Of a stretch of DNA of 64,000 nucleotides, positions 1 through 64,000 are shown one piece after another. The position numbers and the translations under genes are program-made. Source of the DNA: Pseudomonadota bacterium (GTDB lineage Bacteria; Bdellovibrionota_B; Oligoflexia; Oligoflexales; RGVZ01); NCBI GenBank assembly GCA_041178085.1, contig JBEGVZ010000114.1, positions 265 to 64,264 of the forward strand, given 5' to 3'. The notes below the pieces were generated by a model. That model saw nothing but the letters and a program-made list of their open reading frames with translations, made no database searches and had not been told where the DNA came from. Positions within the stretch are counted from its first letter, which is position 1; each line of letters opens with the position of its first letter.

Positions 1-30
1 GCGACCGGATATGAGCTGGCCATCAGCAAC

Positions 31-62
31 CAAACAAGAAAGGGGGCCTGAAACCGGCCCCC
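31..62 (-). terminator. Rho-independent terminator after the DUF3015 gene
   Basis: GGGGGCC-tgaaacc-GGCCCCC hairpin at 42-62. On the minus strand it is followed by TTTCTTGTTT (plus 31-41). It lies just past the stop of CDS 119-685. Confidence 0.6.
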
Positions 63-118
63 TTTCCCCATGCCATCAGTCAGAAAACAACGGTCAAGAA
101 ACAGACGAAGCAAGGAAA

Positions 119-685
119 TCAGGCCCGGTCGCAGTTGCTTGCGACATTCTCATTGGCCTTGATCTCTTCACGCAGCGTGCTGAGAACCATTTTGGAGTCG
201 TTGGAATTGAAGATCGACTCGTGCTTGTCCTTGCACAGCTGGCGCAGGGCCTCGGTGCCTTCTTCGCTGCAGCCAAGAACTTCTGCGAGAGCATCCATGC
301 GCTCACCGGATCCTTGCGCAGCTTCCTTGGTAATGGTGTTCAAGTTAGCAGCAATGAATACTTCCTGCTCGACTTGGGCGACTTCGCGGGGTGCTTCGCT
401 ACAGTTGGACGTACCAGAAGTAATTGCCGAAGTCTGCGGCACGATCCAGTTATTCAAAACGAAAGCACCGATCTGGGGCAGCATTTCGTTGCGGTCGATC
501 ACCATGGCACCGATGCCACATCCAGCCATGCCGTATGCAGGCAGTGCGTCTGAGCTGCCACTCGCTTCCTCAGCAGCAGGGGCTGCTGCTTTCTTGGGCG
601 CACCTTTTTTGGCAGCGGGTGGTGCGGAAAAAGCGACCGGAGCGACAAGAACAAAACTGGTAACTGCAAGAATCTTTCTCAACAT
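119..685 (-). CDS. DUF3015-family secreted protein
   Basis: Signal peptide MLRKILAVTSFVLVAPVAFSA. Contains YGMAGCGIG and TSGTSNC motifs typical of DUF3015. AGGAAA Shine-Dalgarno upstream of the ATG. Confidence 0.85.
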   Translation of the reverse strand: MLRKILAVTSFVLVAPVAFSAPPAAKKGAPKKAAAPAAEEASGSSDALPAYGMAGCGIGAMVIDRNEMLPQIGAFVLNNWIVPQTSAITSGTSNCSEAPREVAQVEQEVFIAANLNTITKEAAQGSGERMDALAEVLGCSEEGTEALRQLCKDKHESIFNSNDSKMVLSTLREEIKANENVASNCDRA

Positions 686-739
686 ATCAAGTTTCCTTTT
701 TTTAAATTGGTGGTAACTCGGGCGATCTCACGCCCCGGA

Positions 740-1234
740 TCACATGACCAGGCGGTTGCAACCTTTTGCGGTCTCGCTATTGCCTTGCAGGGCTTCCGTT
801 GCAGCGTCGCGAATTTTCTCGACACCCGGATTGGCAAAGATTGCATCGTGGTTATCAGAGAGAACCTGAACCGCGATGTCCTTGGAAGCGCCTTCGCAAC
901 CGAAAGTCTCGCCAAGGGCTGCAACCGTCTCACCGCCGCCCTGGGACATTTCTTTTTCGATCACGAGCAGGTTCGCCGTCAGGAACTGTTCCTGCTCGAT
1001 CATGGCGGTCGTCACTTTGTCAGGTTTGCAGTTGGAGGTACCTGAGGTGATGCCGAAAATCTGGGAATAGGCCGTGGAGTTGGTCGTTGCAGCCGAAAGC
1101 TGGCTTCCGCGCTTGCCCATCACAATGGAGCCGAGTCCGCAACCTGCCATGCCGTACTTACGCGCAGCAAACGCGCTGCTCGACGCTGCAAGAACACCTG
1201 CTGCAATCAAAACCGGAAACAACTTCCTGACCAT
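740..1234 (-). CDS. DUF3015-family secreted protein (tandem paralog)
   Basis: Start moved to MVRKLFPVLIAAGVLAASSSAFA (ATG at 1234, preceded by AAGGGAG). Shares the YGMAGCGLGS, TSGTSNC and EQEQF motifs with the 119-685 product. Confidence 0.85.
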   Translation of the reverse strand: MVRKLFPVLIAAGVLAASSSAFAARKYGMAGCGLGSIVMGKRGSQLSAATTNSTAYSQIFGITSGTSNCKPDKVTTAMIEQEQFLTANLLVIEKEMSQGGGETVAALGETFGCEGASKDIAVQVLSDNHDAIFANPGVEKIRDAATEALQGNSETAKGCNRLVM

Positions 1235-1333
1235 GATGACTCCCTTGCGAAGATGGACGATATGGAAATATTGTAATGGTACCACGGGGATGGCAAAAGC
1301 AAATAGCTCGCAGGATCAAGGGGAACTAACGTC

Positions 1334-1531
1334 ATGAAAACCGCAATTTTGGCAATCTTATTCGGGGCACTGCTGACTTCTTGCACAGGCAGGACACCAG
1401 ACGGCAAACCATGCCGTAAGAATTTTCCGGCCCTTCTGCCATCAACCAGCACGAACATGTCCGGGACTTGCCCGCAGTCTACTGCATACCTGACCAAGCC
1501 GGATGCAGCAGAAGCCACCAAGGCTCCCTAA
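1334..1531 (+). CDS. Small putative lipoprotein
   Basis: 65 aa ORF. N-terminus MKTAILAILFGALLTSC looks like a signal peptide with a lipobox. No recognisable family. Confidence 0.4.
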   Translation: MKTAILAILFGALLTSCTGRTPDGKPCRKNFPALLPSTSTNMSGTCPQSTAYLTKPDAAEATKAP

Positions 1532-1543
1532 GCCAGGGGACCG

Positions 1544-3040
1544 GTGTCGATGATTGATTCCCTCGACAGACCGTCGGCATTTGAGCCCGCCAACACGGCA
1601 AGGCTCATGGACATGCTTGCGCGTGAGCTTGAGGGCTACTTTCAAGCCTGTCAGTCAAGTGGCGGGCGGACTTTGCCTGGATCAAACCCGGACCAACTCG
1701 TCGCTTTAGCAAGATCGACGCTCACCGATGGTTCCGACAGGTACTCCGGCGAACACTTTCGTCAACTCGCAGCCACTGTGTTGGCGCATTCCCATCGCTT
1801 GCACGATCCGCGTTACATGGGCCATCAGGTGCCTCCGGCACTGCCGGCAGCGGCATTGTTTGACCTGCTTGGGCGCGCGGCAAACCAGGGTGCCGCCGTG
1901 TTCGAAATGGCGCCTTTTGGCACTGCGGCAGAAAAGGCGGTGATTCAGGAACTGGGGGCCCTCATCGGATGGCAACCCGGGAACTTTGCCGGTATCGGTA
2001 CCCACGGGGGAACCCTCGCCAACGTCACGGCGCTGCTGGCTGCGCGAAACTTGCGTTACCAGAATGTCTGGCAGGAAGGCATGACAAGTGCCGACACCAA
2101 GCCAGCCATATTAACCAGCGCGGACAGCCATTACTGCATCGCAAGGGCGTGTGGAATCCTGGGCATCGGAACGTCCCAGCTGCTCAAGGTGCCGGTCGAT
2201 GGAAAACGTCGCATGAACATCGCAGAGGCACGACGCACCATTCAACGTGCGCGTGACAACGGAATGGATCCGTTTGCCATCGTTGGATCGGCTTGCACGA
2301 CGCCCACGGGCTCATTCGACGATCTGGCAGGAATCGGCGAACTTGCGCGGGAGGCAGGTCTTTGGTTTCATGTCGATGGGGCCCACGGGGCAAGCTTCCT
2401 GTTTTCACAAAAGCACAGACACCTTCTGAACGGGATTGAACAAGCCGACAGTGTGGCCTGGGATGCTCACAAGATGCTGTTTGTCCCTGCCCTTTGCACT
2501 TATTTGATCTACAAAAAGCGCGAACATAGCTGGGCGCCCTTCGCTCAGGACGCCCCCTACCTGTTCGACCCGGCGGATCCTTCCGGAATGGCCGAGTATG
2601 ACGGGGGCTTGAGGACGTTCGAGTGCACCAAGGGTGCGATCTCACTCGGACTGTGGGGCATCTGGAGCCTTTATGGGCGCGACTTTATCACTTCGCTGAT
2701 CGACGGTGTTACCGAACGCACAAAACGCTTCCACCAAATGATCACCGATGCCCCTGATTTTGAGGCAGCCCATGCCCCCCAGTGCAATATCCTTTGCTTC
2801 CGCTACGTTCCGCGGGGACAGGAACACGGCGTCGAGGCCATGTCGGCGCTTCAGCAAAAGATCAGGGCGCGCCTGCTTCGTGATGGAAAATGGTACATCA
2901 CGGGAACCCGCATTGACGGAACCTACTGGCTACGGGTAACGATCATCAATCCTCTGACAGGGGAAAAACATCTCGCGGGCTTGCTGGATGCCATCCGGGA
3001 ATGCATGCTGGCGGCTGCCGAAGGGGAGGGTGCTAAATGA
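1544..3040 (+). CDS. PLP-dependent group II decarboxylase (diaminobutyrate/glutamate/aromatic amino acid decarboxylase family)
   Basis: 498 aa. Motifs GTHGGTLANV, HVDGAHG and the PLP-lysine context WDAHKMLFVP. The start could be GTG 1544 or ATG 1550. Confidence 0.85.
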   Translation: MSMIDSLDRPSAFEPANTARLMDMLARELEGYFQACQSSGGRTLPGSNPDQLVALARSTLTDGSDRYSGEHFRQLAATVLAHSHRLHDPRYMGHQVPPALPAAALFDLLGRAANQGAAVFEMAPFGTAAEKAVIQELGALIGWQPGNFAGIGTHGGTLANVTALLAARNLRYQNVWQEGMTSADTKPAILTSADSHYCIARACGILGIGTSQLLKVPVDGKRRMNIAEARRTIQRARDNGMDPFAIVGSACTTPTGSFDDLAGIGELAREAGLWFHVDGAHGASFLFSQKHRHLLNGIEQADSVAWDAHKMLFVPALCTYLIYKKREHSWAPFAQDAPYLFDPADPSGMAEYDGGLRTFECTKGAISLGLWGIWSLYGRDFITSLIDGVTERTKRFHQMITDAPDFEAAHAPQCNILCFRYVPRGQEHGVEAMSALQQKIRARLLRDGKWYITGTRIDGTYWLRVTIINPLTGEKHLAGLLDAIRECMLAAAEGEGAK

Positions 3041-3357
3041 AAGACTGGACACCGGAAGAGCTGCAAAAACATCTTGAGCAAGGGGATACGATTTTCCTCA
3101 AGCTGTGGAAGAAAGGCTGCGGTGCGTGCAAGTTGTCCATCCCGGCAATCGAGCGCATCGAGGCCGAGTTTGACAGTGGGCTTGTGTTTGGCCAGATCTC
3201 AACCGACGATCATCCAGGCATGCTTGAAGCATCGGGAACCGAGGTTCTGCCTGCGTTTTTTATATTCAAGAACCGCCGCGAAGCGGGTCGGGTCACAGGC
3301 TTCAAGGGACTGGAAAAATTACGCAGCTTTGTCTCTGAATCACTTGCGGGTTCTTAA
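3037..3357 (+). CDS. Thioredoxin-fold protein (CGAC active site)
   Basis: 106 aa with WKKGCGAC redox motif and thioredoxin-like length. ATGA overlap with the decarboxylase stop. Confidence 0.8.
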   Translation: MKDWTPEELQKHLEQGDTIFLKLWKKGCGACKLSIPAIERIEAEFDSGLVFGQISTDDHPGMLEASGTEVLPAFFIFKNRREAGRVTGFKGLEKLRSFVSESLAGS

Positions 3358-4263
3358 GGGTATTTTCAGGAAGGTGCGCCCCTTCGCATCTGACGGAGGC
3401 ATCACACCGCCATTGATATTCACCTGAACGCTGGGATGAATCAGGCGCGGCGCACTTAATGTCTTGTCCCTTGCACGACGAAACTCGATGTATTTCTCTC
3501 GCGTGGTCCCTTCCTTGATCTGGATGTTAAACTGTTTGGCTTCGGCGACTGTTGTTTCCCAGCGAAGATCGCGGCCGCCGGGCTGGTAATCATGTGCCAC
3601 AAAAAGGCGCGTGGCATCTGGAAGACGGTAAATCTTTTCCACGATTGACTCGTACATGTCATCCGCACTGCCGCCCGGAAAGTCACAGCGTCCTGTGCCG
3701 CTGTCCGGCATGAACATGGAGTCGCCTGTGAACGCCACGACACCACCGTTCAGCACCCACGTCGAACAAGCAGGTGTGTGCCCGGGAGTATTCACGCATT
3801 TGAATTCCATGGTCCCTACCTTCAGGGTCTCGCCGTCCTTCACAAGGCGGTCAAACTGGTGTCCATCGGCCTTGAACCAATCTTCAAAGCCATAAACCTC
3901 GCGGAAAATCTGCTGGACCTCGCGAATCCGGTCACCGATGGTCAGCTTGGCCATCGGGAAAAATCTCTTCAAGACCTGCGCAGCAGAAAGATGATCGGCG
4001 TGGGCATGGGTCTCAAGCAGCATCTGCACGTTCAGATTTTTTTTCTTCACATGATCAACGATCAAGCTGACGGAAGCCTCTGAACAGCTGCCTGAAGCCG
4101 GGTCGTAATCCAAAACCGGATCGATGATCACTGCATCAAGGGTACGTTCGTCAAAAACGACGTAAGAGAGGGTGCATGTTTCCTTCTCAAAAAAAATCGA
4201 AGTATGGATGTCATCAGAAATCTGGGTCGTCGCAACGTGTCCAGTGATAGCAGCGGCTGGCAT
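3340..4263 (-). CDS. MBL-fold metallo-hydrolase (persulfide dioxygenase / glyoxalase II-like)
   Basis: THAHADH metal motif, TPGHTP, a later HDY, and a C-terminal extension seen in ETHE1/Blh-like proteins. Confidence 0.85.
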   Translation of the reverse strand: MPAAAITGHVATTQISDDIHTSIFFEKETCTLSYVVFDERTLDAVIIDPVLDYDPASGSCSEASVSLIVDHVKKKNLNVQMLLETHAHADHLSAAQVLKRFFPMAKLTIGDRIREVQQIFREVYGFEDWFKADGHQFDRLVKDGETLKVGTMEFKCVNTPGHTPACSTWVLNGGVVAFTGDSMFMPDSGTGRCDFPGGSADDMYESIVEKIYRLPDATRLFVAHDYQPGGRDLRWETTVAEAKQFNIQIKEGTTREKYIEFRRARDKTLSAPRLIHPSVQVNINGGVMPPSDAKGRTFLKIPLRTRK

Positions 4264-4338
4264 CTATCATGTCTCCCCTCAAAGGTTAGACAAAGGTTAA
4301 CATGCCTTCCATGCCTGCTAAAAGTGTCGCATGCGGGA

Positions 4339-4656
4339 TCAATTCGCGCGGCAAATTCCCTTGGCGCAATAAATCTGGAAGCGGTTTGTGGCACAACCCT
4401 CGCAGGCAATGACACACTTTGCGTCTGCGCGCAGCTTGTTATCCAGGGCAAGAAAATCTGCAGCGAATTTCTTGTTAATCACAAAGGGAGTGGCGCAACT
4501 CCGGCAGGCATCACCTGCAATCACACAATCCGAATCCACGTTGCAACGAGACCACTTTGCCGGCGTTTTGACCGCAGGCAGGCAACCACGCTCCGGTGCA
4601 GGTGAGGCACCGGAGGCGGCCAGAGCTGAAAGGACAATGATAAGAACCTTGATCAA
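4339..4656 (-). CDS. Small secreted Cys-rich protein (12 Cys), unknown family
   Basis: 105 aa. Signal peptide IKVLIIVLSALAASGA. TTG start overlaps the stop of the upstream C1 peptidase (TTGA). No visible Shine-Dalgarno. Confidence 0.55.
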   Translation of the reverse strand: MIKVLIIVLSALAASGASPAPERGCLPAVKTPAKWSRCNVDSDCVIAGDACRSCATPFVINKKFAADFLALDNKLRADAKCVIACEGCATNRFQIYCAKGICRAN

Positions 4657-6020
4657 CGCAGAACCGACAAAGCTTTGATGGCAAAGTTTGCCGTCGGATC
4701 AGCCGTCGTCAAGTCGACCCACTTGCCGGCTGCCAGGTATCGGCTTTCGCCGGGTGACGCCTTAGACTTGACGATGGTTTTTGTCTTCGGGCCGCAAAGC
4801 AGCACTGGAACATTCGATGTCCGGTCAAAAGCATGACCGCCTTTGGAAAGCTCGACGCTCACGTGAAAAGACTCGCCCGGCTCCAGGGCAACTTCATTTG
4901 GCAAATCAACTGTGTGCAGGCCTTTGTTTGCCTCGTGACCAGCCACCCATGCGACTTCACCGCCCAGCGTTGTCCCATCAAAGACCTTGTAGATGCGCAC
5001 CATGTAGTCGCTGTCGTGTTCTGTTGTATAAAAGCTCACCGCTTTCAGAAACTCTCGCGATGCAAGACCCATCGCGCTGCGCGCGGAAGGTCCTTTTGCA
5101 GTGAAGGAGTTGACGGCATGCAGGACACCCTTTTTGGTGTCACGCCAGCCGTGATAGTCATGGAAATAAATACGGTCGTAGGCAAGGCGCTCGACATCAC
5201 GGAACGACACTGCTCCCATATCAGGATGCCGTCCAGATACCTTGTCTTCGTATGAGATCCAGAAATAGCCGTTTTTGCCCCAGTCGGTCCCCCAGCTGTT
5301 CTTGATCAGCCAGGCGCCTGGCTTAGATGCCTGGGTTGTCTTCGAGTCATCCCACCCAGCGATGGCGACGGCGTGGTTGGCCTCGTCAGTGCTGGAGACC
5401 GGCTGGTAGAAAGTTCCAGCGCTTGAATTGTAGAACTTGGTTGCCCAGGCAAGGGCAGTCCCCACCACACCGTGGTTCCGGACTGCCTCCTTGATCCGGC
5501 GCCTTGCGTCGACCTGGTTTTCTGAAGCCAGCCACTCGACATGGCGCGGATAGTAATAATGGTACCCGGCAACGGATTCGCCTGGCGGGTTGGTGTATGA
5601 CTGCCCGTCAATGTCGCGTACCGCGCCGCCCCGGGACAGGTATGCCGTCGCCACCAGGAAGTCACCGCCCTCGTGAACCGTCAGACCGTTTTTGACCGGA
5701 GAGGTATCAAGATTGAAGTGCAGGTTGAAACCATTCCACCAGTCCAGGTGGTATTCGGCAAGATTCGCTTCCCCCGTTTCCTGCTGGGCGGTCCATTCAC
5801 CACTCAGCAACAAGTTGCTCTCCAGCGCGGCTGCTGTGGCGTGAGTCCAGCAGGTTCCACCACTTTGCCTTTTCACGCTGGAAACAAGGTTACGTCCTTC
5901 AACGTTACGCAGATCAAGCGCGGGCGGAAGATCTTGTGCGAACAGAGACGATGAAATGGCGGTGAATAGGAATGCCATAGCGATACGGACAGTGGTTTTA
6001 ATACTGGCAAGGGGCAGCAT
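4653..6020 (-). CDS. Secreted papain-family (C1) cysteine peptidase with C-terminal extra domain
   Basis: Signal peptide. Catalytic motifs QSGGTCWTHA (Gln/Cys), NHAVAIAGWDD (His) and KNSWGTDWGKNGYFWISY (Asn/Trp). Confidence 0.85.
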   Translation of the reverse strand: MLPLASIKTTVRIAMAFLFTAISSSLFAQDLPPALDLRNVEGRNLVSSVKRQSGGTCWTHATAAALESNLLLSGEWTAQQETGEANLAEYHLDWWNGFNLHFNLDTSPVKNGLTVHEGGDFLVATAYLSRGGAVRDIDGQSYTNPPGESVAGYHYYYPRHVEWLASENQVDARRRIKEAVRNHGVVGTALAWATKFYNSSAGTFYQPVSSTDEANHAVAIAGWDDSKTTQASKPGAWLIKNSWGTDWGKNGYFWISYEDKVSGRHPDMGAVSFRDVERLAYDRIYFHDYHGWRDTKKGVLHAVNSFTAKGPSARSAMGLASREFLKAVSFYTTEHDSDYMVRIYKVFDGTTLGGEVAWVAGHEANKGLHTVDLPNEVALEPGESFHVSVELSKGGHAFDRTSNVPVLLCGPKTKTIVKSKASPGESRYLAAGKWVDLTTADPTANFAIKALSVLR

Positions 6021-6172
6021 GCGATCAATCTCCTGCGAACTTTATTTGTTTGTCCCGTTGGGAAAAAACAACCTGTTGTTCTCAAGATTAGCACAGGAGA
6101 TTGCAAAAACAGGAAAGGCTGGTCTGACGGATTTTGATCTATCAGCCCAGCTTCTGAGTTGGAATCTTTAAA

Positions 6173-7363
6173 TCAGCTTTTTCGGATCAATCGCAAGGAT
6201 CTGGTGGCGATGACGGAGCCACTGGCATCACGGATCAAAACGGTTATCTCCTGACCAGGGGAGGCTGGCCATATCGCCGGTCCGAATATTACGGACTGAT
6301 CACGTCTCTCAGCGAGGGCGATCGCTGTCTCTGGTCCTGTGCACTGGGACTTGCCAGCGCAGATCGATGCGGAGGTACCCTCCAAACGAGTTGAACCCAC
6401 ATAAATTTCTAAGGCATCGCCTGATGTCTTTGACAATAAAACACTGACTGGATTGGTCCCGTTGTCCGGAACGGTCACACTGGAAGGTGCGCAGGGAAAT
6501 TCCTGGACCTGATCCTTACCCCTTAGCTCACTGTCCCAGCCGCCGACAGCAGTGGCAAGGCAGTGAGCCTGGTCCGTCTCGGACAGACCGCAGATATTGG
6601 CGCCACCACCTTTGACAAGTTCCTGCATCCAAGACCTTGTTTTGCTTAAGGTCAAATTTGTGTGGAGCGAGAACTTTTGTCCCTCGGTGGACATGCGCGA
6701 GGCAACGCCAAGCACCTTGCAGTCATGAAAGAGGGGTCCACCGGAATCGCCAGGGGAGACGGCCACATTAGAGGCACTGCTGCCGTAGTTCGATATGATC
6801 GCGTCGTCATCGTCCATGCGGGCGATAGTATTGTAACCCCACCGCTTCGCACCGACTCCCGTGTCCGGCATGTTCTCGGAAGAGTATCCGACCAGAAAAA
6901 CCTTGGCGCCACGCCGGGGGGCCTCCATCTGCAGCGGGAAATAGTTTTTGAAGGTGTTATCAGGGAATACGCCAATAGCAACGTCGTAGCGGTAATTCGT
7001 GTTGATATAACCCGGGTGAACAAAAAGGCTCGTCGAACACGCCCCGACTGAGGGATTGTCTGGATTCGCCAAGTTCTTATTGATGCAGACCTGGTCAGGC
7101 ATGCGGCCCATGGACCCTTCCGGGGTTCCACTGCCCGTGCAGTGAGCTGCATAGAGGAGGGTATTGTGCGATACGGCTGTGCCCGTGCAGTTGCCAAGCC
7201 AGTGCACTGCCGGCACTCGGTTCTTGCTCTGGGCTGTGATGGATGTACCCGAGTCGATTTTCAGATCGCTGCCCTTTGTCGTTAGCATGGGGTGGCAACC
7301 CCACACGGGCAAGATCGTCATCAGCGCAAGAATCCGAACCGCACGATCCAGGGAAAATCCCAT
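6173..7363 (-). CDS. Trypsin-like (S1) serine protease, probable lipoprotein, with C-terminal domain
   Basis: LLYAAHC (His), YDVAIGVF (Asp) and GDSGGPLF (Ser) triad contexts. N-terminal ILPVWGC lipobox-like sequence. Confidence 0.85.
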   Translation of the reverse strand: MGFSLDRAVRILALMTILPVWGCHPMLTTKGSDLKIDSGTSITAQSKNRVPAVHWLGNCTGTAVSHNTLLYAAHCTGSGTPEGSMGRMPDQVCINKNLANPDNPSVGACSTSLFVHPGYINTNYRYDVAIGVFPDNTFKNYFPLQMEAPRRGAKVFLVGYSSENMPDTGVGAKRWGYNTIARMDDDDAIISNYGSSASNVAVSPGDSGGPLFHDCKVLGVASRMSTEGQKFSLHTNLTLSKTRSWMQELVKGGGANICGLSETDQAHCLATAVGGWDSELRGKDQVQEFPCAPSSVTVPDNGTNPVSVLLSKTSGDALEIYVGSTRLEGTSASICAGKSQCTGPETAIALAERRDQSVIFGPAIWPASPGQEITVLIRDASGSVIATRSLRLIRKS

Positions 7364-7458
7364 GGTTCACCCCTTGAGAATAACTGCTCAATGAGCGACC
7401 TTTTCGGAATTTTCCAAGAAAAACTTTAGTGAAACCTGGCGAAGAGAATTTCTGCAAT

Positions 7459-7489
7459 GCTGGCGGCAGGTTACGACCCATCCGCCAGC
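7459..7489 (-). terminator. Possible terminator hairpin after the 7505-8131 gene
   Basis: Perfect 8-bp inverted repeat GCTGGCGG...CCGCCAGC with a 15-nt loop, 16 nt past the stop. The trailing U-tract is weak. Confidence 0.3.
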
Positions 7490-7504
7490 GTTATTGAAGA
7501 ACCG

Positions 7505-8131
7505 TCAAATCGAGACGCCCAGGTAAACCCGCAGCAAGCGAGCAGATGGATCAGGTTTCAAGTCGCCCCTGGTTTTATCTGTCTTGACATCATCTTCGGT
7601 CAGGGAAATTTTCGCCTTGGAAACATAAACTGGCCAATAAACCCCAATCCAGTCGACTCCTGCATGGACGCCGCCCCAGTGCCACTGGCTGCCAATTGAA
7701 AGTTCCGGGCCCATGTCCCAGAAGCTAATTTCATAACGTGTGTCCTTGCCGGTGAATGAGGAAGTCATCAGGTCCAGAAACTTGTTTTCGCCGTAAGTCT
7801 GGCGATGGATCAGCCCCAGGTTGGTGTGGAGCCTCGTAGTCCAGAAATTTCTCGAACGGATTCCGCGCGACAAAGAGTGGCCAAAAAATACGGTGGTTGC
7901 CTCTTCGATGTAGCCTTCGACAACCCAGTCCGGATTGATGTGGTAACCGCCGGATGCAAAGCGTGCGATGCCGTTTGAGTAACCGTACCCTGCGTCAAAG
8001 GTAACCTTGCGGCCAATGCGGGGACTGCTGCTGCCCACGGCGCCTGTTGCCTCATCTGCCGCCCGGGCGGAAAAAGAGACGCTCATTGCGACAAAAATCA
8101 CTGCAAAATTGAATGCTTTCTTACACCACAC
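7505..8131 (-). CDS. Small secreted, probable outer-membrane beta-barrel protein
   Basis: Start moved to GTG 8131, 6 nt after GGGGAGG. Signal peptide KKAFNFAVIFVAMSVSFSARA. Alternating aromatic/Gly-rich strands. No named family recognised. Confidence 0.6.
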   Translation of the reverse strand: MWCKKAFNFAVIFVAMSVSFSARAADEATGAVGSSSPRIGRKVTFDAGYGYSNGIARFASGGYHINPDWVVEGYIEEATTVFFGHSLSRGIRSRNFWTTRLHTNLGLIHRQTYGENKFLDLMTSSFTGKDTRYEISFWDMGPELSIGSQWHWGGVHAGVDWIGVYWPVYVSKAKISLTEDDVKTDKTRGDLKPDPSARLLRVYLGVSI

Positions 8132-8272
8132 GTTACACCTCCCCACAAGAGACGCGGTTGATAGCGCGATCCGATCAAATTTGCCAGCCCTTCTTGGTGG
8201 TTGCACGATCGGGCTCAACATTTTCTCCGATAATCCGACTTTGGTTTGATTTGCCAAACAGGAGGAGCGGAT

Positions 8273-9493
8273 ATGCGCTTGTCGAAAATGGTCTGCTTGG
8301 TTATCGCCCCGCTGGCGATTCTTATGGGGACAGCGGCTTGCAAAGTCGGTACCTCGAAACTGGCTTCAGACGGCACTTCTTGCGACGCGGAAAAACTGCG
8401 CTTGCTTCTCGAGGAGCTGTCAAGGATCCCAGGCGCCACTGGCCCATCCCACGCCATAGCCCTGACCGCTGACTCCGAAGCACAGGGTCTCATAACTTTC
8501 TTCTCAATGGGCGACAGCTCCATCCGGGCCGGACTGGTGGAGGCCATCAACCTGGCCCCTGCTCCTGGCTGGGACACTCCGATGGGTCGGGCCTGTGCTG
8601 CATACTCCATGAAGAAGGCCAGGGAGCGCTGCAATTCATCCCGAAATTGCCCGACAACTGGCTGGTTTGGCTACGGGGACATTGACACAACCAAGGAGCC
8701 CTACACCCAATACCGGTCTGAAGAGAACGCCAATTGTGCCAATGGCATTCGCGGTTACGTTGAGAAACGTTCCGGGAGCAATCCTGGCCAGAACAACGAC
8801 AATGGTTTACCCGGCGGACCGACGCCCGGACAAGGTGCTCTGGATCCTTCCGCCCAGGGGGCGGACCAGCGGCGCGCACGCCTTCAGGCTCAAATCGATG
8901 CCTGCAAGCGCGACATCGAACAGGCCAGCCGAAGAAACCAAGGCGGATCTGGAGCCCAGGTCTCTGAAATCGAATTCCGCGCCAAATGCGAAATGGCAGG
9001 GGGCACCGCGGTAAACCTCGAACCGCCATACACCTGCCAATGCGGCTCGGGTCGCCAGATTGATCCTTATAAGGAGGCGTCTTGCTCAACGGTCGCAGAC
9101 GCCAAGGGTCTGTGTAGCCAGATCACTGGAGCCTCTTGGGACGACCGGGTGGGAGTATGCGTTTGCACGGCCAACCCCGAGTACCGGAGCGCCAACACCT
9201 GGAGCATCCGCAATACACTGGCAAAGCAATGTGCTGAGGCAAATGCCCAGGCTTCGGGAGGAGGAGGCGTCCCGTCGACCAACAATAACGGACAACCCCC
9301 GCAGCCGCCGGTAAAGAGTACGTGTCAGTGCGTCTCCCAGGACGGACAGTGTAACAAGGTTGTAAACGGCCAGGTCGTGGCTTCACTAACGCCATTCATG
9401 AACAACGTCACGGGACAGCAGGAGACCTGCACCCCGGGCGGCGGTGGCGGTTACAACAACCTTTGCAACCAGCCGCAGTTGAAGTGTCCTTGA
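8273..9493 (+). CDS. Cys-rich, low-complexity lipoprotein, unknown family
   Basis: Start at MRLSKMVCLVIAPLAILMGTAAC (lipobox GTAAC). Many Cys, with Gly/Asn/Gln/Pro-rich linkers. Confidence 0.7.
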   Translation: MRLSKMVCLVIAPLAILMGTAACKVGTSKLASDGTSCDAEKLRLLLEELSRIPGATGPSHAIALTADSEAQGLITFFSMGDSSIRAGLVEAINLAPAPGWDTPMGRACAAYSMKKARERCNSSRNCPTTGWFGYGDIDTTKEPYTQYRSEENANCANGIRGYVEKRSGSNPGQNNDNGLPGGPTPGQGALDPSAQGADQRRARLQAQIDACKRDIEQASRRNQGGSGAQVSEIEFRAKCEMAGGTAVNLEPPYTCQCGSGRQIDPYKEASCSTVADAKGLCSQITGASWDDRVGVCVCTANPEYRSANTWSIRNTLAKQCAEANAQASGGGGVPSTNNNGQPPQPPVKSTCQCVSQDGQCNKVVNGQVVASLTPFMNNVTGQQETCTPGGGGGYNNLCNQPQLKCP

Positions 9494-9500
9494 TGGCTGC

Positions 9501-9822
9501 TTACCAACTTTGTTGAGCTACTGCAGCGGCAAGTGGAGGAATCTTTCTCCACTTGTCGACAAAGCTTTTCGCATCCGGAGCAAGAGGAATTTCCGAATCA
9601 GAAAGAAAGTTCGCCAGCGTTTCGTAAAGTTTCCTGCGCCCCTCTGAAAAAAAATCCTGATGCCACCGGTCCTGACGAAGATAGAACAATGGCACCGGCT
9701 TTTTGCGGCTCTTCAAGATCATCTGAAGTTGATGCGGAGAACATGCCAGTCTGACTGACATTTCCGTAAACAAGTCCAACCACCGCGCCAACGGCGGCGC
9801 CACCTTTGAACCAGCTCTTCAA
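9501..9822 (-). pseudogene. YtxH-like small membrane protein split by a frameshift in a T8 run (or assembly error)
   Basis: Frame A gives KSWFKGGAAVGAVVGLVYG (Gly-zipper TM segment). Frame B gives SEGRRKLYETLANFLSD...DKWRK. The two frames join if one T is removed from the homopolymer at 9647-9654. Confidence 0.35.
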
Positions 9823-9928
9823 AAAGCGAGCAAGACCAGATCCAGCCGGCGACGAAGGAGTTTACATACTGGTAAATAACTGAGGAGCCGACGCAGATTG
9901 ACGCCGCATTGCGATGCTTTTTGGAGAG

Positions 9929-10005
<77 letters not shown>

Positions 10006-10020
10006 ATTCTGAAGGACCCT

Positions 10021-11679
10021 TTATCTACTGCGCTTTTTGGCCGTTGTCGATAGGACAATCATGTCGCCATCCGCCAGTTCAACCGGCAAGCGTCCCCCAC
10101 GAATTTCGTGGGTTTTACCGCTCAAAACATCCCGGTAAGAGCCGTCTGGCATCGTCAAGTGGCTGATTTCAAAGGCGTCTGATCCACTGCGCGGGTTTTT
10201 CGAGGTAGCAAAGAAGACCTTCTGATCACCGTCCACTCGCTCAAACGCCACGATGTTCCGTGACAGGTGAACCAAGTGGGTGTCCCCGTAACGGAGGGCG
10301 GCGTTCGCCTTGCGCAGTCCGGCCAGCTTCTGAATCAGGCGATAGAATTCGTGACTTTCATCAAACTGTTTCATCATCGGGCGGTTGTAGGGATCACCGT
10401 CGTCGCCGGGAACGAAAAGGTCTTGCTCCAGGCCATAGTAGACACAAGGGATTCCGCGCATGGCGAACATGAGTCCGATTGTCTGGCGCATGCGCCGCGC
10501 TTCCAGGCCTTCGCCACGCAGGCGGGTCATGTCGTGGTTGTCGATGAATGTGACCAGGCCACGGGCGTCGCCAAGGCGGGGATCTTCGGTCCACAGTTTG
10601 CGCAAAAGTTCAAAGCTGCCGTCTTCCATGAAGGCGCTTTTGGCTGCGTAACGCAGTTCGAAATCAAACAAGGTCATCTGGTTGTCGCGGTAGAATTCCT
10701 GGAAACTCGGCATCTGGGTCCACTCACCGTAGAACTCGCCGATGTTTTCCATCGGGCCGTATTTTTTCTCCAGATAGCCTTCGAGTTTTTGCCAGAACGG
10801 GGTCGGCACATGGCGGACTGCGTCAAAACGGAAGCCCTTCAGGTTGGGGACTTTCGACAGCCAGAAGTCGTGTGAATCGTAGAGATACTTCTTCACGTCC
10901 GGGTTAGTCTGGTCAAGATCCGCCAGATAGGCGAGCTGATGATAGACCAGTTGGAACGGATCATCGAAGTCCTCGATCGGACCGTAGGGATGGAACCAGC
11001 CGTCTTTGGTGCCCAGGCCTGCCATGAACTCTCCATCGCGAAAAAGCGCGCCCCGCCTTGCTTCTGCCGGCAGTCCCGGGACCGGATCAATCCTGTGCAG
11101 GTAATCAAGGCTTTCGCGCGTCGCGTTGGCCGGATTTGTGTGGTTGTTGACTGTATCCATGTAGATACCAAGCTCAGGGCCCGCCTTGCGGCCCAATTCG
11201 TCAACAATCGCGAAATCTTCCGTTCCGTGATCGGTGAAAAACGGGTTCAGACGAAAGGCATCGGCCATCCAGTACCCATGGTAGGAGAAAACTTCTGCCG
11301 GCTGGTTCTTGCGCTTGAACTTGACGGAAACGTGCTGGTTTTCAAAAACCGGCGTAAGCCAGAGCCGCGTGACGCCAAGGCGCTTGATGTATCCAAGGCG
11401 ATCGATGATCCCGCGCAAGTCGCCGCCAAAGTATTTGAAGTAATTGCGGTGGGTCGGGTCGCAAAAACGCCCTTCGTGCAGGCAGTCGTTGGCCTTGTTG
11501 CCGTTGGCAAAACGGTCAACGAAAACCTGGTAGATGACTTCGTTGCCGATGTTCTTCGACGGCAGGTCTGAGTTTTCGTCACGGTGGGAAAACCACTCGT
11601 TGCGCTCCGCCGTGACCTCTGCAAAGGCCGGTAATGCACAAAGTGCCGTGGCGGCAAAAAGAATCCTCATGAATTTCAC
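10021..11679 (-). CDS. Secreted GH13 alpha-amylase-family glycoside hydrolase
   Basis: Signal peptide. GH13 regions GFRFDAVRHV, an EFYGEW-type acid/base region and FIDNHD. GTG start 6 nt after GGAGG, overlapping the GT9 stop (GTGA). Confidence 0.9.
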   Translation of the reverse strand: MKFMRILFAATALCALPAFAEVTAERNEWFSHRDENSDLPSKNIGNEVIYQVFVDRFANGNKANDCLHEGRFCDPTHRNYFKYFGGDLRGIIDRLGYIKRLGVTRLWLTPVFENQHVSVKFKRKNQPAEVFSYHGYWMADAFRLNPFFTDHGTEDFAIVDELGRKAGPELGIYMDTVNNHTNPANATRESLDYLHRIDPVPGLPAEARRGALFRDGEFMAGLGTKDGWFHPYGPIEDFDDPFQLVYHQLAYLADLDQTNPDVKKYLYDSHDFWLSKVPNLKGFRFDAVRHVPTPFWQKLEGYLEKKYGPMENIGEFYGEWTQMPSFQEFYRDNQMTLFDFELRYAAKSAFMEDGSFELLRKLWTEDPRLGDARGLVTFIDNHDMTRLRGEGLEARRMRQTIGLMFAMRGIPCVYYGLEQDLFVPGDDGDPYNRPMMKQFDESHEFYRLIQKLAGLRKANAALRYGDTHLVHLSRNIVAFERVDGDQKVFFATSKNPRSGSDAFEISHLTMPDGSYRDVLSGKTHEIRGGRLPVELADGDMIVLSTTAKKRSR

Positions 11680-12821
11680 CGGTCACCTCCTGGGATTGCT
11701 GCCAGCAAGTCCGCTGTCGCGGCACGGATGCTGGCCACTGGTACTTCGTTGAAGCACTTGGGCTCGTTCGTACAACTTTTCTTCCAGCACGGAGAACAGC
11801 CAACACTGGCCTGGATTTTTACCCCGCGCTCGTAAAGGTCAACTTCCTGCGCACAGCTCACCCCGAACCAGGCGATCACTGGCTTGCCCAGGGCGATCGC
11901 AATGTGCATGCCGAGAGAACAGCCTGACAACACCACGTCGGCGGCATCCATCCACAGGATGCCGGAGCGAAGACCGCCTGTGGTCGGCGTATTGATCACA
12001 CCGGCATCCGTGGCGAAGGCCGCCTTCATCGCTGCCTGGCGTTCGGTGTCTTCGCGGCCGCCAAGGAGGGCCACGGCACAATCCGGAAACGACTCGCGCC
12101 ACATCTTGATGACTTCAATGCTCCGCTCAACCGTGAACTTTTTATACGGATAGAGAAGCGAGCAGCCGGTGTTGTAGCCAATCACCGCACGCCACGGGGA
12201 TTTTCCATTGCGTTCGCGCAGGCTGGCACGCCGTGCGGCAGCCTCGCTCTTTTCCATTTCTGACATGGCAAAAACATAGGGATCGCGCTGCCACTGCAGG
12301 CCCATCGTCTCTGTGATCTGCTGGGTTTCGGGCTTCTGGTTGACGAAAAACTTCAAGTGGTCGTTCAGACCAAGGTCGTACTGATATTTGGCCTCTTCAT
12401 TGAGCGGACGTATGATACCGCTACGGTCCAGGCCGAAACCGCGTTTGACCCGGGCGTGGATCGTCTCGGCCAGAGCTCCGGCCTCTAGCGACTTGTCGAC
12501 GGCAAAAAGGAAATCAAATTCCAGGTGGGACAGCACCGCCTGGGTTACGGAATCGACCACGATCAGACGGTCGATCAGGGGATTGTTTTCCAGAAGCGCG
12601 CGAGCGTTCGGCAAAGTGATCCAGGTGATGTGGCAGTCCGGCCACTCGCGCTTGATGGCAGGCAACAGGCAGGTTGACCTCAAGACTGCGCCAAGCGCCT
12701 CAAGGCTCAGGACCGCTACCCGGTTCCTGACCGGGGCGTAGTCGCCGCAACCATCGCAAGGCCGCTTGAAGCGGCAGGGCTTGTAGCCTGTAAAGTGCCT
12801 GCAATCTGTCCGGTAACCCAT
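11676..12821 (-). CDS. Glycosyltransferase family 9 (heptosyltransferase-like) with N- and C-terminal Cys clusters
   Basis: GT9-type C-terminal motif GCSLGMHIAIALGKPVIAWFG. N-terminal CRHFTGYKPCRFKRPCDGCGDY and C-terminal CSPCWKKSCTNEPKC. Start chosen at ATG 12821; an upstream ATG at 12884 is possible. Confidence 0.8.
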   Translation of the reverse strand: MGYRTDCRHFTGYKPCRFKRPCDGCGDYAPVRNRVAVLSLEALGAVLRSTCLLPAIKREWPDCHITWITLPNARALLENNPLIDRLIVVDSVTQAVLSHLEFDFLFAVDKSLEAGALAETIHARVKRGFGLDRSGIIRPLNEEAKYQYDLGLNDHLKFFVNQKPETQQITETMGLQWQRDPYVFAMSEMEKSEAAARRASLRERNGKSPWRAVIGYNTGCSLLYPYKKFTVERSIEVIKMWRESFPDCAVALLGGREDTERQAAMKAAFATDAGVINTPTTGGLRSGILWMDAADVVLSGCSLGMHIAIALGKPVIAWFGVSCAQEVDLYERGVKIQASVGCSPCWKKSCTNEPKCFNEVPVASIRAATADLLAAIPGGDR

Positions 12822-12848
12822 TCCGTTCCGATTCCAATCGACAGGGGT

Positions 12849-12854
12849 TATAAT
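12849..12854 (+). promoter_or_regulatory. Candidate -10 box for ldcA
   Basis: Perfect TATAAT 31 nt upstream of the ldcA ATG, in the divergent GT9/ldcA gap. No convincing -35 element. Confidence 0.3.
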
Positions 12855-12884
12855 CTGTCCACTACCAGCAACAACGGACCGCAA

Positions 12885-13847
12885 ATGCCATCTGCCAAAC
12901 CTGTGATCCGCATCGTCAGAACTTCCAGCCGGGAACAGAACGATCTTCTACCCGGGCGGATCGAGGAGTTTCAACGCGCCGGTGTCCAGGTGATCTTCGA
13001 TGATCTCCCGGCCGATCCCAGTTGGGCTTACGTCGCGGCTCCCGCTGATCTTAGAGCCCGATTGCTTACCACAGCCTTGCTGGAAAATGAAACGACTGTT
13101 GTGATGTGTGCCAGGGGTGGCTACGGCGCTTCCGACCTGCTACCACTTCTGCCCTGGGAAAGGCTGCGCAAGGCAGCGGCCCGCCCCAAAATTCTCGTCG
13201 GATTTTCGGATACTTCGGCCTTGCACAGCGCCCTTTGGCACAAGCTTGGCTGGCCGGGGATCCACGGCCCGATGCCGGCGACATCGCTTTGGGCTGAAGG
13301 CGCAATCGAAAACCCAGGTGTGCATGGGGACATCACGCGGCTCCTGGAGATCATCCACGGCCGGGAAACGGGCGCCTCGATCACCCTTGAATCAATCCAC
13401 AGCGGCGGTGCCGGACCAGTCGAATGCCGAGGCTGGCTGTTTGGTGGCTGCTTCAGCGTCCTGACCAACTTGATCGGGACGCCATACCTGCCGGCGAGCC
13501 TTGACGGAGCAATCCTGTTTTTCGAAGACATCGGCGAGCACCCGGCTCGCCTCGTGCGCTTCCTGAACCAGTGGAGTCAGGCCGGACTCCTCAAGGGTGT
13601 CCGCGGAGTGATCTGGGGCACCCTGACCCAATTAGGGCAGAACATCCCGGACAACGCTCCATTTGTTTATCAGGAACTCGCGCGACGCCTTGGGGAAATC
13701 CCGTGCTGGAAGTCGCGCGACTTCGGTCATGTGGCGCCAAACTGGCCACTTGGTATCGGAGCTGATGCCCGCATCTCTCATGCACGGGACGGCGTCGTGA
13801 AAATGCAGTGGAATCTTGCGAAACCCCTTGGTGGAGTCGTGGCGTGA
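12885..13847 (+). CDS. ldcA: LD-carboxypeptidase (muramoyltetrapeptide carboxypeptidase, S66)
   Basis: Nucleophile motif GFSDTSALH and S66-like length. Start moved to MPSAKPVIRIV. Stop overlaps the mpl start. Confidence 0.85.
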   Translation: MPSAKPVIRIVRTSSREQNDLLPGRIEEFQRAGVQVIFDDLPADPSWAYVAAPADLRARLLTTALLENETTVVMCARGGYGASDLLPLLPWERLRKAAARPKILVGFSDTSALHSALWHKLGWPGIHGPMPATSLWAEGAIENPGVHGDITRLLEIIHGRETGASITLESIHSGGAGPVECRGWLFGGCFSVLTNLIGTPYLPASLDGAILFFEDIGEHPARLVRFLNQWSQAGLLKGVRGVIWGTLTQLGQNIPDNAPFVYQELARRLGEIPCWKSRDFGHVAPNWPLGIGADARISHARDGVVKMQWNLAKPLGGVVA

Positions 13848-15295
13848 AAAAGGTCTATTTTGTTGGCATTGGCGGCACGGGGATGGCATCCGTGGCAGGT
13901 CTCATGCAGTCGGCCGGCTACCAGATCAGCGGCAGCGATGTGGGCATCTACCCACCCATGTCGACCATGCTGGAAGAGCTGAAAATCCCGGTGTTTTCAC
14001 CATACAACGAGGAAAATATCCGGCGCGCCGCGCCAGACCTGGTGGTGATCGCCAACGCCCTCAGCCGGGGCAACGTCGAACTGGAGTATGTCCTTTCGGC
14101 TGGAATTCCCTACACCAGCTTCCCGGCGATTTGCGGTGACACTTTCATCAAGGACCGGGTCGGCGTGGTGGTCACTGGCACCCATGGCAAGACCACCACG
14201 ACGTCGCTCCTGGCCCACATCCTGACTGAACTGGGTGAGGATCCGGGTTTTGTAGTTGGCGGAATTCCGCGGAACTTCCCGCGTAGCTTCCACCTTGGCA
14301 GGGGCAAGACCTTTATTATTGAAGGCGACGAATACGACACCGCGTTTTTCGACAAGGGCCCCAAGTTCCTGCACTACTATCCAAACCACCTGATCCTGAA
14401 CAACCTCGAGTATGACCACGCCGACATCTATCCAAACGTTGAGGCGATTGAGGCCCAATTCGCCAAGCTTTGCGGTATCGTCCCAGCCAATGGTGTCATA
14501 TTTGCCAACGTCGACGACCCTGGCATTGCGCGCCTGCTCGGCAAGGTATCACCGGCCGCCAAAGTGGTGAAGGTTTCCACCAGCGGGCAAACCCCGGGCG
14601 CTGAAGTGAGCGTGCGTGGCATAACGGCCCGCGCCGACGGGCCTGAAGAACAGATTTGGACGGCCCGCATCCAGACCAGGACTTTGGGTGAGATCGCCAT
14701 CGAAACGCACCTGTCCGGGAAGCACAACATCGCCAATATTGCCCAGGTCATCGCCTGCATCGAATCACTGGCAAAACTTGGCCACTTGAAAAACCCCCTG
14801 ACCGCAGAGCGCATCCAGGCAGCACTTGCCTCCTTCAAGAACGTAAAGAGACGACTGGATCATCTGGCAAGCGGCAAAGGTATCGATGTTTACGAAGACT
14901 TCGCCCACCATCCAACAGCTGTCGGCCTGGTGATCGAGGGATTCCGGACGGCCTATCCGGGACGCCGGCTCCTAGTCGCATTCGACCCGCGGAACGCAAC
15001 CAGTCGCAGGAATGTCTTTCAAGACGCTTTTGCCCAAAAATTAGGCATGGCGGACCGCGTTTTCATCGGCCCCTGTCCTGAAGACAAGCGGATTCCAGTA
15101 GACCAGCGGATGGACACGCGGGCGATGGCTTCTTCGATTGGCGAAAAAGCGCGGGCCTACGACAGCCACGAGGCACTGCTGGATGCGCTCAAAGGCACTC
15201 TCCACAAGGGTGACGCAGTCATTTTCATGTCCAGCGGAAGCTTCAACGGAATCCAGCACGAGCTGGCGCGGCAGGTCAAAGAGGGCAATGCTTAG
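13844..15295 (+). CDS. mpl: UDP-N-acetylmuramate:L-Ala-gamma-D-Glu-meso-DAP ligase
   Basis: VKKVYFVGIGGTGMASVAG, Mpl-typical SGSDxxxYPPMSTML, GTHGKTTT P-loop, EGDEYDTAFFDK and NNLEYDHADI. GTG start overlaps the ldcA stop (GTGA). Confidence 0.9.
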   Translation: MKKVYFVGIGGTGMASVAGLMQSAGYQISGSDVGIYPPMSTMLEELKIPVFSPYNEENIRRAAPDLVVIANALSRGNVELEYVLSAGIPYTSFPAICGDTFIKDRVGVVVTGTHGKTTTTSLLAHILTELGEDPGFVVGGIPRNFPRSFHLGRGKTFIIEGDEYDTAFFDKGPKFLHYYPNHLILNNLEYDHADIYPNVEAIEAQFAKLCGIVPANGVIFANVDDPGIARLLGKVSPAAKVVKVSTSGQTPGAEVSVRGITARADGPEEQIWTARIQTRTLGEIAIETHLSGKHNIANIAQVIACIESLAKLGHLKNPLTAERIQAALASFKNVKRRLDHLASGKGIDVYEDFAHHPTAVGLVIEGFRTAYPGRRLLVAFDPRNATSRRNVFQDAFAQKLGMADRVFIGPCPEDKRIPVDQRMDTRAMASSIGEKARAYDSHEALLDALKGTLHKGDAVIFMSSGSFNGIQHELARQVKEGNA

Positions 15296-15374
15296 AGCTG
15301 TGATGTTAACAGCTTGCAATTTCCGGCCGGAGTCGGCAGGCTACGGAATAGCGATTTTATCGAAGGAGACTCGC

Positions 15375-15878
15375 ATGTTTTTCAAGAAGGTTTTCTCTGT
15401 TGCAGCAGTTGTAGTTGCTGTTGGAGTTGCGGCTTCCGGATGTACGGACGACAAGAAAAAGACTGCTGAAGCTGTCGCCGGCGGTTCTGGCGAACCTGCA
15501 GCACCTGGGTCGTCTGGCGACAGTGCCAAGACCATCGGTGGCGTGACCGTGAGCCCGGTTTATTTCAGCTTCGATGACTACACCGTCAGCTCCTCTTCCC
15601 AGTCCCAGCTGAACTCCATGGCGGAGCAGCTCAAGGCAAACCCGGGCACCGTGATCCAAATTGAAGGTCACTGTGACGAGCGCGGATCGATCGAATACAA
15701 CCTTGCCCTCGGTGAGCGCCGTGCTTCCGCGGTCAAGAGCTACCTGACCAACCTCGGCATTGAATCTGCTCGTCTTTCGACCATCAGCTACGGCGAAGAG
15801 CGCCCGGCCAACGACGGTCACACCGAAGACGCATGGCAGAAAAACCGCCGCGCGGAATTCAACGTAACCAAGCAATAA
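15375..15878 (+). CDS. pal: Peptidoglycan-associated lipoprotein (OmpA-domain)
   Basis: AAGGAG Shine-Dalgarno. MFFKKVFSVAAVVVAVGVAASGC lipobox. OmpA_C motifs GHCDERGSIEYNLALGERRA and NRRAEF. Confidence 0.9.
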   Translation: MFFKKVFSVAAVVVAVGVAASGCTDDKKKTAEAVAGGSGEPAAPGSSGDSAKTIGGVTVSPVYFSFDDYTVSSSSQSQLNSMAEQLKANPGTVIQIEGHCDERGSIEYNLALGERRASAVKSYLTNLGIESARLSTISYGEERPANDGHTEDAWQKNRRAEFNVTKQ

Positions 15879-15910
15879 CAAGCCTTCTGCCACCACGGTG
15901 GCCGAAAGCC

Positions 15911-15944
15911 AGGGGCCCGGGGGTTAAAACCCTTGGGCCTTTTA
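15911..15944 (+). terminator. Rho-independent terminator after pal
   Basis: GGCCCGGGGGTT / AACCCTTGGGCC stem (two G-U pairs) followed by TTTT. Confidence 0.6.
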
Positions 15945-16045
15945 CTTTTCCCCTGCCTTTAATGAATTGAAAAACCCCAATCGAAAAGATAACTTCGGTG
16001 TTCTGATCACTGCGTCCAGCCTGCGGGCTGTTGGAGGATACCGTT

Positions 16046-17614
16046 GTGGATTCTATCGTCATTGTTGCCCTCGCCATCGCCGGTTTGGCGGTCGGCTTGC
16101 TCGTTTTTGGAGTTTTCTTTCACCGCCGCCAACTGGCCTTGGCCTTTGAAAACGCCCAGTCAGACTCAAAAAGAATTCTGGAAGAGGCGCGCCGCGAAGC
16201 TGATCACCTGATCAAGTCTGCCGTTCGCGAAACCAAGGAAGAAAGCAGGCGCCACCGCCAATCGTTCGAGGACGAGGCGCGACAGCGTCGTGCCGAAGTG
16301 CAAAAACTTGAACAAAAGCTGAAACAACGGGAAGAAGCGCTCGACAAGAAGATTTCCCTTCTCGACAAACGCGAAAAGGACATGGCCAACCAGGAGACCC
16401 GGTTGCTGGCCGAAGAGCAGCGCTACCAGAGGTTGAATGCCGAGCACGAGAAATCCATCGAGCGGACAGCGAAGATGCTCGAGCAGATTGCCAGCATGTC
16501 ACCAGAGGACGCCAAGCGCGAGCTGATGCGTACCATGGAGGCCGAGGCCCGCAAAGAAGCCCAGGAAGTCATCCGCAGGATTGAGGAAGAAACCAAGATC
16601 GAAGCCGAAAACCGTGCACGATCGGCATTGAGTCTTGCCGTACAGCGGATCTCTGGCGAGTTTGTCAGCGACTCCACCGTATCCGTGGTTGCTCTGCCTT
16701 CCGAAGACATGAAGGGGCGCATCATCGGACGCGAAGGCCGCAACATCCGTGCACTGGAGCAGGCAACTGGCGTCGACCTCATCATCGACGACACGCCAGA
16801 GGCCGTAATCATTTCCTGCTTCAATCCCGTCCGCCGCGAAATCGCGAAAACGACGCTCGAGCGACTGATCGGTGATGGGCGCATCCATCCTGCGCGGATC
16901 GAAGAAACTGCGAAGCGTGTCGAGACCGAGTTTGACCAGATCCTTCAGGAAACGGGCGATCAGGCTTGCTTCGAAACCGGGATCACTGACCTCCATCCAG
17001 AGCTGGTAAAACTTCTCGGCCGACTGAAGTACCGCACTGCCGGGCAGAAGAGTGTTCTCGCCCACGCCATTGAAACTGCGCATCTATGCGGAATCCTGGC
17101 TGGCGAGATGGGACTGAACGTCAAGAAAGCAAAACGTGCAGGCTTGTTGCACGATGTCGGTAAAGCGGTTGGCCAGGAGGTCGAAGGACACCACAGCCAG
17201 ATTGGCGCTGATTTCTGTGCCCGCTACAACGAATCTGCGGACATCGTCGACGCAATCCGGCTCCACCATTCGGAAGACCTTTCATTTGCCTCGCCGCTGG
17301 CCATAATCCTCCACACGGCGAACCTGCTTTCGGCAAGCCGGACCGGGGCCCGCAAGGAACAGCTTGAGTCTTACGTGAAGCGCCTTGAAAACATGGAAAA
17401 CGTCGTCCGCTCCATGCGCGGCGTGGAAGAAACCTACGTGATCCAGGCCGGCCGGGAAGTCCGTGTGATCGTCAATCCGGCCGCACTCGGCGACCAGGAA
17501 GCCTCCGACCTTGCGTCTGAAATTGCTTCGCGCCTTCGTCAGGAAATCACGTTCCCTGGCCAGGTCAAGATCACCGTGCTGCGTGAAAGCAAGGGCGTGG
17601 ACTACGCCAAGTGA
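16046..17614 (+). CDS. rny: Ribonuclease Y
   Basis: N-terminal TM helix, long Glu/Arg/Lys coiled coil, KH region (GRIIGREGRNIRALE) and HD domain (LLHDVGKA). GTG 16046 lies 7 nt after GGAGGA; TTG 16031 is the ORF-track start. Confidence 0.9.
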   Translation: MDSIVIVALAIAGLAVGLLVFGVFFHRRQLALAFENAQSDSKRILEEARREADHLIKSAVRETKEESRRHRQSFEDEARQRRAEVQKLEQKLKQREEALDKKISLLDKREKDMANQETRLLAEEQRYQRLNAEHEKSIERTAKMLEQIASMSPEDAKRELMRTMEAEARKEAQEVIRRIEEETKIEAENRARSALSLAVQRISGEFVSDSTVSVVALPSEDMKGRIIGREGRNIRALEQATGVDLIIDDTPEAVIISCFNPVRREIAKTTLERLIGDGRIHPARIEETAKRVETEFDQILQETGDQACFETGITDLHPELVKLLGRLKYRTAGQKSVLAHAIETAHLCGILAGEMGLNVKKAKRAGLLHDVGKAVGQEVEGHHSQIGADFCARYNESADIVDAIRLHHSEDLSFASPLAIILHTANLLSASRTGARKEQLESYVKRLENMENVVRSMRGVEETYVIQAGREVRVIVNPAALGDQEASDLASEIASRLRQEITFPGQVKITVLRESKGVDYAK

Positions 17615-18441
17615 TGAGGATCCTTGCCATCGGCGACGTGATGGGCAAGGCCGGACGGCAGGCTTTGAGCCACTTCTTGCCTGGCCTTCGCCGCGAGTTG
17701 AATCCGGATGTCGTGCTCGTGAACGGCGAAAACGCAGCCGGCGGGTTCGGCCTCACGGAAAAAATCTACGACCAGTTCATCACCCAGATGGAAATCGATT
17801 GCATCACGATGGGCAACCACTGGCACGACAAGCGTGAGTTTGTTCGCTTCGCCGAGCAGGCCCCGCGGATGGTGCTGCCTGCCAACATGATGAACGTGAA
17901 CGACCCGTCCAAGGGCGTAAAGGTGTTGCGATCCCGCTCAGGCAAGGAATTTGCCGTCATGAACGTGATTGGCAAGGCTTTCATGCACCCCGACAACCAC
18001 TCGCCGTTTCCTTTCATCGAACGGATGCTGGATATGATTCCGGCCGCTGTGCGGGTCCGGATCCTTGATGTGCACGCAGAGGCAACCAGTGAGAAGCAAG
18101 GCATTGGCCAGCATCTGGCCGGACGCGTTTCGCTGGTATATGGCACGCACTCTCACGTACCAACTGCCGACGAGCGAATCATCGACAAGAAGACCGGCTT
18201 TATCACGGATCTGGGAATGACCGGTCCGTATGACTCCGTGATCGGAATCCGGAAAGAGGCCGCTATCAAACGGCTGATGACTGGTGAAAAACAAAACTTC
18301 CAGCCTGCAAGCGGTAACCGGTGGCTATGTGCCGTTGTGACGGACATTGACGAGTCTACCGGGCATTGCCAGCGTATTTCGCGCATCAGGCTTGAGTCTG
18401 AGGAAACAGACAAGGGTAAAGAAAGGGACGACGAACCATGA
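17614..18441 (+). CDS. ymdB: YmdB-family metallophosphoesterase (2',3'-cyclic-nucleotide phosphodiesterase)
   Basis: MRILAIGDVMGKAGR, VNGENAAGGFG and GNHWHD motifs. Start overlaps the rny stop (TGATG). Confidence 0.9.
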   Translation: MRILAIGDVMGKAGRQALSHFLPGLRRELNPDVVLVNGENAAGGFGLTEKIYDQFITQMEIDCITMGNHWHDKREFVRFAEQAPRMVLPANMMNVNDPSKGVKVLRSRSGKEFAVMNVIGKAFMHPDNHSPFPFIERMLDMIPAAVRVRILDVHAEATSEKQGIGQHLAGRVSLVYGTHSHVPTADERIIDKKTGFITDLGMTGPYDSVIGIRKEAAIKRLMTGEKQNFQPASGNRWLCAVVTDIDESTGHCQRISRIRLESEETDKGKERDDEP

Positions 18442-20108
18442 GCACACTGAAAACACTTTTGCCAGCTGGCGGATTACTCTCTGCTGCAGCAATCACTCTT
18501 GCCGCGGCGCCGGCGCCGGCCCTTGCGTTTTTCCTGGACGGAAACGGCCACTACGCCCTGCGCGGTGCCACGCTCACAAATCCGGGATTCTCCACCGAAA
18601 GTGGCGTCTACCAGGGAGTTGAACAAAGTTTCAGGTTACAGGCCGAAGCGCGCATGAATGACAAGTCGAGTTTCTTCTCGGAAATCCGTTTTACGGATGA
18701 CCCGTCAAACTGGTTTCTGGGCGACACGGCAAAGCCCAGAAAATGTGTAACTCGCCGCGTTCCCACGGGCACGGAAGGATCCTACACAGAGGAAACCAGC
18801 TGCGAAGGTCGTCACCAGGACACTTCAAATCCCACTTACGCTCCTTATATGCCAGTTGTAACACAGGCATTTGCACGCCAGGCTTTTGATTTCTGCCTCG
18901 TTGAGGCTGGACGCAGGCCACGCAACTGGGGGATGGGCATGCTGCTTAGCAGCGGCTCGCGCCCATTCGACACAGAGTGGAGCACGTTCGACGGGATCGA
19001 CTGCAACGTCAACATCCAGAAGTCGCAGACGATCGGTTTCAAGTTTGGCTATGACAAGATCGCGGAAACTGGCACTGCCCTGGACAACCCCTACGACCGG
19101 ACAATCCCTGACAATGCCAGCGAGACAGCCTTCGACAGCTCTTCCGCAAAGTATGGCATCACGAATCCCGCTGACGACATCGACCAGTACTTTTTTAACA
19201 TTGAGGTTGATGACCGCAAGGCAAACGCCGGCGCTGCTGTAACCAAGCAGATCGGCATTTACGCGGCGAACATGATTGGCAAGGAATCGAAAACCGACAT
19301 CAAATACCTGGACATTTACACGGCGTTTTTCCTTTCCAACATCACATCCCGCCTTGAGGTTCTTTTCCGGTCCGGCAAATCTGCTGATCCGAACTGGGTA
19401 AGGACAGGCGGCGCACGGTTTCGCGACGGAGAGGTCGCGACCAACAAGGTCGACTCGATCGGAATTGCAGGAAACATTGAATGGACCCTGGCACGCTCTG
19501 GCAGCGCGATCGGCCCTGCTGATTACCGTCAAGGAAACACTTCACGGCACCTGCTATTCCTGGATTATGCCTACGCACCCGGTGACGACAATGCTTACTA
19601 TCGGGACGACGCTTCGTATTCTGATGAGACCATTGCTGCGATTGGCGAATCTCAGCGTGGAAACCGCGCCAAGACGATGGCCTTCAGCAGGAATTTCCAG
19701 CCTGCGCTAATCCTGTTTTCTGGCAAGGCCGGAACCGAAGCAACGGGATTGGACGGCGTCTACGATCCGGGTCAGGTCATGAACGCAGCGGTATTCGCTG
19801 CAGGCTACCGGCTTGAAAGCCTCGAATTTGGCAACTTTGAGGTCAAGGCCATTTCAGCCCGCCTTAACGCGTCCGTTCCGAAAAATGTCCGCGATTACTA
19901 TGCGGGCGTGGAAGGGGTAAAGCCTGTCGGCTTCCACGGCAACCAGCTAGGCCTGGAACTTGACATCAAGTATTCGCAGCAAATGGCAAATACCTTTGAA
20001 TACGGAATCGAAGGCGCCTATGCCAAAGGCGGCCCGGCGCTCAAAGTTTCGAATCGTGACCCGAGCGCTTCAATGCTGCTACAATCATACGCAACCTTCA
20101 AATTTTGA
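18438..20108 (+). CDS. Large secreted beta-barrel-like outer membrane protein, unknown family
   Basis: Signal peptide ending APALA|FF. C-terminal ...LLQSYATFKF (terminal Phe as in OMPs). ATGA overlap with ymdB. Confidence 0.7.
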   Translation: MSTLKTLLPAGGLLSAAAITLAAAPAPALAFFLDGNGHYALRGATLTNPGFSTESGVYQGVEQSFRLQAEARMNDKSSFFSEIRFTDDPSNWFLGDTAKPRKCVTRRVPTGTEGSYTEETSCEGRHQDTSNPTYAPYMPVVTQAFARQAFDFCLVEAGRRPRNWGMGMLLSSGSRPFDTEWSTFDGIDCNVNIQKSQTIGFKFGYDKIAETGTALDNPYDRTIPDNASETAFDSSSAKYGITNPADDIDQYFFNIEVDDRKANAGAAVTKQIGIYAANMIGKESKTDIKYLDIYTAFFLSNITSRLEVLFRSGKSADPNWVRTGGARFRDGEVATNKVDSIGIAGNIEWTLARSGSAIGPADYRQGNTSRHLLFLDYAYAPGDDNAYYRDDASYSDETIAAIGESQRGNRAKTMAFSRNFQPALILFSGKAGTEATGLDGVYDPGQVMNAAVFAAGYRLESLEFGNFEVKAISARLNASVPKNVRDYYAGVEGVKPVGFHGNQLGLELDIKYSQQMANTFEYGIEGAYAKGGPALKVSNRDPSASMLLQSYATFKF

Positions 20109-20117
20109 GTTGCTGCC

Positions 20118-21491
20118 ATGATGGAACGACTTTCACTGGATCCCGCCTCGTGGTCGAAGACTGAATGGACGCAGACCAGCGGCTTCCTGATGGCGTTGGC
20201 AGCCGCCCTGAACGAGTCAGGCGTCGTTCCACAAAGGCATCTCGATGCCCTGCGCATGGACTTGTCCGCACTTCAGAGCGGCGGTGGTTCTGCACGGCAG
20301 GTGCCACCGCTCTTGACGCTGGCCAAGGCAGGCAACGAATTCCTCAAGCTAGTGGAGGCGCGCTACGGCCGTGACCGCTTGATCCTTAACCTGTTCCGGC
20401 ACAGTGCAAAGAGCTGGATTTCGGAAACGGCGCGGGTCCTTGCCAGGTGGGGTGAGCAGGTCACCCGGAATTCCGACAAGGTCCTGAATCGCATCCTGAT
20501 CATCCACCGCCCTGGCAACGAGCCTGCGGATGAACGTCTTTTCTCCAGCCTGCTGGTCGACTTTGCCACCCGGATCCGCGGTTGCCTTGACGCGCTGGAT
20601 GAACTCTACAAGCGACTTGATGCAATGCACGGTGTTCCCCTCGATGTCCCCGGACAATCGGGTGATGAACAAGGCGTAGCCGCCAAGCTGTCGTTTTCGT
20701 CACTGGCCAGCGACACAGAGCTCGGTCGTGAGGAGGAATATTTTGTCCGGCGCGTGGCCCTTGAAATGGCCAACCTTGCCGGTGCAGTGGCCCACTTCTC
20801 AAGCCAACTCGCCCTGAACTGTGATGAAGCACCCGCCGTGTTGCTTGAGCTTCGCAACAATTGGATCAAGACCGAAGCATTACGCCTGTTTCATTTTTCA
20901 TGGCCGGGAGCCGAAAGCTTTGTGACTGCCGAGGTCTCACGTCAGCAAGCCATGATGTCCCTGGCGTCCATCACCAATGCCCTGCTTGACCTGGAAGCTG
21001 AGACATCCGCCCTCATGCCGGGGAGAATCTCGGGTTCGCCAAACCCTGCCACCAGGCAACGCGCCGAGTCTGTCAGGGGCGCGTTGATTGCAGACGCAAT
21101 GGTCGCTGGTCTTGATGGGGACGAGGCGGCACGCGCCGTAGTCGCCATGGTCTCTTATGCAGAACGTCATAACCTTTCGTCTCGAGAGATGATCGTCAGC
21201 GAGTTGCAGAAAATCCACCCGGCCTTGATGCCCCGCACACTCCAGTACTTCCAGTCTCTGACGGAAAACGATCCTGTCGCGGGCAGGAAAGCCAGTGAGA
21301 AGTCCGATAGCGCGAGCCGCTCCCGCAACTTGCTGAACTACTTTGCAGAGAAGTCGCGAAGCCTCTCTGCCATGCTTGCATTGGCGCTCACGACCATAAC
21401 TTTCCTTGGCGGCTGCGGGCTAAAGACGGCAACCAGAAGCGACGTCGACGACCTTCGTCCGGGAATCCCATTCAGGACGAACCAAAAATGA
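20118..21491 (+). CDS. Degenerate argininosuccinate-lyase-fold (fumarate lyase superfamily) protein with lipobox-like C-terminal tail
   Basis: By-eye colinearity with E. coli ArgH, e.g. KRLD..PL and ADxxVA....SELQK in the C-terminal domain. SRND and GSSxMPxKxN signatures are not recognisable. Tail is LALALTTITFLGGCGLK. Confidence 0.6.
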   Translation: MMERLSLDPASWSKTEWTQTSGFLMALAAALNESGVVPQRHLDALRMDLSALQSGGGSARQVPPLLTLAKAGNEFLKLVEARYGRDRLILNLFRHSAKSWISETARVLARWGEQVTRNSDKVLNRILIIHRPGNEPADERLFSSLLVDFATRIRGCLDALDELYKRLDAMHGVPLDVPGQSGDEQGVAAKLSFSSLASDTELGREEEYFVRRVALEMANLAGAVAHFSSQLALNCDEAPAVLLELRNNWIKTEALRLFHFSWPGAESFVTAEVSRQQAMMSLASITNALLDLEAETSALMPGRISGSPNPATRQRAESVRGALIADAMVAGLDGDEAARAVVAMVSYAERHNLSSREMIVSELQKIHPALMPRTLQYFQSLTENDPVAGRKASEKSDSASRSRNLLNYFAEKSRSLSAMLALALTTITFLGGCGLKTATRSDVDDLRPGIPFRTNQK

Positions 21492-22411
21492 AATCCGCGC
21501 ACCACACCCAATTTGAAAAGCAATTTTCAGGCGTCTGGACAGCCGTCGTCACTCCGTTCAAGGACGATTTTTCAATTGACTGGGCCGCCTGGGAAAAGCT
21601 GCTTGAGCACCAGGCCAAAGGCGGTGTCGCCGGTGTCGTAGTCTCCGGAACAACCGGTGAAAGCCCAACCTTGACTGTCCAGGAGAAGATTTCCCTGGTG
21701 CGCAAGGCACGCGCCGTATTGCCAAAGGAAATTCGTGTCATGGCCGGCAGTGGTGGCAATAACACGGAGCAAAGCATCGAACTCTCGCGCTTGTGTGTGG
21801 ACGCGGGCGCAGACAGCCTGCTGGTCGTGACGCCACCCTACAACAAGCCGTCCCCGGAAGGGTTGAAACTCCACTTTTCCATGGTCGCGTCTGCCGTGAA
21901 AGTTCCCGTTTGCCTTTACCACGTACCGGGGCGCACCGGGCAGATGCTAAGCCCCGATGTTCTGGCGGCACTTTGCTCTTTGCCGGGAGTTCATGCGGTC
22001 AAGGAAGCTAGTGGTGACTTGGCGTTTTTTTCGCGCGCTGTGGTCAAGACTCGCAAGGAAGGAACGGCATTTCTCTCAGGGGACGACATCACTTTCCTGC
22101 CGAGCCTTGCCATTGGCGGCTGTGGTGTCATCAGCGTGATGTCAAATGTTCTGCCAGCAGAGGCCGTTTCCTTGTGGAAGGAATGGACCTCTGGCGAGGC
22201 TGCGGCTGCACTCAACCGGCACAACCGCTTGCAACCTTTCATGGACGCCCTGTTCTGTGAATCAAATCCGGGGCCCGTGAAGGAGATCCTCGCGCAGCAG
22301 GGGTTCATGGGTCGGACGGTCAGGCCTCCGCTGGCTCCAGTGACTTCAGGCAGCGCGAAATTGGTCGCTGCTGCATTTGCCTCTGCGACTGGTTCCAGCA
22401 AGGGACTTTGA
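21488..22411 (+). CDS. dapA: 4-hydroxy-tetrahydrodipicolinate synthase
   Basis: TAVVTPF, SGTTGESPTLT, YNKP, and the Lys context AVKEASGD. Confidence 0.95.
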   Translation: MKSAHHTQFEKQFSGVWTAVVTPFKDDFSIDWAAWEKLLEHQAKGGVAGVVVSGTTGESPTLTVQEKISLVRKARAVLPKEIRVMAGSGGNNTEQSIELSRLCVDAGADSLLVVTPPYNKPSPEGLKLHFSMVASAVKVPVCLYHVPGRTGQMLSPDVLAALCSLPGVHAVKEASGDLAFFSRAVVKTRKEGTAFLSGDDITFLPSLAIGGCGVISVMSNVLPAEAVSLWKEWTSGEAAAALNRHNRLQPFMDALFCESNPGPVKEILAQQGFMGRTVRPPLAPVTSGSAKLVAAAFASATGSSKGL

Positions 22412-23208
22412 TCATGGCCAACCAACGCAAACAGGCGCCCCTTGCAATCTGGCTTCATGGAGCATCGGGGCGGATGGGCCTTGAAATCCAACAGGCGCTT
22501 GCAAGGAGATCCGGTGAGTTTCGCTTGATCGGCGGATCCGGTCGGACTTTCCTTGGTGACAGCCTTCTAACGGGAAAGCCTGCCACGCCCGAGAAACTCT
22601 CCCATGCACTGAGCCATGGGGTCGACGCCGTCATCGACTTTTCGTTGCCGGCTGGAAACCTTATCCTGGCCAAAGCCTTCCAGATGATCGAACCGGCGCG
22701 CAGACCTCAAGTGCTGGTTGGCACCACGGGCATTGATGAGAAAACACGGAAAATATGGGAAAAGATCGCTTCAAACATGAAGCAGGGAAGTGTTTTCATC
22801 GCGCCAAATACAAGCCGCGGTGTCCTTGCCACCATGGAAGGGGCGCTCCGAATCCAAGGCATGCTTTCTGGCACCGGGGCAGATGTGACAATCGTTGAGA
22901 CACATCACATCATGAAAAAGGACGCCCCGAGTGGCACAGCGAAGATGCTTGCTGAGAAATTAAAAGCGACTGCGGATGCTGACATCCAGATTGTGTCTGT
23001 GCGGGGTGGTGGCATCTTTGGCGAACACGAAATCCGTTTTATGGGAAAGCACGACGAAATAGCGATCACCCACCGCGCTTATTCGCGCGGCCTTTTTGCC
23101 GAGGGCGCACTTGACCTTGCCGCATGGCAACAGCAGCGCCGGAAAAAACTGGCGTCGAAATTGATTGATATATCTGCTTATGCCAGGGACCTTGCCGGTT
23201 CCTGCTAG
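22408..23208 (+). CDS. dapB: 4-hydroxy-tetrahydrodipicolinate reductase
   Basis: GASGRMG nucleotide-binding motif and ETHHIMKKDAPSGTA signature. ATGA overlap with dapA. Confidence 0.9.
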   Translation: MIMANQRKQAPLAIWLHGASGRMGLEIQQALARRSGEFRLIGGSGRTFLGDSLLTGKPATPEKLSHALSHGVDAVIDFSLPAGNLILAKAFQMIEPARRPQVLVGTTGIDEKTRKIWEKIASNMKQGSVFIAPNTSRGVLATMEGALRIQGMLSGTGADVTIVETHHIMKKDAPSGTAKMLAEKLKATADADIQIVSVRGGGIFGEHEIRFMGKHDEIAITHRAYSRGLFAEGALDLAAWQQQRRKKLASKLIDISAYARDLAGSC

Positions 23209-25433
23209 TGATGAGCGTCTGGGTTGAACCACGCAGACAGCTTGCTGCCAACCTGGACAATCGACGTCGCCTCTCCGTAGACGCTGACAACATCTGCTCC
23301 AACCCAAGTACCAGAACCTGACTCCACGACGAGTCCATAAATCCCGGGCGGGACATTGAAGAACAGTGCCTTTGTCACCGGGGAGTCGCTGAACACCCAT
23401 GGTTCAGAAACCGTCTGTCCAGCCTCATTCACCAGGCGGACGGAAATGCGACCGGATCCTTGCCCCTGAAGGTCACCATATTCCACAAGCACAGAACCTT
23501 CTGTGAATTCCTGGGTTTCATCCGCATAAACTGCCATATCCTGGACGAAGCCGCGCGGCAGGACAGGAAGGACATTGACTTGGCTGCCCTTGGCAGACGC
23601 AGCGATCCGGTGGATGGACGGCTCAAAGTCGGGATTGTCCAGATAAACTACTTCGGAAGAACCTGCGCTGCTTACGTGGGAGCCGGTACCCTGGATGTTG
23701 TCACCGGCTGGGAAAAGTTTCTGTGTCGTTGCGACAAGGACCGCATCCTGGTGGTCTTCGACGACATAACTTTGCTGCTGCGCGGCGCCACCAAGTTGCT
23801 CATGAGCAGACGATTCACGTGCAAACTGCACATAAGTTCCAGAAACCCTTGGCGATACGAGCGGCTGTTCATGTGTGTGACGGCCAGCAAGGACTGGGAA
23901 CTCCCGCGCCATGATCTGCGTTCCACCTTGCCATGCGGAAACATTGACCGGTCCCGGGTCCACATTGAAGTAACAAACGCGTCCCGCGCTCGAAGTGGTG
24001 CCAAGCTGGTGATCGATGACCCCGTCCCGGTTGAAGTGGAACGGGCCGATGGCCCGCACGTCAAGCTTCACCTGGATTCCCTCAGGCGATGCCTCTGGGG
24101 CGGTGTGGAAATCAAGACAAAGCGAACCTTTACTCTCTGACTGCACAAGACCGGCCATCCTGGTCCACATATCGAAAGCCGTAGCCCTCGGGATCACCAG
24201 TTTTTTCTCAAATCGCGATGAGCCACCGGCCTTCCCACCCTCACCAAGGGAGATCAGTCCGGCTGACTTGACGTAGGTACCTGACGGATCATTTGCTGCA
24301 ACGAGCAAACTCGAACCGCCCGGAATGTCCGATATTTGAACTTCTCCGTGTGCATCACTGATCGAAGAGAATTCCGCTCCCGCGACATACACCTGAACAC
24401 CTGCCACTGGGAAGGCGCCACCGGTCGCAGTGTTTCGTTCATCGACCGCTTTCAATTGCAATGCCGCGCGTGATGCACGCGCTGCCGCACGGCGAAGACG
24501 AATTTCTCTGGCCGAGTCGGCGGCCGCAGCCTGGCTGGCTTCGCTGCTCGAAGCGTGAATGCTGACCGCGTCGCCGACTGTGCTGCTTCCGCCGGCTGCA
24601 ATGCCTGCTGCGGATACATCAGAAAGGGCCAGGCTTGCATGGTCCGCTGACGCTGCCTGAGGCAATCGCGCAAGCTCTGGTGGCAAGGCAAGGTTTCTTC
24701 CGTTCGAGGCAACTTTGACATCCCGCGGTGCAACAGCCGGTGGATTGCCAACGGTGACAGGCACGACGACCAGCTGTCCAGCCCGTGCAACGTAAATTTC
24801 CGTTTGTGTATCAGGGATCACTGCTGTCAAGGTGCGACTTGCGGGATCCCAGTGCACGCGACTCGCATCGCGCGGATAAATCTGGATTGGCTGCGCTTCG
24901 TCTGCGCCTGTGAGGTCATCCATCGCGATCTCGACAGAACCTCCCGCCCTTGGAATCCGGATGGCTGGGGGTTGAACGGAAAGTCCAACGCTCGTAGCCA
25001 GCACGCGCACTGCGGAACGTTCGTCGCCAAGACTGATCGAGATGCCGCTTCTTGACGACGGTACGTAGGAGTCATCTTCAATGGAGACGACAGCTTCCTT
25101 GCGCTCAACTTTTCCGGCGCGCGTCGTTTTTTCGACGGCGACAAGAATGCCACTCTCATCCGCTGGAAGTGCTGGCGCTGAAGGTCTGTAATCACCAGCC
25201 ACAACTTGCGCGAAGTTGCGTGCGGGGGCTGCCCTCTGCGCCAGCAATTGCGCGAGCGATCGTTCCGATATTGCCGGAGCTTTCTCCGCAAGACCTATTC
25301 CAGCAAACGGGCCATCGATGTGTCGTGTGGAAGTAGCAAGCGCAGAAGTTGAAGACAAGTAAAGCGCGGCCATACCCGCAACGGCGGGCAGTGAGGGAAC
25401 GACTGCAATGCGATTTATGCGACGCATCATCAA
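23205..25433 (-). CDS. Large secreted protein with carboxypeptidase-regulatory-like beta-sandwich modules
   Basis: 742 aa. Signal peptide. Segments such as VAGVQVYVAGAEFSSISDAHGEVQISDIPGGSSLLV and FFNVPPGIYGLVVES resemble CarboxypepD_reg-type repeats. No catalytic motif seen. Confidence 0.7.
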   Translation of the reverse strand: MMMRRINRIAVVPSLPAVAGMAALYLSSTSALATSTRHIDGPFAGIGLAEKAPAISERSLAQLLAQRAAPARNFAQVVAGDYRPSAPALPADESGILVAVEKTTRAGKVERKEAVVSIEDDSYVPSSRSGISISLGDERSAVRVLATSVGLSVQPPAIRIPRAGGSVEIAMDDLTGADEAQPIQIYPRDASRVHWDPASRTLTAVIPDTQTEIYVARAGQLVVVPVTVGNPPAVAPRDVKVASNGRNLALPPELARLPQAASADHASLALSDVSAAGIAAGGSSTVGDAVSIHASSSEASQAAAADSAREIRLRRAAARASRAALQLKAVDERNTATGGAFPVAGVQVYVAGAEFSSISDAHGEVQISDIPGGSSLLVAANDPSGTYVKSAGLISLGEGGKAGGSSRFEKKLVIPRATAFDMWTRMAGLVQSESKGSLCLDFHTAPEASPEGIQVKLDVRAIGPFHFNRDGVIDHQLGTTSSAGRVCYFNVDPGPVNVSAWQGGTQIMAREFPVLAGRHTHEQPLVSPRVSGTYVQFARESSAHEQLGGAAQQQSYVVEDHQDAVLVATTQKLFPAGDNIQGTGSHVSSAGSSEVVYLDNPDFEPSIHRIAASAKGSQVNVLPVLPRGFVQDMAVYADETQEFTEGSVLVEYGDLQGQGSGRISVRLVNEAGQTVSEPWVFSDSPVTKALFFNVPPGIYGLVVESGSGTWVGADVVSVYGEATSIVQVGSKLSAWFNPDAHH

Positions 25434-25500
25434 CCGTCTGTTCGGCTTGTTACGGCCACACTTTAAAGAGTTTTCGCGTAAATTGATTATAACCTAATGA

Positions 25501-25540
25501 GGCGGGAAAAGCCCGCGCAGCAGGGCTGCTGCGCGTTTTT
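25501..25540. terminator. Two adjacent GC-rich hairpins between yqeY and the 742-aa gene
   Basis: GCGGG-AAAAG-CCCGC, then GCGCAGCAG-GG-CTGCTGCGC followed by GTTTTT on the plus strand. Lies just downstream of the yqeY stop on the minus strand. Confidence 0.4.
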
Positions 25541-25557
25541 GGCACTGCGGAACTTGG

Positions 25558-25995
25558 TTATTTCGAATCAAGCCGCTTTTTCAGCAATTCACTCACAAGC
25601 TTACCGTCCGCACTGCTGCCAAGGGATGCCAGCACCTGCTTCATGACCACGCCGAATGTCCGGTCGGTCGTTGCGGCGAGCACGGCATCAATCGCCTTCA
25701 TGGTCTCATCGGATCCAGCCTTCTTGGGCAGATAGCGCTCGACGATGGCGATTTCCCCGTGGATTTCTGCTTTTTTTGCCGGATCTGGAAATTCTTCCGC
25801 GGCCTTCGCCAACTTCTTTTGGTAGGACGCTACCACTTTGGCGACCGCTGCGTCGTCCAGCTCCTGGTGAATGTTGGTGGCAGACTGGACATACTTGATT
25901 TCACTGAGGATCATCCGCAGGACGCTCGTCGCCTTCTGATCGCGCGCCTTCATTGCGATCTTCAGGTCATCATTGATTTGTTCTTTGATTCCCAT
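25558..25995 (-). CDS. yqeY: GatB/YqeY-domain protein
   Basis: 145 aa. N-terminus IKEQINDDLKIAMKARDQ...LRMILSEIKY is typical of YqeY. Confidence 0.9.
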   Translation of the reverse strand: MGIKEQINDDLKIAMKARDQKATSVLRMILSEIKYVQSATNIHQELDDAAVAKVVASYQKKLAKAAEEFPDPAKKAEIHGEIAIVERYLPKKAGSDETMKAIDAVLAATTDRTFGVVMKQVLASLGSSADGKLVSELLKKRLDSK

Positions 25996-26009
25996 GCAAA
26001 AACTCCTGG

Positions 26010-26603
26010 TTATTCCTTTGCATTTAAATGCCTTACGACGCCTGCTGGCATCGTGTCCTTGAACATGATTTCAAAGAGAGACTGGCGGCATCGCGTCGCA
26101 TCCGCAAAGCCAAAGGCAACCTCGTAGCGGCGGATTGCCTCAAGTGCTGCGGACTCGCCAGATTTTGCTTTCGCCTCAAACTCCACACAGGCAACCGACT
26201 TGCCTCCTGCGCGAGCCTCGTAGTGGACGACCTCACAGTCGGCGAAATAGAAAACATGGATCTTTTTCTCAATGGTTCCGCGCCAAAGGATACCCATCGG
26301 CGCAAGAAAAGCTTCCACTGCCCTTTGTTGGTCGCCGCCCGATTGATCCAACTCCAGATTGACCTCAAGCCGGCGTTCGTTGTCAGGGGCCACAGACTTG
26401 ACCGAGAGCTGCTGAATTTCGCGATCGACCCGGTGCCGGACCACGTGCCCCGGCATTGCATTGATGACATAGTATGAATCGCGGACGTCCACCTGCCCTT
26501 CGTCGTCTGGCTTCAAGGCTTTCGCACAGCGGGCAAAACGGTCCAGGTCAAAGGACGCATCCACCAGAAACTTATGCTCAATTTCAACAAATTCGAGCAT
26601 CAA
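26010..26603 (-). CDS. CYTH-domain (triphosphate tunnel metalloenzyme) protein
   Basis: N-terminal EIEHKFLV (ExExK signature) and appropriate size. 4-nt overlap with the upstream PK-like gene. Confidence 0.8.
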   Translation of the reverse strand: MMLEFVEIEHKFLVDASFDLDRFARCAKALKPDDEGQVDVRDSYYVINAMPGHVVRHRVDREIQQLSVKSVAPDNERRLEVNLELDQSGGDQQRAVEAFLAPMGILWRGTIEKKIHVFYFADCEVVHYEARAGGKSVACVEFEAKAKSGESAALEAIRRYEVAFGFADATRCRQSLFEIMFKDTMPAGVVRHLNAKE

Positions 26604-28030
26604 GCCAACTGCTGCACAGTGAACAAGTTTGAGGCCTCCCGGCCAAGCGATGAAAGCGTCACGGAAATGAAGATGATCCGGTCGCCTTGCTGAAGCCAGC
26701 TGTCGCGAAGCAAGTGGTCACTGACGAGTGGGAGTACCTCATCGATCTTTGGATCCACACCCATGACCAGCGCATTGACTCCCCGGACTACGGAAAGGCG
26801 GCGCAGGATGTCGGGCGAAAAGGTGACTGCGATGATCGGCACGGGGGCGCGGAAGGATGCGAGTTTCAAGGCGGTATTGCCTGCTTTTGTAATACAGACA
26901 ATCGCTTTTGCGCCGACTCGTTTCGCCGTCCGGTAGGCAGAGTAGGACACCGCGTCCATCTCGGTCGAGATCGTCGGGGCAAGCTTGATCCAGTTCGGCT
27001 CTTCGCCGTCTCGGCTTTCGATGTCCAGGATGGTGCGGCGCATGACCTGAAGGGCTTGGGCGGCGTATTTGCCGTGAGCAACTTCCTCGGAAAGAACCAC
27101 CGCATCGGTACCGTCGATGACTGCGTTGGCGATGTCAGAAACTTCGGCACGCGTTGGTGTCACGTTGCGGCGCATGCTGCCGAGCATCTCGCTCGCAGTC
27201 AGGACAAGCTTCGCCTGGTCGTTGCACCGCTGGATGATTTCTTTTGTGATCATCGGAATTTGAGCTGGACTTATCGATAGCGCCAGTTCTCTGCGCGAGA
27301 TCAGTAGCCCATCCACCACTTCGAGCAACTCGTCCAGTTTCTGATAAACACCGATGCTGTCGACGCGAAGAACCAGCCAGGGCGGCGTCGCCACCCCTGC
27401 CTTCTTGGTCTCATTCGCAACAAAATGGCGAAACTCCTGTAATTCCTTGGGGGACTCAATTCCTGGAAGGACCAGAAAATCAATACCGCGCTTCAAGACA
27501 TGATCCAGGGAATGGGTCTTGTAGTCGGCAATTTTCGGAGCTTTCCTGGTCGCCGGAATGTGCAGGTCAGAATCCGGAAAAACAGTTCCCCCCTGGACCA
27601 CTTCCGTTTCTGCCTTACGGCCTGCAACAGACGTCACGCGTAAAACCGCATTGCCGTAACCCATGTAGACCAGCTCGTCTTCCTTGAACAAACCGTCCCA
27701 CTGGCGGCTTTGAATCTCAAAGGTCGCCCCGCTGCCTTCTTCGCCAAGGGAGACGTGGGCTCCGAAAGCGACTTCGCGTGGTTCCTTGAGTCCAACTGTG
27801 GACGCCCTTGCCCCTTCCTGAAGGTCCACCATGATCGACGGAGTCACTGTTGCTTGCTTGCGCAAGCCATCGATAAACTTCGGGATCTGGTCAGCAGTTG
27901 CGCGATTCAAAACCAGCCGTAGCGCGTCGACATCCTCGCGGCACACCTGGGCAATGAGGTCCTCGTCGAGGATCCTGGATTCAAATGACCACACAATTTT
28001 GGTGCGACGTCCGTCTTTCGTCAGTGCCAC
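26600..28030 (-). CDS. Pyruvate-kinase-fold protein with substituted catalytic motifs
   Basis: Colinear with PykF: RRTKIV..., NVTPTRAEVSDIANAVIDGTDAVVLS, and a C-terminal alpha/beta domain. Active-site motifs are altered (see finding). Confidence 0.8.
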   Translation of the reverse strand: MALTKDGRRTKIVWSFESRILDEDLIAQVCREDVDALRLVLNRATADQIPKFIDGLRKQATVTPSIMVDLQEGARASTVGLKEPREVAFGAHVSLGEEGSGATFEIQSRQWDGLFKEDELVYMGYGNAVLRVTSVAGRKAETEVVQGGTVFPDSDLHIPATRKAPKIADYKTHSLDHVLKRGIDFLVLPGIESPKELQEFRHFVANETKKAGVATPPWLVLRVDSIGVYQKLDELLEVVDGLLISRRELALSISPAQIPMITKEIIQRCNDQAKLVLTASEMLGSMRRNVTPTRAEVSDIANAVIDGTDAVVLSEEVAHGKYAAQALQVMRRTILDIESRDGEEPNWIKLAPTISTEMDAVSYSAYRTAKRVGAKAIVCITKAGNTALKLASFRAPVPIIAVTFSPDILRRLSVVRGVNALVMGVDPKIDEVLPLVSDHLLRDSWLQQGDRIIFISVTLSSLGREASNLFTVQQLA

Positions 28031-28059
28031 GAATCAGCTGCTCCACTGGAAACTTGGAT

Positions 28060-29016
28060 TCACCGGATTGAATGCTGCAAGCCGGTGCCAAGGGTTTGGC
28101 CCATGAGTATAGGATGGTTGCCGGAAGCTTGAACAGGATTAAGAAAGTCCATTGCCGCCTTGTTGAGAACGACAACCACTGTAGATCCCAGAAGAAAAGC
28201 GCCCAATTCTTCACCTGCACCAACCAGAACCTCACCTCTGCCCGTTTTGTCTCCTGCGCTTCCGGCAAGGGACCACGTCCGCTGAATCTCAGGCATGACC
28301 GTCGAATCATCGTTGGTGACCAGACCCGGGGCAAACGGCGATGTCATCCGGCCAACGTTGAATGCACCGACCATGACAACGTGGGCGCGCATGGGAGCGG
28401 CATCACCAGGCCCGTCTTTTTCACCAAGCTCGAAATCAAAGACAAGGCGTTCGTTGGCCTGAAACAGACCATGAAAATTCTCAACAAACGGCAAATTGAC
28501 CGGCCACAGGTCACCCGGGATATGGCGCACGGCAAGCAGGCGGCCAGAGACCGGGGAGTGGACCCGGTGGTAGTTCGATGGCGCCAGGTAAACCGTGGTA
28601 AACCATGAGAATTCCGTCGCTTCGGCCGTGTGCTCTCGGGAATCTCCGCCCCACACAAGTTCTGCCGGATTGTACAAAATCCCCTTGGCCTGGATAGCCG
28701 CCCCGTTTTGCAACCTTGCCGACCAGGCCAGAAAACCATCGGCAGGCGAAACGTAACGGCCCCCTACCGGACGAAGGCCCGGTTTCAATTGGCGGATGAA
28801 AAGGTCCTCGATCGAGGCATAGTCCCCCGCGGAAGTCTTTTGCGCTTCTCCAAGATTGATTCCAAATGCCTTCACAAACAGGTGGTTGGCGATGGTTTGG
28901 ACAGGTGATGGAAGTTGCAACCGGGCCAGCCAGCCGGTGACCCAGCTGACAAGATTTCGGGGCAGGACCTGCAGAAAAAGTTTGAGTGCCAGATATCTTT
29001 GACGCGAACTGCTCAT
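28060..29016 (-). CDS. psd: Phosphatidylserine decarboxylase proenzyme
   Basis: Psd-like length with FLLGSTVVV (LGST self-cleavage site) and YHRVHSP motifs. Confidence 0.9.
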   Translation of the reverse strand: MSSSRQRYLALKLFLQVLPRNLVSWVTGWLARLQLPSPVQTIANHLFVKAFGINLGEAQKTSAGDYASIEDLFIRQLKPGLRPVGGRYVSPADGFLAWSARLQNGAAIQAKGILYNPAELVWGGDSREHTAEATEFSWFTTVYLAPSNYHRVHSPVSGRLLAVRHIPGDLWPVNLPFVENFHGLFQANERLVFDFELGEKDGPGDAAPMRAHVVMVGAFNVGRMTSPFAPGLVTNDDSTVMPEIQRTWSLAGSAGDKTGRGEVLVGAGEELGAFLLGSTVVVVLNKAAMDFLNPVQASGNHPILMGQTLGTGLQHSIR

Positions 29017-29102
29017 GGTACGGAATTGGTAGCACGGCCTGCTTCCAAATCCTACCCGGATCGGGTAAACAGCCGGTCCTGATCAAATTGAGGGCATTTG
29101 TC

Positions 29103-30518
29103 TTGACGTCCAACCAAAAGCAAACCGTGGTTCATGTTGTCGGTGGGGGCCTTGCCGGTAGCGAGGCTGCGTGGCAGCTGGCTCGTGCCGGGGTGCAGGT
29201 CGTCCTTCACGAGATGCGTCCGCTCAAGATGACGGCCGCCCATCAAAGCGGCAACCTGGCTGAACTGGTTTGCTCCAACTCAATGAAATCAATGGATGAA
29301 TCATCTGCCCCAGGGCTGCTCAAGGCAGAGATGTCGGCGCTTGATTCTCTGATCATGCGGGCAGCCCTTGCGGCCCGGGTACCTGCCGGTCAAGCGCTGG
29401 CCGTTGACCGTGAGGTATTTGCCGCCGGGGTCAAATCAGGCCTTCTGGAATCCGGTATGGTCACCCTTTCCAGCGGTGAAGTGACCGGCCTTCCGACGGA
29501 TGCGGAGGCCGAATCCCGTAATGAATACTGGATCATAGCCAGTGGACCACTCACCACCGCGCCCCTTGCTAAAGCGTTGCAAGACCTGACCAGATCTGGG
29601 GAGAGCCTTTATTTCTACGACGCCATCGCGCCCGTTCTGGCGGCTGAGTCCATCGACCTGGAGCTTGCCTTCCGGGCTGACCGCTACGGCGAAGAACCGG
29701 TTGGTGATTACCTGAACATTCCGTTGAATCGCGAAGAATACGAGGCCTTTATCGACGGTGTGATTGCGGCGGAAAAGATGCCCCTCCACGACTTCGAGGA
29801 ACCGAAATACTTTGAATCTTGCCTGCCGATTGAGGTGATGATTGAACGCGGTCGGGACACCCTTCGCTTCGGACCGATGAAACCAGTTGGTCTGACCGAT
29901 CCACGAACTGGACGTTGGCCCTGGGCTGCGATCCAGCTGCGCCAGGAAAACCTCGATGGCACCATGTTCAGCATGGTTGGTTTCCAGACCAAAATGAAGT
30001 GGCCGGAGCAAAAGCGCGTCTTCTCCACCATCCCGGCACTGCGCAACGTCGAAATCCTGCGCTACGGATCTATTCACCGGAACACTTACCTCAAAAGCCC
30101 GGAATTTTTGGCGGGGGATTTATCTTTCAAGAATTCGCCAAGGATTTTTCTTGCTGGCCAGATATCCGGCGTTGAGGGTTACACGGAGTCAGCCGCGATC
30201 GGGCTGCTTGCCGGGCGAGCATGCGTGGCGAAAATACGGGGTGAAGTCTTTGACATGCCTCCGCGCGATACCATGATCGGTGCGCTGGGGCGGTATGTGA
30301 CCGGGGGATGCCTGGGTCCATACCAGCCGATGAACTGTAATTTCGGACTGCTGCCGCCGCCAGACGCGGCGCCATCAGAGCCTGCAATCATTGGTGGAAA
30401 AGCGAAAAAACCGAAAAAGCCCAGCAAAGCCGATCGCAAAGCGATGATTGCAGGGCGTGCGCGGGCGTCTTTCACTTCATGGCAGAATTGCACATCGCCG
30501 CAAAGTCCGCTGGCTTGA
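29103..30518 (+). CDS. trmFO: Methylenetetrahydrofolate--tRNA-(uracil54-C5)-methyltransferase
   Basis: VHVVGGGLAGSEAAWQLA FAD motif with TrmFO/Gid-type colinearity. Start uncertain: TTG 29103 chosen, and the ORF-track ATG 28986 would overlap psd. Confidence 0.9.
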   Translation: MTSNQKQTVVHVVGGGLAGSEAAWQLARAGVQVVLHEMRPLKMTAAHQSGNLAELVCSNSMKSMDESSAPGLLKAEMSALDSLIMRAALAARVPAGQALAVDREVFAAGVKSGLLESGMVTLSSGEVTGLPTDAEAESRNEYWIIASGPLTTAPLAKALQDLTRSGESLYFYDAIAPVLAAESIDLELAFRADRYGEEPVGDYLNIPLNREEYEAFIDGVIAAEKMPLHDFEEPKYFESCLPIEVMIERGRDTLRFGPMKPVGLTDPRTGRWPWAAIQLRQENLDGTMFSMVGFQTKMKWPEQKRVFSTIPALRNVEILRYGSIHRNTYLKSPEFLAGDLSFKNSPRIFLAGQISGVEGYTESAAIGLLAGRACVAKIRGEVFDMPPRDTMIGALGRYVTGGCLGPYQPMNCNFGLLPPPDAAPSEPAIIGGKAKKPKKPSKADRKAMIAGRARASFTSWQNCTSPQSPLA

Positions 30519-31290
30519 GCGAAGCTCCGCCGACCAGGCCGCCATCGATATCTGCCTGTGCAAGAAGACCTGAAATGTTGGCCGGGTTGGCGCTGCCGCC
30601 ATAAAGAATCCTGACCGCATTTGCAAAATCGCCACCGACCACTTCGCGGCATACCTGTCGAATAAAGGCGTGAACCTCCTGCGCCTGCTCGACCGTCGCC
30701 GAAAGGCCCGTGCCAATTGCCCAAACCGGCTCGTAGGCAATGACCAGGGAATCCGTGATGTCACCCGGGTAAAAAGATTCCCGGCCTTGCAAGGTCAGCG
30801 ACTCTGATTGGATGACTTCAAGAAATGCTTTCGTCTGGCGCCCGACTACGTCAAACGTCTTTCCGGCTTTGCGTTCCTCAATCAGTTCCCCGACACAAAC
30901 AACGGGTGTCATTCCACTTTTCATGGCCGCGACGGTTTTTTTGGCGACGCTGTCGTCCGTCTCGGCAAAATATTGTCGCCGCTCACTGTGGCCGATGAGG
31001 GTTGTCCTGACGCCAAGGTCAAGAAGCATGGCGGTGGACACTTCCCCGGTGAACGCGCCGGAAGGCTGGAAGTGCATGTTTTGAGCTGCCGCTGAAAAAC
31101 CACGCGAACGCGCTGCCGCCACGGTCGCCTGCAACTGCGTAAATGGTGCTGCAAACAGGATATCCGCCGCACCGGTCGCAGCTGGCATCAACGCCGCGGC
31201 GAAAGCGTCGAAAAACGGCGCGATCTCGCCAAGGCGCATGTTCATCTTCCAGTTTCCGGCAAGCAGCTTTTTACGTTGTGGCATGGCCAT
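30472..31290 (-). CDS. tpiA: Triose-phosphate isomerase
   Basis: LLAGNWKMN, IGHSERR, AYEPVWAIGTG and GGASLK motifs. The 3' end overlaps the convergent trmFO. Confidence 0.9.
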   Translation of the reverse strand: MAMPQRKKLLAGNWKMNMRLGEIAPFFDAFAAALMPAATGAADILFAAPFTQLQATVAAARSRGFSAAAQNMHFQPSGAFTGEVSTAMLLDLGVRTTLIGHSERRQYFAETDDSVAKKTVAAMKSGMTPVVCVGELIEERKAGKTFDVVGRQTKAFLEVIQSESLTLQGRESFYPGDITDSLVIAYEPVWAIGTGLSATVEQAQEVHAFIRQVCREVVGGDFANAVRILYGGSANPANISGLLAQADIDGGLVGGASLKPADFAAMCNSAMK

Positions 31291-31335
31291 CGTCCCACCC
31301 TCTGCCCCCGGCCTCAAAAACCGCCGGGGAATTGT

Positions 31336-32526
31336 TCACTTCAGCAACACCTTGATGCCTGGCAATGTCCGTCCCTCAAGGAACTCCAGCGATGCCCCGC
31401 CACCGGTCGAAATGTGTGACATTTTGCTGGCAACACCGGCCATGTTGACGGCCGAGACAGAATCCCCGCCGCCGATCACCGTTTTTCCATGGATTGAAGC
31501 CATGGCGTGAGCGACCGCCATCGAGCCTTTGGAAAAAGCCGGCCACTCAAATACGCCCATGGGACCGTTCCACAGAACCGTCTTTGAACGCTTGATGACA
31601 CCTTCAAAGCCAGCGATCGTTTTCGGACCGATATCAAGGCCCATCAGCCCGGCAGGAATGTCCGCCGTGTCAACCTGGACCGGAGCTGCGTCCTCTGCAA
31701 AACTTGCGGCACACATGTGATCGACGGGCAGATGGATCATGACGCGGCGTTTTTCCGCCGTGCGCATGATCGTTTCGACCAGGTTCATCTTGTCTTCTTC
31801 GACGCGCGATTTGCCGACGTCTACACCCTTGTACTTCAGGAAGGTGTAGGCCATCGCGCCGCCAATGATGAGGTTATGGCAGTGGTTGAGCAGGTTCATG
31901 ATGATGCCGATCTTGTCCGACACCTTCGAACCACCCATGATGACTGTGAACGGTGCCTCGGTTGAAGTAAGCAGTGATTGCAGGGCCGAAATCTCGCGTT
32001 CGATCAAGAGGCCTGCAGCGCGTCGCTCCGGCGGAAAAATCTCTGCTGCCGCCGCGACCGAAGCATGGGCGCGGTGAACTGTGCCGAAGGCATCGTTGAC
32101 AAAAACGTCAAAGCCTTCCGTCAGGATCCCGGCGAAGTCCTTGTCGTTCTTTTCCTCGCCATCGTTGTAGCGGAGATTTTCCAGCAGCATGATCTGGCCC
32201 GGATCGAGGCGGTTCAGGACCTGGATCGCCGGTTCCGAAGCATAGTCGGCGCAAAACACAACTTCGCGGCCAAGGAGCTCTGCCATGCGGGCACCTACCG
32301 CTTCCAGGGAATCATCGGGACCGTGAGCGCCTTTTTTCGGACGACCAAGGTGGCTGCACATCAGCAATTTCGAAGTATGCTCTAAGATGTACTTGATGGT
32401 CGGCAGCGCTTCGCGGATCCGGGTGTCGTCCTTGATAACGCCGTTCTTCATGGGCACGTTAAGGTCGAGGCGCAAAAAAACCTTTTTGTTACGAAGTTCG
32501 AGGTCTTCAAGTCTGCGCAGCTGCAT
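31336..32526 (-). CDS. pgk: Phosphoglycerate kinase
   Basis: RLDLNVP, SHLGRPKG-like and STGGGASLEFLEG motifs. ATG 32526 lies 7 nt after AGGAG. Confidence 0.95.
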   Translation of the reverse strand: MQLRRLEDLELRNKKVFLRLDLNVPMKNGVIKDDTRIREALPTIKYILEHTSKLLMCSHLGRPKKGAHGPDDSLEAVGARMAELLGREVVFCADYASEPAIQVLNRLDPGQIMLLENLRYNDGEEKNDKDFAGILTEGFDVFVNDAFGTVHRAHASVAAAAEIFPPERRAAGLLIEREISALQSLLTSTEAPFTVIMGGSKVSDKIGIIMNLLNHCHNLIIGGAMAYTFLKYKGVDVGKSRVEEDKMNLVETIMRTAEKRRVMIHLPVDHMCAASFAEDAAPVQVDTADIPAGLMGLDIGPKTIAGFEGVIKRSKTVLWNGPMGVFEWPAFSKGSMAVAHAMASIHGKTVIGGGDSVSAVNMAGVASKMSHISTGGGASLEFLEGRTLPGIKVLLK

Positions 32527-32580
32527 GGGATTCTCCTGTGGCAATCAACCGGCGCCAATCTACCGGAAACGGGGCCTTAC

Positions 32581-33564
32581 ATGAAGCAAAGACACCTGTT
32601 CATCATCGATCCTCTGGAAGAACTCAACCTGAAGCTGGATTCTTCCCTGCGCATGGCACGCTCACTTGCGCGCCGGGGGCACAGGGTCTTCTTTGCCACC
32701 TTGCGTGATCTGAGTTGGCGGTCAGGCAAGACCGCGGCGTGGGCACGCTGCGTGGAGGCCACTTTTGCCAGCGACCAGGTCCAACCACGGCTGGAATCCA
32801 AAATCCCGCACAGCCTTGCCGAGTTCCAGGGCATCCACATGCGCAAGGATCCCCCCTTTGACCTGCCTTACATCGAAACTACCTGGCTGCTTGACTCGGT
32901 TGCGGGCCGGGTAAAGATCTACAACGAACCTGCGGCCCTTCGACGCTTCAACGAAAAGCTCTCAATTCTGCTCTTTCCCGACGCAATCCGCCCTGCTCTA
33001 GTCAGTTCAGACTGCCATGAAATCATTGAGTTTATTGGCCGTGAGTGCCACGGCGACGCGGTCATAAAACCGCTCGCGCTCTTTGGCGGCCGGGGGGTCG
33101 AAAGGATCGAGCTGGAAAGGGACAAGGACCCTGCGCGGGTCGTTGAAAAAATCACGGCAATGACCCGCGACGGGGTGGAGAAACGCATTGTCCAGCCATT
33201 TGACCCGCGCGTCTTCGATGGTGAAGTGCGTGCGTTTTGCGTGGGTGGCGAGCCGGTCGCATGGTGCCTGAAGCGACCGGGAAGGGGAGAATTCCTGGCC
33301 AACACGCGGGCAGGGGCAACGCTTGAAAGCTATAAACCGACCCTTGACGACCTTGCCCGGGTGAAAAACGTCGCAGCGCGCCTTGCCCTGGAAGGGGCGC
33401 CCATCGTTGGCTTCGACCTGATCGGGGGGTTTATCTCTGAAATCAACCTGACCAGTCCGCGCCTGTTAATGCCTGCAGGGCAGGAAAGCGCAGAATTACA
33501 GGCCTACGACCATTTCGCCCATTGGGTCGAACGGGACGCGGACCACCCTTCAAGTCCCAAGTGA
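32581..33564 (+). CDS. gshB: Glutathione synthetase (ATP-grasp, prokaryotic GshB type)
   Basis: Colinear with E. coli GshB: DPLEELNLKLDSS, MRKDPPFD, NEKL, IKPL..GG.G, and EINLTSP near the C-terminus. Confidence 0.85.
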   Translation: MKQRHLFIIDPLEELNLKLDSSLRMARSLARRGHRVFFATLRDLSWRSGKTAAWARCVEATFASDQVQPRLESKIPHSLAEFQGIHMRKDPPFDLPYIETTWLLDSVAGRVKIYNEPAALRRFNEKLSILLFPDAIRPALVSSDCHEIIEFIGRECHGDAVIKPLALFGGRGVERIELERDKDPARVVEKITAMTRDGVEKRIVQPFDPRVFDGEVRAFCVGGEPVAWCLKRPGRGEFLANTRAGATLESYKPTLDDLARVKNVAARLALEGAPIVGFDLIGGFISEINLTSPRLLMPAGQESAELQAYDHFAHWVERDADHPSSPK

Positions 33565-34488
33565 CGACATGAAGACACCGCCCGTGGCCGTTGCTCCGGC
33601 AAAGGTCATGGCCTCAGTAGTCCAGGAAAAGTTCCATGCACCGTTTGCTGCGGCGGCGATCCAGCCATAGCCCCGTTTATGGGCAAGGGCTTCTTCAAAA
33701 CATCTGGCGGCGGCGCTTTGCAGCGAGATCCCGTCGCGAACGCGGGTTTCAATTCTGACCGCCAGACCATCGTCAACGATTTCTTCGCCAATTCCGGTTG
33801 CAGAAACAGCAGCAAAAGCCGAAGCATAGGTGCCTGCCGCCGTGGCTGCATCACTGACCCGTCCCGGAGTTTCAAAGCCGCGCCCACCGGTACTGGTACC
33901 GCTGAATAAACAGCCGTCCCGGGTCAGGACCACGCAGCCCACCGTATCAAAATCGTGGGGACGATTTTCTCTGCGCGCCTGCTCCCAGCGCGCAAGGCGT
34001 TCCGGGGTCACTGGCGACTGGGTCTTGAGGCCCGCCCGCCGGGCAAGCTCTGCTGTGCCGGGAGGACAAACCACGCGGGTTGATTTCCCCTGCAGCAGGA
34101 TCGCCAGGGTGCTCGGATGGATCGCATCCTCCAAGCCCATCACACCGGAAAAGACCTGACCAGGGCCACTCATGACAGCTGCGGTCAAGCGCGCCTTGCC
34201 GTCGGCTTGAAGGGCTGCTCCAAGGCCGGCGTTAAAGCAAGGCTCAGACTCCAGTTCCTGCAGACACTGACGGACCACTTCCAGACCGGGTGTGCCCGCG
34301 GCAAGGGCCTTGGCCGCGCGCGCTGCGATGGCCTCGATCACCCTGCTGGCTGCAGCATGCGCGGGACCACGCGGGTCCTGGGTTCCAGCCCCCCCGTGCA
34401 GCAGAACCAGCCCGCCACTTTTGGCCGGGTCAAACACACCGTTGCATTGCCTGGGTTTATCCAGCATGATAGCGAAATCCTTAAACAA
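33550..34488 (-). CDS. Isoaspartyl peptidase / L-asparaginase (Ntn hydrolase, asparaginase-2 family)
   Basis: LLHGGAG, with [11 protein letters not shown] providing the DTVG autocleavage/nucleophile Thr. GTSTGG motif also present. Confidence 0.85.
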
Positions 34489-34500
34489 AGGAGCTACGGG

Positions 34501-35025
34501 ATGAAACTCTCAAAAAGCTTGGGCGCTCTTGCATTGGTCGCTTCAGCCGCCCTCACTGTGACTGCAATTTCCGGATGTACCAAGTGTTCCAAGGGCGGCG
34601 ACAGCAAGAACAACGCTGGCCAGACGCCCGCAGATGCCGTTAGCGGGGGCCAAGGTAGCGCCACCCAACCTGAAGGTCAACCAGCTGGTCAACCCGGGGG
34701 AGGTTCCGTTGAAATCGTTGACCTGACACAAGGTAACGGGCCGGAAGCGGTCGACGGCAAGCGCGTGACCGTGCACTACACGGGGACCCTTGAAAACGGC
34801 AACAAATTCGACAGCTCGTTCGACCGGAACGTCCCGTTCTCGTTCACCCTTGGCCAGGGTCAGGTGATCAAGGGATGGGATATGGGCTTTAAAGGCATGA
34901 AAGTGGGTGGAAAGAGAAAACTGACCATCCCACCAGATCTGGCCTACGGTGAAAAGGGCGTCAGCGGCGTGATTCCGCCGAACGCCAAGCTTCTGTTTGA
35001 AGTCGAGCTGCTCAAGGTCGAATAA
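34501..35025 (+). CDS. FKBP-type peptidyl-prolyl cis-trans isomerase, lipoprotein
   Basis: AAAGGAG Shine-Dalgarno. [26 protein letters not shown] lipobox. FKBP core [16 protein letters not shown]...GQVIKGWD...LLFEVELL. Confidence 0.9.
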
Positions 35026-35051
35026 AGCAGAGGACGTTTTACTTGCAAAAG

Positions 35052-35088
35052 GCCACCCCCGGAGGTTATCCGAAGGGTGGCTTTTTTT
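35052..35088 (+). terminator. Rho-independent terminator after the FKBP gene
   Basis: GCCACCC...GGGTGGC stem followed by TTTTTTT. Confidence 0.8.
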
Positions 35089-35126
35089 ATGGGAAACAAG
35101 GGTTTTCAGCGAAAAGGTAATCCGTC

Positions 35127-36911
35127 ATGAACCAGAAAGTATCCGCCGCATCGATCCGCCAGAAGTACCTCGACTTCTATAAGGGCCGTGAGCACGCGCT
35201 CATCCCATCGGCGTCGCTGCAACCGGAAAACGACCCGACGATCCTTTTCACCACTGCGGGCATGCACCCCCTGGTTCCCTACTTGATGGGCGCGCCGCAT
35301 CCGCTGGGCAAACGCCTTGCTAACAGCCAGAAGTGCATCCGCACACAAGACATCGACGAAGTCGGCGATGACTGGCACTGCACGTTTTTCGAGATGCTCG
35401 GCAATTGGAGCCTCGGCAACTACTTCAAGAAAGAGGCGATCACCTGGACCCACGAATTCATCACCAAGGTCCTGGGTTTTGACCAGAACCGCCTTGCCGT
35501 CACCGTCTTTGGCGGGGACGCACAAACTCCAGCGGATGAAACGTCCTATGAAGTCTGGCGCAGCATTGGTTACCCGGCAGAGCGCATCTTCCGGCTCGGG
35601 CGAAAAGACAACTTCTGGGGGCCGGTTGGCAATTCCGGACCATGCGGACCAGACTCTGAAACCTTTTTCATAACGCGCGACCACTGCAACAAGAACGACC
35701 CCAACTGTTCTCCGGCATGCAACTGCGGCCGCTATGTCGAAATCTGCAATAACGTCTTCATGGAGTACAACAAGCAGGCGGACGGTGGTTTCACCAAACT
35801 GCCACAACCCAACGTCGACTTTGGCATGGGTCTTTTGCGCGTGGCTTCGATCATGAGTGGAGCTTCAAGCGTTTACGAATCAGACATCTATTCACGGGCG
35901 ATGACATACCTGCACCAGGCCGCGCCCTCGCTGCCAGAGAAATCCCAGCGCATCATCGCCGACCACTTGCAGGCGGCAATGTTCGCAATCTGTGACGGTG
36001 TCGTGCCGTCCAATGTCGGCGCGGGTTATATCGTGCGCCGCGTCCTGCGCCGTGCTTTCCGGCTTGCCAACCAGGCCGAACTGGAACCGCACTACATTGA
36101 CGCAATCGTCGATGGCTTTATTGCCATCTACGCGGAGCAATACCCGGATCTCGACAAGAAGCGTAACGCCATCGTCCACGAAATGCGGGACGAAGAACAG
36201 AAATTCGCAAAAGCTCTGGGCCAGGGGCTCAAGCACCTGGAGAAGGAGCTTGCACGGATGCCGGCGGGCGAGACGACCATCGCTGGTCAGCTTGCCTTCT
36301 TCATGTTTGAAACTTACGGATTCCCGCTCGAGGTAACTCAGGAAATTGGCGGTGAACGCGGCCTTGCGGTTGACGTCGATGGCTACGAAAAAGCCTACGC
36401 TGAACACCAGGCAAAATCCCGAATGGCCGGGGAAAAGCTTTTCAAAGGCGGCCTGAGCGACACGTCGATGGAAAGCACACGCCTGCACACGGCAACACAC
36501 TTGCTGCACGAGGCACTGCGCCGCGTCCTTGGTCCTCACGTCGAGCAAAAAGGCAGCAACATCACGCCGGAGCGCTTGCGCTTTGATTTCTCCCACCCGG
36601 ATAAAATGACCAGAGAGCAAATCGACGCCGTGGAGAAGCTCGTCAACGAAGCGATCACCCGGCAGATGGATGTCCACCTGGAAAACATGACCGTCGACGA
36701 CGCCAAGGCGCGCGGAGCAATTGGCCTGTTCGAAGACAAGTACGCAGACCGCATCAATGTCTACTTCATCGGTGATTTCTCAACTGAGATTTGTGGTGGA
36801 CCACACGTGCGCAACACGCGGGAACTCGGCCAGTTCAAGATCCAGAAGGAAGAAGCGTCATCCCGCGGCGTGCGTCGGATCAAGGCTGTGCTGGTCAATG
36901 CGCCAACCTGA
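35127..36911 (+). CDS. alaS: Alanine--tRNA ligase, short form (no C-Ala domain)
   Basis: IRQKYLDFYK..H, FTTAGM and TFFEMLGNWSLGNYFK (class II core). Editing-domain HTATHLLH and CGGPHV. The ORF ends at 594 aa, right after ...GVRRIKAVL. Confidence 0.85.
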   Translation: MNQKVSAASIRQKYLDFYKGREHALIPSASLQPENDPTILFTTAGMHPLVPYLMGAPHPLGKRLANSQKCIRTQDIDEVGDDWHCTFFEMLGNWSLGNYFKKEAITWTHEFITKVLGFDQNRLAVTVFGGDAQTPADETSYEVWRSIGYPAERIFRLGRKDNFWGPVGNSGPCGPDSETFFITRDHCNKNDPNCSPACNCGRYVEICNNVFMEYNKQADGGFTKLPQPNVDFGMGLLRVASIMSGASSVYESDIYSRAMTYLHQAAPSLPEKSQRIIADHLQAAMFAICDGVVPSNVGAGYIVRRVLRRAFRLANQAELEPHYIDAIVDGFIAIYAEQYPDLDKKRNAIVHEMRDEEQKFAKALGQGLKHLEKELARMPAGETTIAGQLAFFMFETYGFPLEVTQEIGGERGLAVDVDGYEKAYAEHQAKSRMAGEKLFKGGLSDTSMESTRLHTATHLLHEALRRVLGPHVEQKGSNITPERLRFDFSHPDKMTREQIDAVEKLVNEAITRQMDVHLENMTVDDAKARGAIGLFEDKYADRINVYFIGDFSTEICGGPHVRNTRELGQFKIQKEEASSRGVRRIKAVLVNAPT

Positions 36912-36948
36912 GGCCCTTGTATGGTACCCGGTGAGCCCGAACCTTTGA

Positions 36949-36977
36949 GCCTCTGACCTTGTCCAGAGGCTGTTTTA
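36949..36977 (+). terminator. Rho-independent terminator after alaS
   Basis: GCCTCTG-accttgtc-CAGAGGC followed by TGTTTTA. Confidence 0.7.
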
Positions 36978-37072
36978 ACTCCTCAAAAGAACAAGAAAAA
37001 ATCGAATTTTTTCGATTTCCCTAAGGTTTACGGGATTTTGGACGAAGCTGCTTTTGGGAGAGGACACGCAGG

Positions 37073-37942
37073 GTGCCCTCTTCCAGAACGGGGATGATCA
37101 TGAACCTTGGCCTTCGCTACGGTGGCATCGTCGGCTGTGTTGCTTTCATGTTCGGAAACTTCATCGCGTGCGGTGCTCAAATGTATCGCGTGTCGGTCGA
37201 AGATGATCATGACAAGAGCAAGATCAGCGCTGAGTCCATGGACCCGAACTCGCCAACTTTTGGCCTCCATTCTCCCCGTGGATTCACCAAGCTACCGATT
37301 GAATTCCGGATCGGTCAGCAAATGGATTCCCAGCAAAAGACCGGCCTCGAGGCCGCAATGAAGACCTGGGAAATAGCCGTAGGAAAGTCCTTGTTTCGAT
37401 TTGTCGGGGTCCATGAAAATACGGACGGAGATTCCTTTCCTGACCTGTATTCGTCGCTCCGCGACTCGATCAATGGAAATTACCTGGACAATAACTGGAA
37501 GAAGACCGGAAAGCCTGATGTGGTCCTGGCAACGACCATCTGGAACAACTCACCGCGTGACGCCGCGGCCATCGACACAGCCGACGTCCGCTTCAATTCC
37601 CAGGACTACGTCATCGGCGATTCCCTCAGGATCAAAGGTCAATATGTGGAATCAACCGGTCAATACAAAGACCCGGTCGACATGCAGACCCTCGCCCTTC
37701 ACGAGCTGGGACACTTGCTCGGCCTGACCCACATTGCAGCCGAAATTGACGCGGTCTCGATTATGAACCCGTATGTTTACATCGGTGAGGGACTCACCAG
37801 CCGCCACCTGTCAGAAGGTGACATTGAAAGAATCCAGAAAATCTATGGCTGCCTTGGGGCAGCTTGCGATATCTCGCGCGCAGTCGAAATGGTCACCGAA
37901 TTTACCAAGAACCCACCGGCAGAGACCGCAGAAGTTCGCTGA
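37073..37942 (+). CDS. Matrixin-like (M10 metzincin) zinc metalloprotease, secreted or lipoprotein
   Basis: HELGHLLGLTH zinc motif with downstream SIMNPYV Met-turn. Hydrophobic N-terminus with FIAC. An internal ATG at 37094 is an alternative start. Confidence 0.8.
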   Translation: MPSSRTGMIMNLGLRYGGIVGCVAFMFGNFIACGAQMYRVSVEDDHDKSKISAESMDPNSPTFGLHSPRGFTKLPIEFRIGQQMDSQQKTGLEAAMKTWEIAVGKSLFRFVGVHENTDGDSFPDLYSSLRDSINGNYLDNNWKKTGKPDVVLATTIWNNSPRDAAAIDTADVRFNSQDYVIGDSLRIKGQYVESTGQYKDPVDMQTLALHELGHLLGLTHIAAEIDAVSIMNPYVYIGEGLTSRHLSEGDIERIQKIYGCLGAACDISRAVEMVTEFTKNPPAETAEVR

Positions 37943-37951
37943 CTGGTTTTC

Positions 37952-39304
37952 TTATCTAAGTTGCATCAAACGCACCGGTAATTCTTTGAGCGTTGCATAG
38001 CCAAAGGTAACCGGTGCCGCGACCACAAAGCCTGTCACAATCAATGCCATCAAATGGCGGGGCTTGAATCCACCACGACCAGCAAGTCGTGACCACAAAA
38101 AGATCGAGAGCAAGACACTCCACGTGAGTGGCGGCAGGTAGTGATAAAGAAAGAGGCCGCGCGAGACCAGGCTGTAGGGCAGGTAAGAAGCGACCCATGC
38201 CAGAAAAAGGACCAGGACAATCCCGATGGAAAGCGAATCGTGCCTTGAACGGTCTGTCGCTGCGCTCCATGCAAAGCGCACCAGTAGCAACAACCCGGAA
38301 CCTTGCAGGCCCCACCAGACGAAGGGATTGCCCGCGAAGTAGATGACAGAATCACCACTGACCCAATAATAAATTGGCTTTTTCATGGTCGGCCATCCCC
38401 ACCAGGGACTTGCCCAGGGGTGCGAGGCCGTGATGCCGTTGTTGGCGGCCAGCATTACCTTGTGCAGTTGGAAAAGATCCTGAAAAAAATTACCTGTGAC
38501 TTTGTAGAAGGCATCGCCCGGCCCGGGTTGGTTGAGGAGAAAAAAGTGCGCCTTCCAGCCGATCAGGTAGACCACGGTAAATCCAGCCAGAGCCATGATG
38601 AAACCCGCAACGGGCTCCAAGAACCCGGAAGGCTTCATCCCCGCGTCAAAAAGATGCCAGGCCAGACGCGCCATGATCACCGGGATGATGGCCAGTCCTG
38701 TGAACTTTGCGCTGACGGAGAGGGCGACCGCGGCACCGATGCCCAGGCACAGTCCGAGTCGCTGGGCGGTGCTCCGTTCTTCGAGGAGAATTTCGCACAG
38801 CCACAGGGCCAACATGGAGCCAAGGATCAGTTGCCCGTCCAGGGCCATGATCCGCGTTTGAATGAGCAAGGCGTTATCAAGGGCCAGGGCGAGGCCACCC
38901 GCGAATGCCCATGCCACAGGAACGCGCCAGCGCCGCAGGAGAAGAAAACCCACCAGGGGAATCATTGTCCCCGTGAGGGCGGGCCACAGGCGAAGGGCTG
39001 CGACAGGGCCACCGGAAAGGCTCTCACCAATGGTGGTGAATCCAAGATTTCCCGTGTATCCACCGAGGGTTGCAAACAAGGACATGATGAGCTTGGGGTG
39101 CGGGGGATGGATGTCAAAAATCATCTGACGGGTGCAACAATAGGCGTTCACGAATTTACCAAAGTGGTACTCGTCGAAGACCACCTGCCCCGGGTGGGAT
39201 AGGCCGGCAAAATGGACCAGGATGGCAATCAGCGTCAGGATTAAAAAGGCAGCATGATGGCTTGCTGCAGTGGCTCCAGGCACACTTGGCAGACTGATTT
39301 TCAA
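37952..39304 (-). CDS. GT39 PMT-family (dolichyl/polyprenyl-phosphate-mannose protein mannosyltransferase-like) membrane glycosyltransferase
   Basis: Polytopic membrane protein. Loop-1 motif VVFDEYHFGKF...FDIHPPHPKL matches the PMT DE motif region. Confidence 0.8.
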   Translation of the reverse strand: MKISLPSVPGATAASHHAAFLILTLIAILVHFAGLSHPGQVVFDEYHFGKFVNAYCCTRQMIFDIHPPHPKLIMSLFATLGGYTGNLGFTTIGESLSGGPVAALRLWPALTGTMIPLVGFLLLRRWRVPVAWAFAGGLALALDNALLIQTRIMALDGQLILGSMLALWLCEILLEERSTAQRLGLCLGIGAAVALSVSAKFTGLAIIPVIMARLAWHLFDAGMKPSGFLEPVAGFIMALAGFTVVYLIGWKAHFFLLNQPGPGDAFYKVTGNFFQDLFQLHKVMLAANNGITASHPWASPWWGWPTMKKPIYYWVSGDSVIYFAGNPFVWWGLQGSGLLLLVRFAWSAATDRSRHDSLSIGIVLVLFLAWVASYLPYSLVSRGLFLYHYLPPLTWSVLLSIFLWSRLAGRGGFKPRHLMALIVTGFVVAAPVTFGYATLKELPVRLMQLR

Positions 39305-39372
39305 GCAGGAACTCCTTGCCGCAACCGCGCGAAATTAAGACAATCACTGCCCTGAATCACGTGAGGCATCAG

Positions 39373-42039
<2,667 letters not shown>

Positions 42040-42084
42040 CTTTTTCCCCTCACGGGTGATCAGGGGATAGTATGGCCCAGATCG

Positions 42085-42492
42085 TTACTGGAACTTCAGC
42101 GGTAGCTGGTATTCGGCCACCGCACCCTTGATTCCCTGCCTGGTCGCAGAGACCTTCAGGACACCCACGTCCTGGGGAATTGGACTTTTGAATTGGCAGT
42201 CAAAGAAATCCTTGGCTGGCTTGCAGATGGCTTGAGCATTGTCTGAGCCAGAGTACTCGAGCTTCACCGAGGACTTCTTCACCAAAGGACTATTGAAGTT
42301 CAAGTCCAGCAGGAAAATCTTGAATGCTTTTTTATCACCGGCTGGCACCAGCTCCGTATGAAATGCGCCGGGCATGCGGACATGTCCGCCATTCGGTCCC
42401 GGCTTGCTTTCTCCGTGACCAAGGGCCTTGAACTCCATAATCAGAAAAATGAAGGGAAAAAATTTTTTAATTGCTGATTTTTGCCAGTACAT
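42085..42492 (-). CDS. Small periplasmic protein, paralog of the 43749-44201 product
   Basis: Start at MYWQKSAIKKFFPFIFLIMEFKALG|HGE (signal peptide). Shares an xPxGG...E(L/V)V..G...KI(F/Y) core with the other small ORF. Overlaps the OMF 3' end by 26 nt. Confidence 0.55.
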   Translation of the reverse strand: MYWQKSAIKKFFPFIFLIMEFKALGHGESKPGPNGGHVRMPGAFHTELVPAGDKKAFKIFLLDLNFNSPLVKKSSVKLEYSGSDNAQAICKPAKDFFDCQFKSPIPQDVGVLKVSATRQGIKGAVAEYQLPLKFQ

Positions 42493-43738
42493 GGGATTTC
42501 GCCACCTCGAAATTTTTTGTGATTTCCAGCCGATCGTGATGCATTTCAAAAAGCTTCTGGGAAGCCCCAAGAACGTCCGGAGAATTCTTCACGCCGCGGG
42601 CATATTCTGACTGGGTGCTCCGATAGTAACGTTCTGCACGGGCAATGTTTTGCTCTGCCTCGTGGACCTGTCCATGGAGGAAACGCAGCTGCGCGATTTC
42701 ATTTTCAAGATGCGCCAGTGTCTCTTGCTTTCCGGCTTCAGCCAACAAACGCCCTGCAGAACTGCGCGCGAGGAAGGCGCGAGACTCACGCACACCCTCC
42801 ATCCCGGCGGGCAAGTTCAGGGAGACGCTCACTCCAACTGTCGTTTCTGCGCCATTTTCGTTTTGGCGCGCATCGCCCAGATCCTTAGCGTCAGGCCAGG
42901 CAGGTTTCTCGTACTCAATATATGCATCGAAACGCGGCCACCACTCACGGCTACTCGCCGTGGCCATGAGGGCGTCCTCCTCGCTCTTGTAGGCATGGTC
43001 GGCAAAAAGATATTCAACCTGCTGGACATCAAATTTCACCTTATTCTCAAAATCATGATCGTGAGAAAGTTTGCTATCCACATCAACGGCTACGCCTTCA
43101 TCAAGGCCAAGATAAGTGCGTAACAGCCTCTTCTCTGCCCCGGATTGAACCGAGGTCAATGCAAGTTCCCGCTCAAGACTTGATTTGTGAATCTCAAATT
43201 CGAACCGGTCCGAGTCCGCTGCAACCCCGCTTTTTATTCTCCTCTGTGCCGCAAGGAGGTTTTGCTGGTTGAGGTCGATCATTTTCCTAAGGAGTGCTTC
43301 TCTCTCCTTCAGGTAAGCAATCTGCCACCAGGAAGAGGCCGCTTTTTCGACTTCAGTTACGATAACCCGGCGAACCGTCGCGGTGAGGCGCCTCAGAGCG
43401 ACTTCCCGCATCGAGTCGTCGATCCCGTCCCTGCCGCCCCTGAATAGGTTCACGCGGACATCCGCACCGATGAAAGGAGGCTCCGCCAATGAGAATCCGC
43501 CATCGTGCTTGGCCTTTCTACCTCCATGGAATCCCATTTCGGGCAGAAATGAACGCATCAGTGAGCCACGTCGTTCGGCTGCAGCGGCAACCTCGGCCTT
43601 GGCCGCGGCGACCGCCTTGTTGTTTGCATTGATGATAGCGCTGAGTTCGGAAACATCCCCGGATACAGTCTTTCCGGAAGCGCTGCCTCCGACCAACAAG
43701 CCCCAAAAGATAACTGCGACTGTTTGGATCCGACGCAT
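42467..43738 (-). CDS. TolC-like outer membrane efflux protein (OEP family)
   Basis: Signal peptide MRRIQTVAVIFWGLLVGGSASG. Two-repeat coiled-coil/beta pattern typical of CzcC/TolC-type OMFs. The ORF-track start at 43765 is TTG. Confidence 0.8.
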   Translation of the reverse strand: MRRIQTVAVIFWGLLVGGSASGKTVSGDVSELSAIINANNKAVAAAKAEVAAAAERRGSLMRSFLPEMGFHGGRKAKHDGGFSLAEPPFIGADVRVNLFRGGRDGIDDSMREVALRRLTATVRRVIVTEVEKAASSWWQIAYLKEREALLRKMIDLNQQNLLAAQRRIKSGVAADSDRFEFEIHKSSLERELALTSVQSGAEKRLLRTYLGLDEGVAVDVDSKLSHDHDFENKVKFDVQQVEYLFADHAYKSEEDALMATASSREWWPRFDAYIEYEKPAWPDAKDLGDARQNENGAETTVGVSVSLNLPAGMEGVRESRAFLARSSAGRLLAEAGKQETLAHLENEIAQLRFLHGQVHEAEQNIARAERYYRSTQSEYARGVKNSPDVLGASQKLFEMHHDRLEITKNFEVAKSHVLAKISN

Positions 43739-43748
43739 CTGGATCAGT

Positions 43749-44201
43749 TCACTTCCGTGGTTCAATGGTGAACGTCAAAATCTCAGTCCGGTTCGATTTC
43801 AATTCTGTTACGGAGAGTCTGAGGGTGTACCTGTGTGCGCCCTTTGCATCGTAGGAACCTTCAAACATATTTTCTGCCATGGAGAGTGAAACGACTTCTG
43901 ACTTCTTGCTTCTTGGCATGACTGCGGTCGCGTCGATCTTCAGGGTAGTTGCCGGGATTGGCTTCAGGTCATTGCCATAGACATAGATTTTTATGCTGGA
44001 GCCCTTTGACACAACTTCGACCTTCGAATCATCGAGGGATTTGATAATCCCTCCCTTCGGTGCCTTCACAGTCGTTGGGGCATCATGGTCGACTCCATTA
44101 TGAGCGCGGGTGGGTGAGGCGAACACCGACAGGGTGAGGATTAGCAAAGCCAACCCCGATTGCACCCTGACAGACATGTATTTCAGCAACACTTTGGTCA
44201 T
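43749..44201 (-). CDS. Small periplasmic protein (Ig-like/YtkA-like guess), unknown family
   Basis: ATGA overlap with the RND stop. Signal peptide ...LILTLSVFASPTRA|HNGVDHD. All-beta-looking sequence. Confidence 0.6.
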   Translation of the reverse strand: MTKVLLKYMSVRVQSGLALLILTLSVFASPTRAHNGVDHDAPTTVKAPKGGIIKSLDDSKVEVVSKGSSIKIYVYGNDLKPIPATTLKIDATAVMPRSKKSEVVSLSMAENMFEGSYDAKGAHRYTLRLSVTELKSNRTEILTFTIEPRK

Positions 44202-47200
44202 GGAAGTTCCTCGTCTCTTCTACTGGTGATCGAAGCCTCGGCGGCACGCTTTCCAAAACGATAAAACATGGCCGGAGTGACCACAACGTCAAGCAGTGTG
44301 GAGCTTAACAGTCCGCCCACAATCACCACGGCGACGGGGTGCAAGACCTCGCTCCCCGGTTCTCCCTTGGCGAAAACCAGCGGCAAGAGCGCCAGGGCGG
44401 TCACAGAAGCCGTCATCATGACCGGGACCAGCCTTTCCTGAGATCCTTTAATGATCATCTCGCGGGAAAAACCATGGCCCTCAAACCGCATCATGTGCAA
44501 GTAGTGGGATATCATCATGATGCCATTTCTGGACGCAACACCACAAAGGGTGATGAATCCCACGAGGCTTGCCACCGTTATGGACTCACCCGCAATAAAA
44601 AGCAGCGTGATCCCACCGATAAAAGCGAGAGGTATCGTCGCCATAACCTGGGCCGTGATAGCCTTGGACCTGAAATGGCCCATCAGCAGTAAAGCAATCC
44701 CCGCAAGTGAGACGAGGCTAAACACAAGGATATTTCTTGTGGCTGCCTGCTGGCTCTCGAATTGCCCCCCGTACTGAATGTAGAAGCCTTCTGGCAATTT
44801 GACCGCCGAATGGACTCTTGACCGGATTTCGTTGACAAGACCACCCAAGTCACGTCCCGACACGTTGGCGCTAATGACAATGCGACGCTGGCCGTTCTCG
44901 CGGTTTACTTCATTAGGTCCCATGGTTTCGTAGACATCTGCGACGAGGCCCAATGTGACCCGCTGGCCTGTCGGCATGACCTTGAGGACAGTCTTTTCCA
45001 TGTTCGCGATGCTGTCCCGCGACGTCTTGTCAAATTGGAAGAAGACGTCATACTGACGGTTTCCTTCCGTTATCTGCGCAACTTCTTCGCCGTTAAACGC
45101 AGCCTCAAGAAGCTTTGTCACTTCTCCAGCACTGAGGCCATATTTTGCTGCTTCATCGCGCAGAATGTGTACTTTGATCTGGGGCACCAGCGCTTGCTCT
45201 TCTACCCGCAAGTCGACCAAGCCCTTCACACCTGAAAGTGCGGCCTCAACTTCAATGGCCTTTTCCCGAAGCGTCGCAAGTTCAGGCCCAAATATCTTGA
45301 TGGCAATCGCAGCGTTTACCCCGGAGAGCATATGATCGATCAAGTGTGAAAGGGGTTGGCCGATGTTGACCCCGATGCCGGGATAGGCTTCCTTAAGACG
45401 CGCCCTGAGTTCATTCAAGACATCTTCCCGCGGGCGCCCACCAGGATGAAAATCAACATCGATCTCGCTGACGTGGACTCCGGCTGCATGTTCATCGAGC
45501 TCTGCCCGTCCCGTGCGCCTCGAAACCGATTTGATTTCGGGCGTAGCGAGCATCAGTTCTTCTGCTTTTAACCCAATCTTGTTGGACTCCGCCAAGCTGA
45601 TCCCAGGCGCCGACACGAGCGCAACCATGGCGGTTCCTTCGTTGAACTTCGGCAGGAAGTCGCGACCCATGAAGGGGACCAGGCTTGCCGCGACCACGAA
45701 AAGGAAGATCGAAGTACCAATGACAAGTTTGCTTCTTGGCAAGGCCCATTCGAGGACCTTCCGGTCGACGTTCTTCATCCATCTGACAAAGCCTGTTTCT
45801 CCGCGGCTCGTGGAATGAGACGGAAGGAAATATGCGCAAAGCGCTGGTGTCAGGGTGAGGGAAACGACAAGGGATGCGGCAAGGGCTGTCAGGTAGGCGA
45901 TCCCGAGGGGGGCGAATAACCTGCCTTCAAGGCCATCAAGGCTGAACAAGGGAATGAAAACGAGGGCGATGATTGCTGTTGCCAGTACGATGGAATTCCT
46001 GACCTCACTAGACGCATCAAAAATAACTGCGAGCCGCGGCCTTGGCGATGCCAGCGTACTGTTTTCACGGAGCCTCCGAAAAACATTCTCGACATCAACG
46101 ATAGAATCATCAACCAGCTCACCGATGGCAATCGCAAGGCCGCCCAGGGTCATGGTGTTGACCGTAAGCCCGAAGACATGGAAGACAATCGCGGTGACCA
46201 AAAAAGACACGGGTATTGCGGTCAAGGTAATAGCCGACATGCGCAGGTTCGCAAGAAAAACGAAGAGAACCAGGAAGACAAGCAGTGTGCCGGATTTAAG
46301 CTTCCGCGTGATGCCGTCGATTGACGCTGTGATGAAGTTTGCCTGTTTGAACACATCGGGATTGATGATGACACTGGCGGGGAGTGAGGGGCGCAGTTCA
46401 TCGATGGCCCGCGCGACTGCGCTGGTGATAGCGACCGTGTCGGCACCGGGCTGTTTTTGTATGGTCATGACCACCGATGGCTTGCCGTTGAAGCTGCCGT
46501 CTCCGCGCTTGAGCTGTGGCGCTTCCGCAACCTCCGCAATGTCCTGGACAAGGACGGGCCGCCCCAGGTGAAGGCCAACAAGGGTCTTTTTGATGTCGTT
46601 AATGTTTTCGACGACGCCGATATTGCGAACGAGATACTCCTGGGCATCTTTTTCAAGAAACCCACCGGTCGTGTTGCGACTGATCTGGGACAGTTCCTTG
46701 TCCACGCTCTCGATGGAGAGTTGATAGCGGTTCAGTTTTTCTGCGGAGACCATGATCTGGTATTGCTTGAGACCCCCACCGATGGAAATCACCTGGGCAA
46801 TGCCGGATATGGTCATCAGTCTGGGACGAAGGGTCCATTCCGCAATGTCTCGAAGGGCCATCGGTCCGATTGAGGGATCATCCGAGTAGACAGCGATTTG
46901 CTGGATCTGCCCCATAAGAGATCCCACTGGACCCATGACGGGGGCAGTTCCTGCAGGTAGTCTGTCCCGTGATAAATTTAGCTTCTCCTGGACAAGCTGG
47001 CGGTTGCGGTAGATGTCGGTACCCCACTGAAACTCAACGTAGATCACAGACAGACCAATTCCAGACTGAGACCGGATTCGATCAACGCCGGGCAAGCCGT
47101 TCAGGTGGGATTCCAAGGGGAATGTGACTCGGGTTTCGACCTCTTCCGGTGCCATGCCGTGAGCCTCTGTCATGACTGTGACAGTTGGCTTGGTGATGTC

Positions 47201-47320
47201 CGGAAAAACATCGACAGGGAGGCTTTTTGCGACGATCCCGCCGTAGACAGTTATCAGTGCCGCCAGGGCAACAACTGATAAACGGTGGTTGAGTGCAAAC
47301 CTTATGACGCGGTTCAGCAC
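44198..47320 (-). CDS. RND efflux permease, CusA/CzcA-like family
   Basis: About 1040 aa. N-terminus LPVDVFPDITKPTVTV...APEEVETRVTFPLE...GTDIYRNRQLVQEKL resembles CzcA/CusA. TM4 reads GGLAIAIGELVDDSIVDVEN. GTG 47320 lies 6 nt after GGAG. Confidence 0.9.
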   Translation of the reverse strand: MLNRVIRFALNHRLSVVALAALITVYGGIVAKSLPVDVFPDITKPTVTVMTEAHGMAPEEVETRVTFPLESHLNGLPGVDRIRSQSGIGLSVIYVEFQWGTDIYRNRQLVQEKLNLSRDRLPAGTAPVMGPVGSLMGQIQQIAVYSDDPSIGPMALRDIAEWTLRPRLMTISGIAQVISIGGGLKQYQIMVSAEKLNRYQLSIESVDKELSQISRNTTGGFLEKDAQEYLVRNIGVVENINDIKKTLVGLHLGRPVLVQDIAEVAEAPQLKRGDGSFNGKPSVVMTIQKQPGADTVAITSAVARAIDELRPSLPASVIINPDVFKQANFITASIDGITRKLKSGTLLVFLVLFVFLANLRMSAITLTAIPVSFLVTAIVFHVFGLTVNTMTLGGLAIAIGELVDDSIVDVENVFRRLRENSTLASPRPRLAVIFDASSEVRNSIVLATAIIALVFIPLFSLDGLEGRLFAPLGIAYLTALAASLVVSLTLTPALCAYFLPSHSTSRGETGFVRWMKNVDRKVLEWALPRSKLVIGTSIFLFVVAASLVPFMGRDFLPKFNEGTAMVALVSAPGISLAESNKIGLKAEELMLATPEIKSVSRRTGRAELDEHAAGVHVSEIDVDFHPGGRPREDVLNELRARLKEAYPGIGVNIGQPLSHLIDHMLSGVNAAIAIKIFGPELATLREKAIEVEAALSGVKGLVDLRVEEQALVPQIKVHILRDEAAKYGLSAGEVTKLLEAAFNGEEVAQITEGNRQYDVFFQFDKTSRDSIANMEKTVLKVMPTGQRVTLGLVADVYETMGPNEVNRENGQRRIVISANVSGRDLGGLVNEIRSRVHSAVKLPEGFYIQYGGQFESQQAATRNILVFSLVSLAGIALLLMGHFRSKAITAQVMATIPLAFIGGITLLFIAGESITVASLVGFITLCGVASRNGIMMISHYLHMMRFEGHGFSREMIIKGSQERLVPVMMTASVTALALLPLVFAKGEPGSEVLHPVAVVIVGGLLSSTLLDVVVTPAMFYRFGKRAAEASITSRRDEELP

Positions 47321-47515
47321 AGTCACTCCGAAGTCGGTAAATTTGCGGAAAGACTATCAATTCTTCGCGCTGAAGGCCAGCATTCGGCGTTTTAGCTGGC
47401 ACGGGTAAGATCGATTTATTTCCGGCTACCTTGGACAAACATTCAATCTTTGGCATTCCCAGAGATAGACACTTCCACAAGTTTCTTCAGCGCCGTTCGA
47501 CTGTAAGGAATCTCC

Positions 47516-47683
47516 CTACGAGGACGTTCCTCTTCCGCCGGCATCTGGCCGTTTTCGTCGCCTGCAAGCGTCCGAACAGTAGCGAACTTGCTCCCAGTCC
47601 CTCTCCCACTTCTTGCGCCAGGTAAACGGGCGATTGCAGGCTGCGCATACTTTCGTGGGCAGGTCCGATTTTTTCGTGCCCAT
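47516..47683 (-). CDS. DUF2256-like small zinc-ribbon protein (below the ORF-track length cutoff)
   Basis: Hand translation: [55 protein letters not shown]. The CxxC...WRKKW...YCSxxC pattern matches DUF2256. Confidence 0.6.
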
Positions 47684-47768
47684 GAAGAGCCTCGTCCTCT
47701 CACTGATGGAACAGGGTTTGAAGGGGTAGAGTCTGAGTCCTTTGTATCAACACAAAAGCCACCCCGGA

Positions 47769-49034
47769 TTAAAGATCGAAAAATGCGAGCGCGTGAATGA
47801 GACTCTCGCGCGGGATATTCAAGGCAGGAGTAAGTGACAGTGAAGTTCCGCCGGAACCAGAAGCAAGCGCGATCACTCCGCGGCACCGCAACACATCCAT
47901 CGCTACGGCCCCAGGTGCTGAGCCAGCGGATTCGTGGAACTTGATTGCAAGCATCAGACCACCGCCCCAGCGAATTTCCTCAATGCGCGGATCCTTTTCA
48001 TATTTGAGCTGAAGCTCTTGGTAAAGCCAGGCCCCGGTTTCGCTTGCCATCTTGCAGGCATCGATTCGTTTCATTTCACGTAGCGATGCCGTTGCCACAG
48101 CGCAAGAGAGGGGATGTCCAAAAAAGGTTCCCGTATGAATCGCCTCACCTGTGCTTTTGGGCCAGGCCGACATGACCTCCTCTGTTCCAGCGCAGGCCGA
48201 GAGCGGCATCCCACCGCCCAGGGCTTTGCCAAAGCAAACAAGATCTGCGTCAACCACGTCTGCCTCGGTCCACTTGCCGCGACGACCCAGACCCGTAAGG
48301 ATTTCATCCAAAATCAAGACGCCGCGCTGTTGATGAGCAAGGCCGGCAAGTTCGCGAAGCCAGCCTTTTGGTGGATTAATGACACCGCCACGGCCTTGCA
48401 CAGGTTCGGCGATGATGCCTGCAAAACCACAGGGCATCGCTTGGAGCGTCCGCATCGCGTCAACAATTAACCCACTGTCACAACCATAAGGCAATTCGAT
48501 CGCCACTCGCTCGCAAAGGTATTTGCTGAATGGCTTTTTGAAGTCACTGCGTGAGGTGACTGGCAGTACACCCAGGTCCACTCCGTGGTACCCGTCCTTG
48601 AAGCAAATAAATCCTGCGCAATCCGTCTTTAGCATGGCGGTCTTGAGGGCCACTTCGATTGCCTGGCCGCCCGAGATGGCAAGTGAAATCCGTGACAACC
48701 TCGACGGCAACACAGAACGCAGTTCTTCAATCAGCTCAATTTTTGACCGGGACGGATAAACGTCCCCCATGCCGTGGGCGATGGGGAAGAAATCTGCACC
48801 TGCATAACGCCCAAAGACTTCTCTGACAACGGCCGGGTTATGTCCAAGGGCAAGCGCGCCAAAACCAGCACAAAGGTCGACATATGCACGGCCTTCGACA
48901 TCGCGGATGATTGATCCAGTTCCTGATTCAAAGACAAGAGGATTGGCATCGGCGGAAACCGGATAGGTCGCGTCGTGGCACTCAAGGGCCATCAAGCGGG
49001 ACATCCATGCGGCATTGGTTTCCGTTTTCTTCAT
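47769..49034 (-). CDS. Class III (ornithine/GABA-type) PLP aminotransferase
   Basis: GYHG, ILDEILTGLGRRGKW and the FGKALGGGMPL (PLP Lys) motifs. Confidence 0.85.
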   Translation of the reverse strand: MKKTETNAAWMSRLMALECHDATYPVSADANPLVFESGTGSIIRDVEGRAYVDLCAGFGALALGHNPAVVREVFGRYAGADFFPIAHGMGDVYPSRSKIELIEELRSVLPSRLSRISLAISGGQAIEVALKTAMLKTDCAGFICFKDGYHGVDLGVLPVTSRSDFKKPFSKYLCERVAIELPYGCDSGLIVDAMRTLQAMPCGFAGIIAEPVQGRGGVINPPKGWLRELAGLAHQQRGVLILDEILTGLGRRGKWTEADVVDADLVCFGKALGGGMPLSACAGTEEVMSAWPKSTGEAIHTGTFFGHPLSCAVATASLREMKRIDACKMASETGAWLYQELQLKYEKDPRIEEIRWGGGLMLAIKFHESAGSAPGAVAMDVLRCRGVIALASGSGGTSLSLTPALNIPRESLIHALAFFDL

Positions 49035-49675
49035 ACGCCTTTGGCCCGCGGATGCCAGATGTACTTGTGCATTTGCAGTTGCATGCGACCCGGAGCCTTG
49101 GCCTCAATCATCCAATCGGCAAGGTCCTTTGGCGGCACCAGCCCAAAGGCGCAGGAAAAGAGAACCCCGCAGCGGGTGTCGAGGCGATTTTTACGGACGA
49201 CATCAAGGGCCCAGTCAAAATCGTCGCGGTTTGAAACAACAAACTTGATTTCGTCCGTCGCCTTGAGGAAATCCAGGTTGGCCCAGAGGTTTCTATCTGC
49301 CATGCCACTTCCGGGGCACTTTAAGTCCATGATGACATGAACTTCACGTGGGATATCGGCGATCGATTCCGAGCCACCCGTCTCGATCATCACCCGGTAG
49401 TCCTGATCGACCAGTTTTTGCATGAGCGGGATCACGCCTTTTTGGGCGAGGGGCTCGCCGCCAGTCAGCTCGACGTGTTTCAATTGAAATTCAGCAACTT
49501 TGGCAAGGACCTCATCTTCCGTGAAGTCCTTCCCCCCCTCAAACCCATAAGCTGTGTCGCACCAGCGGCACCGGAGCGGACAGCCCGTCAGGCGGACAAA
49601 GACGCATGGGAAGCCGCTAAAGGCAGCCTCGCCTTGAATGCTCGCGTAAATCTCTGTAATCCTTAGGGGACTCAT
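49031..49675 (-). CDS. queE: 7-carboxy-7-deazaguanine synthase (radical SAM)
   Basis: LRITEIYASIQGEA...FVRLTGCPLRCRWCDT (CxxxCxxC variant typical of QueE). Start moved to MSPLRI. Confidence 0.9.
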   Translation of the reverse strand: MSPLRITEIYASIQGEAAFSGFPCVFVRLTGCPLRCRWCDTAYGFEGGKDFTEDEVLAKVAEFQLKHVELTGGEPLAQKGVIPLMQKLVDQDYRVMIETGGSESIADIPREVHVIMDLKCPGSGMADRNLWANLDFLKATDEIKFVVSNRDDFDWALDVVRKNRLDTRCGVLFSCAFGLVPPKDLADWMIEAKAPGRMQLQMHKYIWHPRAKGV

Positions 49676-49692
49676 TTTTCTGGAGCGCCGCC

Positions 49693-50646
49693 TTGCCGAG
49701 TGATTCTGGACACCAGCCAAACCAGCCCGTCCAGCTGGTAAGTTCCTCGGAGCTTCTAGTCCAAGCGGTCCAAGCTTTCAAGTCAGGCAACCTGCAAAGC
49801 CTTGGCCTTGCTGGATTTGGCGTCTTCTTACCCCAGATTCTATCGACCTGGCTGCTGGCTCCGGCATCGCACCAGGCGGCGGGAAACATCTGGTCCGCAG
49901 CCCTGGACGTAAAAAAGGGCGCCGCGATCGATGGTTCGACCTTTCCGGGAATTTTGGGTCAAGCGGCTGAATTTTATAGGCTTTTCGGTTTTATCAACCT
50001 CCTCTTGTGGCTTGTATTCACGGCGGCTTACCTGGCCATGCTGTACCAAAGCCTTCACCACATGCGCCCTTGGGCGTTTCCACGGCTCAGCCTGAGGGAG
50101 CTTCTCGGGGACATGGTGCGTCTAACGCTCAAGCGGGGCATTCTGCTGGCAGCGCTGGTTGTATCGCTTTGCTTTTTACTCACGGCATTTTTGACATCAC
50201 TGGGCTTTGGCAACCAGGCGGACGGTCTGATCTCCCTCTTTGTGATCCCTCTTTCCCTCATGGCGCCCGTCCTGATGGTAGCGGAGCACAAAAGCGCGCT
50301 GCGCAGCCTGACCCATGCTTTGACCTTACGCTATGCCCGCCGGGTGGCGTTTGGCGGTGCTTCTGCTGTTCTCAGCCTGGTGACAATTTTCGGATTATTT
50401 TTCTGCATTGAATACCTGTTCTCATGGATTGGGTCTGAAGCTCTCGACTGGTTTGCCACTGGCACGCCTCAGTTCCTTGCAATGGCCTTGCCCGGCATGC
50501 CGTTCAGCGTGGGTTTTGCTCTGGTTGACCTGGTCCAATCCATGCTCACGACGAGCATGATTTGTCTACTGCCGGGCGCCACCGCTGCGCTTTACATTCA
50601 GGTTCACTTTCGCAATTCAAGGCGTGATCTCTCGATCCTTGCCTGA
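49693..50646 (+). CDS. Polytopic membrane protein, unknown function
   Basis: Several hydrophobic helices. TTG start only 17 nt from the divergent queE start, so the start is uncertain. Confidence 0.55.
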   Translation: MPSDSGHQPNQPVQLVSSSELLVQAVQAFKSGNLQSLGLAGFGVFLPQILSTWLLAPASHQAAGNIWSAALDVKKGAAIDGSTFPGILGQAAEFYRLFGFINLLLWLVFTAAYLAMLYQSLHHMRPWAFPRLSLRELLGDMVRLTLKRGILLAALVVSLCFLLTAFLTSLGFGNQADGLISLFVIPLSLMAPVLMVAEHKSALRSLTHALTLRYARRVAFGGASAVLSLVTIFGLFFCIEYLFSWIGSEALDWFATGTPQFLAMALPGMPFSVGFALVDLVQSMLTTSMICLLPGATAALYIQVHFRNSRRDLSILA

Positions 50647-51299
50647 AGAGCGCTGAATTGGTTTGGCTGCGGGCCGAAGGCCTGTTCGCCGAAGTGCCCT
50701 AGAACATGCCCAGCCAAGCCGCGTAAAAGACAAGCCTCCACTGACGCCACAGAGATACCGCGTCCGATTTCAGCGAGTCCTGTTAAAAAACTTCCATGGG
50801 CACGCCCGCGCCTGTATCCAGGCTCACGACTTGGGTGGGCAAGGTACTTTGAGATCATCGGCCGGTCACAATCGATGATCAGCGATGCCTGATAAAGCAA
50901 ATAGTTTCGACTGCGAAAGAGCGACGTCCCACCGAATTTCATGTCGCCGGCAACGAGGTCGCTGATCCCTGCTTCGCCCAAAATTGCGTCGAAAGCGAAT
51001 CCAGCATGGAGGCAGGAGTTGACGGCGCTGTTAAGGAGGCGAAAGTAGCGGTCGTTGTGAAAGTGCTCGGTTACCCACATACCGAGGCTTACGATCACAC
51101 AGCCCGGGTAAAGGACGACCGTCCCTCCGCCACCATAGCGTTTCAGTACTGGAACACCGTCGGACAAACACGCAGGGAGGTTGCATTCGACTGCAGGATC
51201 ATTGCTGCTCCCGCAGACGACAACCGTTTCCCTGGGCACCCAAACGTCGATAACCAGAGGACGGTCATGCCGCTCAAGAATGTGGTCATCAATCCACAA
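50604..51299 (-). CDS. Biotin/lipoate A/B protein ligase family protein (LplA/LipM-like)
   Basis: VVVCGSSND...VPVLKRYGGGGTVVLYPGC pattern of the BPL_LplA_LipB domain. TTG start lies immediately after the mgtE stop. Confidence 0.7.
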   Translation of the reverse strand: MWIDDHILERHDRPLVIDVWVPRETVVVCGSSNDPAVECNLPACLSDGVPVLKRYGGGGTVVLYPGCVIVSLGMWVTEHFHNDRYFRLLNSAVNSCLHAGFAFDAILGEAGISDLVAGDMKFGGTSLFRSRNYLLYQASLIIDCDRPMISKYLAHPSREPGYRRGRAHGSFLTGLAEIGRGISVASVEACLLRGLAGHVLGHFGEQAFGPQPNQFSALQARIERSRLELRK

Positions 51300-52703
51300 T
51301 CAAAAACTCCCACCTGTCGACTGCATGATCCACGTGGCAAACTTGAAGTAAATGACAATGCCGGCGACGTCGGAAAGAGATGCGATGAAAGGCGAGGAAC
51401 TGACGGCAGGATCGAGGCGAAACGCCTTCATGACAAAAGGCATCATCGCGCCAAGGATACCGCCAAAAAGGACAACTGCCACCAAGGTTACGCCGACCGT
51501 CAAGCCAACCACTGGCGACTGACCCCACGTCGTGGCACGGACAAATCCGATTGCACCGAGAATCAGCCCCAACGACAGCCCGGCAAGAGCCTCGCGCTTG
51601 AACACGCGGCCGAAATCGTCTGGCTTCATTTCGTTGACGGCCAGGCCCCGGATGACCAGCGATGCTGCCTGGGAACCAGAGTTGCCGCCTGAGGAGATAA
51701 TCAGCGGAACGAAGTAAACAAGGTAGCGCATCGATGCGATGGCCTCATCGTAATGATGAAGGGCCGTTCCGGTAAAAATCTCACCAAAGAAAAGAATGGA
51801 GAGCCATCCGGCACGTTTGCGAATGAGAGTGGGCAGAGGGGTTTCAAAATAGGAATCCTCAAGGGTCGCCTGACCACCGAACTGCTGGATGTCTTCGGTT
51901 GCGTCTTCTTCGGCAACGTCAAAAACGTCGTCGGCAGTGACGATTCCGAGCAAAACATTGCCGCTGTCCACCACCGGAATCACCGACTGGTCGTACTTCC
52001 GGAATATATCGACGGCAAGCTCTTCGATGTCCTCTGGCTTGAGCGTGACGTTTGAGGGTTCCATCAGTGAATCGATGGTGGCGCCTGGAGCATCTGCAAG
52101 CACCAGGGCAGCCAAACTGACCTGTCCACGCAAGCGACCCGACGCGTCGGTGACGAAAAGTTCCGTCGCCAACTCCTCCGGGTACACTGTATTCCAACGC
52201 AAAAAGTCCACTGCCTGGGCGACTTTCATGTCTGCCCTCAGAGCGATGAACTCCGGGTTCATGAGCCGCCCGACGGAATCCTCCGGGTAACTCAAGAGCT
52301 GCCATGCCGTGCGCCGTTCCTCTGGCGACAGCTTGAGCATGATGCGTCCGCGTATTTCGGCCGGAAGTTCTTCCAGAAGCTTTGTCCGGTCGTCGGCTTC
52401 CATCTCGTTGACGAGATTGGTGACAACATTGTCGGGAAGATCGCCGAGAAGGCGCTCTTGGACGTCAAAGCTCAAGTAGGCAAATATCTCGGCCCGGCGA
52501 CGTTTGGGGATCAGGCGAAAAAGGACAATCGTCTCTGCCGACGACAGGCCATCAAGGCGTTCGGCAATATCTGCTGGTTCCGCATTGCGACAATAATTTC
52601 GAAGATGACGAAACTGACGGGAACGAAGTTCCTCCTGGAACTGCTCCTTCGTCAGGTCCCCGGTCGGGGTACCCCTTTGCTCATGGAAAGCAAATGAATT
52701 CAT
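51300..52703 (-). CDS. mgtE: Magnesium transporter MgtE
   Basis: MgtE N-domain, paired CBS region and C-terminal TM domain with GNSGSQ and PF(I/V)..L.D motifs. Confidence 0.9.
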   Translation of the reverse strand: MNSFAFHEQRGTPTGDLTKEQFQEELRSRQFRHLRNYCRNAEPADIAERLDGLSSAETIVLFRLIPKRRRAEIFAYLSFDVQERLLGDLPDNVVTNLVNEMEADDRTKLLEELPAEIRGRIMLKLSPEERRTAWQLLSYPEDSVGRLMNPEFIALRADMKVAQAVDFLRWNTVYPEELATELFVTDASGRLRGQVSLAALVLADAPGATIDSLMEPSNVTLKPEDIEELAVDIFRKYDQSVIPVVDSGNVLLGIVTADDVFDVAEEDATEDIQQFGGQATLEDSYFETPLPTLIRKRAGWLSILFFGEIFTGTALHHYDEAIASMRYLVYFVPLIISSGGNSGSQAASLVIRGLAVNEMKPDDFGRVFKREALAGLSLGLILGAIGFVRATTWGQSPVVGLTVGVTLVAVVLFGGILGAMMPFVMKAFRLDPAVSSSPFIASLSDVAGIVIYFKFATWIMQSTGGSF

Positions 52704-52826
52704 CGGGGATTTTTTCGTCCAATTTTCGAATGTCTTTAAGGCGTTGTAAAAAGGCCACGCAACCCTAAAGGGGCTAGTCCCTCCTGCCAGCAGACTTTCG
52801 ATTTGGCAAGAACAACAAACGCCTGA

Positions 52827-53855
52827 TTAGCGGCAGGCTTTTTCAAGGGTTTCGCTGGTTGCTGCATGGCGCTGCTTGTTTTCGCCGAGCCATGCCATAA
52901 AAGCCTTGAGCTTCGCAGGTTCCGCAGGAATCAGGGGACAATCGAAATCGGTCGAGTCATAAAGCGTTGCAGCAAGAACCTCGGCGTTATTCCAGGTTCG
53001 CCCACCAACCCGGTCCTGCCCCTTGAAAGTTGGCTTTCCGGTTCCTGTGAACGCTGCGAACACTTCCGCCTTGCGCAGGACTAAATCATTTGGGGGCAGG
53101 GTCGACACGTATAACTTTTCCAATTCGCGGCGGAGAGCGTGAAGCCAGACGCCAAATGTGCGCGTATCTGCCAGGTCAACTTTGTAGGCCTCGATGGCCG
53201 CATCGTCCTTGATCCGGGCAAGCCAGGCCACCGTCATGCGACGAGCCAGCACTTCGGCAAGGCGCTCATTGAATGTCGTGCCACCTTCAATCCAAACAGT
53301 ACGGTGGACGAGTTCATGAAAGATCAGATGGGCAAAATCGTCGCGGGACCTGCGGGTCATCGACCGGTAAACGGGGTCTGGAAGGAAACCCAGAAGGGAA
53401 TAGCCCGTCGCCGTGCCACGGGCCGTGTCGTAGCCTTTTTTCTTGAGTGCCGCCTCTTCCTCGTCACGGGCCTTCTTGTCGAAAAAACCCAGATAGGGAA
53501 CCCGCCCAACCAGGGGGAACCACCAGGTGATGGATTCCAGACGATCTGGTTTCGCCGCGTATACCAACCATGAAAGCGGCCGATCACCGTTGTCGATATA
53601 CCGGCGGTAAGAACTGCCAGGGGTCAGTCCACATTCACGGGCAAATTCCAGAATCCCGGCAAGGTCCGTCAACCGTTCACGGACGGAAGGTGGCGTCTCA
53701 GGTTTGGCAAGGACTTCAGAAATGTCCTCGCGGGAACCAAGGAGCTTACCCTGTTCCCATGCGAGCCGGCTGACATAACATCCTGAAAGCCCACTTGCGG
53801 CAAGGGCCGCAGCGGCGACAAAAAAAATACGGCTGCTGGCACAAAAGGCCTTCAC
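52827..53855 (-). CDS. Predicted aminopeptidase lipoprotein (COG4324-like)
   Basis: LSGCY lipobox, VPYLGFF, GYSLLGFLPDPV, and HELVHRTVW...FNERLAE (HExxH). 4-nt overlap with ileS. Confidence 0.65.
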   Translation of the reverse strand: MKAFCASSRIFFVAAAALAASGLSGCYVSRLAWEQGKLLGSREDISEVLAKPETPPSVRERLTDLAGILEFARECGLTPGSSYRRYIDNGDRPLSWLVYAAKPDRLESITWWFPLVGRVPYLGFFDKKARDEEEAALKKKGYDTARGTATGYSLLGFLPDPVYRSMTRRSRDDFAHLIFHELVHRTVWIEGGTTFNERLAEVLARRMTVAWLARIKDDAAIEAYKVDLADTRTFGVWLHALRRELEKLYVSTLPPNDLVLRKAEVFAAFTGTGKPTFKGQDRVGGRTWNNAEVLAATLYDSTDFDCPLIPAEPAKLKAFMAWLGENKQRHAATSETLEKACR

Positions 53856-56800
53856 GCCCTTGCCAGCCAGATCTCGACCTCGCCACCGTCGAGGCTGAAT
53901 TTTTGATGATCCGGCCCCATGACTGCCGACAGATCCTGTGGTCCCGGGGCTGGCTCCATCAACACAGCAAGGGTTTCGTCTGCGATGTAAGCGTGGAAAT
54001 CGCGCAGCGCATCCACCGCACGTCCACTTGCCGCGTACCTGACTTTGATGCGGTCGCTGACGTTAAGTCCCGATTCCTTGCGCATGCGCTGAATCCGGTT
54101 GATCAGTTCACGGGCAAGCCCCTCACGCAGAAGCTCCTCAGATAAACGGGTATCAAGCAGAACCGTGACACCCTTCTCCGTTGCAATGAGGCGGTCGTCC
54201 TTGGGGCCCCGTTCAATCAGGAAGTCCTCTTCAGACAGAGAGAAACCAGCGACCGTGACACTGCCCGATGTTTCGAGATCTCGCAGAAGGGCCGCCACGT
54301 CGTCGTGACTTGCAGTGATTTTTTCCAGGGCCACGCGCACTGTATTTAACTGCCCCCCCAGACGCTTACCCAGAGTCCGCAGGTTTGGCTTCACGCCGAG
54401 ACGGACAAAACGCGCTTCGTCCGTGGAGAAATCAATCGCCTTGATGTTGAGTTCCTGGCGGATGGTGGCTGCGCCCGCTTCAATGATGCCGTGGTCGCCC
54501 TCATTCCGGGTGATGACCTGGATCGACGGCAACACCTGGCGGGTTTTGATCTGGTGTTTGGCCCGAAGGCTGCGGCCAAGGTTTGTGACCCGGCGCACAA
54601 GCGCCATGCGCTCCTCAAGGTCCTTGTCAATCAAGCGTTCCACCGGCATCGGCATGTCAGTCAAGTGCACAGAAGCTGGCGCGCTGGAAAGACCATGGGT
54701 AAGGTTCTCGAAGATGCGCTCAGAAACAAACGGGGCAAACGGCGCAAAAATCTTTGAGAACTCGCACAGCACGTGGAACAACGTTGCATAGGCGAGAGGA
54801 TCGCCTTTTTCGCCACCCGCGTTGGCACCGGAACTGCCGTCCATGACAGCGCTACCTTCGTCTTCATCAGTGCTGGCAGCACCACCCCAAAAGCGGCGGC
54901 GGCTCAGACGAATGTACCAGTTGGTGAGGTCTTCAATGAAGTCGATCACCAGCGGGATCACAGCGTAAAGGTGGTAGCGCTCCATTTGCTGGTGAACGCC
55001 GGCGGCAAGGGACTGAAGGCGTGACAAGATCCAGCGGTCGAGCTCATCCACGGCAGCCGGCGCCTTGCCGGCGGCAAGAGACGCCTCGGGTTTCCAGCCA
55101 TCTGCGGCGGCATAGGTGGCAAGGAAGCTGTGAGCGTTCCAAAGCGGTAACAGAACCGCCCGGGTTGTCTCAAGGACCCCACGGTCAGAGAAGATCAAGT
55201 CCTCCCCACGCAAAATGGGGGAATTCAGCATGTAAAGGCGAACACTGTCGGCGCCGTACTTTTCCAGCAGATCCTCTGGTGGTGTGTAGTTCCGGTGACG
55301 CTTTGACATCTTGCGCCCTGTCTCGTCGCAGATGATGCCGTTGACGACGACGTTTTTGAAGGCGGGGCGATTGAACAGCGCCGTTGAAAGGACTGACAGC
55401 GTATAAAACCAGCCACGCGTCTGGTCCAGACCTTCCGCGATGAAATCTGCAGGAAAAACGTGCTCAAAACGATCTTTGTTCTCGAACGGATAGTGCAATT
55501 GAGCGTAGGGCATCGATCCGGACTCAAACCAGCAGTCGAACACTTCGGGAACCCGGCGCATCTTTGATTTACAGGCAGGGCATTCGACTTCGAGGTCGTC
55601 GATGAAATGCTTGTGCAGGTCGTCAATTTTTTTGCCGGTCGCCCTCTCAAGTGAAGGGACGTCACCAAAGACACGGACGTGGGCTGGATCCGTGCGGCAT
55701 TCCCAGATGGGCAGGGGGGTTCCCCAGAAACGGTTGCGGCTGATGGCCCAGTCGCGTGCATTTTCAAGCCACTTGCCCATGCGTCCGTCTTTGAGGTGGC
55801 CGGGCACCCAGTTGATTTTCTGGTTGTTGGCAACCAGATCCTTGTTCAATTTCTCAACGGCCACATACCAGGCCGGGATTGCCCGGTAGATGAGAGGTGT
55901 GTCCGTGCGTTCGCAGAATGGATAGCTGTGGACCAGGACGTCCTGCTTGTAGAGTTTTCCTTCAGCCTTGAGGCGCTTGATGATTTCCTTGTCGGCGTCC
56001 TTGCAAAACTGACCGGCATACTCGGCAATTTGCGGACGGAAACGTGCTTCTTCATCAAGCGGATCAACGAGTTCGATGCCCCCTTTGCGACACACCCGAA
56101 AGTCGTCTTCTCCGTACGCGGGGGCTTGATGGACGATTCCGGTGCCGTCTTCAGTGGTCACATACGCGTCGGCAAAGACGCAGAACGAATTTGCCTGATC
56201 CTTGAAATAGGAAAAAAGGGGCTCGTAGGATTTTCCGGCGAGCTGGCTTCCCTTGACCGTTTCCAGAACTTCAAATGGCTCGGCAGTCTCGCCTTTTTGT
56301 TTCTTGAAATAAGCAGGAAGACGCGCCTCCGCCAGCCAAAGAATCTCGCCCGAGGATTTTTCACGGACCTTGACGTAGTCGATATCGGGACCAACAGCCA
56401 ATGCGAGGTTTGAAATCAAAGTCCAAGGCGTCGTCGTCCACGCAAGAAAAAATCCGTCTTCGCCCCTGAGTTTGAACTTTACGGTGATGGCCGGATCCTG
56501 GACGTCCTTGTAATTTTGATTGGCCTCGAAGTTTGACAAGACGGCCGTGATACGCGGCGAATAGGGCACGACTTTATAGTCGCGGTAAACGAGTCCTTTT
56601 TCATAAAGCTGAGTGAACACCCACCAGACCGATTCCATGAACGACTTGTCCATTGTCCGGTACTGGTTTTTCCAGTCGACCCAGCGCCCAAGGCGCGTGA
56701 TGGTTTTTTCCCACTCTTTTGCGTAATGGAGTACGGAGCTGCGGCACTCCTCGTTGAATTTGGCGACACCCATGGCGAGGATGTCGGTACGGCCTTTCAG

Positions 56801-57100
56801 TTTGTCACGCTTTTCGATTTCGTATTCGACCGGAAGCCCGTGGCAATCCCAGCCAAACCTGCGTTCGACCTTGAAGCCGCGCATGGTCCAATAACGGGGA
56901 ACCGTGTCCTTCAGGGTGTTTGCCAGCAGGTGTCCATAGTGGGGCAGGCCATTGGCAAACGGCGGGCCGTCGTAAAACGCAAATTCAGGAGCCTTGGCCC
57001 GGTGATCCAACGATGCCTTGAAGGTCTGACCTTTTTCCCAGGCAGCCAAAACCTCCCGCTCAAGCTGGGGAAAACTGACATCTGATCCGGCAACTTTCAT
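53852..57100 (-). CDS. ileS: Isoleucine--tRNA ligase (type 2, eukaryote-like form)
   Basis: PPFANGLPHYGHLL (HIGH) and KMSKRHRN (KMSKS). 1082 aa with the long C-terminal region typical of type 2 IleRS. Confidence 0.95.
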   Translation of the reverse strand: MKVAGSDVSFPQLEREVLAAWEKGQTFKASLDHRAKAPEFAFYDGPPFANGLPHYGHLLANTLKDTVPRYWTMRGFKVERRFGWDCHGLPVEYEIEKRDKLKGRTDILAMGVAKFNEECRSSVLHYAKEWEKTITRLGRWVDWKNQYRTMDKSFMESVWWVFTQLYEKGLVYRDYKVVPYSPRITAVLSNFEANQNYKDVQDPAITVKFKLRGEDGFFLAWTTTPWTLISNLALAVGPDIDYVKVREKSSGEILWLAEARLPAYFKKQKGETAEPFEVLETVKGSQLAGKSYEPLFSYFKDQANSFCVFADAYVTTEDGTGIVHQAPAYGEDDFRVCRKGGIELVDPLDEEARFRPQIAEYAGQFCKDADKEIIKRLKAEGKLYKQDVLVHSYPFCERTDTPLIYRAIPAWYVAVEKLNKDLVANNQKINWVPGHLKDGRMGKWLENARDWAISRNRFWGTPLPIWECRTDPAHVRVFGDVPSLERATGKKIDDLHKHFIDDLEVECPACKSKMRRVPEVFDCWFESGSMPYAQLHYPFENKDRFEHVFPADFIAEGLDQTRGWFYTLSVLSTALFNRPAFKNVVVNGIICDETGRKMSKRHRNYTPPEDLLEKYGADSVRLYMLNSPILRGEDLIFSDRGVLETTRAVLLPLWNAHSFLATYAAADGWKPEASLAAGKAPAAVDELDRWILSRLQSLAAGVHQQMERYHLYAVIPLVIDFIEDLTNWYIRLSRRRFWGGAASTDEDEGSAVMDGSSGANAGGEKGDPLAYATLFHVLCEFSKIFAPFAPFVSERIFENLTHGLSSAPASVHLTDMPMPVERLIDKDLEERMALVRRVTNLGRSLRAKHQIKTRQVLPSIQVITRNEGDHGIIEAGAATIRQELNIKAIDFSTDEARFVRLGVKPNLRTLGKRLGGQLNTVRVALEKITASHDDVAALLRDLETSGSVTVAGFSLSEEDFLIERGPKDDRLIATEKGVTVLLDTRLSEELLREGLARELINRIQRMRKESGLNVSDRIKVRYAASGRAVDALRDFHAYIADETLAVLMEPAPGPQDLSAVMGPDHQKFSLDGGEVEIWLARA

Positions 57101-57151
57101 GGACGAGATCCCCCGAAACCGAATGAAGTTCTCTTAAAAACATATTATCAT

Positions 57152-57190
57152 TCTATTAGAAACTTGATTTTCTAATAAAATTTGTATAAA
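57152..57190. promoter_or_regulatory. AT-rich divergent promoter region with imperfect inverted repeat
   Basis: TCTATTAGAAA-cttga-TTTCTAATAaA (57152-57178) overlaps TTGATT...TATAAA (-35/-10-like for the plus strand). This is the only strongly AT-rich stretch between ileS and the 57425 gene. Confidence 0.3.
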
Positions 57191-57207
57191 AAGACATCGC
57201 GGTGCAT

Positions 57208-57231
57208 AGAGGCTTGAACCGTCAAGTCTCT
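57208..57231 (+). other. Stable 10-bp hairpin in the 5' leader or intergenic region
   Basis: AGAGGCTTGA-ACCG-TCAAGTCTCT (one G-U pair), about 20 nt downstream of the putative -10. Confidence 0.4.
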
Positions 57232-57424
57232 GGACAGCCACCGGTCTGGGCCTCGGCACAATTATCAAATGAAAACAGATATTTGTGCATCTTTTTGAGG
57301 TTGGACCGGGGCTTGCAGTCCCAGCCGCAGGGGCCTCACGGGCGTTTTTAACAGAATCTGCCTGCGGAGTCGCCAGTTAAGCCACTGATGTTGAGCGGTT
57401 TCCGTTGTTGTGGTGGAGCAGGAA

Positions 57425-58687
57425 ATGATCGGGCGTAAAGACTCTAACAGTTCGTTCTTTCAGCGCTGGAAAACCTCCAGTGTTGTGACTGCTGTCATCG
57501 CGGCCAGCCCTTTTTCCGCAGATCACGTAGCTTTGGCGGGACGGGACAACCAATGCCCGGCAATCCCGGGAAATTTCCTTGAGACGGAATCTGTCATCTG
57601 GCGCACGGAAGACCTACTTCCGCTCGTTTCAAAAATGCCGGCTGCGGACAACCTTCCTGGCGCATGGACCCTCCGCCATACAACCTCGATCGTAAGCCGG
57701 CTAACTAAAAACCAGTCCGGCGACAACCGGGCTCTGGTCGGGTTTTTCGATCGCCAGGGTATCGTAACGGCAACAGACCAGCGTTTGCGGATCGCTGCAT
57801 TAAAAGAAGTTAAATCGACGGAATTCAAAGAAGCCCCGGGCCTCGGACGGTACTTGCTCCAGCAACTGGGTAAAGCTTTCGGGGAACACGCCCGCGAGCA
57901 CTCAGAGCTGATCCGCGCTCTCGGGCAAGGGCTATCCTTTAACCTGGACTCGCGCGGCGTCTCGAAAGCAAGCAGCAATCAGGGCAAGGATCCAGCTTCG
58001 TTAAAATACGGCCTCGTCCTGAAGGACGTCCGCGCGTCAGGCAGGGGTGTTCACGTGGCCTCCCTGACCATGGATGACAGCTTGATGGAGCAGGCAATTA
58101 ATTCAAAATCGCAGGCAAAAGTCGACTGGACGATTGGTCCCCTGACTGAGGGCGATGGCAATCCGCTTGCCGACTACCGCGCACCCGCACCCTGGGAGGG
58201 GCCCAAGGCGCAGGGTTTGTTCTCGCTTCGCCCTGATTTCAGCCTGCGCGGAAAAATTGAACCGAATCTTTCGCGCGACGGATCATCGAAAATCGGCATG
58301 CGCATGCGGCTTGAGCAACCCCAAGGCCTCTACCGGATGGAAATGATCAGCGCCAGCGGCGTAGCCAAGGGCAATGTGAACCATGAATTCCGCCTGCCGG
58401 TATACCGCCACCTGACCCTGGTCCGGAACCTTGATCAAAAAATGGGCGTGACCAAGACCTCAGTCCTGAACGTGCTGGGATTTTCCGAACGTCTTTCCCT
58501 GATTCCAGTCAACATGCACCTGGTCCACAAAGAAAAATTACTTAAAGCAGAGACAGGCTTTGACTGGATGAGGGGCCGGGTAGCGCTCGAAACCAATGTC
58601 ACTGGTTTTTCAAACGTCAAGCAGCTGACGGGCCGTGATACACCGGTACCACCATCTTACTCGGTAAACTACGGCCGCAACTTCTGA
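57425..58687 (+). CDS. Secreted beta-barrel-like protein, unknown family
   Basis: ATG 6 nt after GGAG. N-terminal hydrophobic segment SSVVTAVIAASPFSA. C-terminus ...SVNYGRNF (terminal Phe). Confidence 0.6.
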   Translation: MIGRKDSNSSFFQRWKTSSVVTAVIAASPFSADHVALAGRDNQCPAIPGNFLETESVIWRTEDLLPLVSKMPAADNLPGAWTLRHTTSIVSRLTKNQSGDNRALVGFFDRQGIVTATDQRLRIAALKEVKSTEFKEAPGLGRYLLQQLGKAFGEHAREHSELIRALGQGLSFNLDSRGVSKASSNQGKDPASLKYGLVLKDVRASGRGVHVASLTMDDSLMEQAINSKSQAKVDWTIGPLTEGDGNPLADYRAPAPWEGPKAQGLFSLRPDFSLRGKIEPNLSRDGSSKIGMRMRLEQPQGLYRMEMISASGVAKGNVNHEFRLPVYRHLTLVRNLDQKMGVTKTSVLNVLGFSERLSLIPVNMHLVHKEKLLKAETGFDWMRGRVALETNVTGFSNVKQLTGRDTPVPPSYSVNYGRNF

Positions 58688-58716
58688 GCTTCGTCAAAAC
58701 CAGACGTTGGCCCAAT

Positions 58717-59544
58717 TCATGCGACAACAAGGTCCGCAAAGATCGGAAAATGATCTGAATTCTTGACCGTTGTATCAACGTAGATCCTCTCCACATCAAG
58801 CCCACGAACAAACAGCTGGTCCAGAGCTCCCACGGCCGGCCTCGGGTCCGCCGGGATGGGAACGTGCTTCAAGCCAATCGCGGCGAGCGCCTTCGAAATC
58901 ACCCGCAAGTATCCGGGGGTGAAGGTGTTGAAGTCGCCTGCGAGGATCATTGGACCTTCATGGGTGGGTAGACTGCCGATCAGGTGTTCCATTTCCTCCA
59001 GGGCCAGTTTCACCCGGCGAATCAAGGTCGCATGCAGGTTGACCACCATCAAAGGATGTGAAGCGCCTGCCAGCTGATAAAAAGTGACGAGGGCGACCTT
59101 CGGTGTCTTGAAAACCGGCTCCGGGTATTTGCAGACGATTCGCCTGATAATGGGCGTCGAGCACACCCTTGCCACCGTCATGACACCGTCGCGAATGCCG
59201 TCGCGGCGCTTATAGGACGCTGCGTGGACGGCCTCAAAACCTGGCTCACAAAACGTCGCCAGGGCCTTTTCGGAAAGCAGCGCCTCCTGAGTCAGAATCA
59301 AGTCTGAGCGAAAGCAGATCATCCGGTAGTCGTGTTCAAAAAGCCGCCCACCGGCTCCCTTGCATAAATTCCATATGGCAAGGCGGATGCGGCGGTTTTC
59401 AAAATGCGGGATCTCACAAGATCCAATCCGCCAGAGAGCCACTGGGTCGGCAAGAAGTTCAATGGACCATACTTGCCGCAGGCTTTCGATCACCGCACGG
59501 TAGGATCGAGGCGGTTTCTGAGGTTTCAGCTTTTTCGCCGGCAC
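58717..59544 (-). CDS. Endonuclease/exonuclease/phosphatase (EEP) family protein
   Basis: Ordered EEP motifs: IWNLCKG (Asn), LTQEA (Glu), NLHA (His), AGDFN, SDHFPIFADL. Confidence 0.8.
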   Translation of the reverse strand: MPAKKLKPQKPPRSYRAVIESLRQVWSIELLADPVALWRIGSCEIPHFENRRIRLAIWNLCKGAGGRLFEHDYRMICFRSDLILTQEALLSEKALATFCEPGFEAVHAASYKRRDGIRDGVMTVARVCSTPIIRRIVCKYPEPVFKTPKVALVTFYQLAGASHPLMVVNLHATLIRRVKLALEEMEHLIGSLPTHEGPMILAGDFNTFTPGYLRVISKALAAIGLKHVPIPADPRPAVGALDQLFVRGLDVERIYVDTTVKNSDHFPIFADLVVA

Positions 59545-59562
59545 TAAAATCCCCCCCGTGAA

Positions 59563-60810
59563 CTAAGAAAACCGTGCGATAACGCCCAGACTCTCCTCAT
59601 CCCCGCGCGGGGCATGATACCAGGACCCTGGGTCGCTCGTGCGGCTGGGACTGTCGTCTCCAAAGTTTGAAGCAATCGAAGAGCCAATCTCCTCGGCGAG
59701 CGCCCGGTAAGTCGAAAGCTTCCCGCCGTACAGGGTATAAATTGCGCCCCTGCCTGATTGAATCCGACCGATGATGTGGGAACGAGAGGTCGAAGATATT
59801 GAATGACCTTTTTCTGCTGCCAGCCAGCGCAATCCGGCAAAAGATGCCTCGATATCGTTTTCCTGCAAAGGACGCAGAAGATATCGGTTACAGCGTGACA
59901 ACAAGTAAGCCACTTCCTCGGCAGTCACGCGCATCTCGTCCATGTCACCGGAGAAGGCAACCTCGGTCGTACCGACAAGGGTCTTGCCGAGCCAAGGCAA
60001 AACAAAAAAGATCCGGTTGTCTTCTGGTGATTGCAAGAACAGCCCGGCCTTGAGCCCAATGTCGGGAAACACAAGATGAGATCCCTTATTGTTGATCGCC
60101 TGGTGAGTCGGCGTGATCCCACTGGACTCAAGGATTCCGTTTGCCCAGGGACCCAGCGCGTTGACAATGTATAGACAGGACACCGATGCGACCGATCCGT
60201 CCGGTCTGCGGACATCAACATTCCAGCCATCCTCTGCGCGGGCGATCCGGACGGCCTGGTGCCCTTCGGATACACCGGCTCCCATGCGCACTGCCGACCA
60301 GGCAGCGCGACGCACCAGGGCCAGATCATCCGTCTGGCAATCCCAGAAGCTGAAGTAGCTGGAAAATTTTCCTGGATCAATGGCCGGAGCAAGGTCCAGA
60401 GCCTCGGACTCATTGAGACGCCGGTGCCGGCCTACGTTGCTGCGACCAGCAAGCAAGTCATAAAGGGCCAGACCAGTCTTGATCTTGAGACGAGAGACAC
60501 CGCCCGACTTGAGCACCGGAAAAACAAACTGCAGCGGGTGAACAAGGTCACCGGCCACCGTCATCAACACACGCCTTTCGCGCAAAGCCTCGGCGACCAG
60601 TGGGAAGTCGTGAATGCGCTGCAAATAGCGCAAACCACCATGAATCAGTTTCGTTGAGCGCGAACTGGTTCCATGGCCAAGGTGGTTTTTCTCGAGCAAA
60701 TGGACATCCTGCCAGCCGCGCGAGGCCAGATCATGCAGGACGCCAGCTCCATGAATCCCGCCACCAAGGATGAGAACACGGACACGCTGGGGCAAAGGCT
60801 GCTGAAACAT
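59563..60810 (-). CDS. glpD: FAD-dependent glycerol-3-phosphate dehydrogenase-like oxidoreductase (short)
   Basis: VLILGGGIHGAGVLHDLASRG and GTSSRSTKLIHGGLRYL motifs. About 415 aa, so it lacks the usual GlpD C-terminal domain. Start moved to MFQQPLP. Confidence 0.8.
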   Translation of the reverse strand: MFQQPLPQRVRVLILGGGIHGAGVLHDLASRGWQDVHLLEKNHLGHGTSSRSTKLIHGGLRYLQRIHDFPLVAEALRERRVLMTVAGDLVHPLQFVFPVLKSGGVSRLKIKTGLALYDLLAGRSNVGRHRRLNESEALDLAPAIDPGKFSSYFSFWDCQTDDLALVRRAAWSAVRMGAGVSEGHQAVRIARAEDGWNVDVRRPDGSVASVSCLYIVNALGPWANGILESSGITPTHQAINNKGSHLVFPDIGLKAGLFLQSPEDNRIFFVLPWLGKTLVGTTEVAFSGDMDEMRVTAEEVAYLLSRCNRYLLRPLQENDIEASFAGLRWLAAEKGHSISSTSRSHIIGRIQSGRGAIYTLYGGKLSTYRALAEEIGSSIASNFGDDSPSRTSDPGSWYHAPRGDEESLGVIARFS

Positions 60811-60930
60811 GAAGCACTCCGGAATGGACTCTTGGGGCCTGACGCCACACTTGTGGACGATCAAGCCGGCCCTGCGTATGATTATAGCTCCTGTGCAGGC
60901 TAGATTGCAGCGGAGGCTTGAGACTTTTCC

Positions 60931-61284
60931 ATGGAACGCCCAGATCGTTTTTTTTCACACGCAGCGATCGAAGTCCGTAAGGTCCGTTGGCTGCCAATTT
61001 TTTGTCAGAGTGGCATCCTGCTCGATATCAGCCCCGGCGGGTTCAAGATCGAGGTCATGGGTGATACCCGGCACAAACCTGGCGACCGGTTTTGGATTCA
61101 CATCCCACTGATCGCTTTTGGAATCCAGGATCTGGATCATCTGGACTTGCTGTCTGAGGCCAAGTGGGTTGACCAGGAGAAATGTCGCCTGGGAGGCATA
61201 TTCGTGGACATCGACGTTCAGTCCAGGGAAACGATTGAGAGAATCGTTGCCAGGCTGGCGGCCAAATCAAATTCAAAGGTCTGA
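60931..61284 (+). CDS. PilZ-domain protein (non-canonical N-terminal motif)
   Basis: DISPGGFKI matches DxSxxG. The upstream Arg motif reads RPDR (RxxR) rather than RxxxR. Confidence 0.7.
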   Translation: MERPDRFFSHAAIEVRKVRWLPIFCQSGILLDISPGGFKIEVMGDTRHKPGDRFWIHIPLIAFGIQDLDHLDLLSEAKWVDQEKCRLGGIFVDIDVQSRETIERIVARLAAKSNSKV

Positions 61285-61297
61285 AGGACACCACCCA

Positions 61298-62620
61298 ATG
61301 GCTTTCAAATACAGCACGACCCCCTTGAGCGGTAACCGTTCGCCAGTCCTGCTCGAGGGCGTACGATCTCCGTTTGTCAAATCCTTCGGCGCGTTTGGCA
61401 GTTGCGATGCGCTGGAGCTGTTCAGCAGGACAGTGGACGGACTTGTGCGCAAGGCCGGCATACCGGTGGACACCTATGAAGAAATCCTCTGCGGTGTGGT
61501 CACGCCCCAGACCAAAAATACCAACGTCGCGCGCGACACGATATTGAACCTCGGCCTGCCGCATCACATCCACGGCTATTCCCTGAACCGGATGTGTACG
61601 AGCAGCCTCGAGACCATTGGTGACGCGGTCAAGAGTGTCATGGCAGGCACTTCACGCATGATCATCGCAGGGGGAGTGGACGTCCTCAGTGATGTGCCGA
61701 TCACATACACCCGCGAGGCGCGGGAGAACCTTCTCCGCTTCAACAAGGCCAAGTCCCTCGGAGAGCGCGCCGCGGCCATCGGTGGTTTCATACCAAAGGC
61801 CCTTGCACCGAAACCACCAGGAATTACTGAGCCACTCACCGGCATGAGCATGGGCGAACACGCTGAGGTCATGGCCAAGCTCAACGGCATTACACGAAAG
61901 GCGCAGGATGAATTTGCGCTGCAATCCCACCGGCGCGCGGCGGCAGCCACAGAGTCGGGTAAATTCAAGGATGAGATTCATCCAGTCTGGCCATCGCCCC
62001 AGTTCCTGAAATGCGTCGACCAAGACAACATCATCCGGCCTGACACCTCGCTGGAATCCTTGGCCCAGATAAAACCAGCTTTTGACCGAAAGTACGGCAC
62101 GATCACCGCCGGCAACGCCTCGGTGCTGACAGACGGTGCTGCTGCGGTTGTCATCGCGGACGAACAACGCGCGAAGGAACTCGGGCTGAGGCCAAAGGCC
62201 AAGATCCGGGACCTTGTGTTTGTGGGCGTAAACCCCTACGAGCAGCTTCTCATCGGGCCGGCACTGGCAATCCCAATGCTGCTTCTTCGCAACAAGCTGG
62301 CGATTGCGGATATCGACCTTTTTGAAATCCACGAGGCCTTTGCGGCTCAAGTGTTGAGTTGCCTCCAGTCCATGGAATCGGCCGATTTCTGCGGACAGCA
62401 CCTGGGTCTGACCAAGGCTTTTGGCTCGATCCCCGAGGACCGCGTAAACGTCAACGGCGGGGCCATTGCCATCGGCCATCCATTCGGTGCCACGGGTGCA
62501 CGACTGGCGCTGACGATCACGAATGAGCTGGAGCGACGCAACGGAAAATTCGGGGTGATTGCAATTTGCGCCGCGGGCGGCATGGCGGGCGCCATGCTTG
62601 TTGAACGTTACAATTCCTGA
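61298..62620 (+). CDS. fadI: 3-ketoacyl-CoA thiolase (FadI-like)
   Basis: Start moved to [30 protein letters not shown] (active Cys), [19 protein letters not shown] and [10 protein letters not shown]. Colinear with E. coli FadI, including its insertions. Confidence 0.9.
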
Positions 62621-62649
62621 GCAAAACCTGAACCACAGGCGAGATAACC

Positions 62650-64000
62650 ATGAGCGCGTTTTTCAAGTACGAGACTGGCAGCGACGGCGTTGCATTGTTG
62701 ACCTTTGACCGCACCGACAAGGACATGAATATCCTTTCGGAAGGGGTGTTGCGCGAACTCGACACCCACCTCGACCGTTTCGCAGCCGATGCCAAGGCAA
62801 AGGGCATGGTTCTTACCAGCGGCAAACCGGACCAGTTTATTGTCGGGGCGGATATCACCGAGATCCAGAAACTGAGAACAGTGGATGAGGCCGCCAACGG
62901 CGCCGCACAGATGCAAGCACTGTTCAGCAAGGTTGCCGGACTGCCAAAGCCAGTTGTCGTCGCAATCAACGGAACATGTCTGGGTGGCGGACTTGAGCTC
63001 TCACTTGCTTGCGATTGGCGCGTTGCGGACTCCAATCCAAAGACGAAACTTGGCTTGCCAGAGATCCAGCTTGGCTTGATCCCGGGAGCTGGCGGAACCC
63101 AGAGGCTGCCAAGGTTGATTGGTATCCCAGCCGGTCTGGACATGATCCTGACCGGGAAAAGAGTCGATGGCGGGCGCGCCTGGAAGATGGGGCTGGTCGA
63201 CGCATGCCCGCCCCCGGCAATGCTGCTCGATGTGGCGCGACAGTTCGCCCTGAAGGGCAAGCGCCCCTCTGGCTGGCGCGCAAACCAGCTGCCACTGAGC
63301 CAAAAGCTCACTTCCTTTGCCCTTGAAGCCAACCCGATGGGGCGGCGCTTCATTGCCAAGAAGGCCCGCGAAGGAGTGATGAAACAAACCAAGGGTTTCT
63401 ACCCGGCTGCCTTCAAAGCGCTCGATTCTGTGATTGACGGCTATGAAATGCCGATCGCAAAGGGCCTGGCCCTGGAAGCCCGGCTTTTTGGCCAGCTGGT
63501 GCCGACGAGGGAATCGAAAAGCCTGATTCACCTTTTCCACGCCACGACTGCGATCAAGAAGCACAGCTACCGTGATGCCGGAAAAGAGCGCTTCGCCAAC
63601 CGGGAGATTAGCTCAATTGGAATGGTGGGCGCCGGGTTCATGGGTGCCGGTATCGCTACGGTTTGCGCGGAGAAAGGCATCCGCGTTCTCTTCTCGGACC
63701 CAAGCAAGGAATCGCTCGGCAAGGCACTGGCGCACTCGGCAGGATATTTCCGCAAGAAAGTATCCCGCAAGCGCATGAAGCGTTTTGAAATGGACCAGAA
63801 GATGGCTCACATTTCCCCAGGCCTTTCGCCGGCTGGGTTCAACAAATGTGACGTGGTCATCGAGGCCGTTTTTGAGGACGCCAACCTGAAGCGAAAGATC
63901 CTGGCTCAGCTTGAGCAACAAAACCCCGGCGACGACTGGGTTTTTGCCAGCAACACCTCCGCCATACCGATCCATGAGATCGCATCCGGATCAAGCCGCC
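62650..64000 (+). CDS. fadJ: Fatty-acid oxidation complex alpha subunit (enoyl-CoA hydratase / 3-hydroxyacyl-CoA dehydrogenase), 3' partial
   Basis: Not in the ORF track because it is open at the window edge. Hand translation: MSAFFKYETGSDGVALLTFDR...; crotonase GGGLELSLAC; later GMVGAGFMGAGIATVCAEKG NAD motif. Confidence 0.9.
   Translation, partial: MSAFFKYETGSDGVALLTFDRTDKDMNILSEGVLRELDTHLDRFAADAKAKGMVLTSGKPDQFIVGADITEIQKLRTVDEAANGAAQMQALFSKVAGLPKPVVVAINGTCLGGGLELSLACDWRVADSNPKTKLGLPEIQLGLIPGAGGTQRLPRLIGIPAGLDMILTGKRVDGGRAWKMGLVDACPPPAMLLDVARQFALKGKRPSGWRANQLPLSQKLTSFALEANPMGRRFIAKKAREGVMKQTKGFYPAAFKALDSVIDGYEMPIAKGLALEARLFGQLVPTRESKSLIHLFHATTAIKKHSYRDAGKERFANREISSIGMVGAGFMGAGIATVCAEKGIRVLFSDPSKESLGKALAHSAGYFRKKVSRKRMKRFEMDQKMAHISPGLSPAGFNKCDVVIEAVFEDANLKRKILAQLEQQNPGDDWVFASNTSAIPIHEIASGSSR

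Follow-up and report, generated by a model that had tools for sequence, protein, structure and literature searches.

An argininosuccinate lyase-fold protein with lost catalytic signatures and a lipobox-bearing, LptM-like tail upstream of dapA-dapB in Oligoflexales

The open reading frame directly upstream of dapA-dapB in the window (the whole 64-kb stretch of DNA analysed) joins in one frame an argininosuccinate lyase (ASL)-fold domain and a short C-terminal tail with a canonical lipobox. The domain, which spans residues 1 to about 410, is three-domain, helical and homologous to ArgH, and the tail is conserved across the family with an invariant Cys-Gly and a CG[LV]K start. Both modules are under purifying selection, and the operon position upstream of dapA-dapB is conserved. 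We consider it slightly more probable than an even chance that this locus is the Oligoflexia version of the proteobacterial argH-lptM-lysA cluster, in which the fusion would be lipidated and cleaved to give an LptM-like lipopeptide and a tethered pseudoenzyme. The genes concerned are the following.

18438..20108, + strand: upstream neighbour, conserved, 556 aa, ending in Phe and carrying a signal peptide; given for context only
20118..21491, + strand: fusion ORF, ATG start, 457 aa plus stop; predicted ArgH-derived pseudoenzyme module and LptM-like prolipoprotein module in frame
21488..22411, + strand: dapA, 4-hydroxy-tetrahydrodipicolinate synthase; its ATG and the fusion ORF's stop codon overlap as ATGA
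22408..23208, + strand: dapB, 4-hydroxy-tetrahydrodipicolinate reductase; overlaps dapA

The 457-aa ORF and its ATGA overlap with dapA were found as described in the initial annotation, with the TGA of the fusion ORF at 21489-21491 and the dapA ATG at 21488. DapA was identified by PF00701 (E=1e-74) and by TIGR00674, above its cut-off, and DapB by PF01113/PF05173, while the 556-aa neighbour is likely an outer-membrane beta-barrel. The ASL-like module lay upstream and dapA-dapB downstream of the tail in all loci compared, a set gathered with the pattern [DE][LF]RP[ED]IPFR and biased towards tail-bearing members. No bona fide argH was found within the 64-kb window.

Fold and active site of the N-terminal module

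The module and the positions corresponding to the three signature regions of the fumarate lyase superfamily are located as follows.

20118..21347, + strand: ASL-fold module, residues 1-410, as seen by family profile, hhalign, AF2, Foldseek, dN/dS and the module ends in split relatives
20367..20405, + strand: C1 remnant (TGRSRNDQ), residues 84-96 (GRDRLILNLFRHS), with a shortened loop
20484..20549, + strand: C2 remnant (GYTHLQRAQP), residues 123-144 (LNRILIIHRPGNEPADERLFSS)
20817..20849, + strand: site of the deleted SS loop (GSSLMPQKKNP), residues 234-244

Single-sequence searches of Pfam, NCBIfam and the PDB with the fusion protein returned nothing useful, and neither Lyase_1 (PF00206) nor ASL_C2 (PF14698) was matched even at E<=1. 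The ASL homology became visible only with a 106-sequence family alignment, drawn from an exhaustive representative search, whose profile matched delta-2 crystallin (hmmsearch against the PDB, E=6.9e-10), human ASL (E=7.8e-7) and M. tuberculosis ASL (E=6.1e-5). By sequence this profile matched ASL and delta-crystallin alone, and an origin in another lyase class was rejected; a dynein match obtained with a profile of the 10 closest homologues was spurious. Alignment to E. coli ArgH by hhalign extended over 341 collinear columns with a probability of 44-66%, a value that stayed at 66% with a shallow ArgH-side profile made of near-identical enterobacterial sequences only. This alignment paired AALNESGVVPQRHLDAL of the fusion protein with KALVTVGVLTAEE of ArgH, IIHRPGNEP...YKRLDAMHGVPL with GYTHLQRAQP...LKRLDVSPLG, and IADAMVAGL...SELQKIHP with LADYLVAKG...SELQKFS, recovering the same three pairs as in the initial annotation.

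The predicted structure led to the same family. An AF2 model reached a pLDDT of 92.3 and a pTM of 0.88, replacing an earlier one built from 10 sequences (pLDDT 67.7, Foldseek TM about 0.4). ASL or delta-crystallin structures accounted for 49 of the top 50 Foldseek matches in the PDB (E 2.7e-10 to 2e-8, TM 0.51-0.61), with alignments covering about 455 columns (TM 0.54-0.61), and the remaining match was an EDDS lyase of the same superfamily. The ASL fold proposed in the initial annotation is thus borne out by the family profile, the model and the structural matches. The first 410 residues are presumably cytoplasmic, since the protein starts without an N-terminal signal peptide.

The initial annotation had found the fumarate lyase signatures unrecognizable and GSSLMPQKKNP without a convincing equivalent; the computed alignment agreed, with all three signatures lost or deleted. 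Within the C1 remnant only Asn91 is retained, aligned to N110 of E. coli ArgH, and the conserved positions of this region are G84 (96/106), N91 (91/106) and R94 (90/106). The C2 signature is replaced by a new FNR motif (N124 in 105/106), and columns 131/132, aligned to the catalytic Thr/His, are unconserved across the family. At the catalytic flexible SS loop the family has a deletion: 6-11 residues separate N234 from column 244, vs about 27 in E. coli ArgH, and no GSS or KxN motif occurs at this site in the family alignment. These losses support the view, from sequence, that the module is a pseudoenzyme, predicted to have lost lyase activity.

Selection on the fusion was estimated from dN/dS, which was saturated in most pairs of loci, so that the values come from the one usable pair, L001/L006 (the pair formed by the window and L022 being marginally usable). 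In that pair the ASL module had a dN/dS of 0.082 and the mature peptide one of 0.027, with 0.20 in the signal segment between them. A decaying pseudogene was rejected on the basis of the dN/dS of 0.08 and the confidently predicted fold.

This strong purifying selection would also fit a module that is still an enzyme, i.e., a divergent lyase fold with a new active site acting, for example, in lysine/DAP or envelope metabolism, as would the operon with dapA-dapB and the emergence of new near-invariant polar residues (N124, E272 in 97/106, R275 in 102/106 and the invariant E362). We nevertheless find this very improbable, since the three regions from which the superfamily builds its common active site have all been lost, with deletion of the catalytic loop, and the module evolves much faster than its neighbour, with 26-29% identity vs 54-62% for DapA at the same loci. 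It is also missing altogether from one lineage in which the lipoprotein and dapA are retained. We rather favour the explanation in which an argH copy lost its lyase chemistry and selection would have maintained it as a folded domain of ASL type.

The C-terminal tail and its relation to LptM

The tail, ...SAMLALALTTITFLGG-C433-GLKTATRSDVDDLRPGIPFRTNQK, has its Cys codon at 21414-21416 and comprises two segments.

21348..21413, + strand: signal-peptide-like segment, residues 411-432 (EKSRSLSAMLALALTTITFLGG), with a positive n-region, an uncharged h-region and the lipobox L-G-G
21414..21488, + strand: predicted mature lipopeptide, residues 433-457 (CGLKTATRSDVDDLRPGIPFRTNQK), 25 aa

The lipobox pattern [LVI][ASTVI][GAS]C after a charged n-region and an h-region was recognized as L-G-G-C433. 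Cys433 and Gly434 are invariant in the 106 aligned family members, position -1 is G, S or A in 105 of them, and Lys436 is likewise kept in 105, so that the tail is no chance feature; position -3 is mostly Leu. From the Cys onwards the family motif reads C-G-[LV]-K-T-x-P-x-S...R-P-x-I-P-[FY], and the upstream net charge averages +1.65. The length from Cys to the end varies between 23 and 75 aa (median 47.5), compared with 25 aa in the window, and this mature part is the most constrained segment of the protein (dN/dS 0.03). The tail therefore has the character of a lipoprotein signal with a lipobox, as first proposed, a canonical one followed by CG[LV]K. Its placement departs from that of a lipoprotein precursor with an N-terminal signal peptide, the Cys being residue 433 of 457, and we know of no bacterial lipoprotein with its signal about 410 residues from the N-terminus.

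LptM (YifL) is a small lipoprotein of the outer membrane that belongs to the LptD/E LPS translocon. The likeness to LptM put forward in the initial annotation stood with regard to the CGLK start and the gene order and fell short in the profile searches, in which the tail of the window scored 13.9 bits against PF13627 (E=0.051; gathering cut-off 27.3 bits). This model was nevertheless the sole recurring Pfam match, found for 12 of 68 tails at E<=1 with a best value of 0.0017. The tail profile had LptM as its top match in the PDB (E=0.02), closely followed in score by a Notch transmembrane peptide, and hhalign against E. coli LptM gave a probability of 90%. The nine residues C20GLKGPLYF28 suffice for E. 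coli LptM function, and the G21W substitution abolishes LptD binding (bioRxiv 10.1101/2025.01.03.631273). CGLK corresponds to the first four of these nine residues; C-G-[LV]-K is invariant or nearly so in the tail, and the next five are T-x-P-x-S vs GPLYF in LptM.

Gene order provides a second line of evidence. In Proteobacteria lptM lies between a Lyase_1 gene and lysA in a conserved order, and a lyase of PF00206 and a decarboxylase of PF02784 are its commonest operon neighbours (PMC10567701, supplement); E. coli lptM is directly upstream of dapF. The arrangement found here, an ASL-like module joined to an LptM-like one and followed by dapA-dapB, parallels that of Lyase_1, lptM and a lysine-pathway gene, which supports the link to LptM. 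The tail has an ASL-like module on one side and a lysine/DAP gene on the other, the partner being dapA and not lysA, and a median mature length below the 70 aa reported as the upper bound for LptM, as is the 25 aa of the window.

The hydrophobic stretch could alternatively act as a membrane anchor alone, leaving an unlipidated and uncleaved pseudoenzyme in the inner membrane with a short periplasmic peptide whose likeness to LptM would be convergent or trivial. The uncharged stretch before the Cys, which measures 12-16 aa in E. coli LptM and the stand-alone homologues, is indeed somewhat longer in fused members, with a median of 17 aa and values reaching 27 or more; a few fused members have a non-canonical -1 residue (M, H or N), and the subthreshold LptM match would also suit this reading. 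An anchor alone, however, does not account for a lipobox retained in 105 of 106 members with an invariant Cys-Gly, for a mature part constrained beyond all other segments, for an operon context like that of lptM, or for the same module being a normal N-terminal prolipoprotein in relatives. We judge it to be quite unlikely.

Fused and separate forms, and the predicted fate of the product

The initial annotation left open whether the tail was a separate gene or a genuine fusion, and considered that orthologues lacking it would speak against the proposal. Comparison of orthologues showed in-frame fusion to be the rule: of 160 family proteins retrieved from Oligoflexales (Bdellovibrionota), about 146 keep the Cys-containing tail in frame, namely 126 full-length, 15 N-truncated and 5 variant-lipobox proteins. 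The window sequence comes from a metagenome-assembled genome and split versions exist elsewhere, as would be expected if a lost stop or a frameshift had joined two genes. Nine genome loci nevertheless show the same join, as do about 146 protein clusters that are independent of one another and stem from many samples and assemblers; an assembly or annotation artefact was rejected on these grounds, its probability being close to nil.

In four rare relatives the ASL and tail modules are separate ORFs, all split at HMM position ~405-410 with the ASL ORF ending at 405-408, and one further relative has no ASL module and keeps the lipoprotein gene and dapA. Five stand-alone tail homologues of 65-75 aa, with N-terminal signal peptides, occupy the same place before dapA; they were recovered by a tail-profile search that returned these small proteins and no fused members, and are examples rather than a census. 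The split and ASL-less relatives indicate common ancestry of the tail with a stand-alone prolipoprotein gene and show that the lipoprotein can do without the covalent link.

These relatives, some with overlapping (TGATG) module pairs, show that the module can be a gene of its own, and are compatible with two products from one frame, the prolipoprotein arising mainly from an internal start and being exported by an N-terminal signal, with the fusion as a by-product or an anchor for the ASL module. Every fused locus examined contains at least one in-frame ATG, GTG or TTG upstream of the h-region, at a distance of 9-45 codons from the Cys, and the TTG at codon 405 (nt 21330) is kept in the three closest sequences. 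We found, however, no conserved position for an internal start among fused members. The ATG at codon 419 (nt 21372) is not kept in an 82%-identical orthologue and would yield a signal peptide without a charged n-region. Met occurs at -35..-13 in 54 of 126 fused members (43% vs 37% expected by chance), hence without enrichment, whereas the five stand-alone genes all start with ATG. A 4-nt Shine-Dalgarno (SD)-like core at plausible spacing precedes just 3 of 33 candidate starts, which says little because the real starts of this lineage, including that of the fusion ORF, often have no SD. Ribosomes translating the upstream module would in any case still make the fusion, and we regard an internal start as the main source of the lipoprotein as unlikely.

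In the lipidated and cleaved fusion that we favour, the stop codon between the argH-derived module and the small lipoprotein gene would be absent, so that a single polypeptide is made. The hydrophobic segment (residues ~413-432) may then insert in the inner membrane N-in/C-out, in the manner of a tail anchor, whereupon Lgt would lipidate Cys433 and LspA would cleave before it. The lipopeptide thus released would have about 25 residues here and 23-75 across the family, and its Gly at +2 is predicted to direct it to the outer membrane by Lol sorting, where it may act like LptM on the LptD/E translocon. The ASL-like domain would remain on the cytoplasmic side of the inner membrane, tethered there by what is left of the signal segment. 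Taken at its fullest, one product would supply two proteins to two membranes in 1:1 amounts, co-expressed with the DAP (peptidoglycan precursor) genes. Their source would be a lipoprotein precursor with a folded cytoplasmic domain of about 410 residues before its signal, which would enter the membrane like a tail anchor and then be cleaved by signal peptidase II. This we propose tentatively, as possible but somewhat short of probable.

Should this two-membrane reading be true, lptM would be older than Proteobacteria and the argH-lptM-lysA linkage would reflect a functional tie and not a historical accident. LptM was first described in 2023 as essentially confined to Proteobacteria, and the present family suggests a relative in Bdellovibrionota (Oligoflexia). 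The fusion constitutes a natural test of the distance of a signal from the N-terminus, bearing on Sec/YidC targeting and on the limits of Lgt/LspA recognition, and the natural fused, split and ASL-less variants lend themselves to the study of why argH, lptM and lysine/DAP genes co-locate. About 180 clusters of 'hypothetical proteins' can also now be described.

Comparison with known systems

The tail resembles LptM in its lipobox Cys followed by Gly-Leu-Lys, its very short mature peptide and its location directly between a lyase-fold gene and a lysine/DAP biosynthesis gene. It differs in its core, T-x-P-x-S...R-P-x-I-P-[FY] in place of GPLYF, in a score under the PF13627 cut-off, in being the C-terminal end of a 457-aa protein, and in having dapA-dapB downstream, vs lysA or dapF for lptM. 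The tail family also belongs to Bdellovibrionota, whereas lptM is reported to be virtually absent outside Proteobacteria (PMC10567701).

In layout, the fusion is similar to bacterial tail-anchored inner-membrane proteins such as E. coli DjlC, Flk and ElaB. In both, a large N-terminal domain in the cytoplasm leads into one hydrophobic segment and the chain ends only a few dozen residues later, which implies post-translational insertion. Known tail anchors differ in lacking a lipobox, and they are not known to be substrates of signal peptidase II.

With ArgH and avian delta-1 crystallin the fusion protein has in common a three-domain, mainly helical fold of the same length and a collinear sequence-profile match, and with ASL_C2 the C-terminal domain motif G331, A337 and E362 of ...SELxKIHP. 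It is set apart from ASLs by matching neither Pfam model, by the loss or deletion of TGRSRNDQ, GYTHLQRAQP and GSSLMPQKKNP, and by an added C-terminal hydrophobic segment and lipobox absent from known ASLs. Delta-1 crystallin is the classic precedent for an ASL retained in a non-catalytic role, and the present family would be its bacterial counterpart, an amino-acid-biosynthesis enzyme kept as a predicted pseudoenzyme under strong selection.

The fused gene and its locus

The gene under study forms part of a block whose order, RNase Y - YmdB - 556-aa secreted protein - fusion gene - dapA - dapB together with a convergent 742-aa protein without assigned function, was kept in all the longer loci of relatives, even where the protein with the argininosuccinate lyase (ASL)-like module and tail was only 26-29% identical.

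Window genes considered here
18438..20108, + strand: 556-aa protein, N-terminal signal peptide, C-terminal end ...ATFKF
20118..21491, + strand: fusion ORF, ATG start, 457 aa
23205..25433, - strand: 742-aa protein, convergent with dapB; all related loci have it there, with 28-61% identity
35127..36911, + strand: alanyl-tRNA synthetase-like ORF, only 594 aa, tRNA-synt_2c plus tRNA_SAD
37952..39304, - strand: PMT-family protein, 450 aa, PF02366 and PF16192

The TGA stop of the fusion ORF and the ATG of the next gene share ATGA at 21488-21491; this first gene on the 3' side is dapA (PF00701, E=1e-74; TIGR00674, 280 bits with the cut-off at 206) and the second is dapB (PF01113 and PF05173). A Shine-Dalgarno (SD)-like AGGA lies within the ...IPFR codons (CCATTCAGGA, window 21466..21491), about 9-11 nt ahead of the ATG with which dapA overlaps the ORF, and in the close clade formed by the window and loci L001, L006, L008 and L022 the tail-end codons are the sole source of such a motif for dapA. 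Part of the nucleotide conservation of the tail near the dapA start may serve dapA translation. The 556-aa protein, a constant upstream neighbour across the Oligoflexales loci, had no Pfam match and only a weak and partial one to TIGR04551 (E=2.8e-5), and is probably an uncharacterised outer-membrane beta-barrel; the 742-aa protein likewise had no Pfam match. Bacterial alanyl-tRNA synthetases are usually longer than 594 aa, and the C-terminal part of the one in the window may be missing or separately encoded. The 450-aa protein matches dolichyl-phosphate-mannose protein mannosyltransferases of the PMT family, which is uncommon in Gram-negative bacteria.

The 11 close homologues returned by a word-indexed search were each full length and bore the tail, and an exhaustive HMM search from their alignment reached 183 representative clusters, most of 440-510 aa with a profile match from about 7 to 455, tail included. 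Loci that contain the gene come under the labels Oligoflexales, Pseudobacteriovorax antillogorgiicola (Bdellovibrionota, class Oligoflexia) or, loosely, 'Pseudomonadota' MAGs. In the family alignment A2 (106 sequences, 16-53% identical to the window protein), E362, C433 and G434 were invariant and G84, N124, E272, R275, G331, A337, Y347, L370, K395, K436, R447 and P448 were at least 90% conserved.

A lyase fold with lost catalytic signatures

Single-sequence searches with the window protein found no Pfam, NCBIfam or PDB-chain match. The A2 profile matched delta-2 crystallin in the PDB (E=6.9e-10) over two collinear segments (profile 92-229 to residues 125-262 and 281-409 to 335-465), human ASL in one (7.8e-7; profile 90-370 to residues 121-424) and M. 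tuberculosis ASL (6.1e-5), with no match to fumarase, aspartase or adenylosuccinate lyase. Alignment by hhalign to E. coli ArgH, whose profile was shallow, gave 341-343 collinear columns (29-378 to 42-425) at 44-66% probability, and reproduced the three pairings with ArgH made in the initial annotation. The AlphaFold2 model from a deep alignment (mean pLDDT 92.3, pTM 0.88) retrieved with Foldseek, among the top 50 PDB matches, 49 ASL/delta-crystallin structures and one EDDS lyase of the same superfamily (E 2.7e-10 to 2e-8, TM 0.51 to 0.61, about 455 columns). The N-terminal module is therefore an ArgH-derived fold, as first proposed. In model m52b258a42f50, the short DVDDLRPGIP motif (residues 441-450), predicted to be periplasmic, had a pLDDT of about 82, with low values in the flanking residues (57, 66).

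The suggested loss of catalysis was equally upheld. According to hhalign and column counts, the first ArgH signature (TGRSRNDQ) falls across gaps, its sole survivor being an Asn (N91 in 91 of 106 sequences). The catalytic Thr and His of the second (GYTHLQRAQP) correspond to the unconserved columns 131 and 132 (Q/R/S/L/D and G/D/N/E), and a deletion has removed the loop of the third (GSSLMPQKKNP), to which the catalytic Ser and Lys belong, with 6-11 residues left versus about 27 in E. coli ArgH. New conserved motifs, F-N124-R and W-E272-x-R-R275, are present. Identity of the module between clades was 26-29%, against about 60% for RNase Y and 54-62% for DapA (loci L010-L014), and dN/dS was 0.082 for L001/L006, the sole pair with unsaturated synonymous sites; the module is fast-evolving yet constrained. 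Judged from its sequence, it appears catalytically dead as a lyase but is not decaying, being under selection (dN/dS 0.08) and dispensable in at least one lineage. By tblastn, no canonical argH is present in the 64-kb window (best E=1.8), and Pfam scans of 36 other ORFs found housekeeping genes only.

The tail and its fused, split and solitary forms

The last ~45 residues read EKSRSLSAMLALALTTITFLGG-C433-GLKTATRSDVDDLRPGIPFRTNQK, with the Cys codon at 21414-21416.

Residues of the tail relative to the Cys (106 members)
-3: mostly Leu (45)
-1: Gly, Ser or Ala (105/106)
0: Cys (106/106)
+1: Gly (106/106)
+2: Leu, Val, Phe or Ile (104/106)
+3: Lys (105/106)
+4: Thr (74/106)
+6: Pro (85/106)
+8: Ser (92/106)

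These counts bear out the lipobox noticed initially, and an R-P-x-I-P-[FY] motif follows further downstream. A run of uncharged residues, with a median length of 17, leads up to the Cys, and the mean net charge is +1.65 over the ten positions that end with the last charged residue ahead of this run. The pattern fits the n- and h-regions of a predicted signal peptide in N-in orientation. A non-canonical lipobox, in which -1 is Met, His or Asn or C-A-V-[RK] replaces C-G-x-K, was seen in a few fused members of the family (P0032, P0127, P0136, P0134 and P0160), whose tails may be unprocessed or degenerating.

The clearest evidence for a putative lipoprotein gene comes from stand-alone relatives, 65-75 aa long and homologous to the window tail.

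Stand-alone prolipoprotein genes, by locus
L015, 4464-4688: 74-aa ORF, MFMHKFFCSKQLAFILSSIGLLCLAS-CGLKTAPFSKHPELRPYLPF...
L017, 2025-2222: 65-aa ORF, MSKSLFCLTLLALLQSFA-CGVKLSPKSDLEDLRPSIPY...
L018, 1487-1690: 67 aa
L019, 958-1179
L020, 140-367

In L015 (GCA_030432875.1) the ASL-like product is 418 aa long and its gene is followed by a 206-nt spacer, the 74-aa ORF and dapA-dapB, and in L017 its TGA overlaps (TGATG) the ATG of the 65-aa ORF, with dapA next. The modules of L019 and L020/L021 are ORFs in different frames overlapping by 49-58 nt. The break fell at profile position 405-410 in all four relatives with both modules split. In L018 and a 6.5-kb sister contig the ASL module is absent and the lipoprotein gene, lptM-like and directly adjoining the 556-aa gene in L018, lies between the latter and dapA. 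Taken together, these loci range naturally from fused through split to lost.

Among 160 retrieved family proteins, 126 were full length and had an in-frame tail, 15 had the tail but were truncated at the N-terminus, 5 had a tail with a variant lipobox and most of the remainder were N-terminal fragments; P0114 and P0150 were the only clear split cases, with P0155 ambiguous. The sequences indicate that the fusion is real and the usual state and, with no stop codon between the modules, ribosomes that translate the ASL module must produce the fused polypeptide. An additional product from an internal start, besides the fusion, is possible, though less likely. In its favour, TTG405 is retained in the three closest sequences. 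Against it, a Met 13-35 residues before the Cys is not enriched (54 of 126 fused members, where composition predicts 37%), although each of the five stand-alone genes begins with ATG; in-frame NTG codons sit at varying positions across nine fused loci, ATG419 of the window becomes Thr in an 82%-identical orthologue, and only 3 of 33 candidate internal starts had a 4-nt SD-like core at plausible spacing, a weak test since true starts in this lineage often have no SD motif.

Possible kinship with LptM and a proposed route

PF13627 (LptM_cons), matched by 12 of 68 tails with a best E of 0.0017, was the sole recurring Pfam family among them, and the window tail scored 13.9 bits, below the cut-off of 27.3. 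LptM/YifL was the best PDB match of the tail profile (E=0.02), almost equalled by a Notch transmembrane peptide, and hhalign to E. coli LptM gave 90% probability; by sequence alone the kinship is sub-threshold and suggestive. Three independent points strengthen it. The C-G-[LV]-K start, near-universal in the fusion family, resembles the core of E. coli LptM, in which nine residues (C20GLKGPLYF28) suffice for function and G21W disrupts LptD binding (10.1101/2025.01.03.631273). The predicted mature peptide is short, as in LptM (23-75 aa, median 47.5). The order of a lyase fold, a small lipoprotein and lysine/DAP genes recalls proteobacterial lptM, whose two commonest neighbours are a PF00206 lyase and a PF02784 decarboxylase of LysA type with gaps below 32 nt (PMC10567701 supplement); E. 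coli lptM directly precedes dapF. The LptM likeness raised in the initial annotation is supported by the start of the predicted mature peptide, its length and the gene order, with a PF13627 score below the cut-off.

Most likely, we infer, the hydrophobic segment would insert post-translationally, N-in/C-out, in tail-anchor fashion, and Lgt and LspA would act at Cys433. The resulting ~25-residue lipopeptide, with Gly at +2, would reach the outer membrane via Lol and act on LptD/E in the manner of LptM, while the ASL-like domain would stay at the inner membrane, held by the leftover segment. The same mature product would arise from the fusion or a small precursor, which may explain the persistence of fused, split and ASL-less forms.

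As lptM-like genes are reported to be virtually absent outside Proteobacteria (PMC10567701), the tail family would extend their range. ArgH pseudoenzymes and LptM-type lipoproteins are known kinds of protein; what is unusual here is their conserved in-frame join, which puts a predicted lipoprotein signal about 410 residues away from the N-terminus.

Follow-up and report, generated by a model that had tools for sequence, protein, structure and literature searches.

Organization of the operon

The window, by which is meant the whole 64,000-nucleotide stretch of DNA that was analysed, carries on its minus strand four adjacent genes that probably constitute, in this Bdellovibrio-like bacterium, a heavy-metal efflux operon of copper type with a NieA-like RND permease at its core. 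The permease gene (44198-47326) begins with a GTG at 47326, which gives a product of 1042 amino acids matched by Pfam ACR_tran and NCBIfam TIGR00914; going by homologs, the true start is probably at 47320. It is followed by the gene for small protein A (43749-44201; 150 amino acids), which consists of a signal peptide and a predicted beta-sandwich, by the gene for a TolC-like outer-membrane channel, or OMF (42467-43738, or to 43765; 423 amino acids counted from the ATG at 43738), which has two Pfam OEP repeats, and by the gene for small protein B (42085-42492; 135 amino acids from MYWQ), which carries a signal peptide and is remotely paralogous to A. The stop codon of the permease gene and the ATG of A overlap by 4 nt (ATGA), A and the OMF gene are separated by a gap of about 10 nt, and B starts inside the end of the OMF gene, with an overlap of 26 nt. 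These four reading frames and both overlaps had been described in the original prediction, and all of them are present as described. The operon was compared with 33 related loci, which together with the window make 34, the complete genomes among them being covered for about 10 kb to either side of it.

The permease and the channel

The permease scores 873 bits against Pfam ACR_tran and 789 bits against TIGR00914 (CusA/CzcA), for which the cut-off is 701, and this places it in the heavy-metal efflux RND family; the scores of multidrug RND models are far under those models' own cut-offs. Its best relatives of solved structure are ZneA (485 bits) and CusA (470 bits), with AcrB at 234 bits. The proton-relay motif in TM4, at residue 402, reads GELVDDSIVDVEN, just as had been predicted. 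The substrate class had been regarded as unassignable, given a DD pair as in AcrB, and this question can now be answered in part, since the TIGR00914 score and the histidine motifs described below point to the heavy-metal family and, within it, to the NieA-like clade.

The permease contains the motifs HAAGVH at residue 613 and HLIDH at residue 661, and it is these that identify it as NieA-like (HME5, or “class 6”), HAEGVH and HRLDH at the proximal site being the defining motifs of NieA (PMC7060636). The exact pair HAEGVH and HRLDH was found in the pumps of locus L040, Magnetospirillum and Variovorax. The histidine cluster formed by H613, H618, H661 and H665 occupies the place of the CusA methionine triad: the residues aligned to CusA Met573, Met623 and Met672 are A, V and H, so the triad of CusA-type (HME4) pumps is absent, and most of the methionines in the CusA relay pairs are also substituted in the alignment. 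Judged by its sequence, the permease is a member of the heavy-metal family and of its NieA-like clade, and is neither AcrB-like nor CusA-like. It is 51% identical to the adaptor-partnered Magnetospirillum homolog, with no indel of four or more residues, and therefore shows no structural compensation for the absence of an adaptor.

The channel matches Pfam OEP with 96 bits over two stretches, and it has the two OEP repeats, the length (about 420-490 amino acids) and the signal peptide that define membership of the TolC family; the signal peptide has no lipobox cysteine. It can be aligned end to end with CusC and with the OMFs of the adaptor-containing sister operons, to which it is equal in length and 11-13% identical, compared to 21-45% identity to the OMFs of the related loci. 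The motif EYARGVKNSPDVL is conserved in five aligned Bdellovibrio-type OMFs. On these comparisons, the channel of the operon is of a different lineage from the channels of the sister operons.

The two small exported proteins

With the signal peptide removed at the predicted site, A would begin with HNGVDHD and B with HGESKPGPNGGH; B also has two conserved cysteines. Cleavage was judged by the -1/-3 rule and by position. The residue preceding the histidine is A, G or S in 88 of 91 members of family A, in all 23 of family B, and in 119 of 137 wider representatives with an early histidine, and the median position of the first histidine is 22. The conserved histidine thus lies directly behind a predicted AXA-type cleavage site, and the mature N-terminus that results from the predicted cleavage is almost always His, so that for nearly all members the rule and the position fit the original proposal that His is residue 1 of mature A and B. 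In both proteins this histidine is invariant and is followed by further His, Asp or Glu. The other invariant residues, listed here together with it, are H34, G36, H39, D40, H123, R124 and Y125 in family A (92 close homologs of A) and H26, G27, E28, P31-P33, M40, H45, E47, C90 and C99 in family B (26 homologs of B, none with a Pfam family).

A structure search on AlphaFold models, which had been suggested as a check, was run for both proteins. The AlphaFold2 models have a mean pLDDT of 84.7 for A, which is a single beta-sandwich of about 115 residues, and likewise of 84.7 for B, and the best PDB match found by Foldseek is in each case H. pylori CrdA (E 2e-4 for A and 1e-3 for B, with target TM-scores of 0.67-0.72 given for both). 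The predicted models have a CopC-type beta-sandwich fold, with FetP also among the matches and with PcoC and CopC ranking below CrdA. At the level of sequence, the search for CopC, PcoC or CrdA membership produced no Pfam match at E up to 1 and no PDB match for either family profile, and searches of Pfam, NCBIfam and PDB sequences assigned no family to A, B, cep or the upstream small proteins. In CopC proteins, the amino-terminal histidine serves as a ligand for Cu(II). The conserved N-terminal histidine and the CopC/CrdA-like fold together make a CopC-type amino-terminal histidine metal site plausible in A and B, and A is probably a periplasmic metal chaperone.

The original prediction also held A and B to be paralogs, a relationship to which BLASTP, which found no similarity between them, is blind. 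Profile-profile alignment of the mature parts with hhalign gives a probability of 93.6% and an E-value of 2e-7, and the best structural match that the two have in common further supports a remote paralogy. The same prediction had named a CusF-like chaperone family as an outcome that would count against it; A and B have no Pfam match to CusF, and CusF is outside the 50 best fold matches of each. Membrane-fusion protein domains (lipoyl, beta-barrel and membrane-proximal) likewise produced no Pfam match in A or B, the best E-value of the adaptor-core HMM was 0.2, and adaptors are absent from the 50 best fold matches of either protein, the N-terminal His motif being the only feature that A and B have in common with adaptors.

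A is encoded between the RND and OMF genes wherever the contig spans both neighbours, and the position of B is kept in the nearest relative, L048. The charged motifs of A (ELPRSKK, YDAKGAHRY and a C-terminal EPRK) are absent from the A-like proteins of Diaphorobacter and Variovorax, and A is distant kin of “cep” and of the N-terminal domain of long adaptors. B-type proteins are general metal-homeostasis proteins; in Leptospira and other genomes their genes adjoin MerR regulators and P1B metal ATPases. On the evidence of the models and profiles, A and B are exported beta-sandwich proteins with a CopC/CrdA-like predicted fold and belong to one large uncharacterised superfamily. This superfamily comprises at least 290 clusters at 50% identity, and it has links to RND pumps, to P-type metal ATPases and, in the form of a fused or anchored module, to adaptors.

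Absence of an adaptor gene

Heavy-metal RND genes normally have an adaptor gene adjacent to them. The original prediction that the 64 kb contain no gene for a membrane-fusion protein is borne out by three kinds of search: Pfam detected no HlyD-type family among 22 other mid-size ORFs of the window; an adaptor-core HMM, which was built from 115 adaptors and which finds its positive control, E. coli CusB, at 1e-21, gave no match better than E 0.2 on all ORFs of at least 50 amino acids; and AcrA, MdtA, MacA, EmrA, CusB and four HME adaptors, used as queries, had no match in 2811 ORFs (569 kb). The ORF at 20118-21491, considered as an adaptor on the basis of a phmmer E-value of 0.09, was rejected because the alignment is short (9.6 bits) and the protein has no family match, and the 1082-amino acid ORF at 53852-57100 and its 342-amino acid neighbour, considered as a second pump with its adaptor, are actually a class I aminoacyl-tRNA synthetase and an aminopeptidase.

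No adaptor gene was found within about 10 kb of the operon in the 33 related loci, and no cep gene in these loci or in the window. Clustering of the flanking ORFs revealed no conserved mid-size gene that might be an unrecognised adaptor, and no other gene family common to the flanks. The same adaptor-free arrangement is found in complete genomes of Bdellovibrio isolates (CP168972, CP178621, CP178622 and CP168974) and in about 30 independent assemblies. The gene order RND, A, OMF is kept, with tight or overlapping junctions, in each locus whose sequence is long enough for the order to be seen, and the channel gene is translationally coupled in every locus whose contig passes A, except in L039, a distant member in which RND and A are present and the channel gene does not adjoin them. 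Across the related loci the pumps are 54-77% identical, compared to 21-45% for the channels, and the adaptor-less pumps form one clade, which is sister to the adaptor-containing pumps. The survey of synteny around homologous RND genes that had been recommended thus finds A retained beside the pump and the adaptor absent, and a membrane-fusion protein gene adjoining the operon in close relatives, which would have undermined the original prediction, is found in none of the 33 loci. The operon accordingly departs both from the canonical tripartite arrangement, in which the adaptor is encoded with the pump, and from the NieA-type arrangement (nieC, cep, nieB, nieA), in that it has no cep, no adaptor and a different gene order.

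Comparison with known systems

The closest known system is nieIC-cep-nieBA of Cupriavidus neocaledonicus (HME5, or the proposed “class 6” RND; PMC7060636), an operon type that is also present on plasmids of Hymenobacter, Variovorax, Diaphorobacter and Magnetospirillum. The NieA-type sister pumps belong to the same clade as the window pump, are 48-52% identical to it, and have in common with it the histidine motifs HA(E/A)GVH and H(R/L)(L/I)DH and the TM4 pattern GELVDD.(I/V)VDVEN, from which only Diaphorobacter differs (GGLVDDAVVGVEN). Exported small proteins of the A/B superfamily accompany the pump in these operons as they do here, but the sister operons are composed of channel, membrane-anchored cep, adaptor and pump, whereas the window operon is composed of pump, A, channel and B, without cep or adaptor. 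The Hymenobacter locus has genes for a multicopper oxidase, a four-helix-bundle copper protein and HMA-domain proteins nearby, and the Diaphorobacter locus has genes for PCuAC, P1B ATPases and HMA-domain proteins; in locus L004 a CsoR/RcnR-type repressor gene adjoins the operon.

Of the four sister operons with an adaptor, two, those of Variovorax and Diaphorobacter, have an A-like gene (superfamily-profile scores of 41.7 and 57.7 bits) downstream of the pump gene, and for this reason A is more likely an older accessory of the pump clade than a replacement that arrived with the loss of the adaptor. The original suggestion that the small proteins are present instead of an adaptor is not upheld, both because of this coexistence and because neither A nor B is adaptor-like in its sequence or its predicted fold.

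The window operon resembles E. coli CusCFBA in encoding a heavy-metal RND pump, an outer-membrane channel and, within the operon, a small periplasmic metallochaperone (a probable one in the case of A), but CusCFBA also encodes the adaptor CusB. CusF is a small Met/His/Trp protein, and its fold is different from that of A and B. CrdA of H. pylori (PDB 9ll2 and 9ll4), a member of the CopC/PcoC family, provides the best fold matches of A and B, yet is only 10-12% identical to them, and it has no His and a Met-rich loop, whereas A and B are poor in Met and carry an invariant cluster of His at the N-terminus. In the crdA-crdB-czcB-czcA system (PMC9182242), CrdA serves as a periplasmic copper protein; this RND operon, unlike the window operon, encodes an adaptor (czcB). 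A precedent for the coupling of pump and channel off the canonical adaptor architecture is Borrelia BesABC, the adaptor of which, BesA, has no alpha-hairpin (PMC3807786); BesA nonetheless retains the lipoyl, beta-barrel and membrane-proximal domains by which an adaptor can be recognised, whereas the window operon encodes no adaptor domain.

Discussion

We propose that A and B would bind periplasmic copper at the amino-terminal histidine site, the bound metal being most likely Cu(II) or Cu(I) and less likely Ni or Zn, and would hand it to the pump at the histidine site of its periplasmic cleft; the pump would then expel it via the co-encoded channel, using the proton gradient as the driving force. 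A would then act as a functional analogue of CusF or CrdA rather than as an adaptor, and pump and channel would most likely be linked by an adaptor encoded elsewhere in the genome, direct docking being less likely. Taken as a whole, this reading of copper-type efflux, with A and B as metal chaperones feeding the pump and an adaptor acting in trans, is modestly favoured over its negation. Its copper component draws on the CrdA, FetP, PcoC and CopC fold matches, on the copper genes near the sister loci and on the CsoR/RcnR-type repressor in L004; on the other side, sites rich in His and carboxylates would also be suitable for Ni(II), Zn(II) or Co(II), and NieA itself has been proposed to be a nickel pump. 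Two points argue against an adaptor in trans: the absence of an adaptor in cis from 34 loci would be unusual if one were still required, and the retention in the operon of the channel gene and not the adaptor gene is the reverse of the usual sharing pattern.

If the pump were truly adaptor-less, A, alone or with B, might instead be a minimal periplasmic coupler that clamps or gates a direct contact between pump and channel and so replaces the membrane-fusion protein. The constant order and tight junctions of the RND, A and OMF genes, the single clade formed by the adaptor-less pumps, the high conservation of A and the restriction of its charged motifs relative to the Diaphorobacter and Variovorax proteins, the lack of any other gene family common to the flanks, the distant kinship that links A with “cep” and with the N-terminal domain of long adaptors, and the distinct lineage of the channel are all consistent with such a role. 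It is nevertheless unlikely, if deserving of real weight, because A is one beta-sandwich in which neither sequence nor predicted fold reveals an adaptor-like domain, because A-like proteins occur alongside normal adaptors elsewhere, because pump and channel are of ordinary length with no extra domains to bridge the periplasm, and because a literature search yielded no example of a functional RND pump able to export across the outer membrane in the absence of an adaptor. That search likewise turned up neither a publication on RND operons of Bdellovibrio that lack an adaptor nor later work on NieA. The stronger proposition that Bdellovibrio-like bacteria have no membrane-fusion protein at all, and that A is a new minimal coupling or gating factor derived from the metal-binding “cep” or N-terminal module of ancestral adaptors, we regard as unlikely to much the same degree.

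There is little probability that pump and channel are physically uncoupled, with RND and A moving metal from the cytoplasm or inner membrane to the periplasm, or between periplasmic carriers, while the channel is separate or otherwise partnered. The lack of an adaptor in cis, the RND and A pair without an adjoining channel gene in L039, and the much faster evolution of the channels than of the pump would fit this arrangement, but all other loci that extend past A have a translationally coupled channel gene, and metal dumped in the periplasm would afford little protection. Moreover, heavy-metal RND pumps of known structure, CusA and ZneA, act within tripartite complexes. That the missing adaptor is an artefact of one metagenome contig (through mis-assembly, pseudogenisation or a missed gene call) is refuted to the point of being negligible, even though the window comes from a metagenome-assembled genome, by the recurrence of the arrangement in complete isolate genomes and independent assemblies, by junctions that leave no space for another gene, and by six-frame ORF searches that found no adaptor fragment.

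To our knowledge, a periplasmic adaptor is thought always to be needed in tripartite RND pumps in order to open and hold the outer-membrane channel. The significance of the operon, for which copper-type efflux with an adaptor in trans is the preferred reading, is that a whole clade keeps pump and channel together and yet drops the adaptor gene from the operon, and the presence of the operon in culturable Bdellovibrio strains makes the adaptor requirement directly testable. The analysis also defines a large uncharacterised superfamily of His-first exported proteins, and the links of this superfamily point to a histidine-based periplasmic metal relay that differs from the methionine-based one of the Cus system.

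Structure and conservation of the operon

The four open reading frames of the operon are tightly packed on the minus strand between 42085 and 47326, in the order RND permease (44198-47326, 1042 aa), small protein A (43749-44201, 150 aa, with its ATG overlapping the permease stop as ATGA), TolC-like channel or OMF (42467-43738, 423 aa counted from the ATG, with two OEP repeats) and small protein B (42085-42492, 135 aa, overlapping the OMF end by 26 nt). The operon is convergent with valS, which ends at 42039. On the 5' side of the permease, the RND gene is separated from an aminotransferase gene by a 55-aa ORF (47516-47683, minus strand) that matches Pfam DUF2256 (6e-22) and encodes a small Cys-rich zinc-finger-like protein.

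The original prediction that no membrane-fusion adaptor is encoded in the window is correct, because every search for one was empty and the junctions of the four genes leave no space for a lost gene. Pfam found no HlyD-type family among 22 further mid-size window ORFs. A profile of the adaptor core, for which 115 adaptors were taken from the closest relatives that have one, detects E. coli CusB at 1e-21 and an adaptor of Acetobacter at 1e-6, and gave a best E-value of 0.2 across all ORFs of at least 50 aa in the window and 30 related loci; AcrA, MdtA, MacA, EmrA, CusB and four heavy-metal adaptors, used as queries, matched none of 2811 ORFs in 569 kb.

The arrangement is conserved and not an accident, as emerged from the synteny survey that had been proposed with that prediction. 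Protein A has 92 close homologs, and a genome scan yielded 26 loci, most of them in records that bear a Bdellovibrionota or Oligoflexales label (three are labelled otherwise or generically); four are on complete Bdellovibrio chromosomes. As far as their contigs reach, the 30 loci examined first all show RND, A and OMF in this order, with permeases 60-77% identical to that of the window, and in three further loci (L038, L039 and L040) more distant A-like proteins again lie 3' of an RND gene with no adaptor nearby. The nearest relative, L048, has the complete RND, A, OMF, B operon and the same neighbours: a class III aminotransferase, a QueE-like radical SAM enzyme, an unannotated 314-317 aa ORF on the opposite strand and a lipoate-protein ligase follow one another in both (window 47769-51299; L048 1-3105), so the operon is a stable chromosomal resident in that lineage.

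When flanking ORFs were clustered, only RND, A and OMF were common to at least 30 loci, the next commonest neighbours being small upstream Cys/His-rich proteins. In most Bdellovibrio-type loci (most of L001-L033) a gene for a protein of 106-156 aa lies directly 5' of the RND gene (for example L008 5228-5608, L001 6420-6797 and L015 4145-4540); its product has a hydrophobic segment at the N-terminus, is rich in Cys and His at its centre, conserves the motif (L/I)(E/D)GPFQPPRA or KPWQPPRA at the C-terminus and matches no Pfam family, and the gene is missing from the window and L048. Four loci (L009 6363-6752 and its equivalents in L011, L012 and L014) have a different upstream gene, for an extremely His-rich exported protein of 129 aa with repeats such as HKHGENCGHA and HTHGANCGHA. 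Beside the operon of L004, a 3-Mb contig, lies a divergent gene for a CsoR/RcnR-type metal repressor (6112-6453), and integrase, AlpA, primase-polymerase and DUF3987 genes about 1.5 kb 3' of that operon (13215-18115) suggest a mobile element.

Relationship to adaptor-containing operons

The permease (Pfam ACR_tran, 873 bits) passes the CusA/CzcA heavy-metal model (789 bits against a curated cut-off of 701) and falls far below the cut-offs of the multidrug models; among proteins of solved structure it scores highest with ZneA (485 bits) and CusA (470 bits), against 234 bits with AcrB. Alignment to CusA places A, V and H at the Cu(I)/Ag(I) triad M573/M623/M672, and most of the relay methionines are gone; TM4 reads GELVDDSIVDVEN. 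HAAGVH at residue 613 and HLIDH at residue 661 are, judged by sequence, the HAEGVH and HRLDH motifs of NieA from Cupriavidus neocaledonicus, an HME5 or proposed "class 6" pump encoded in the operon nieIC-cep-nieBA (PMC7060636). Plasmid-borne relatives with 48-52% identity occur in Magnetospirillum, Hymenobacter, Variovorax, Diaphorobacter, Azospirillum and Cupriavidus, the Magnetospirillum permease differing from that of the window by no indel of 4 or more residues, and neighbour-joining unites the adaptor-less permeases in a single clade, with the adaptor-containing ones as its sister group.

Four of these sister contexts were read. In Hymenobacter, Variovorax and Diaphorobacter the order is TolC, a hypothetical protein of 196-208 aa (cep, with a C-terminal membrane anchor), an adaptor of 370-391 aa and the permease. 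In Magnetospirillum sp. XM-1 plasmid II (L035 6351-7994) cep and adaptor are fused into a 547-aa protein in which a signal peptide and an HGGEDH motif precede a beta domain, two hydrophobic segments follow, and HGGEDH recurs before the adaptor core; more than 100 long adaptors are of this fusion type, from Rhodospirillales and Magnetococcales where records are named. The Hymenobacter and Diaphorobacter adaptors start HGGEDHGDA or GEGHDHGDAP. The window-type OMF has the same length as the sister OMFs and shares 11-16% identity with them. Near its C-terminal helical region the motif EY(A/S/K)RGVK(N/T)S(P/G)D(V/M)L is strongly conserved (window, L001, L004, L008, L033 and L040), whereas in CusC and the sister OMFs the corresponding stretch is of the usual G-x-x-S-x-L-x-x-L type; a partner might make contact in this region. 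The Bdellovibrio-type clade stands out in that its operon has lost cep and adaptor and has recruited an OMF of an unrelated lineage.

The small, putatively histidine-tipped proteins

Neither A nor B matches a Pfam or NCBIfam family. The predicted mature N-terminus of A has the consensus HEGHDHDAPTT.KAPKGG, with H34, G36, H39, D40, H123, R124 and Y125 invariant; B starts HGEDKPGPNGG.(I/V)RMPGAFHTELV and has two invariant cysteines and, frequently, a C-terminal His tail. Their proposed paralogy is supported: though BLASTP detects no similarity between them, a profile-profile comparison restricted to the mature parts assigns 93.6% probability (E 2e-7), or 96.8% with signal peptides. When 1.8 billion representative proteins were searched by profile, 290 clusters scored at E <=1e-3, and the 150 listed are nearly all stand-alone proteins, 125-150 aa long and beginning in the same way, many matching both profiles. 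In some superfamily members the A-like domain is duplicated in tandem (P0254, 265 aa; P0257, 247 aa), and in P0179 (219 aa) the C-terminus of an RND permease reads through into an A-like domain.

The AlphaFold2 models of A and B are beta-sandwiches (mean pLDDT 84.7 each). A structure search, also proposed earlier, returned for both models the H. pylori copper resistance protein CrdA as the best PDB match, with FetP and PcoC/CopC next; CrdA, a periplasmic copper protein of the CopC family, is encoded together with an RND system (PMC9182242). An A, G or S precedes the first His in 88/91 A members, 23/23 B members and 119/137 wider representatives with an early His, and the median position of that His is 22. 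Both pattern and position fit cleavage by signal peptidase leaving His as residue 1, so that the predicted "His-first" terminus is reasonable, if unproven. In CopC, the Cu(II) site includes His as residue 1 of the mature protein.

Mechanism and alternatives

The reading that we favour, with a modest degree of confidence, is that A and B would take up metal in the periplasm through their amino-terminal His site and deliver it to the permease at its histidine cluster; the permease would move it out through the OMF, driven by the proton gradient, and coupling of pump and channel would then need an adaptor encoded elsewhere. Copper is the likeliest metal (nickel and zinc are less likely) because of the copper genes in sister loci, the CsoR/RcnR-type repressor of L004 and the CrdA/CopC-like fold: the Hymenobacter locus neighbours a multicopper oxidase, a four-helix-bundle copper protein and HMA-domain proteins, and the Diaphorobacter locus PCuAC, P1B ATPases and HMA-domain proteins.

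That A is instead a new minimal coupling protein of a truly adaptor-less pump is unlikely, and the original suggestion that the small proteins stand in for the adaptor is doubtful. Variovorax and Diaphorobacter encode a protein of 128-131 aa directly 3' of the permease gene with the adaptor gene present, and these proteins match the superfamily profile along most or the whole of their length, at 41.7 and 57.7 bits, respectively. B-type proteins, for their part, have MerR regulators and P1B ATPases as neighbours in Leptospira kobayashii and in two genome bins, one of Bdellovibrionales and one of Bdellovibrio. Two of the three cep proteins are also weak superfamily members (Diaphorobacter 22.9 and Hymenobacter 19.9 bits; Variovorax 1.7); all three match the N-terminal domain of the long adaptors at 1e-14 to 1e-25, a domain that A matches with 69% probability (E 4e-5, profile-profile). 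More likely, this pump clade inherited A as an accessory, and the picture suggested by these comparisons is of a histidine-based periplasmic metal-handling module serving several kinds of exporter. It is less probable still that pump and channel are uncoupled, and an assembly artefact is refuted by the same arrangement in the 30 loci examined and in complete Bdellovibrio chromosomes.

A literature search found no paper on this adaptor-less arrangement. The locus is a heavy-metal RND operon of the NieA type from which an entire lineage has lost the adaptor gene, and with it goes an uncharacterised family of putatively His-tipped proteins with a predicted CopC-like fold.
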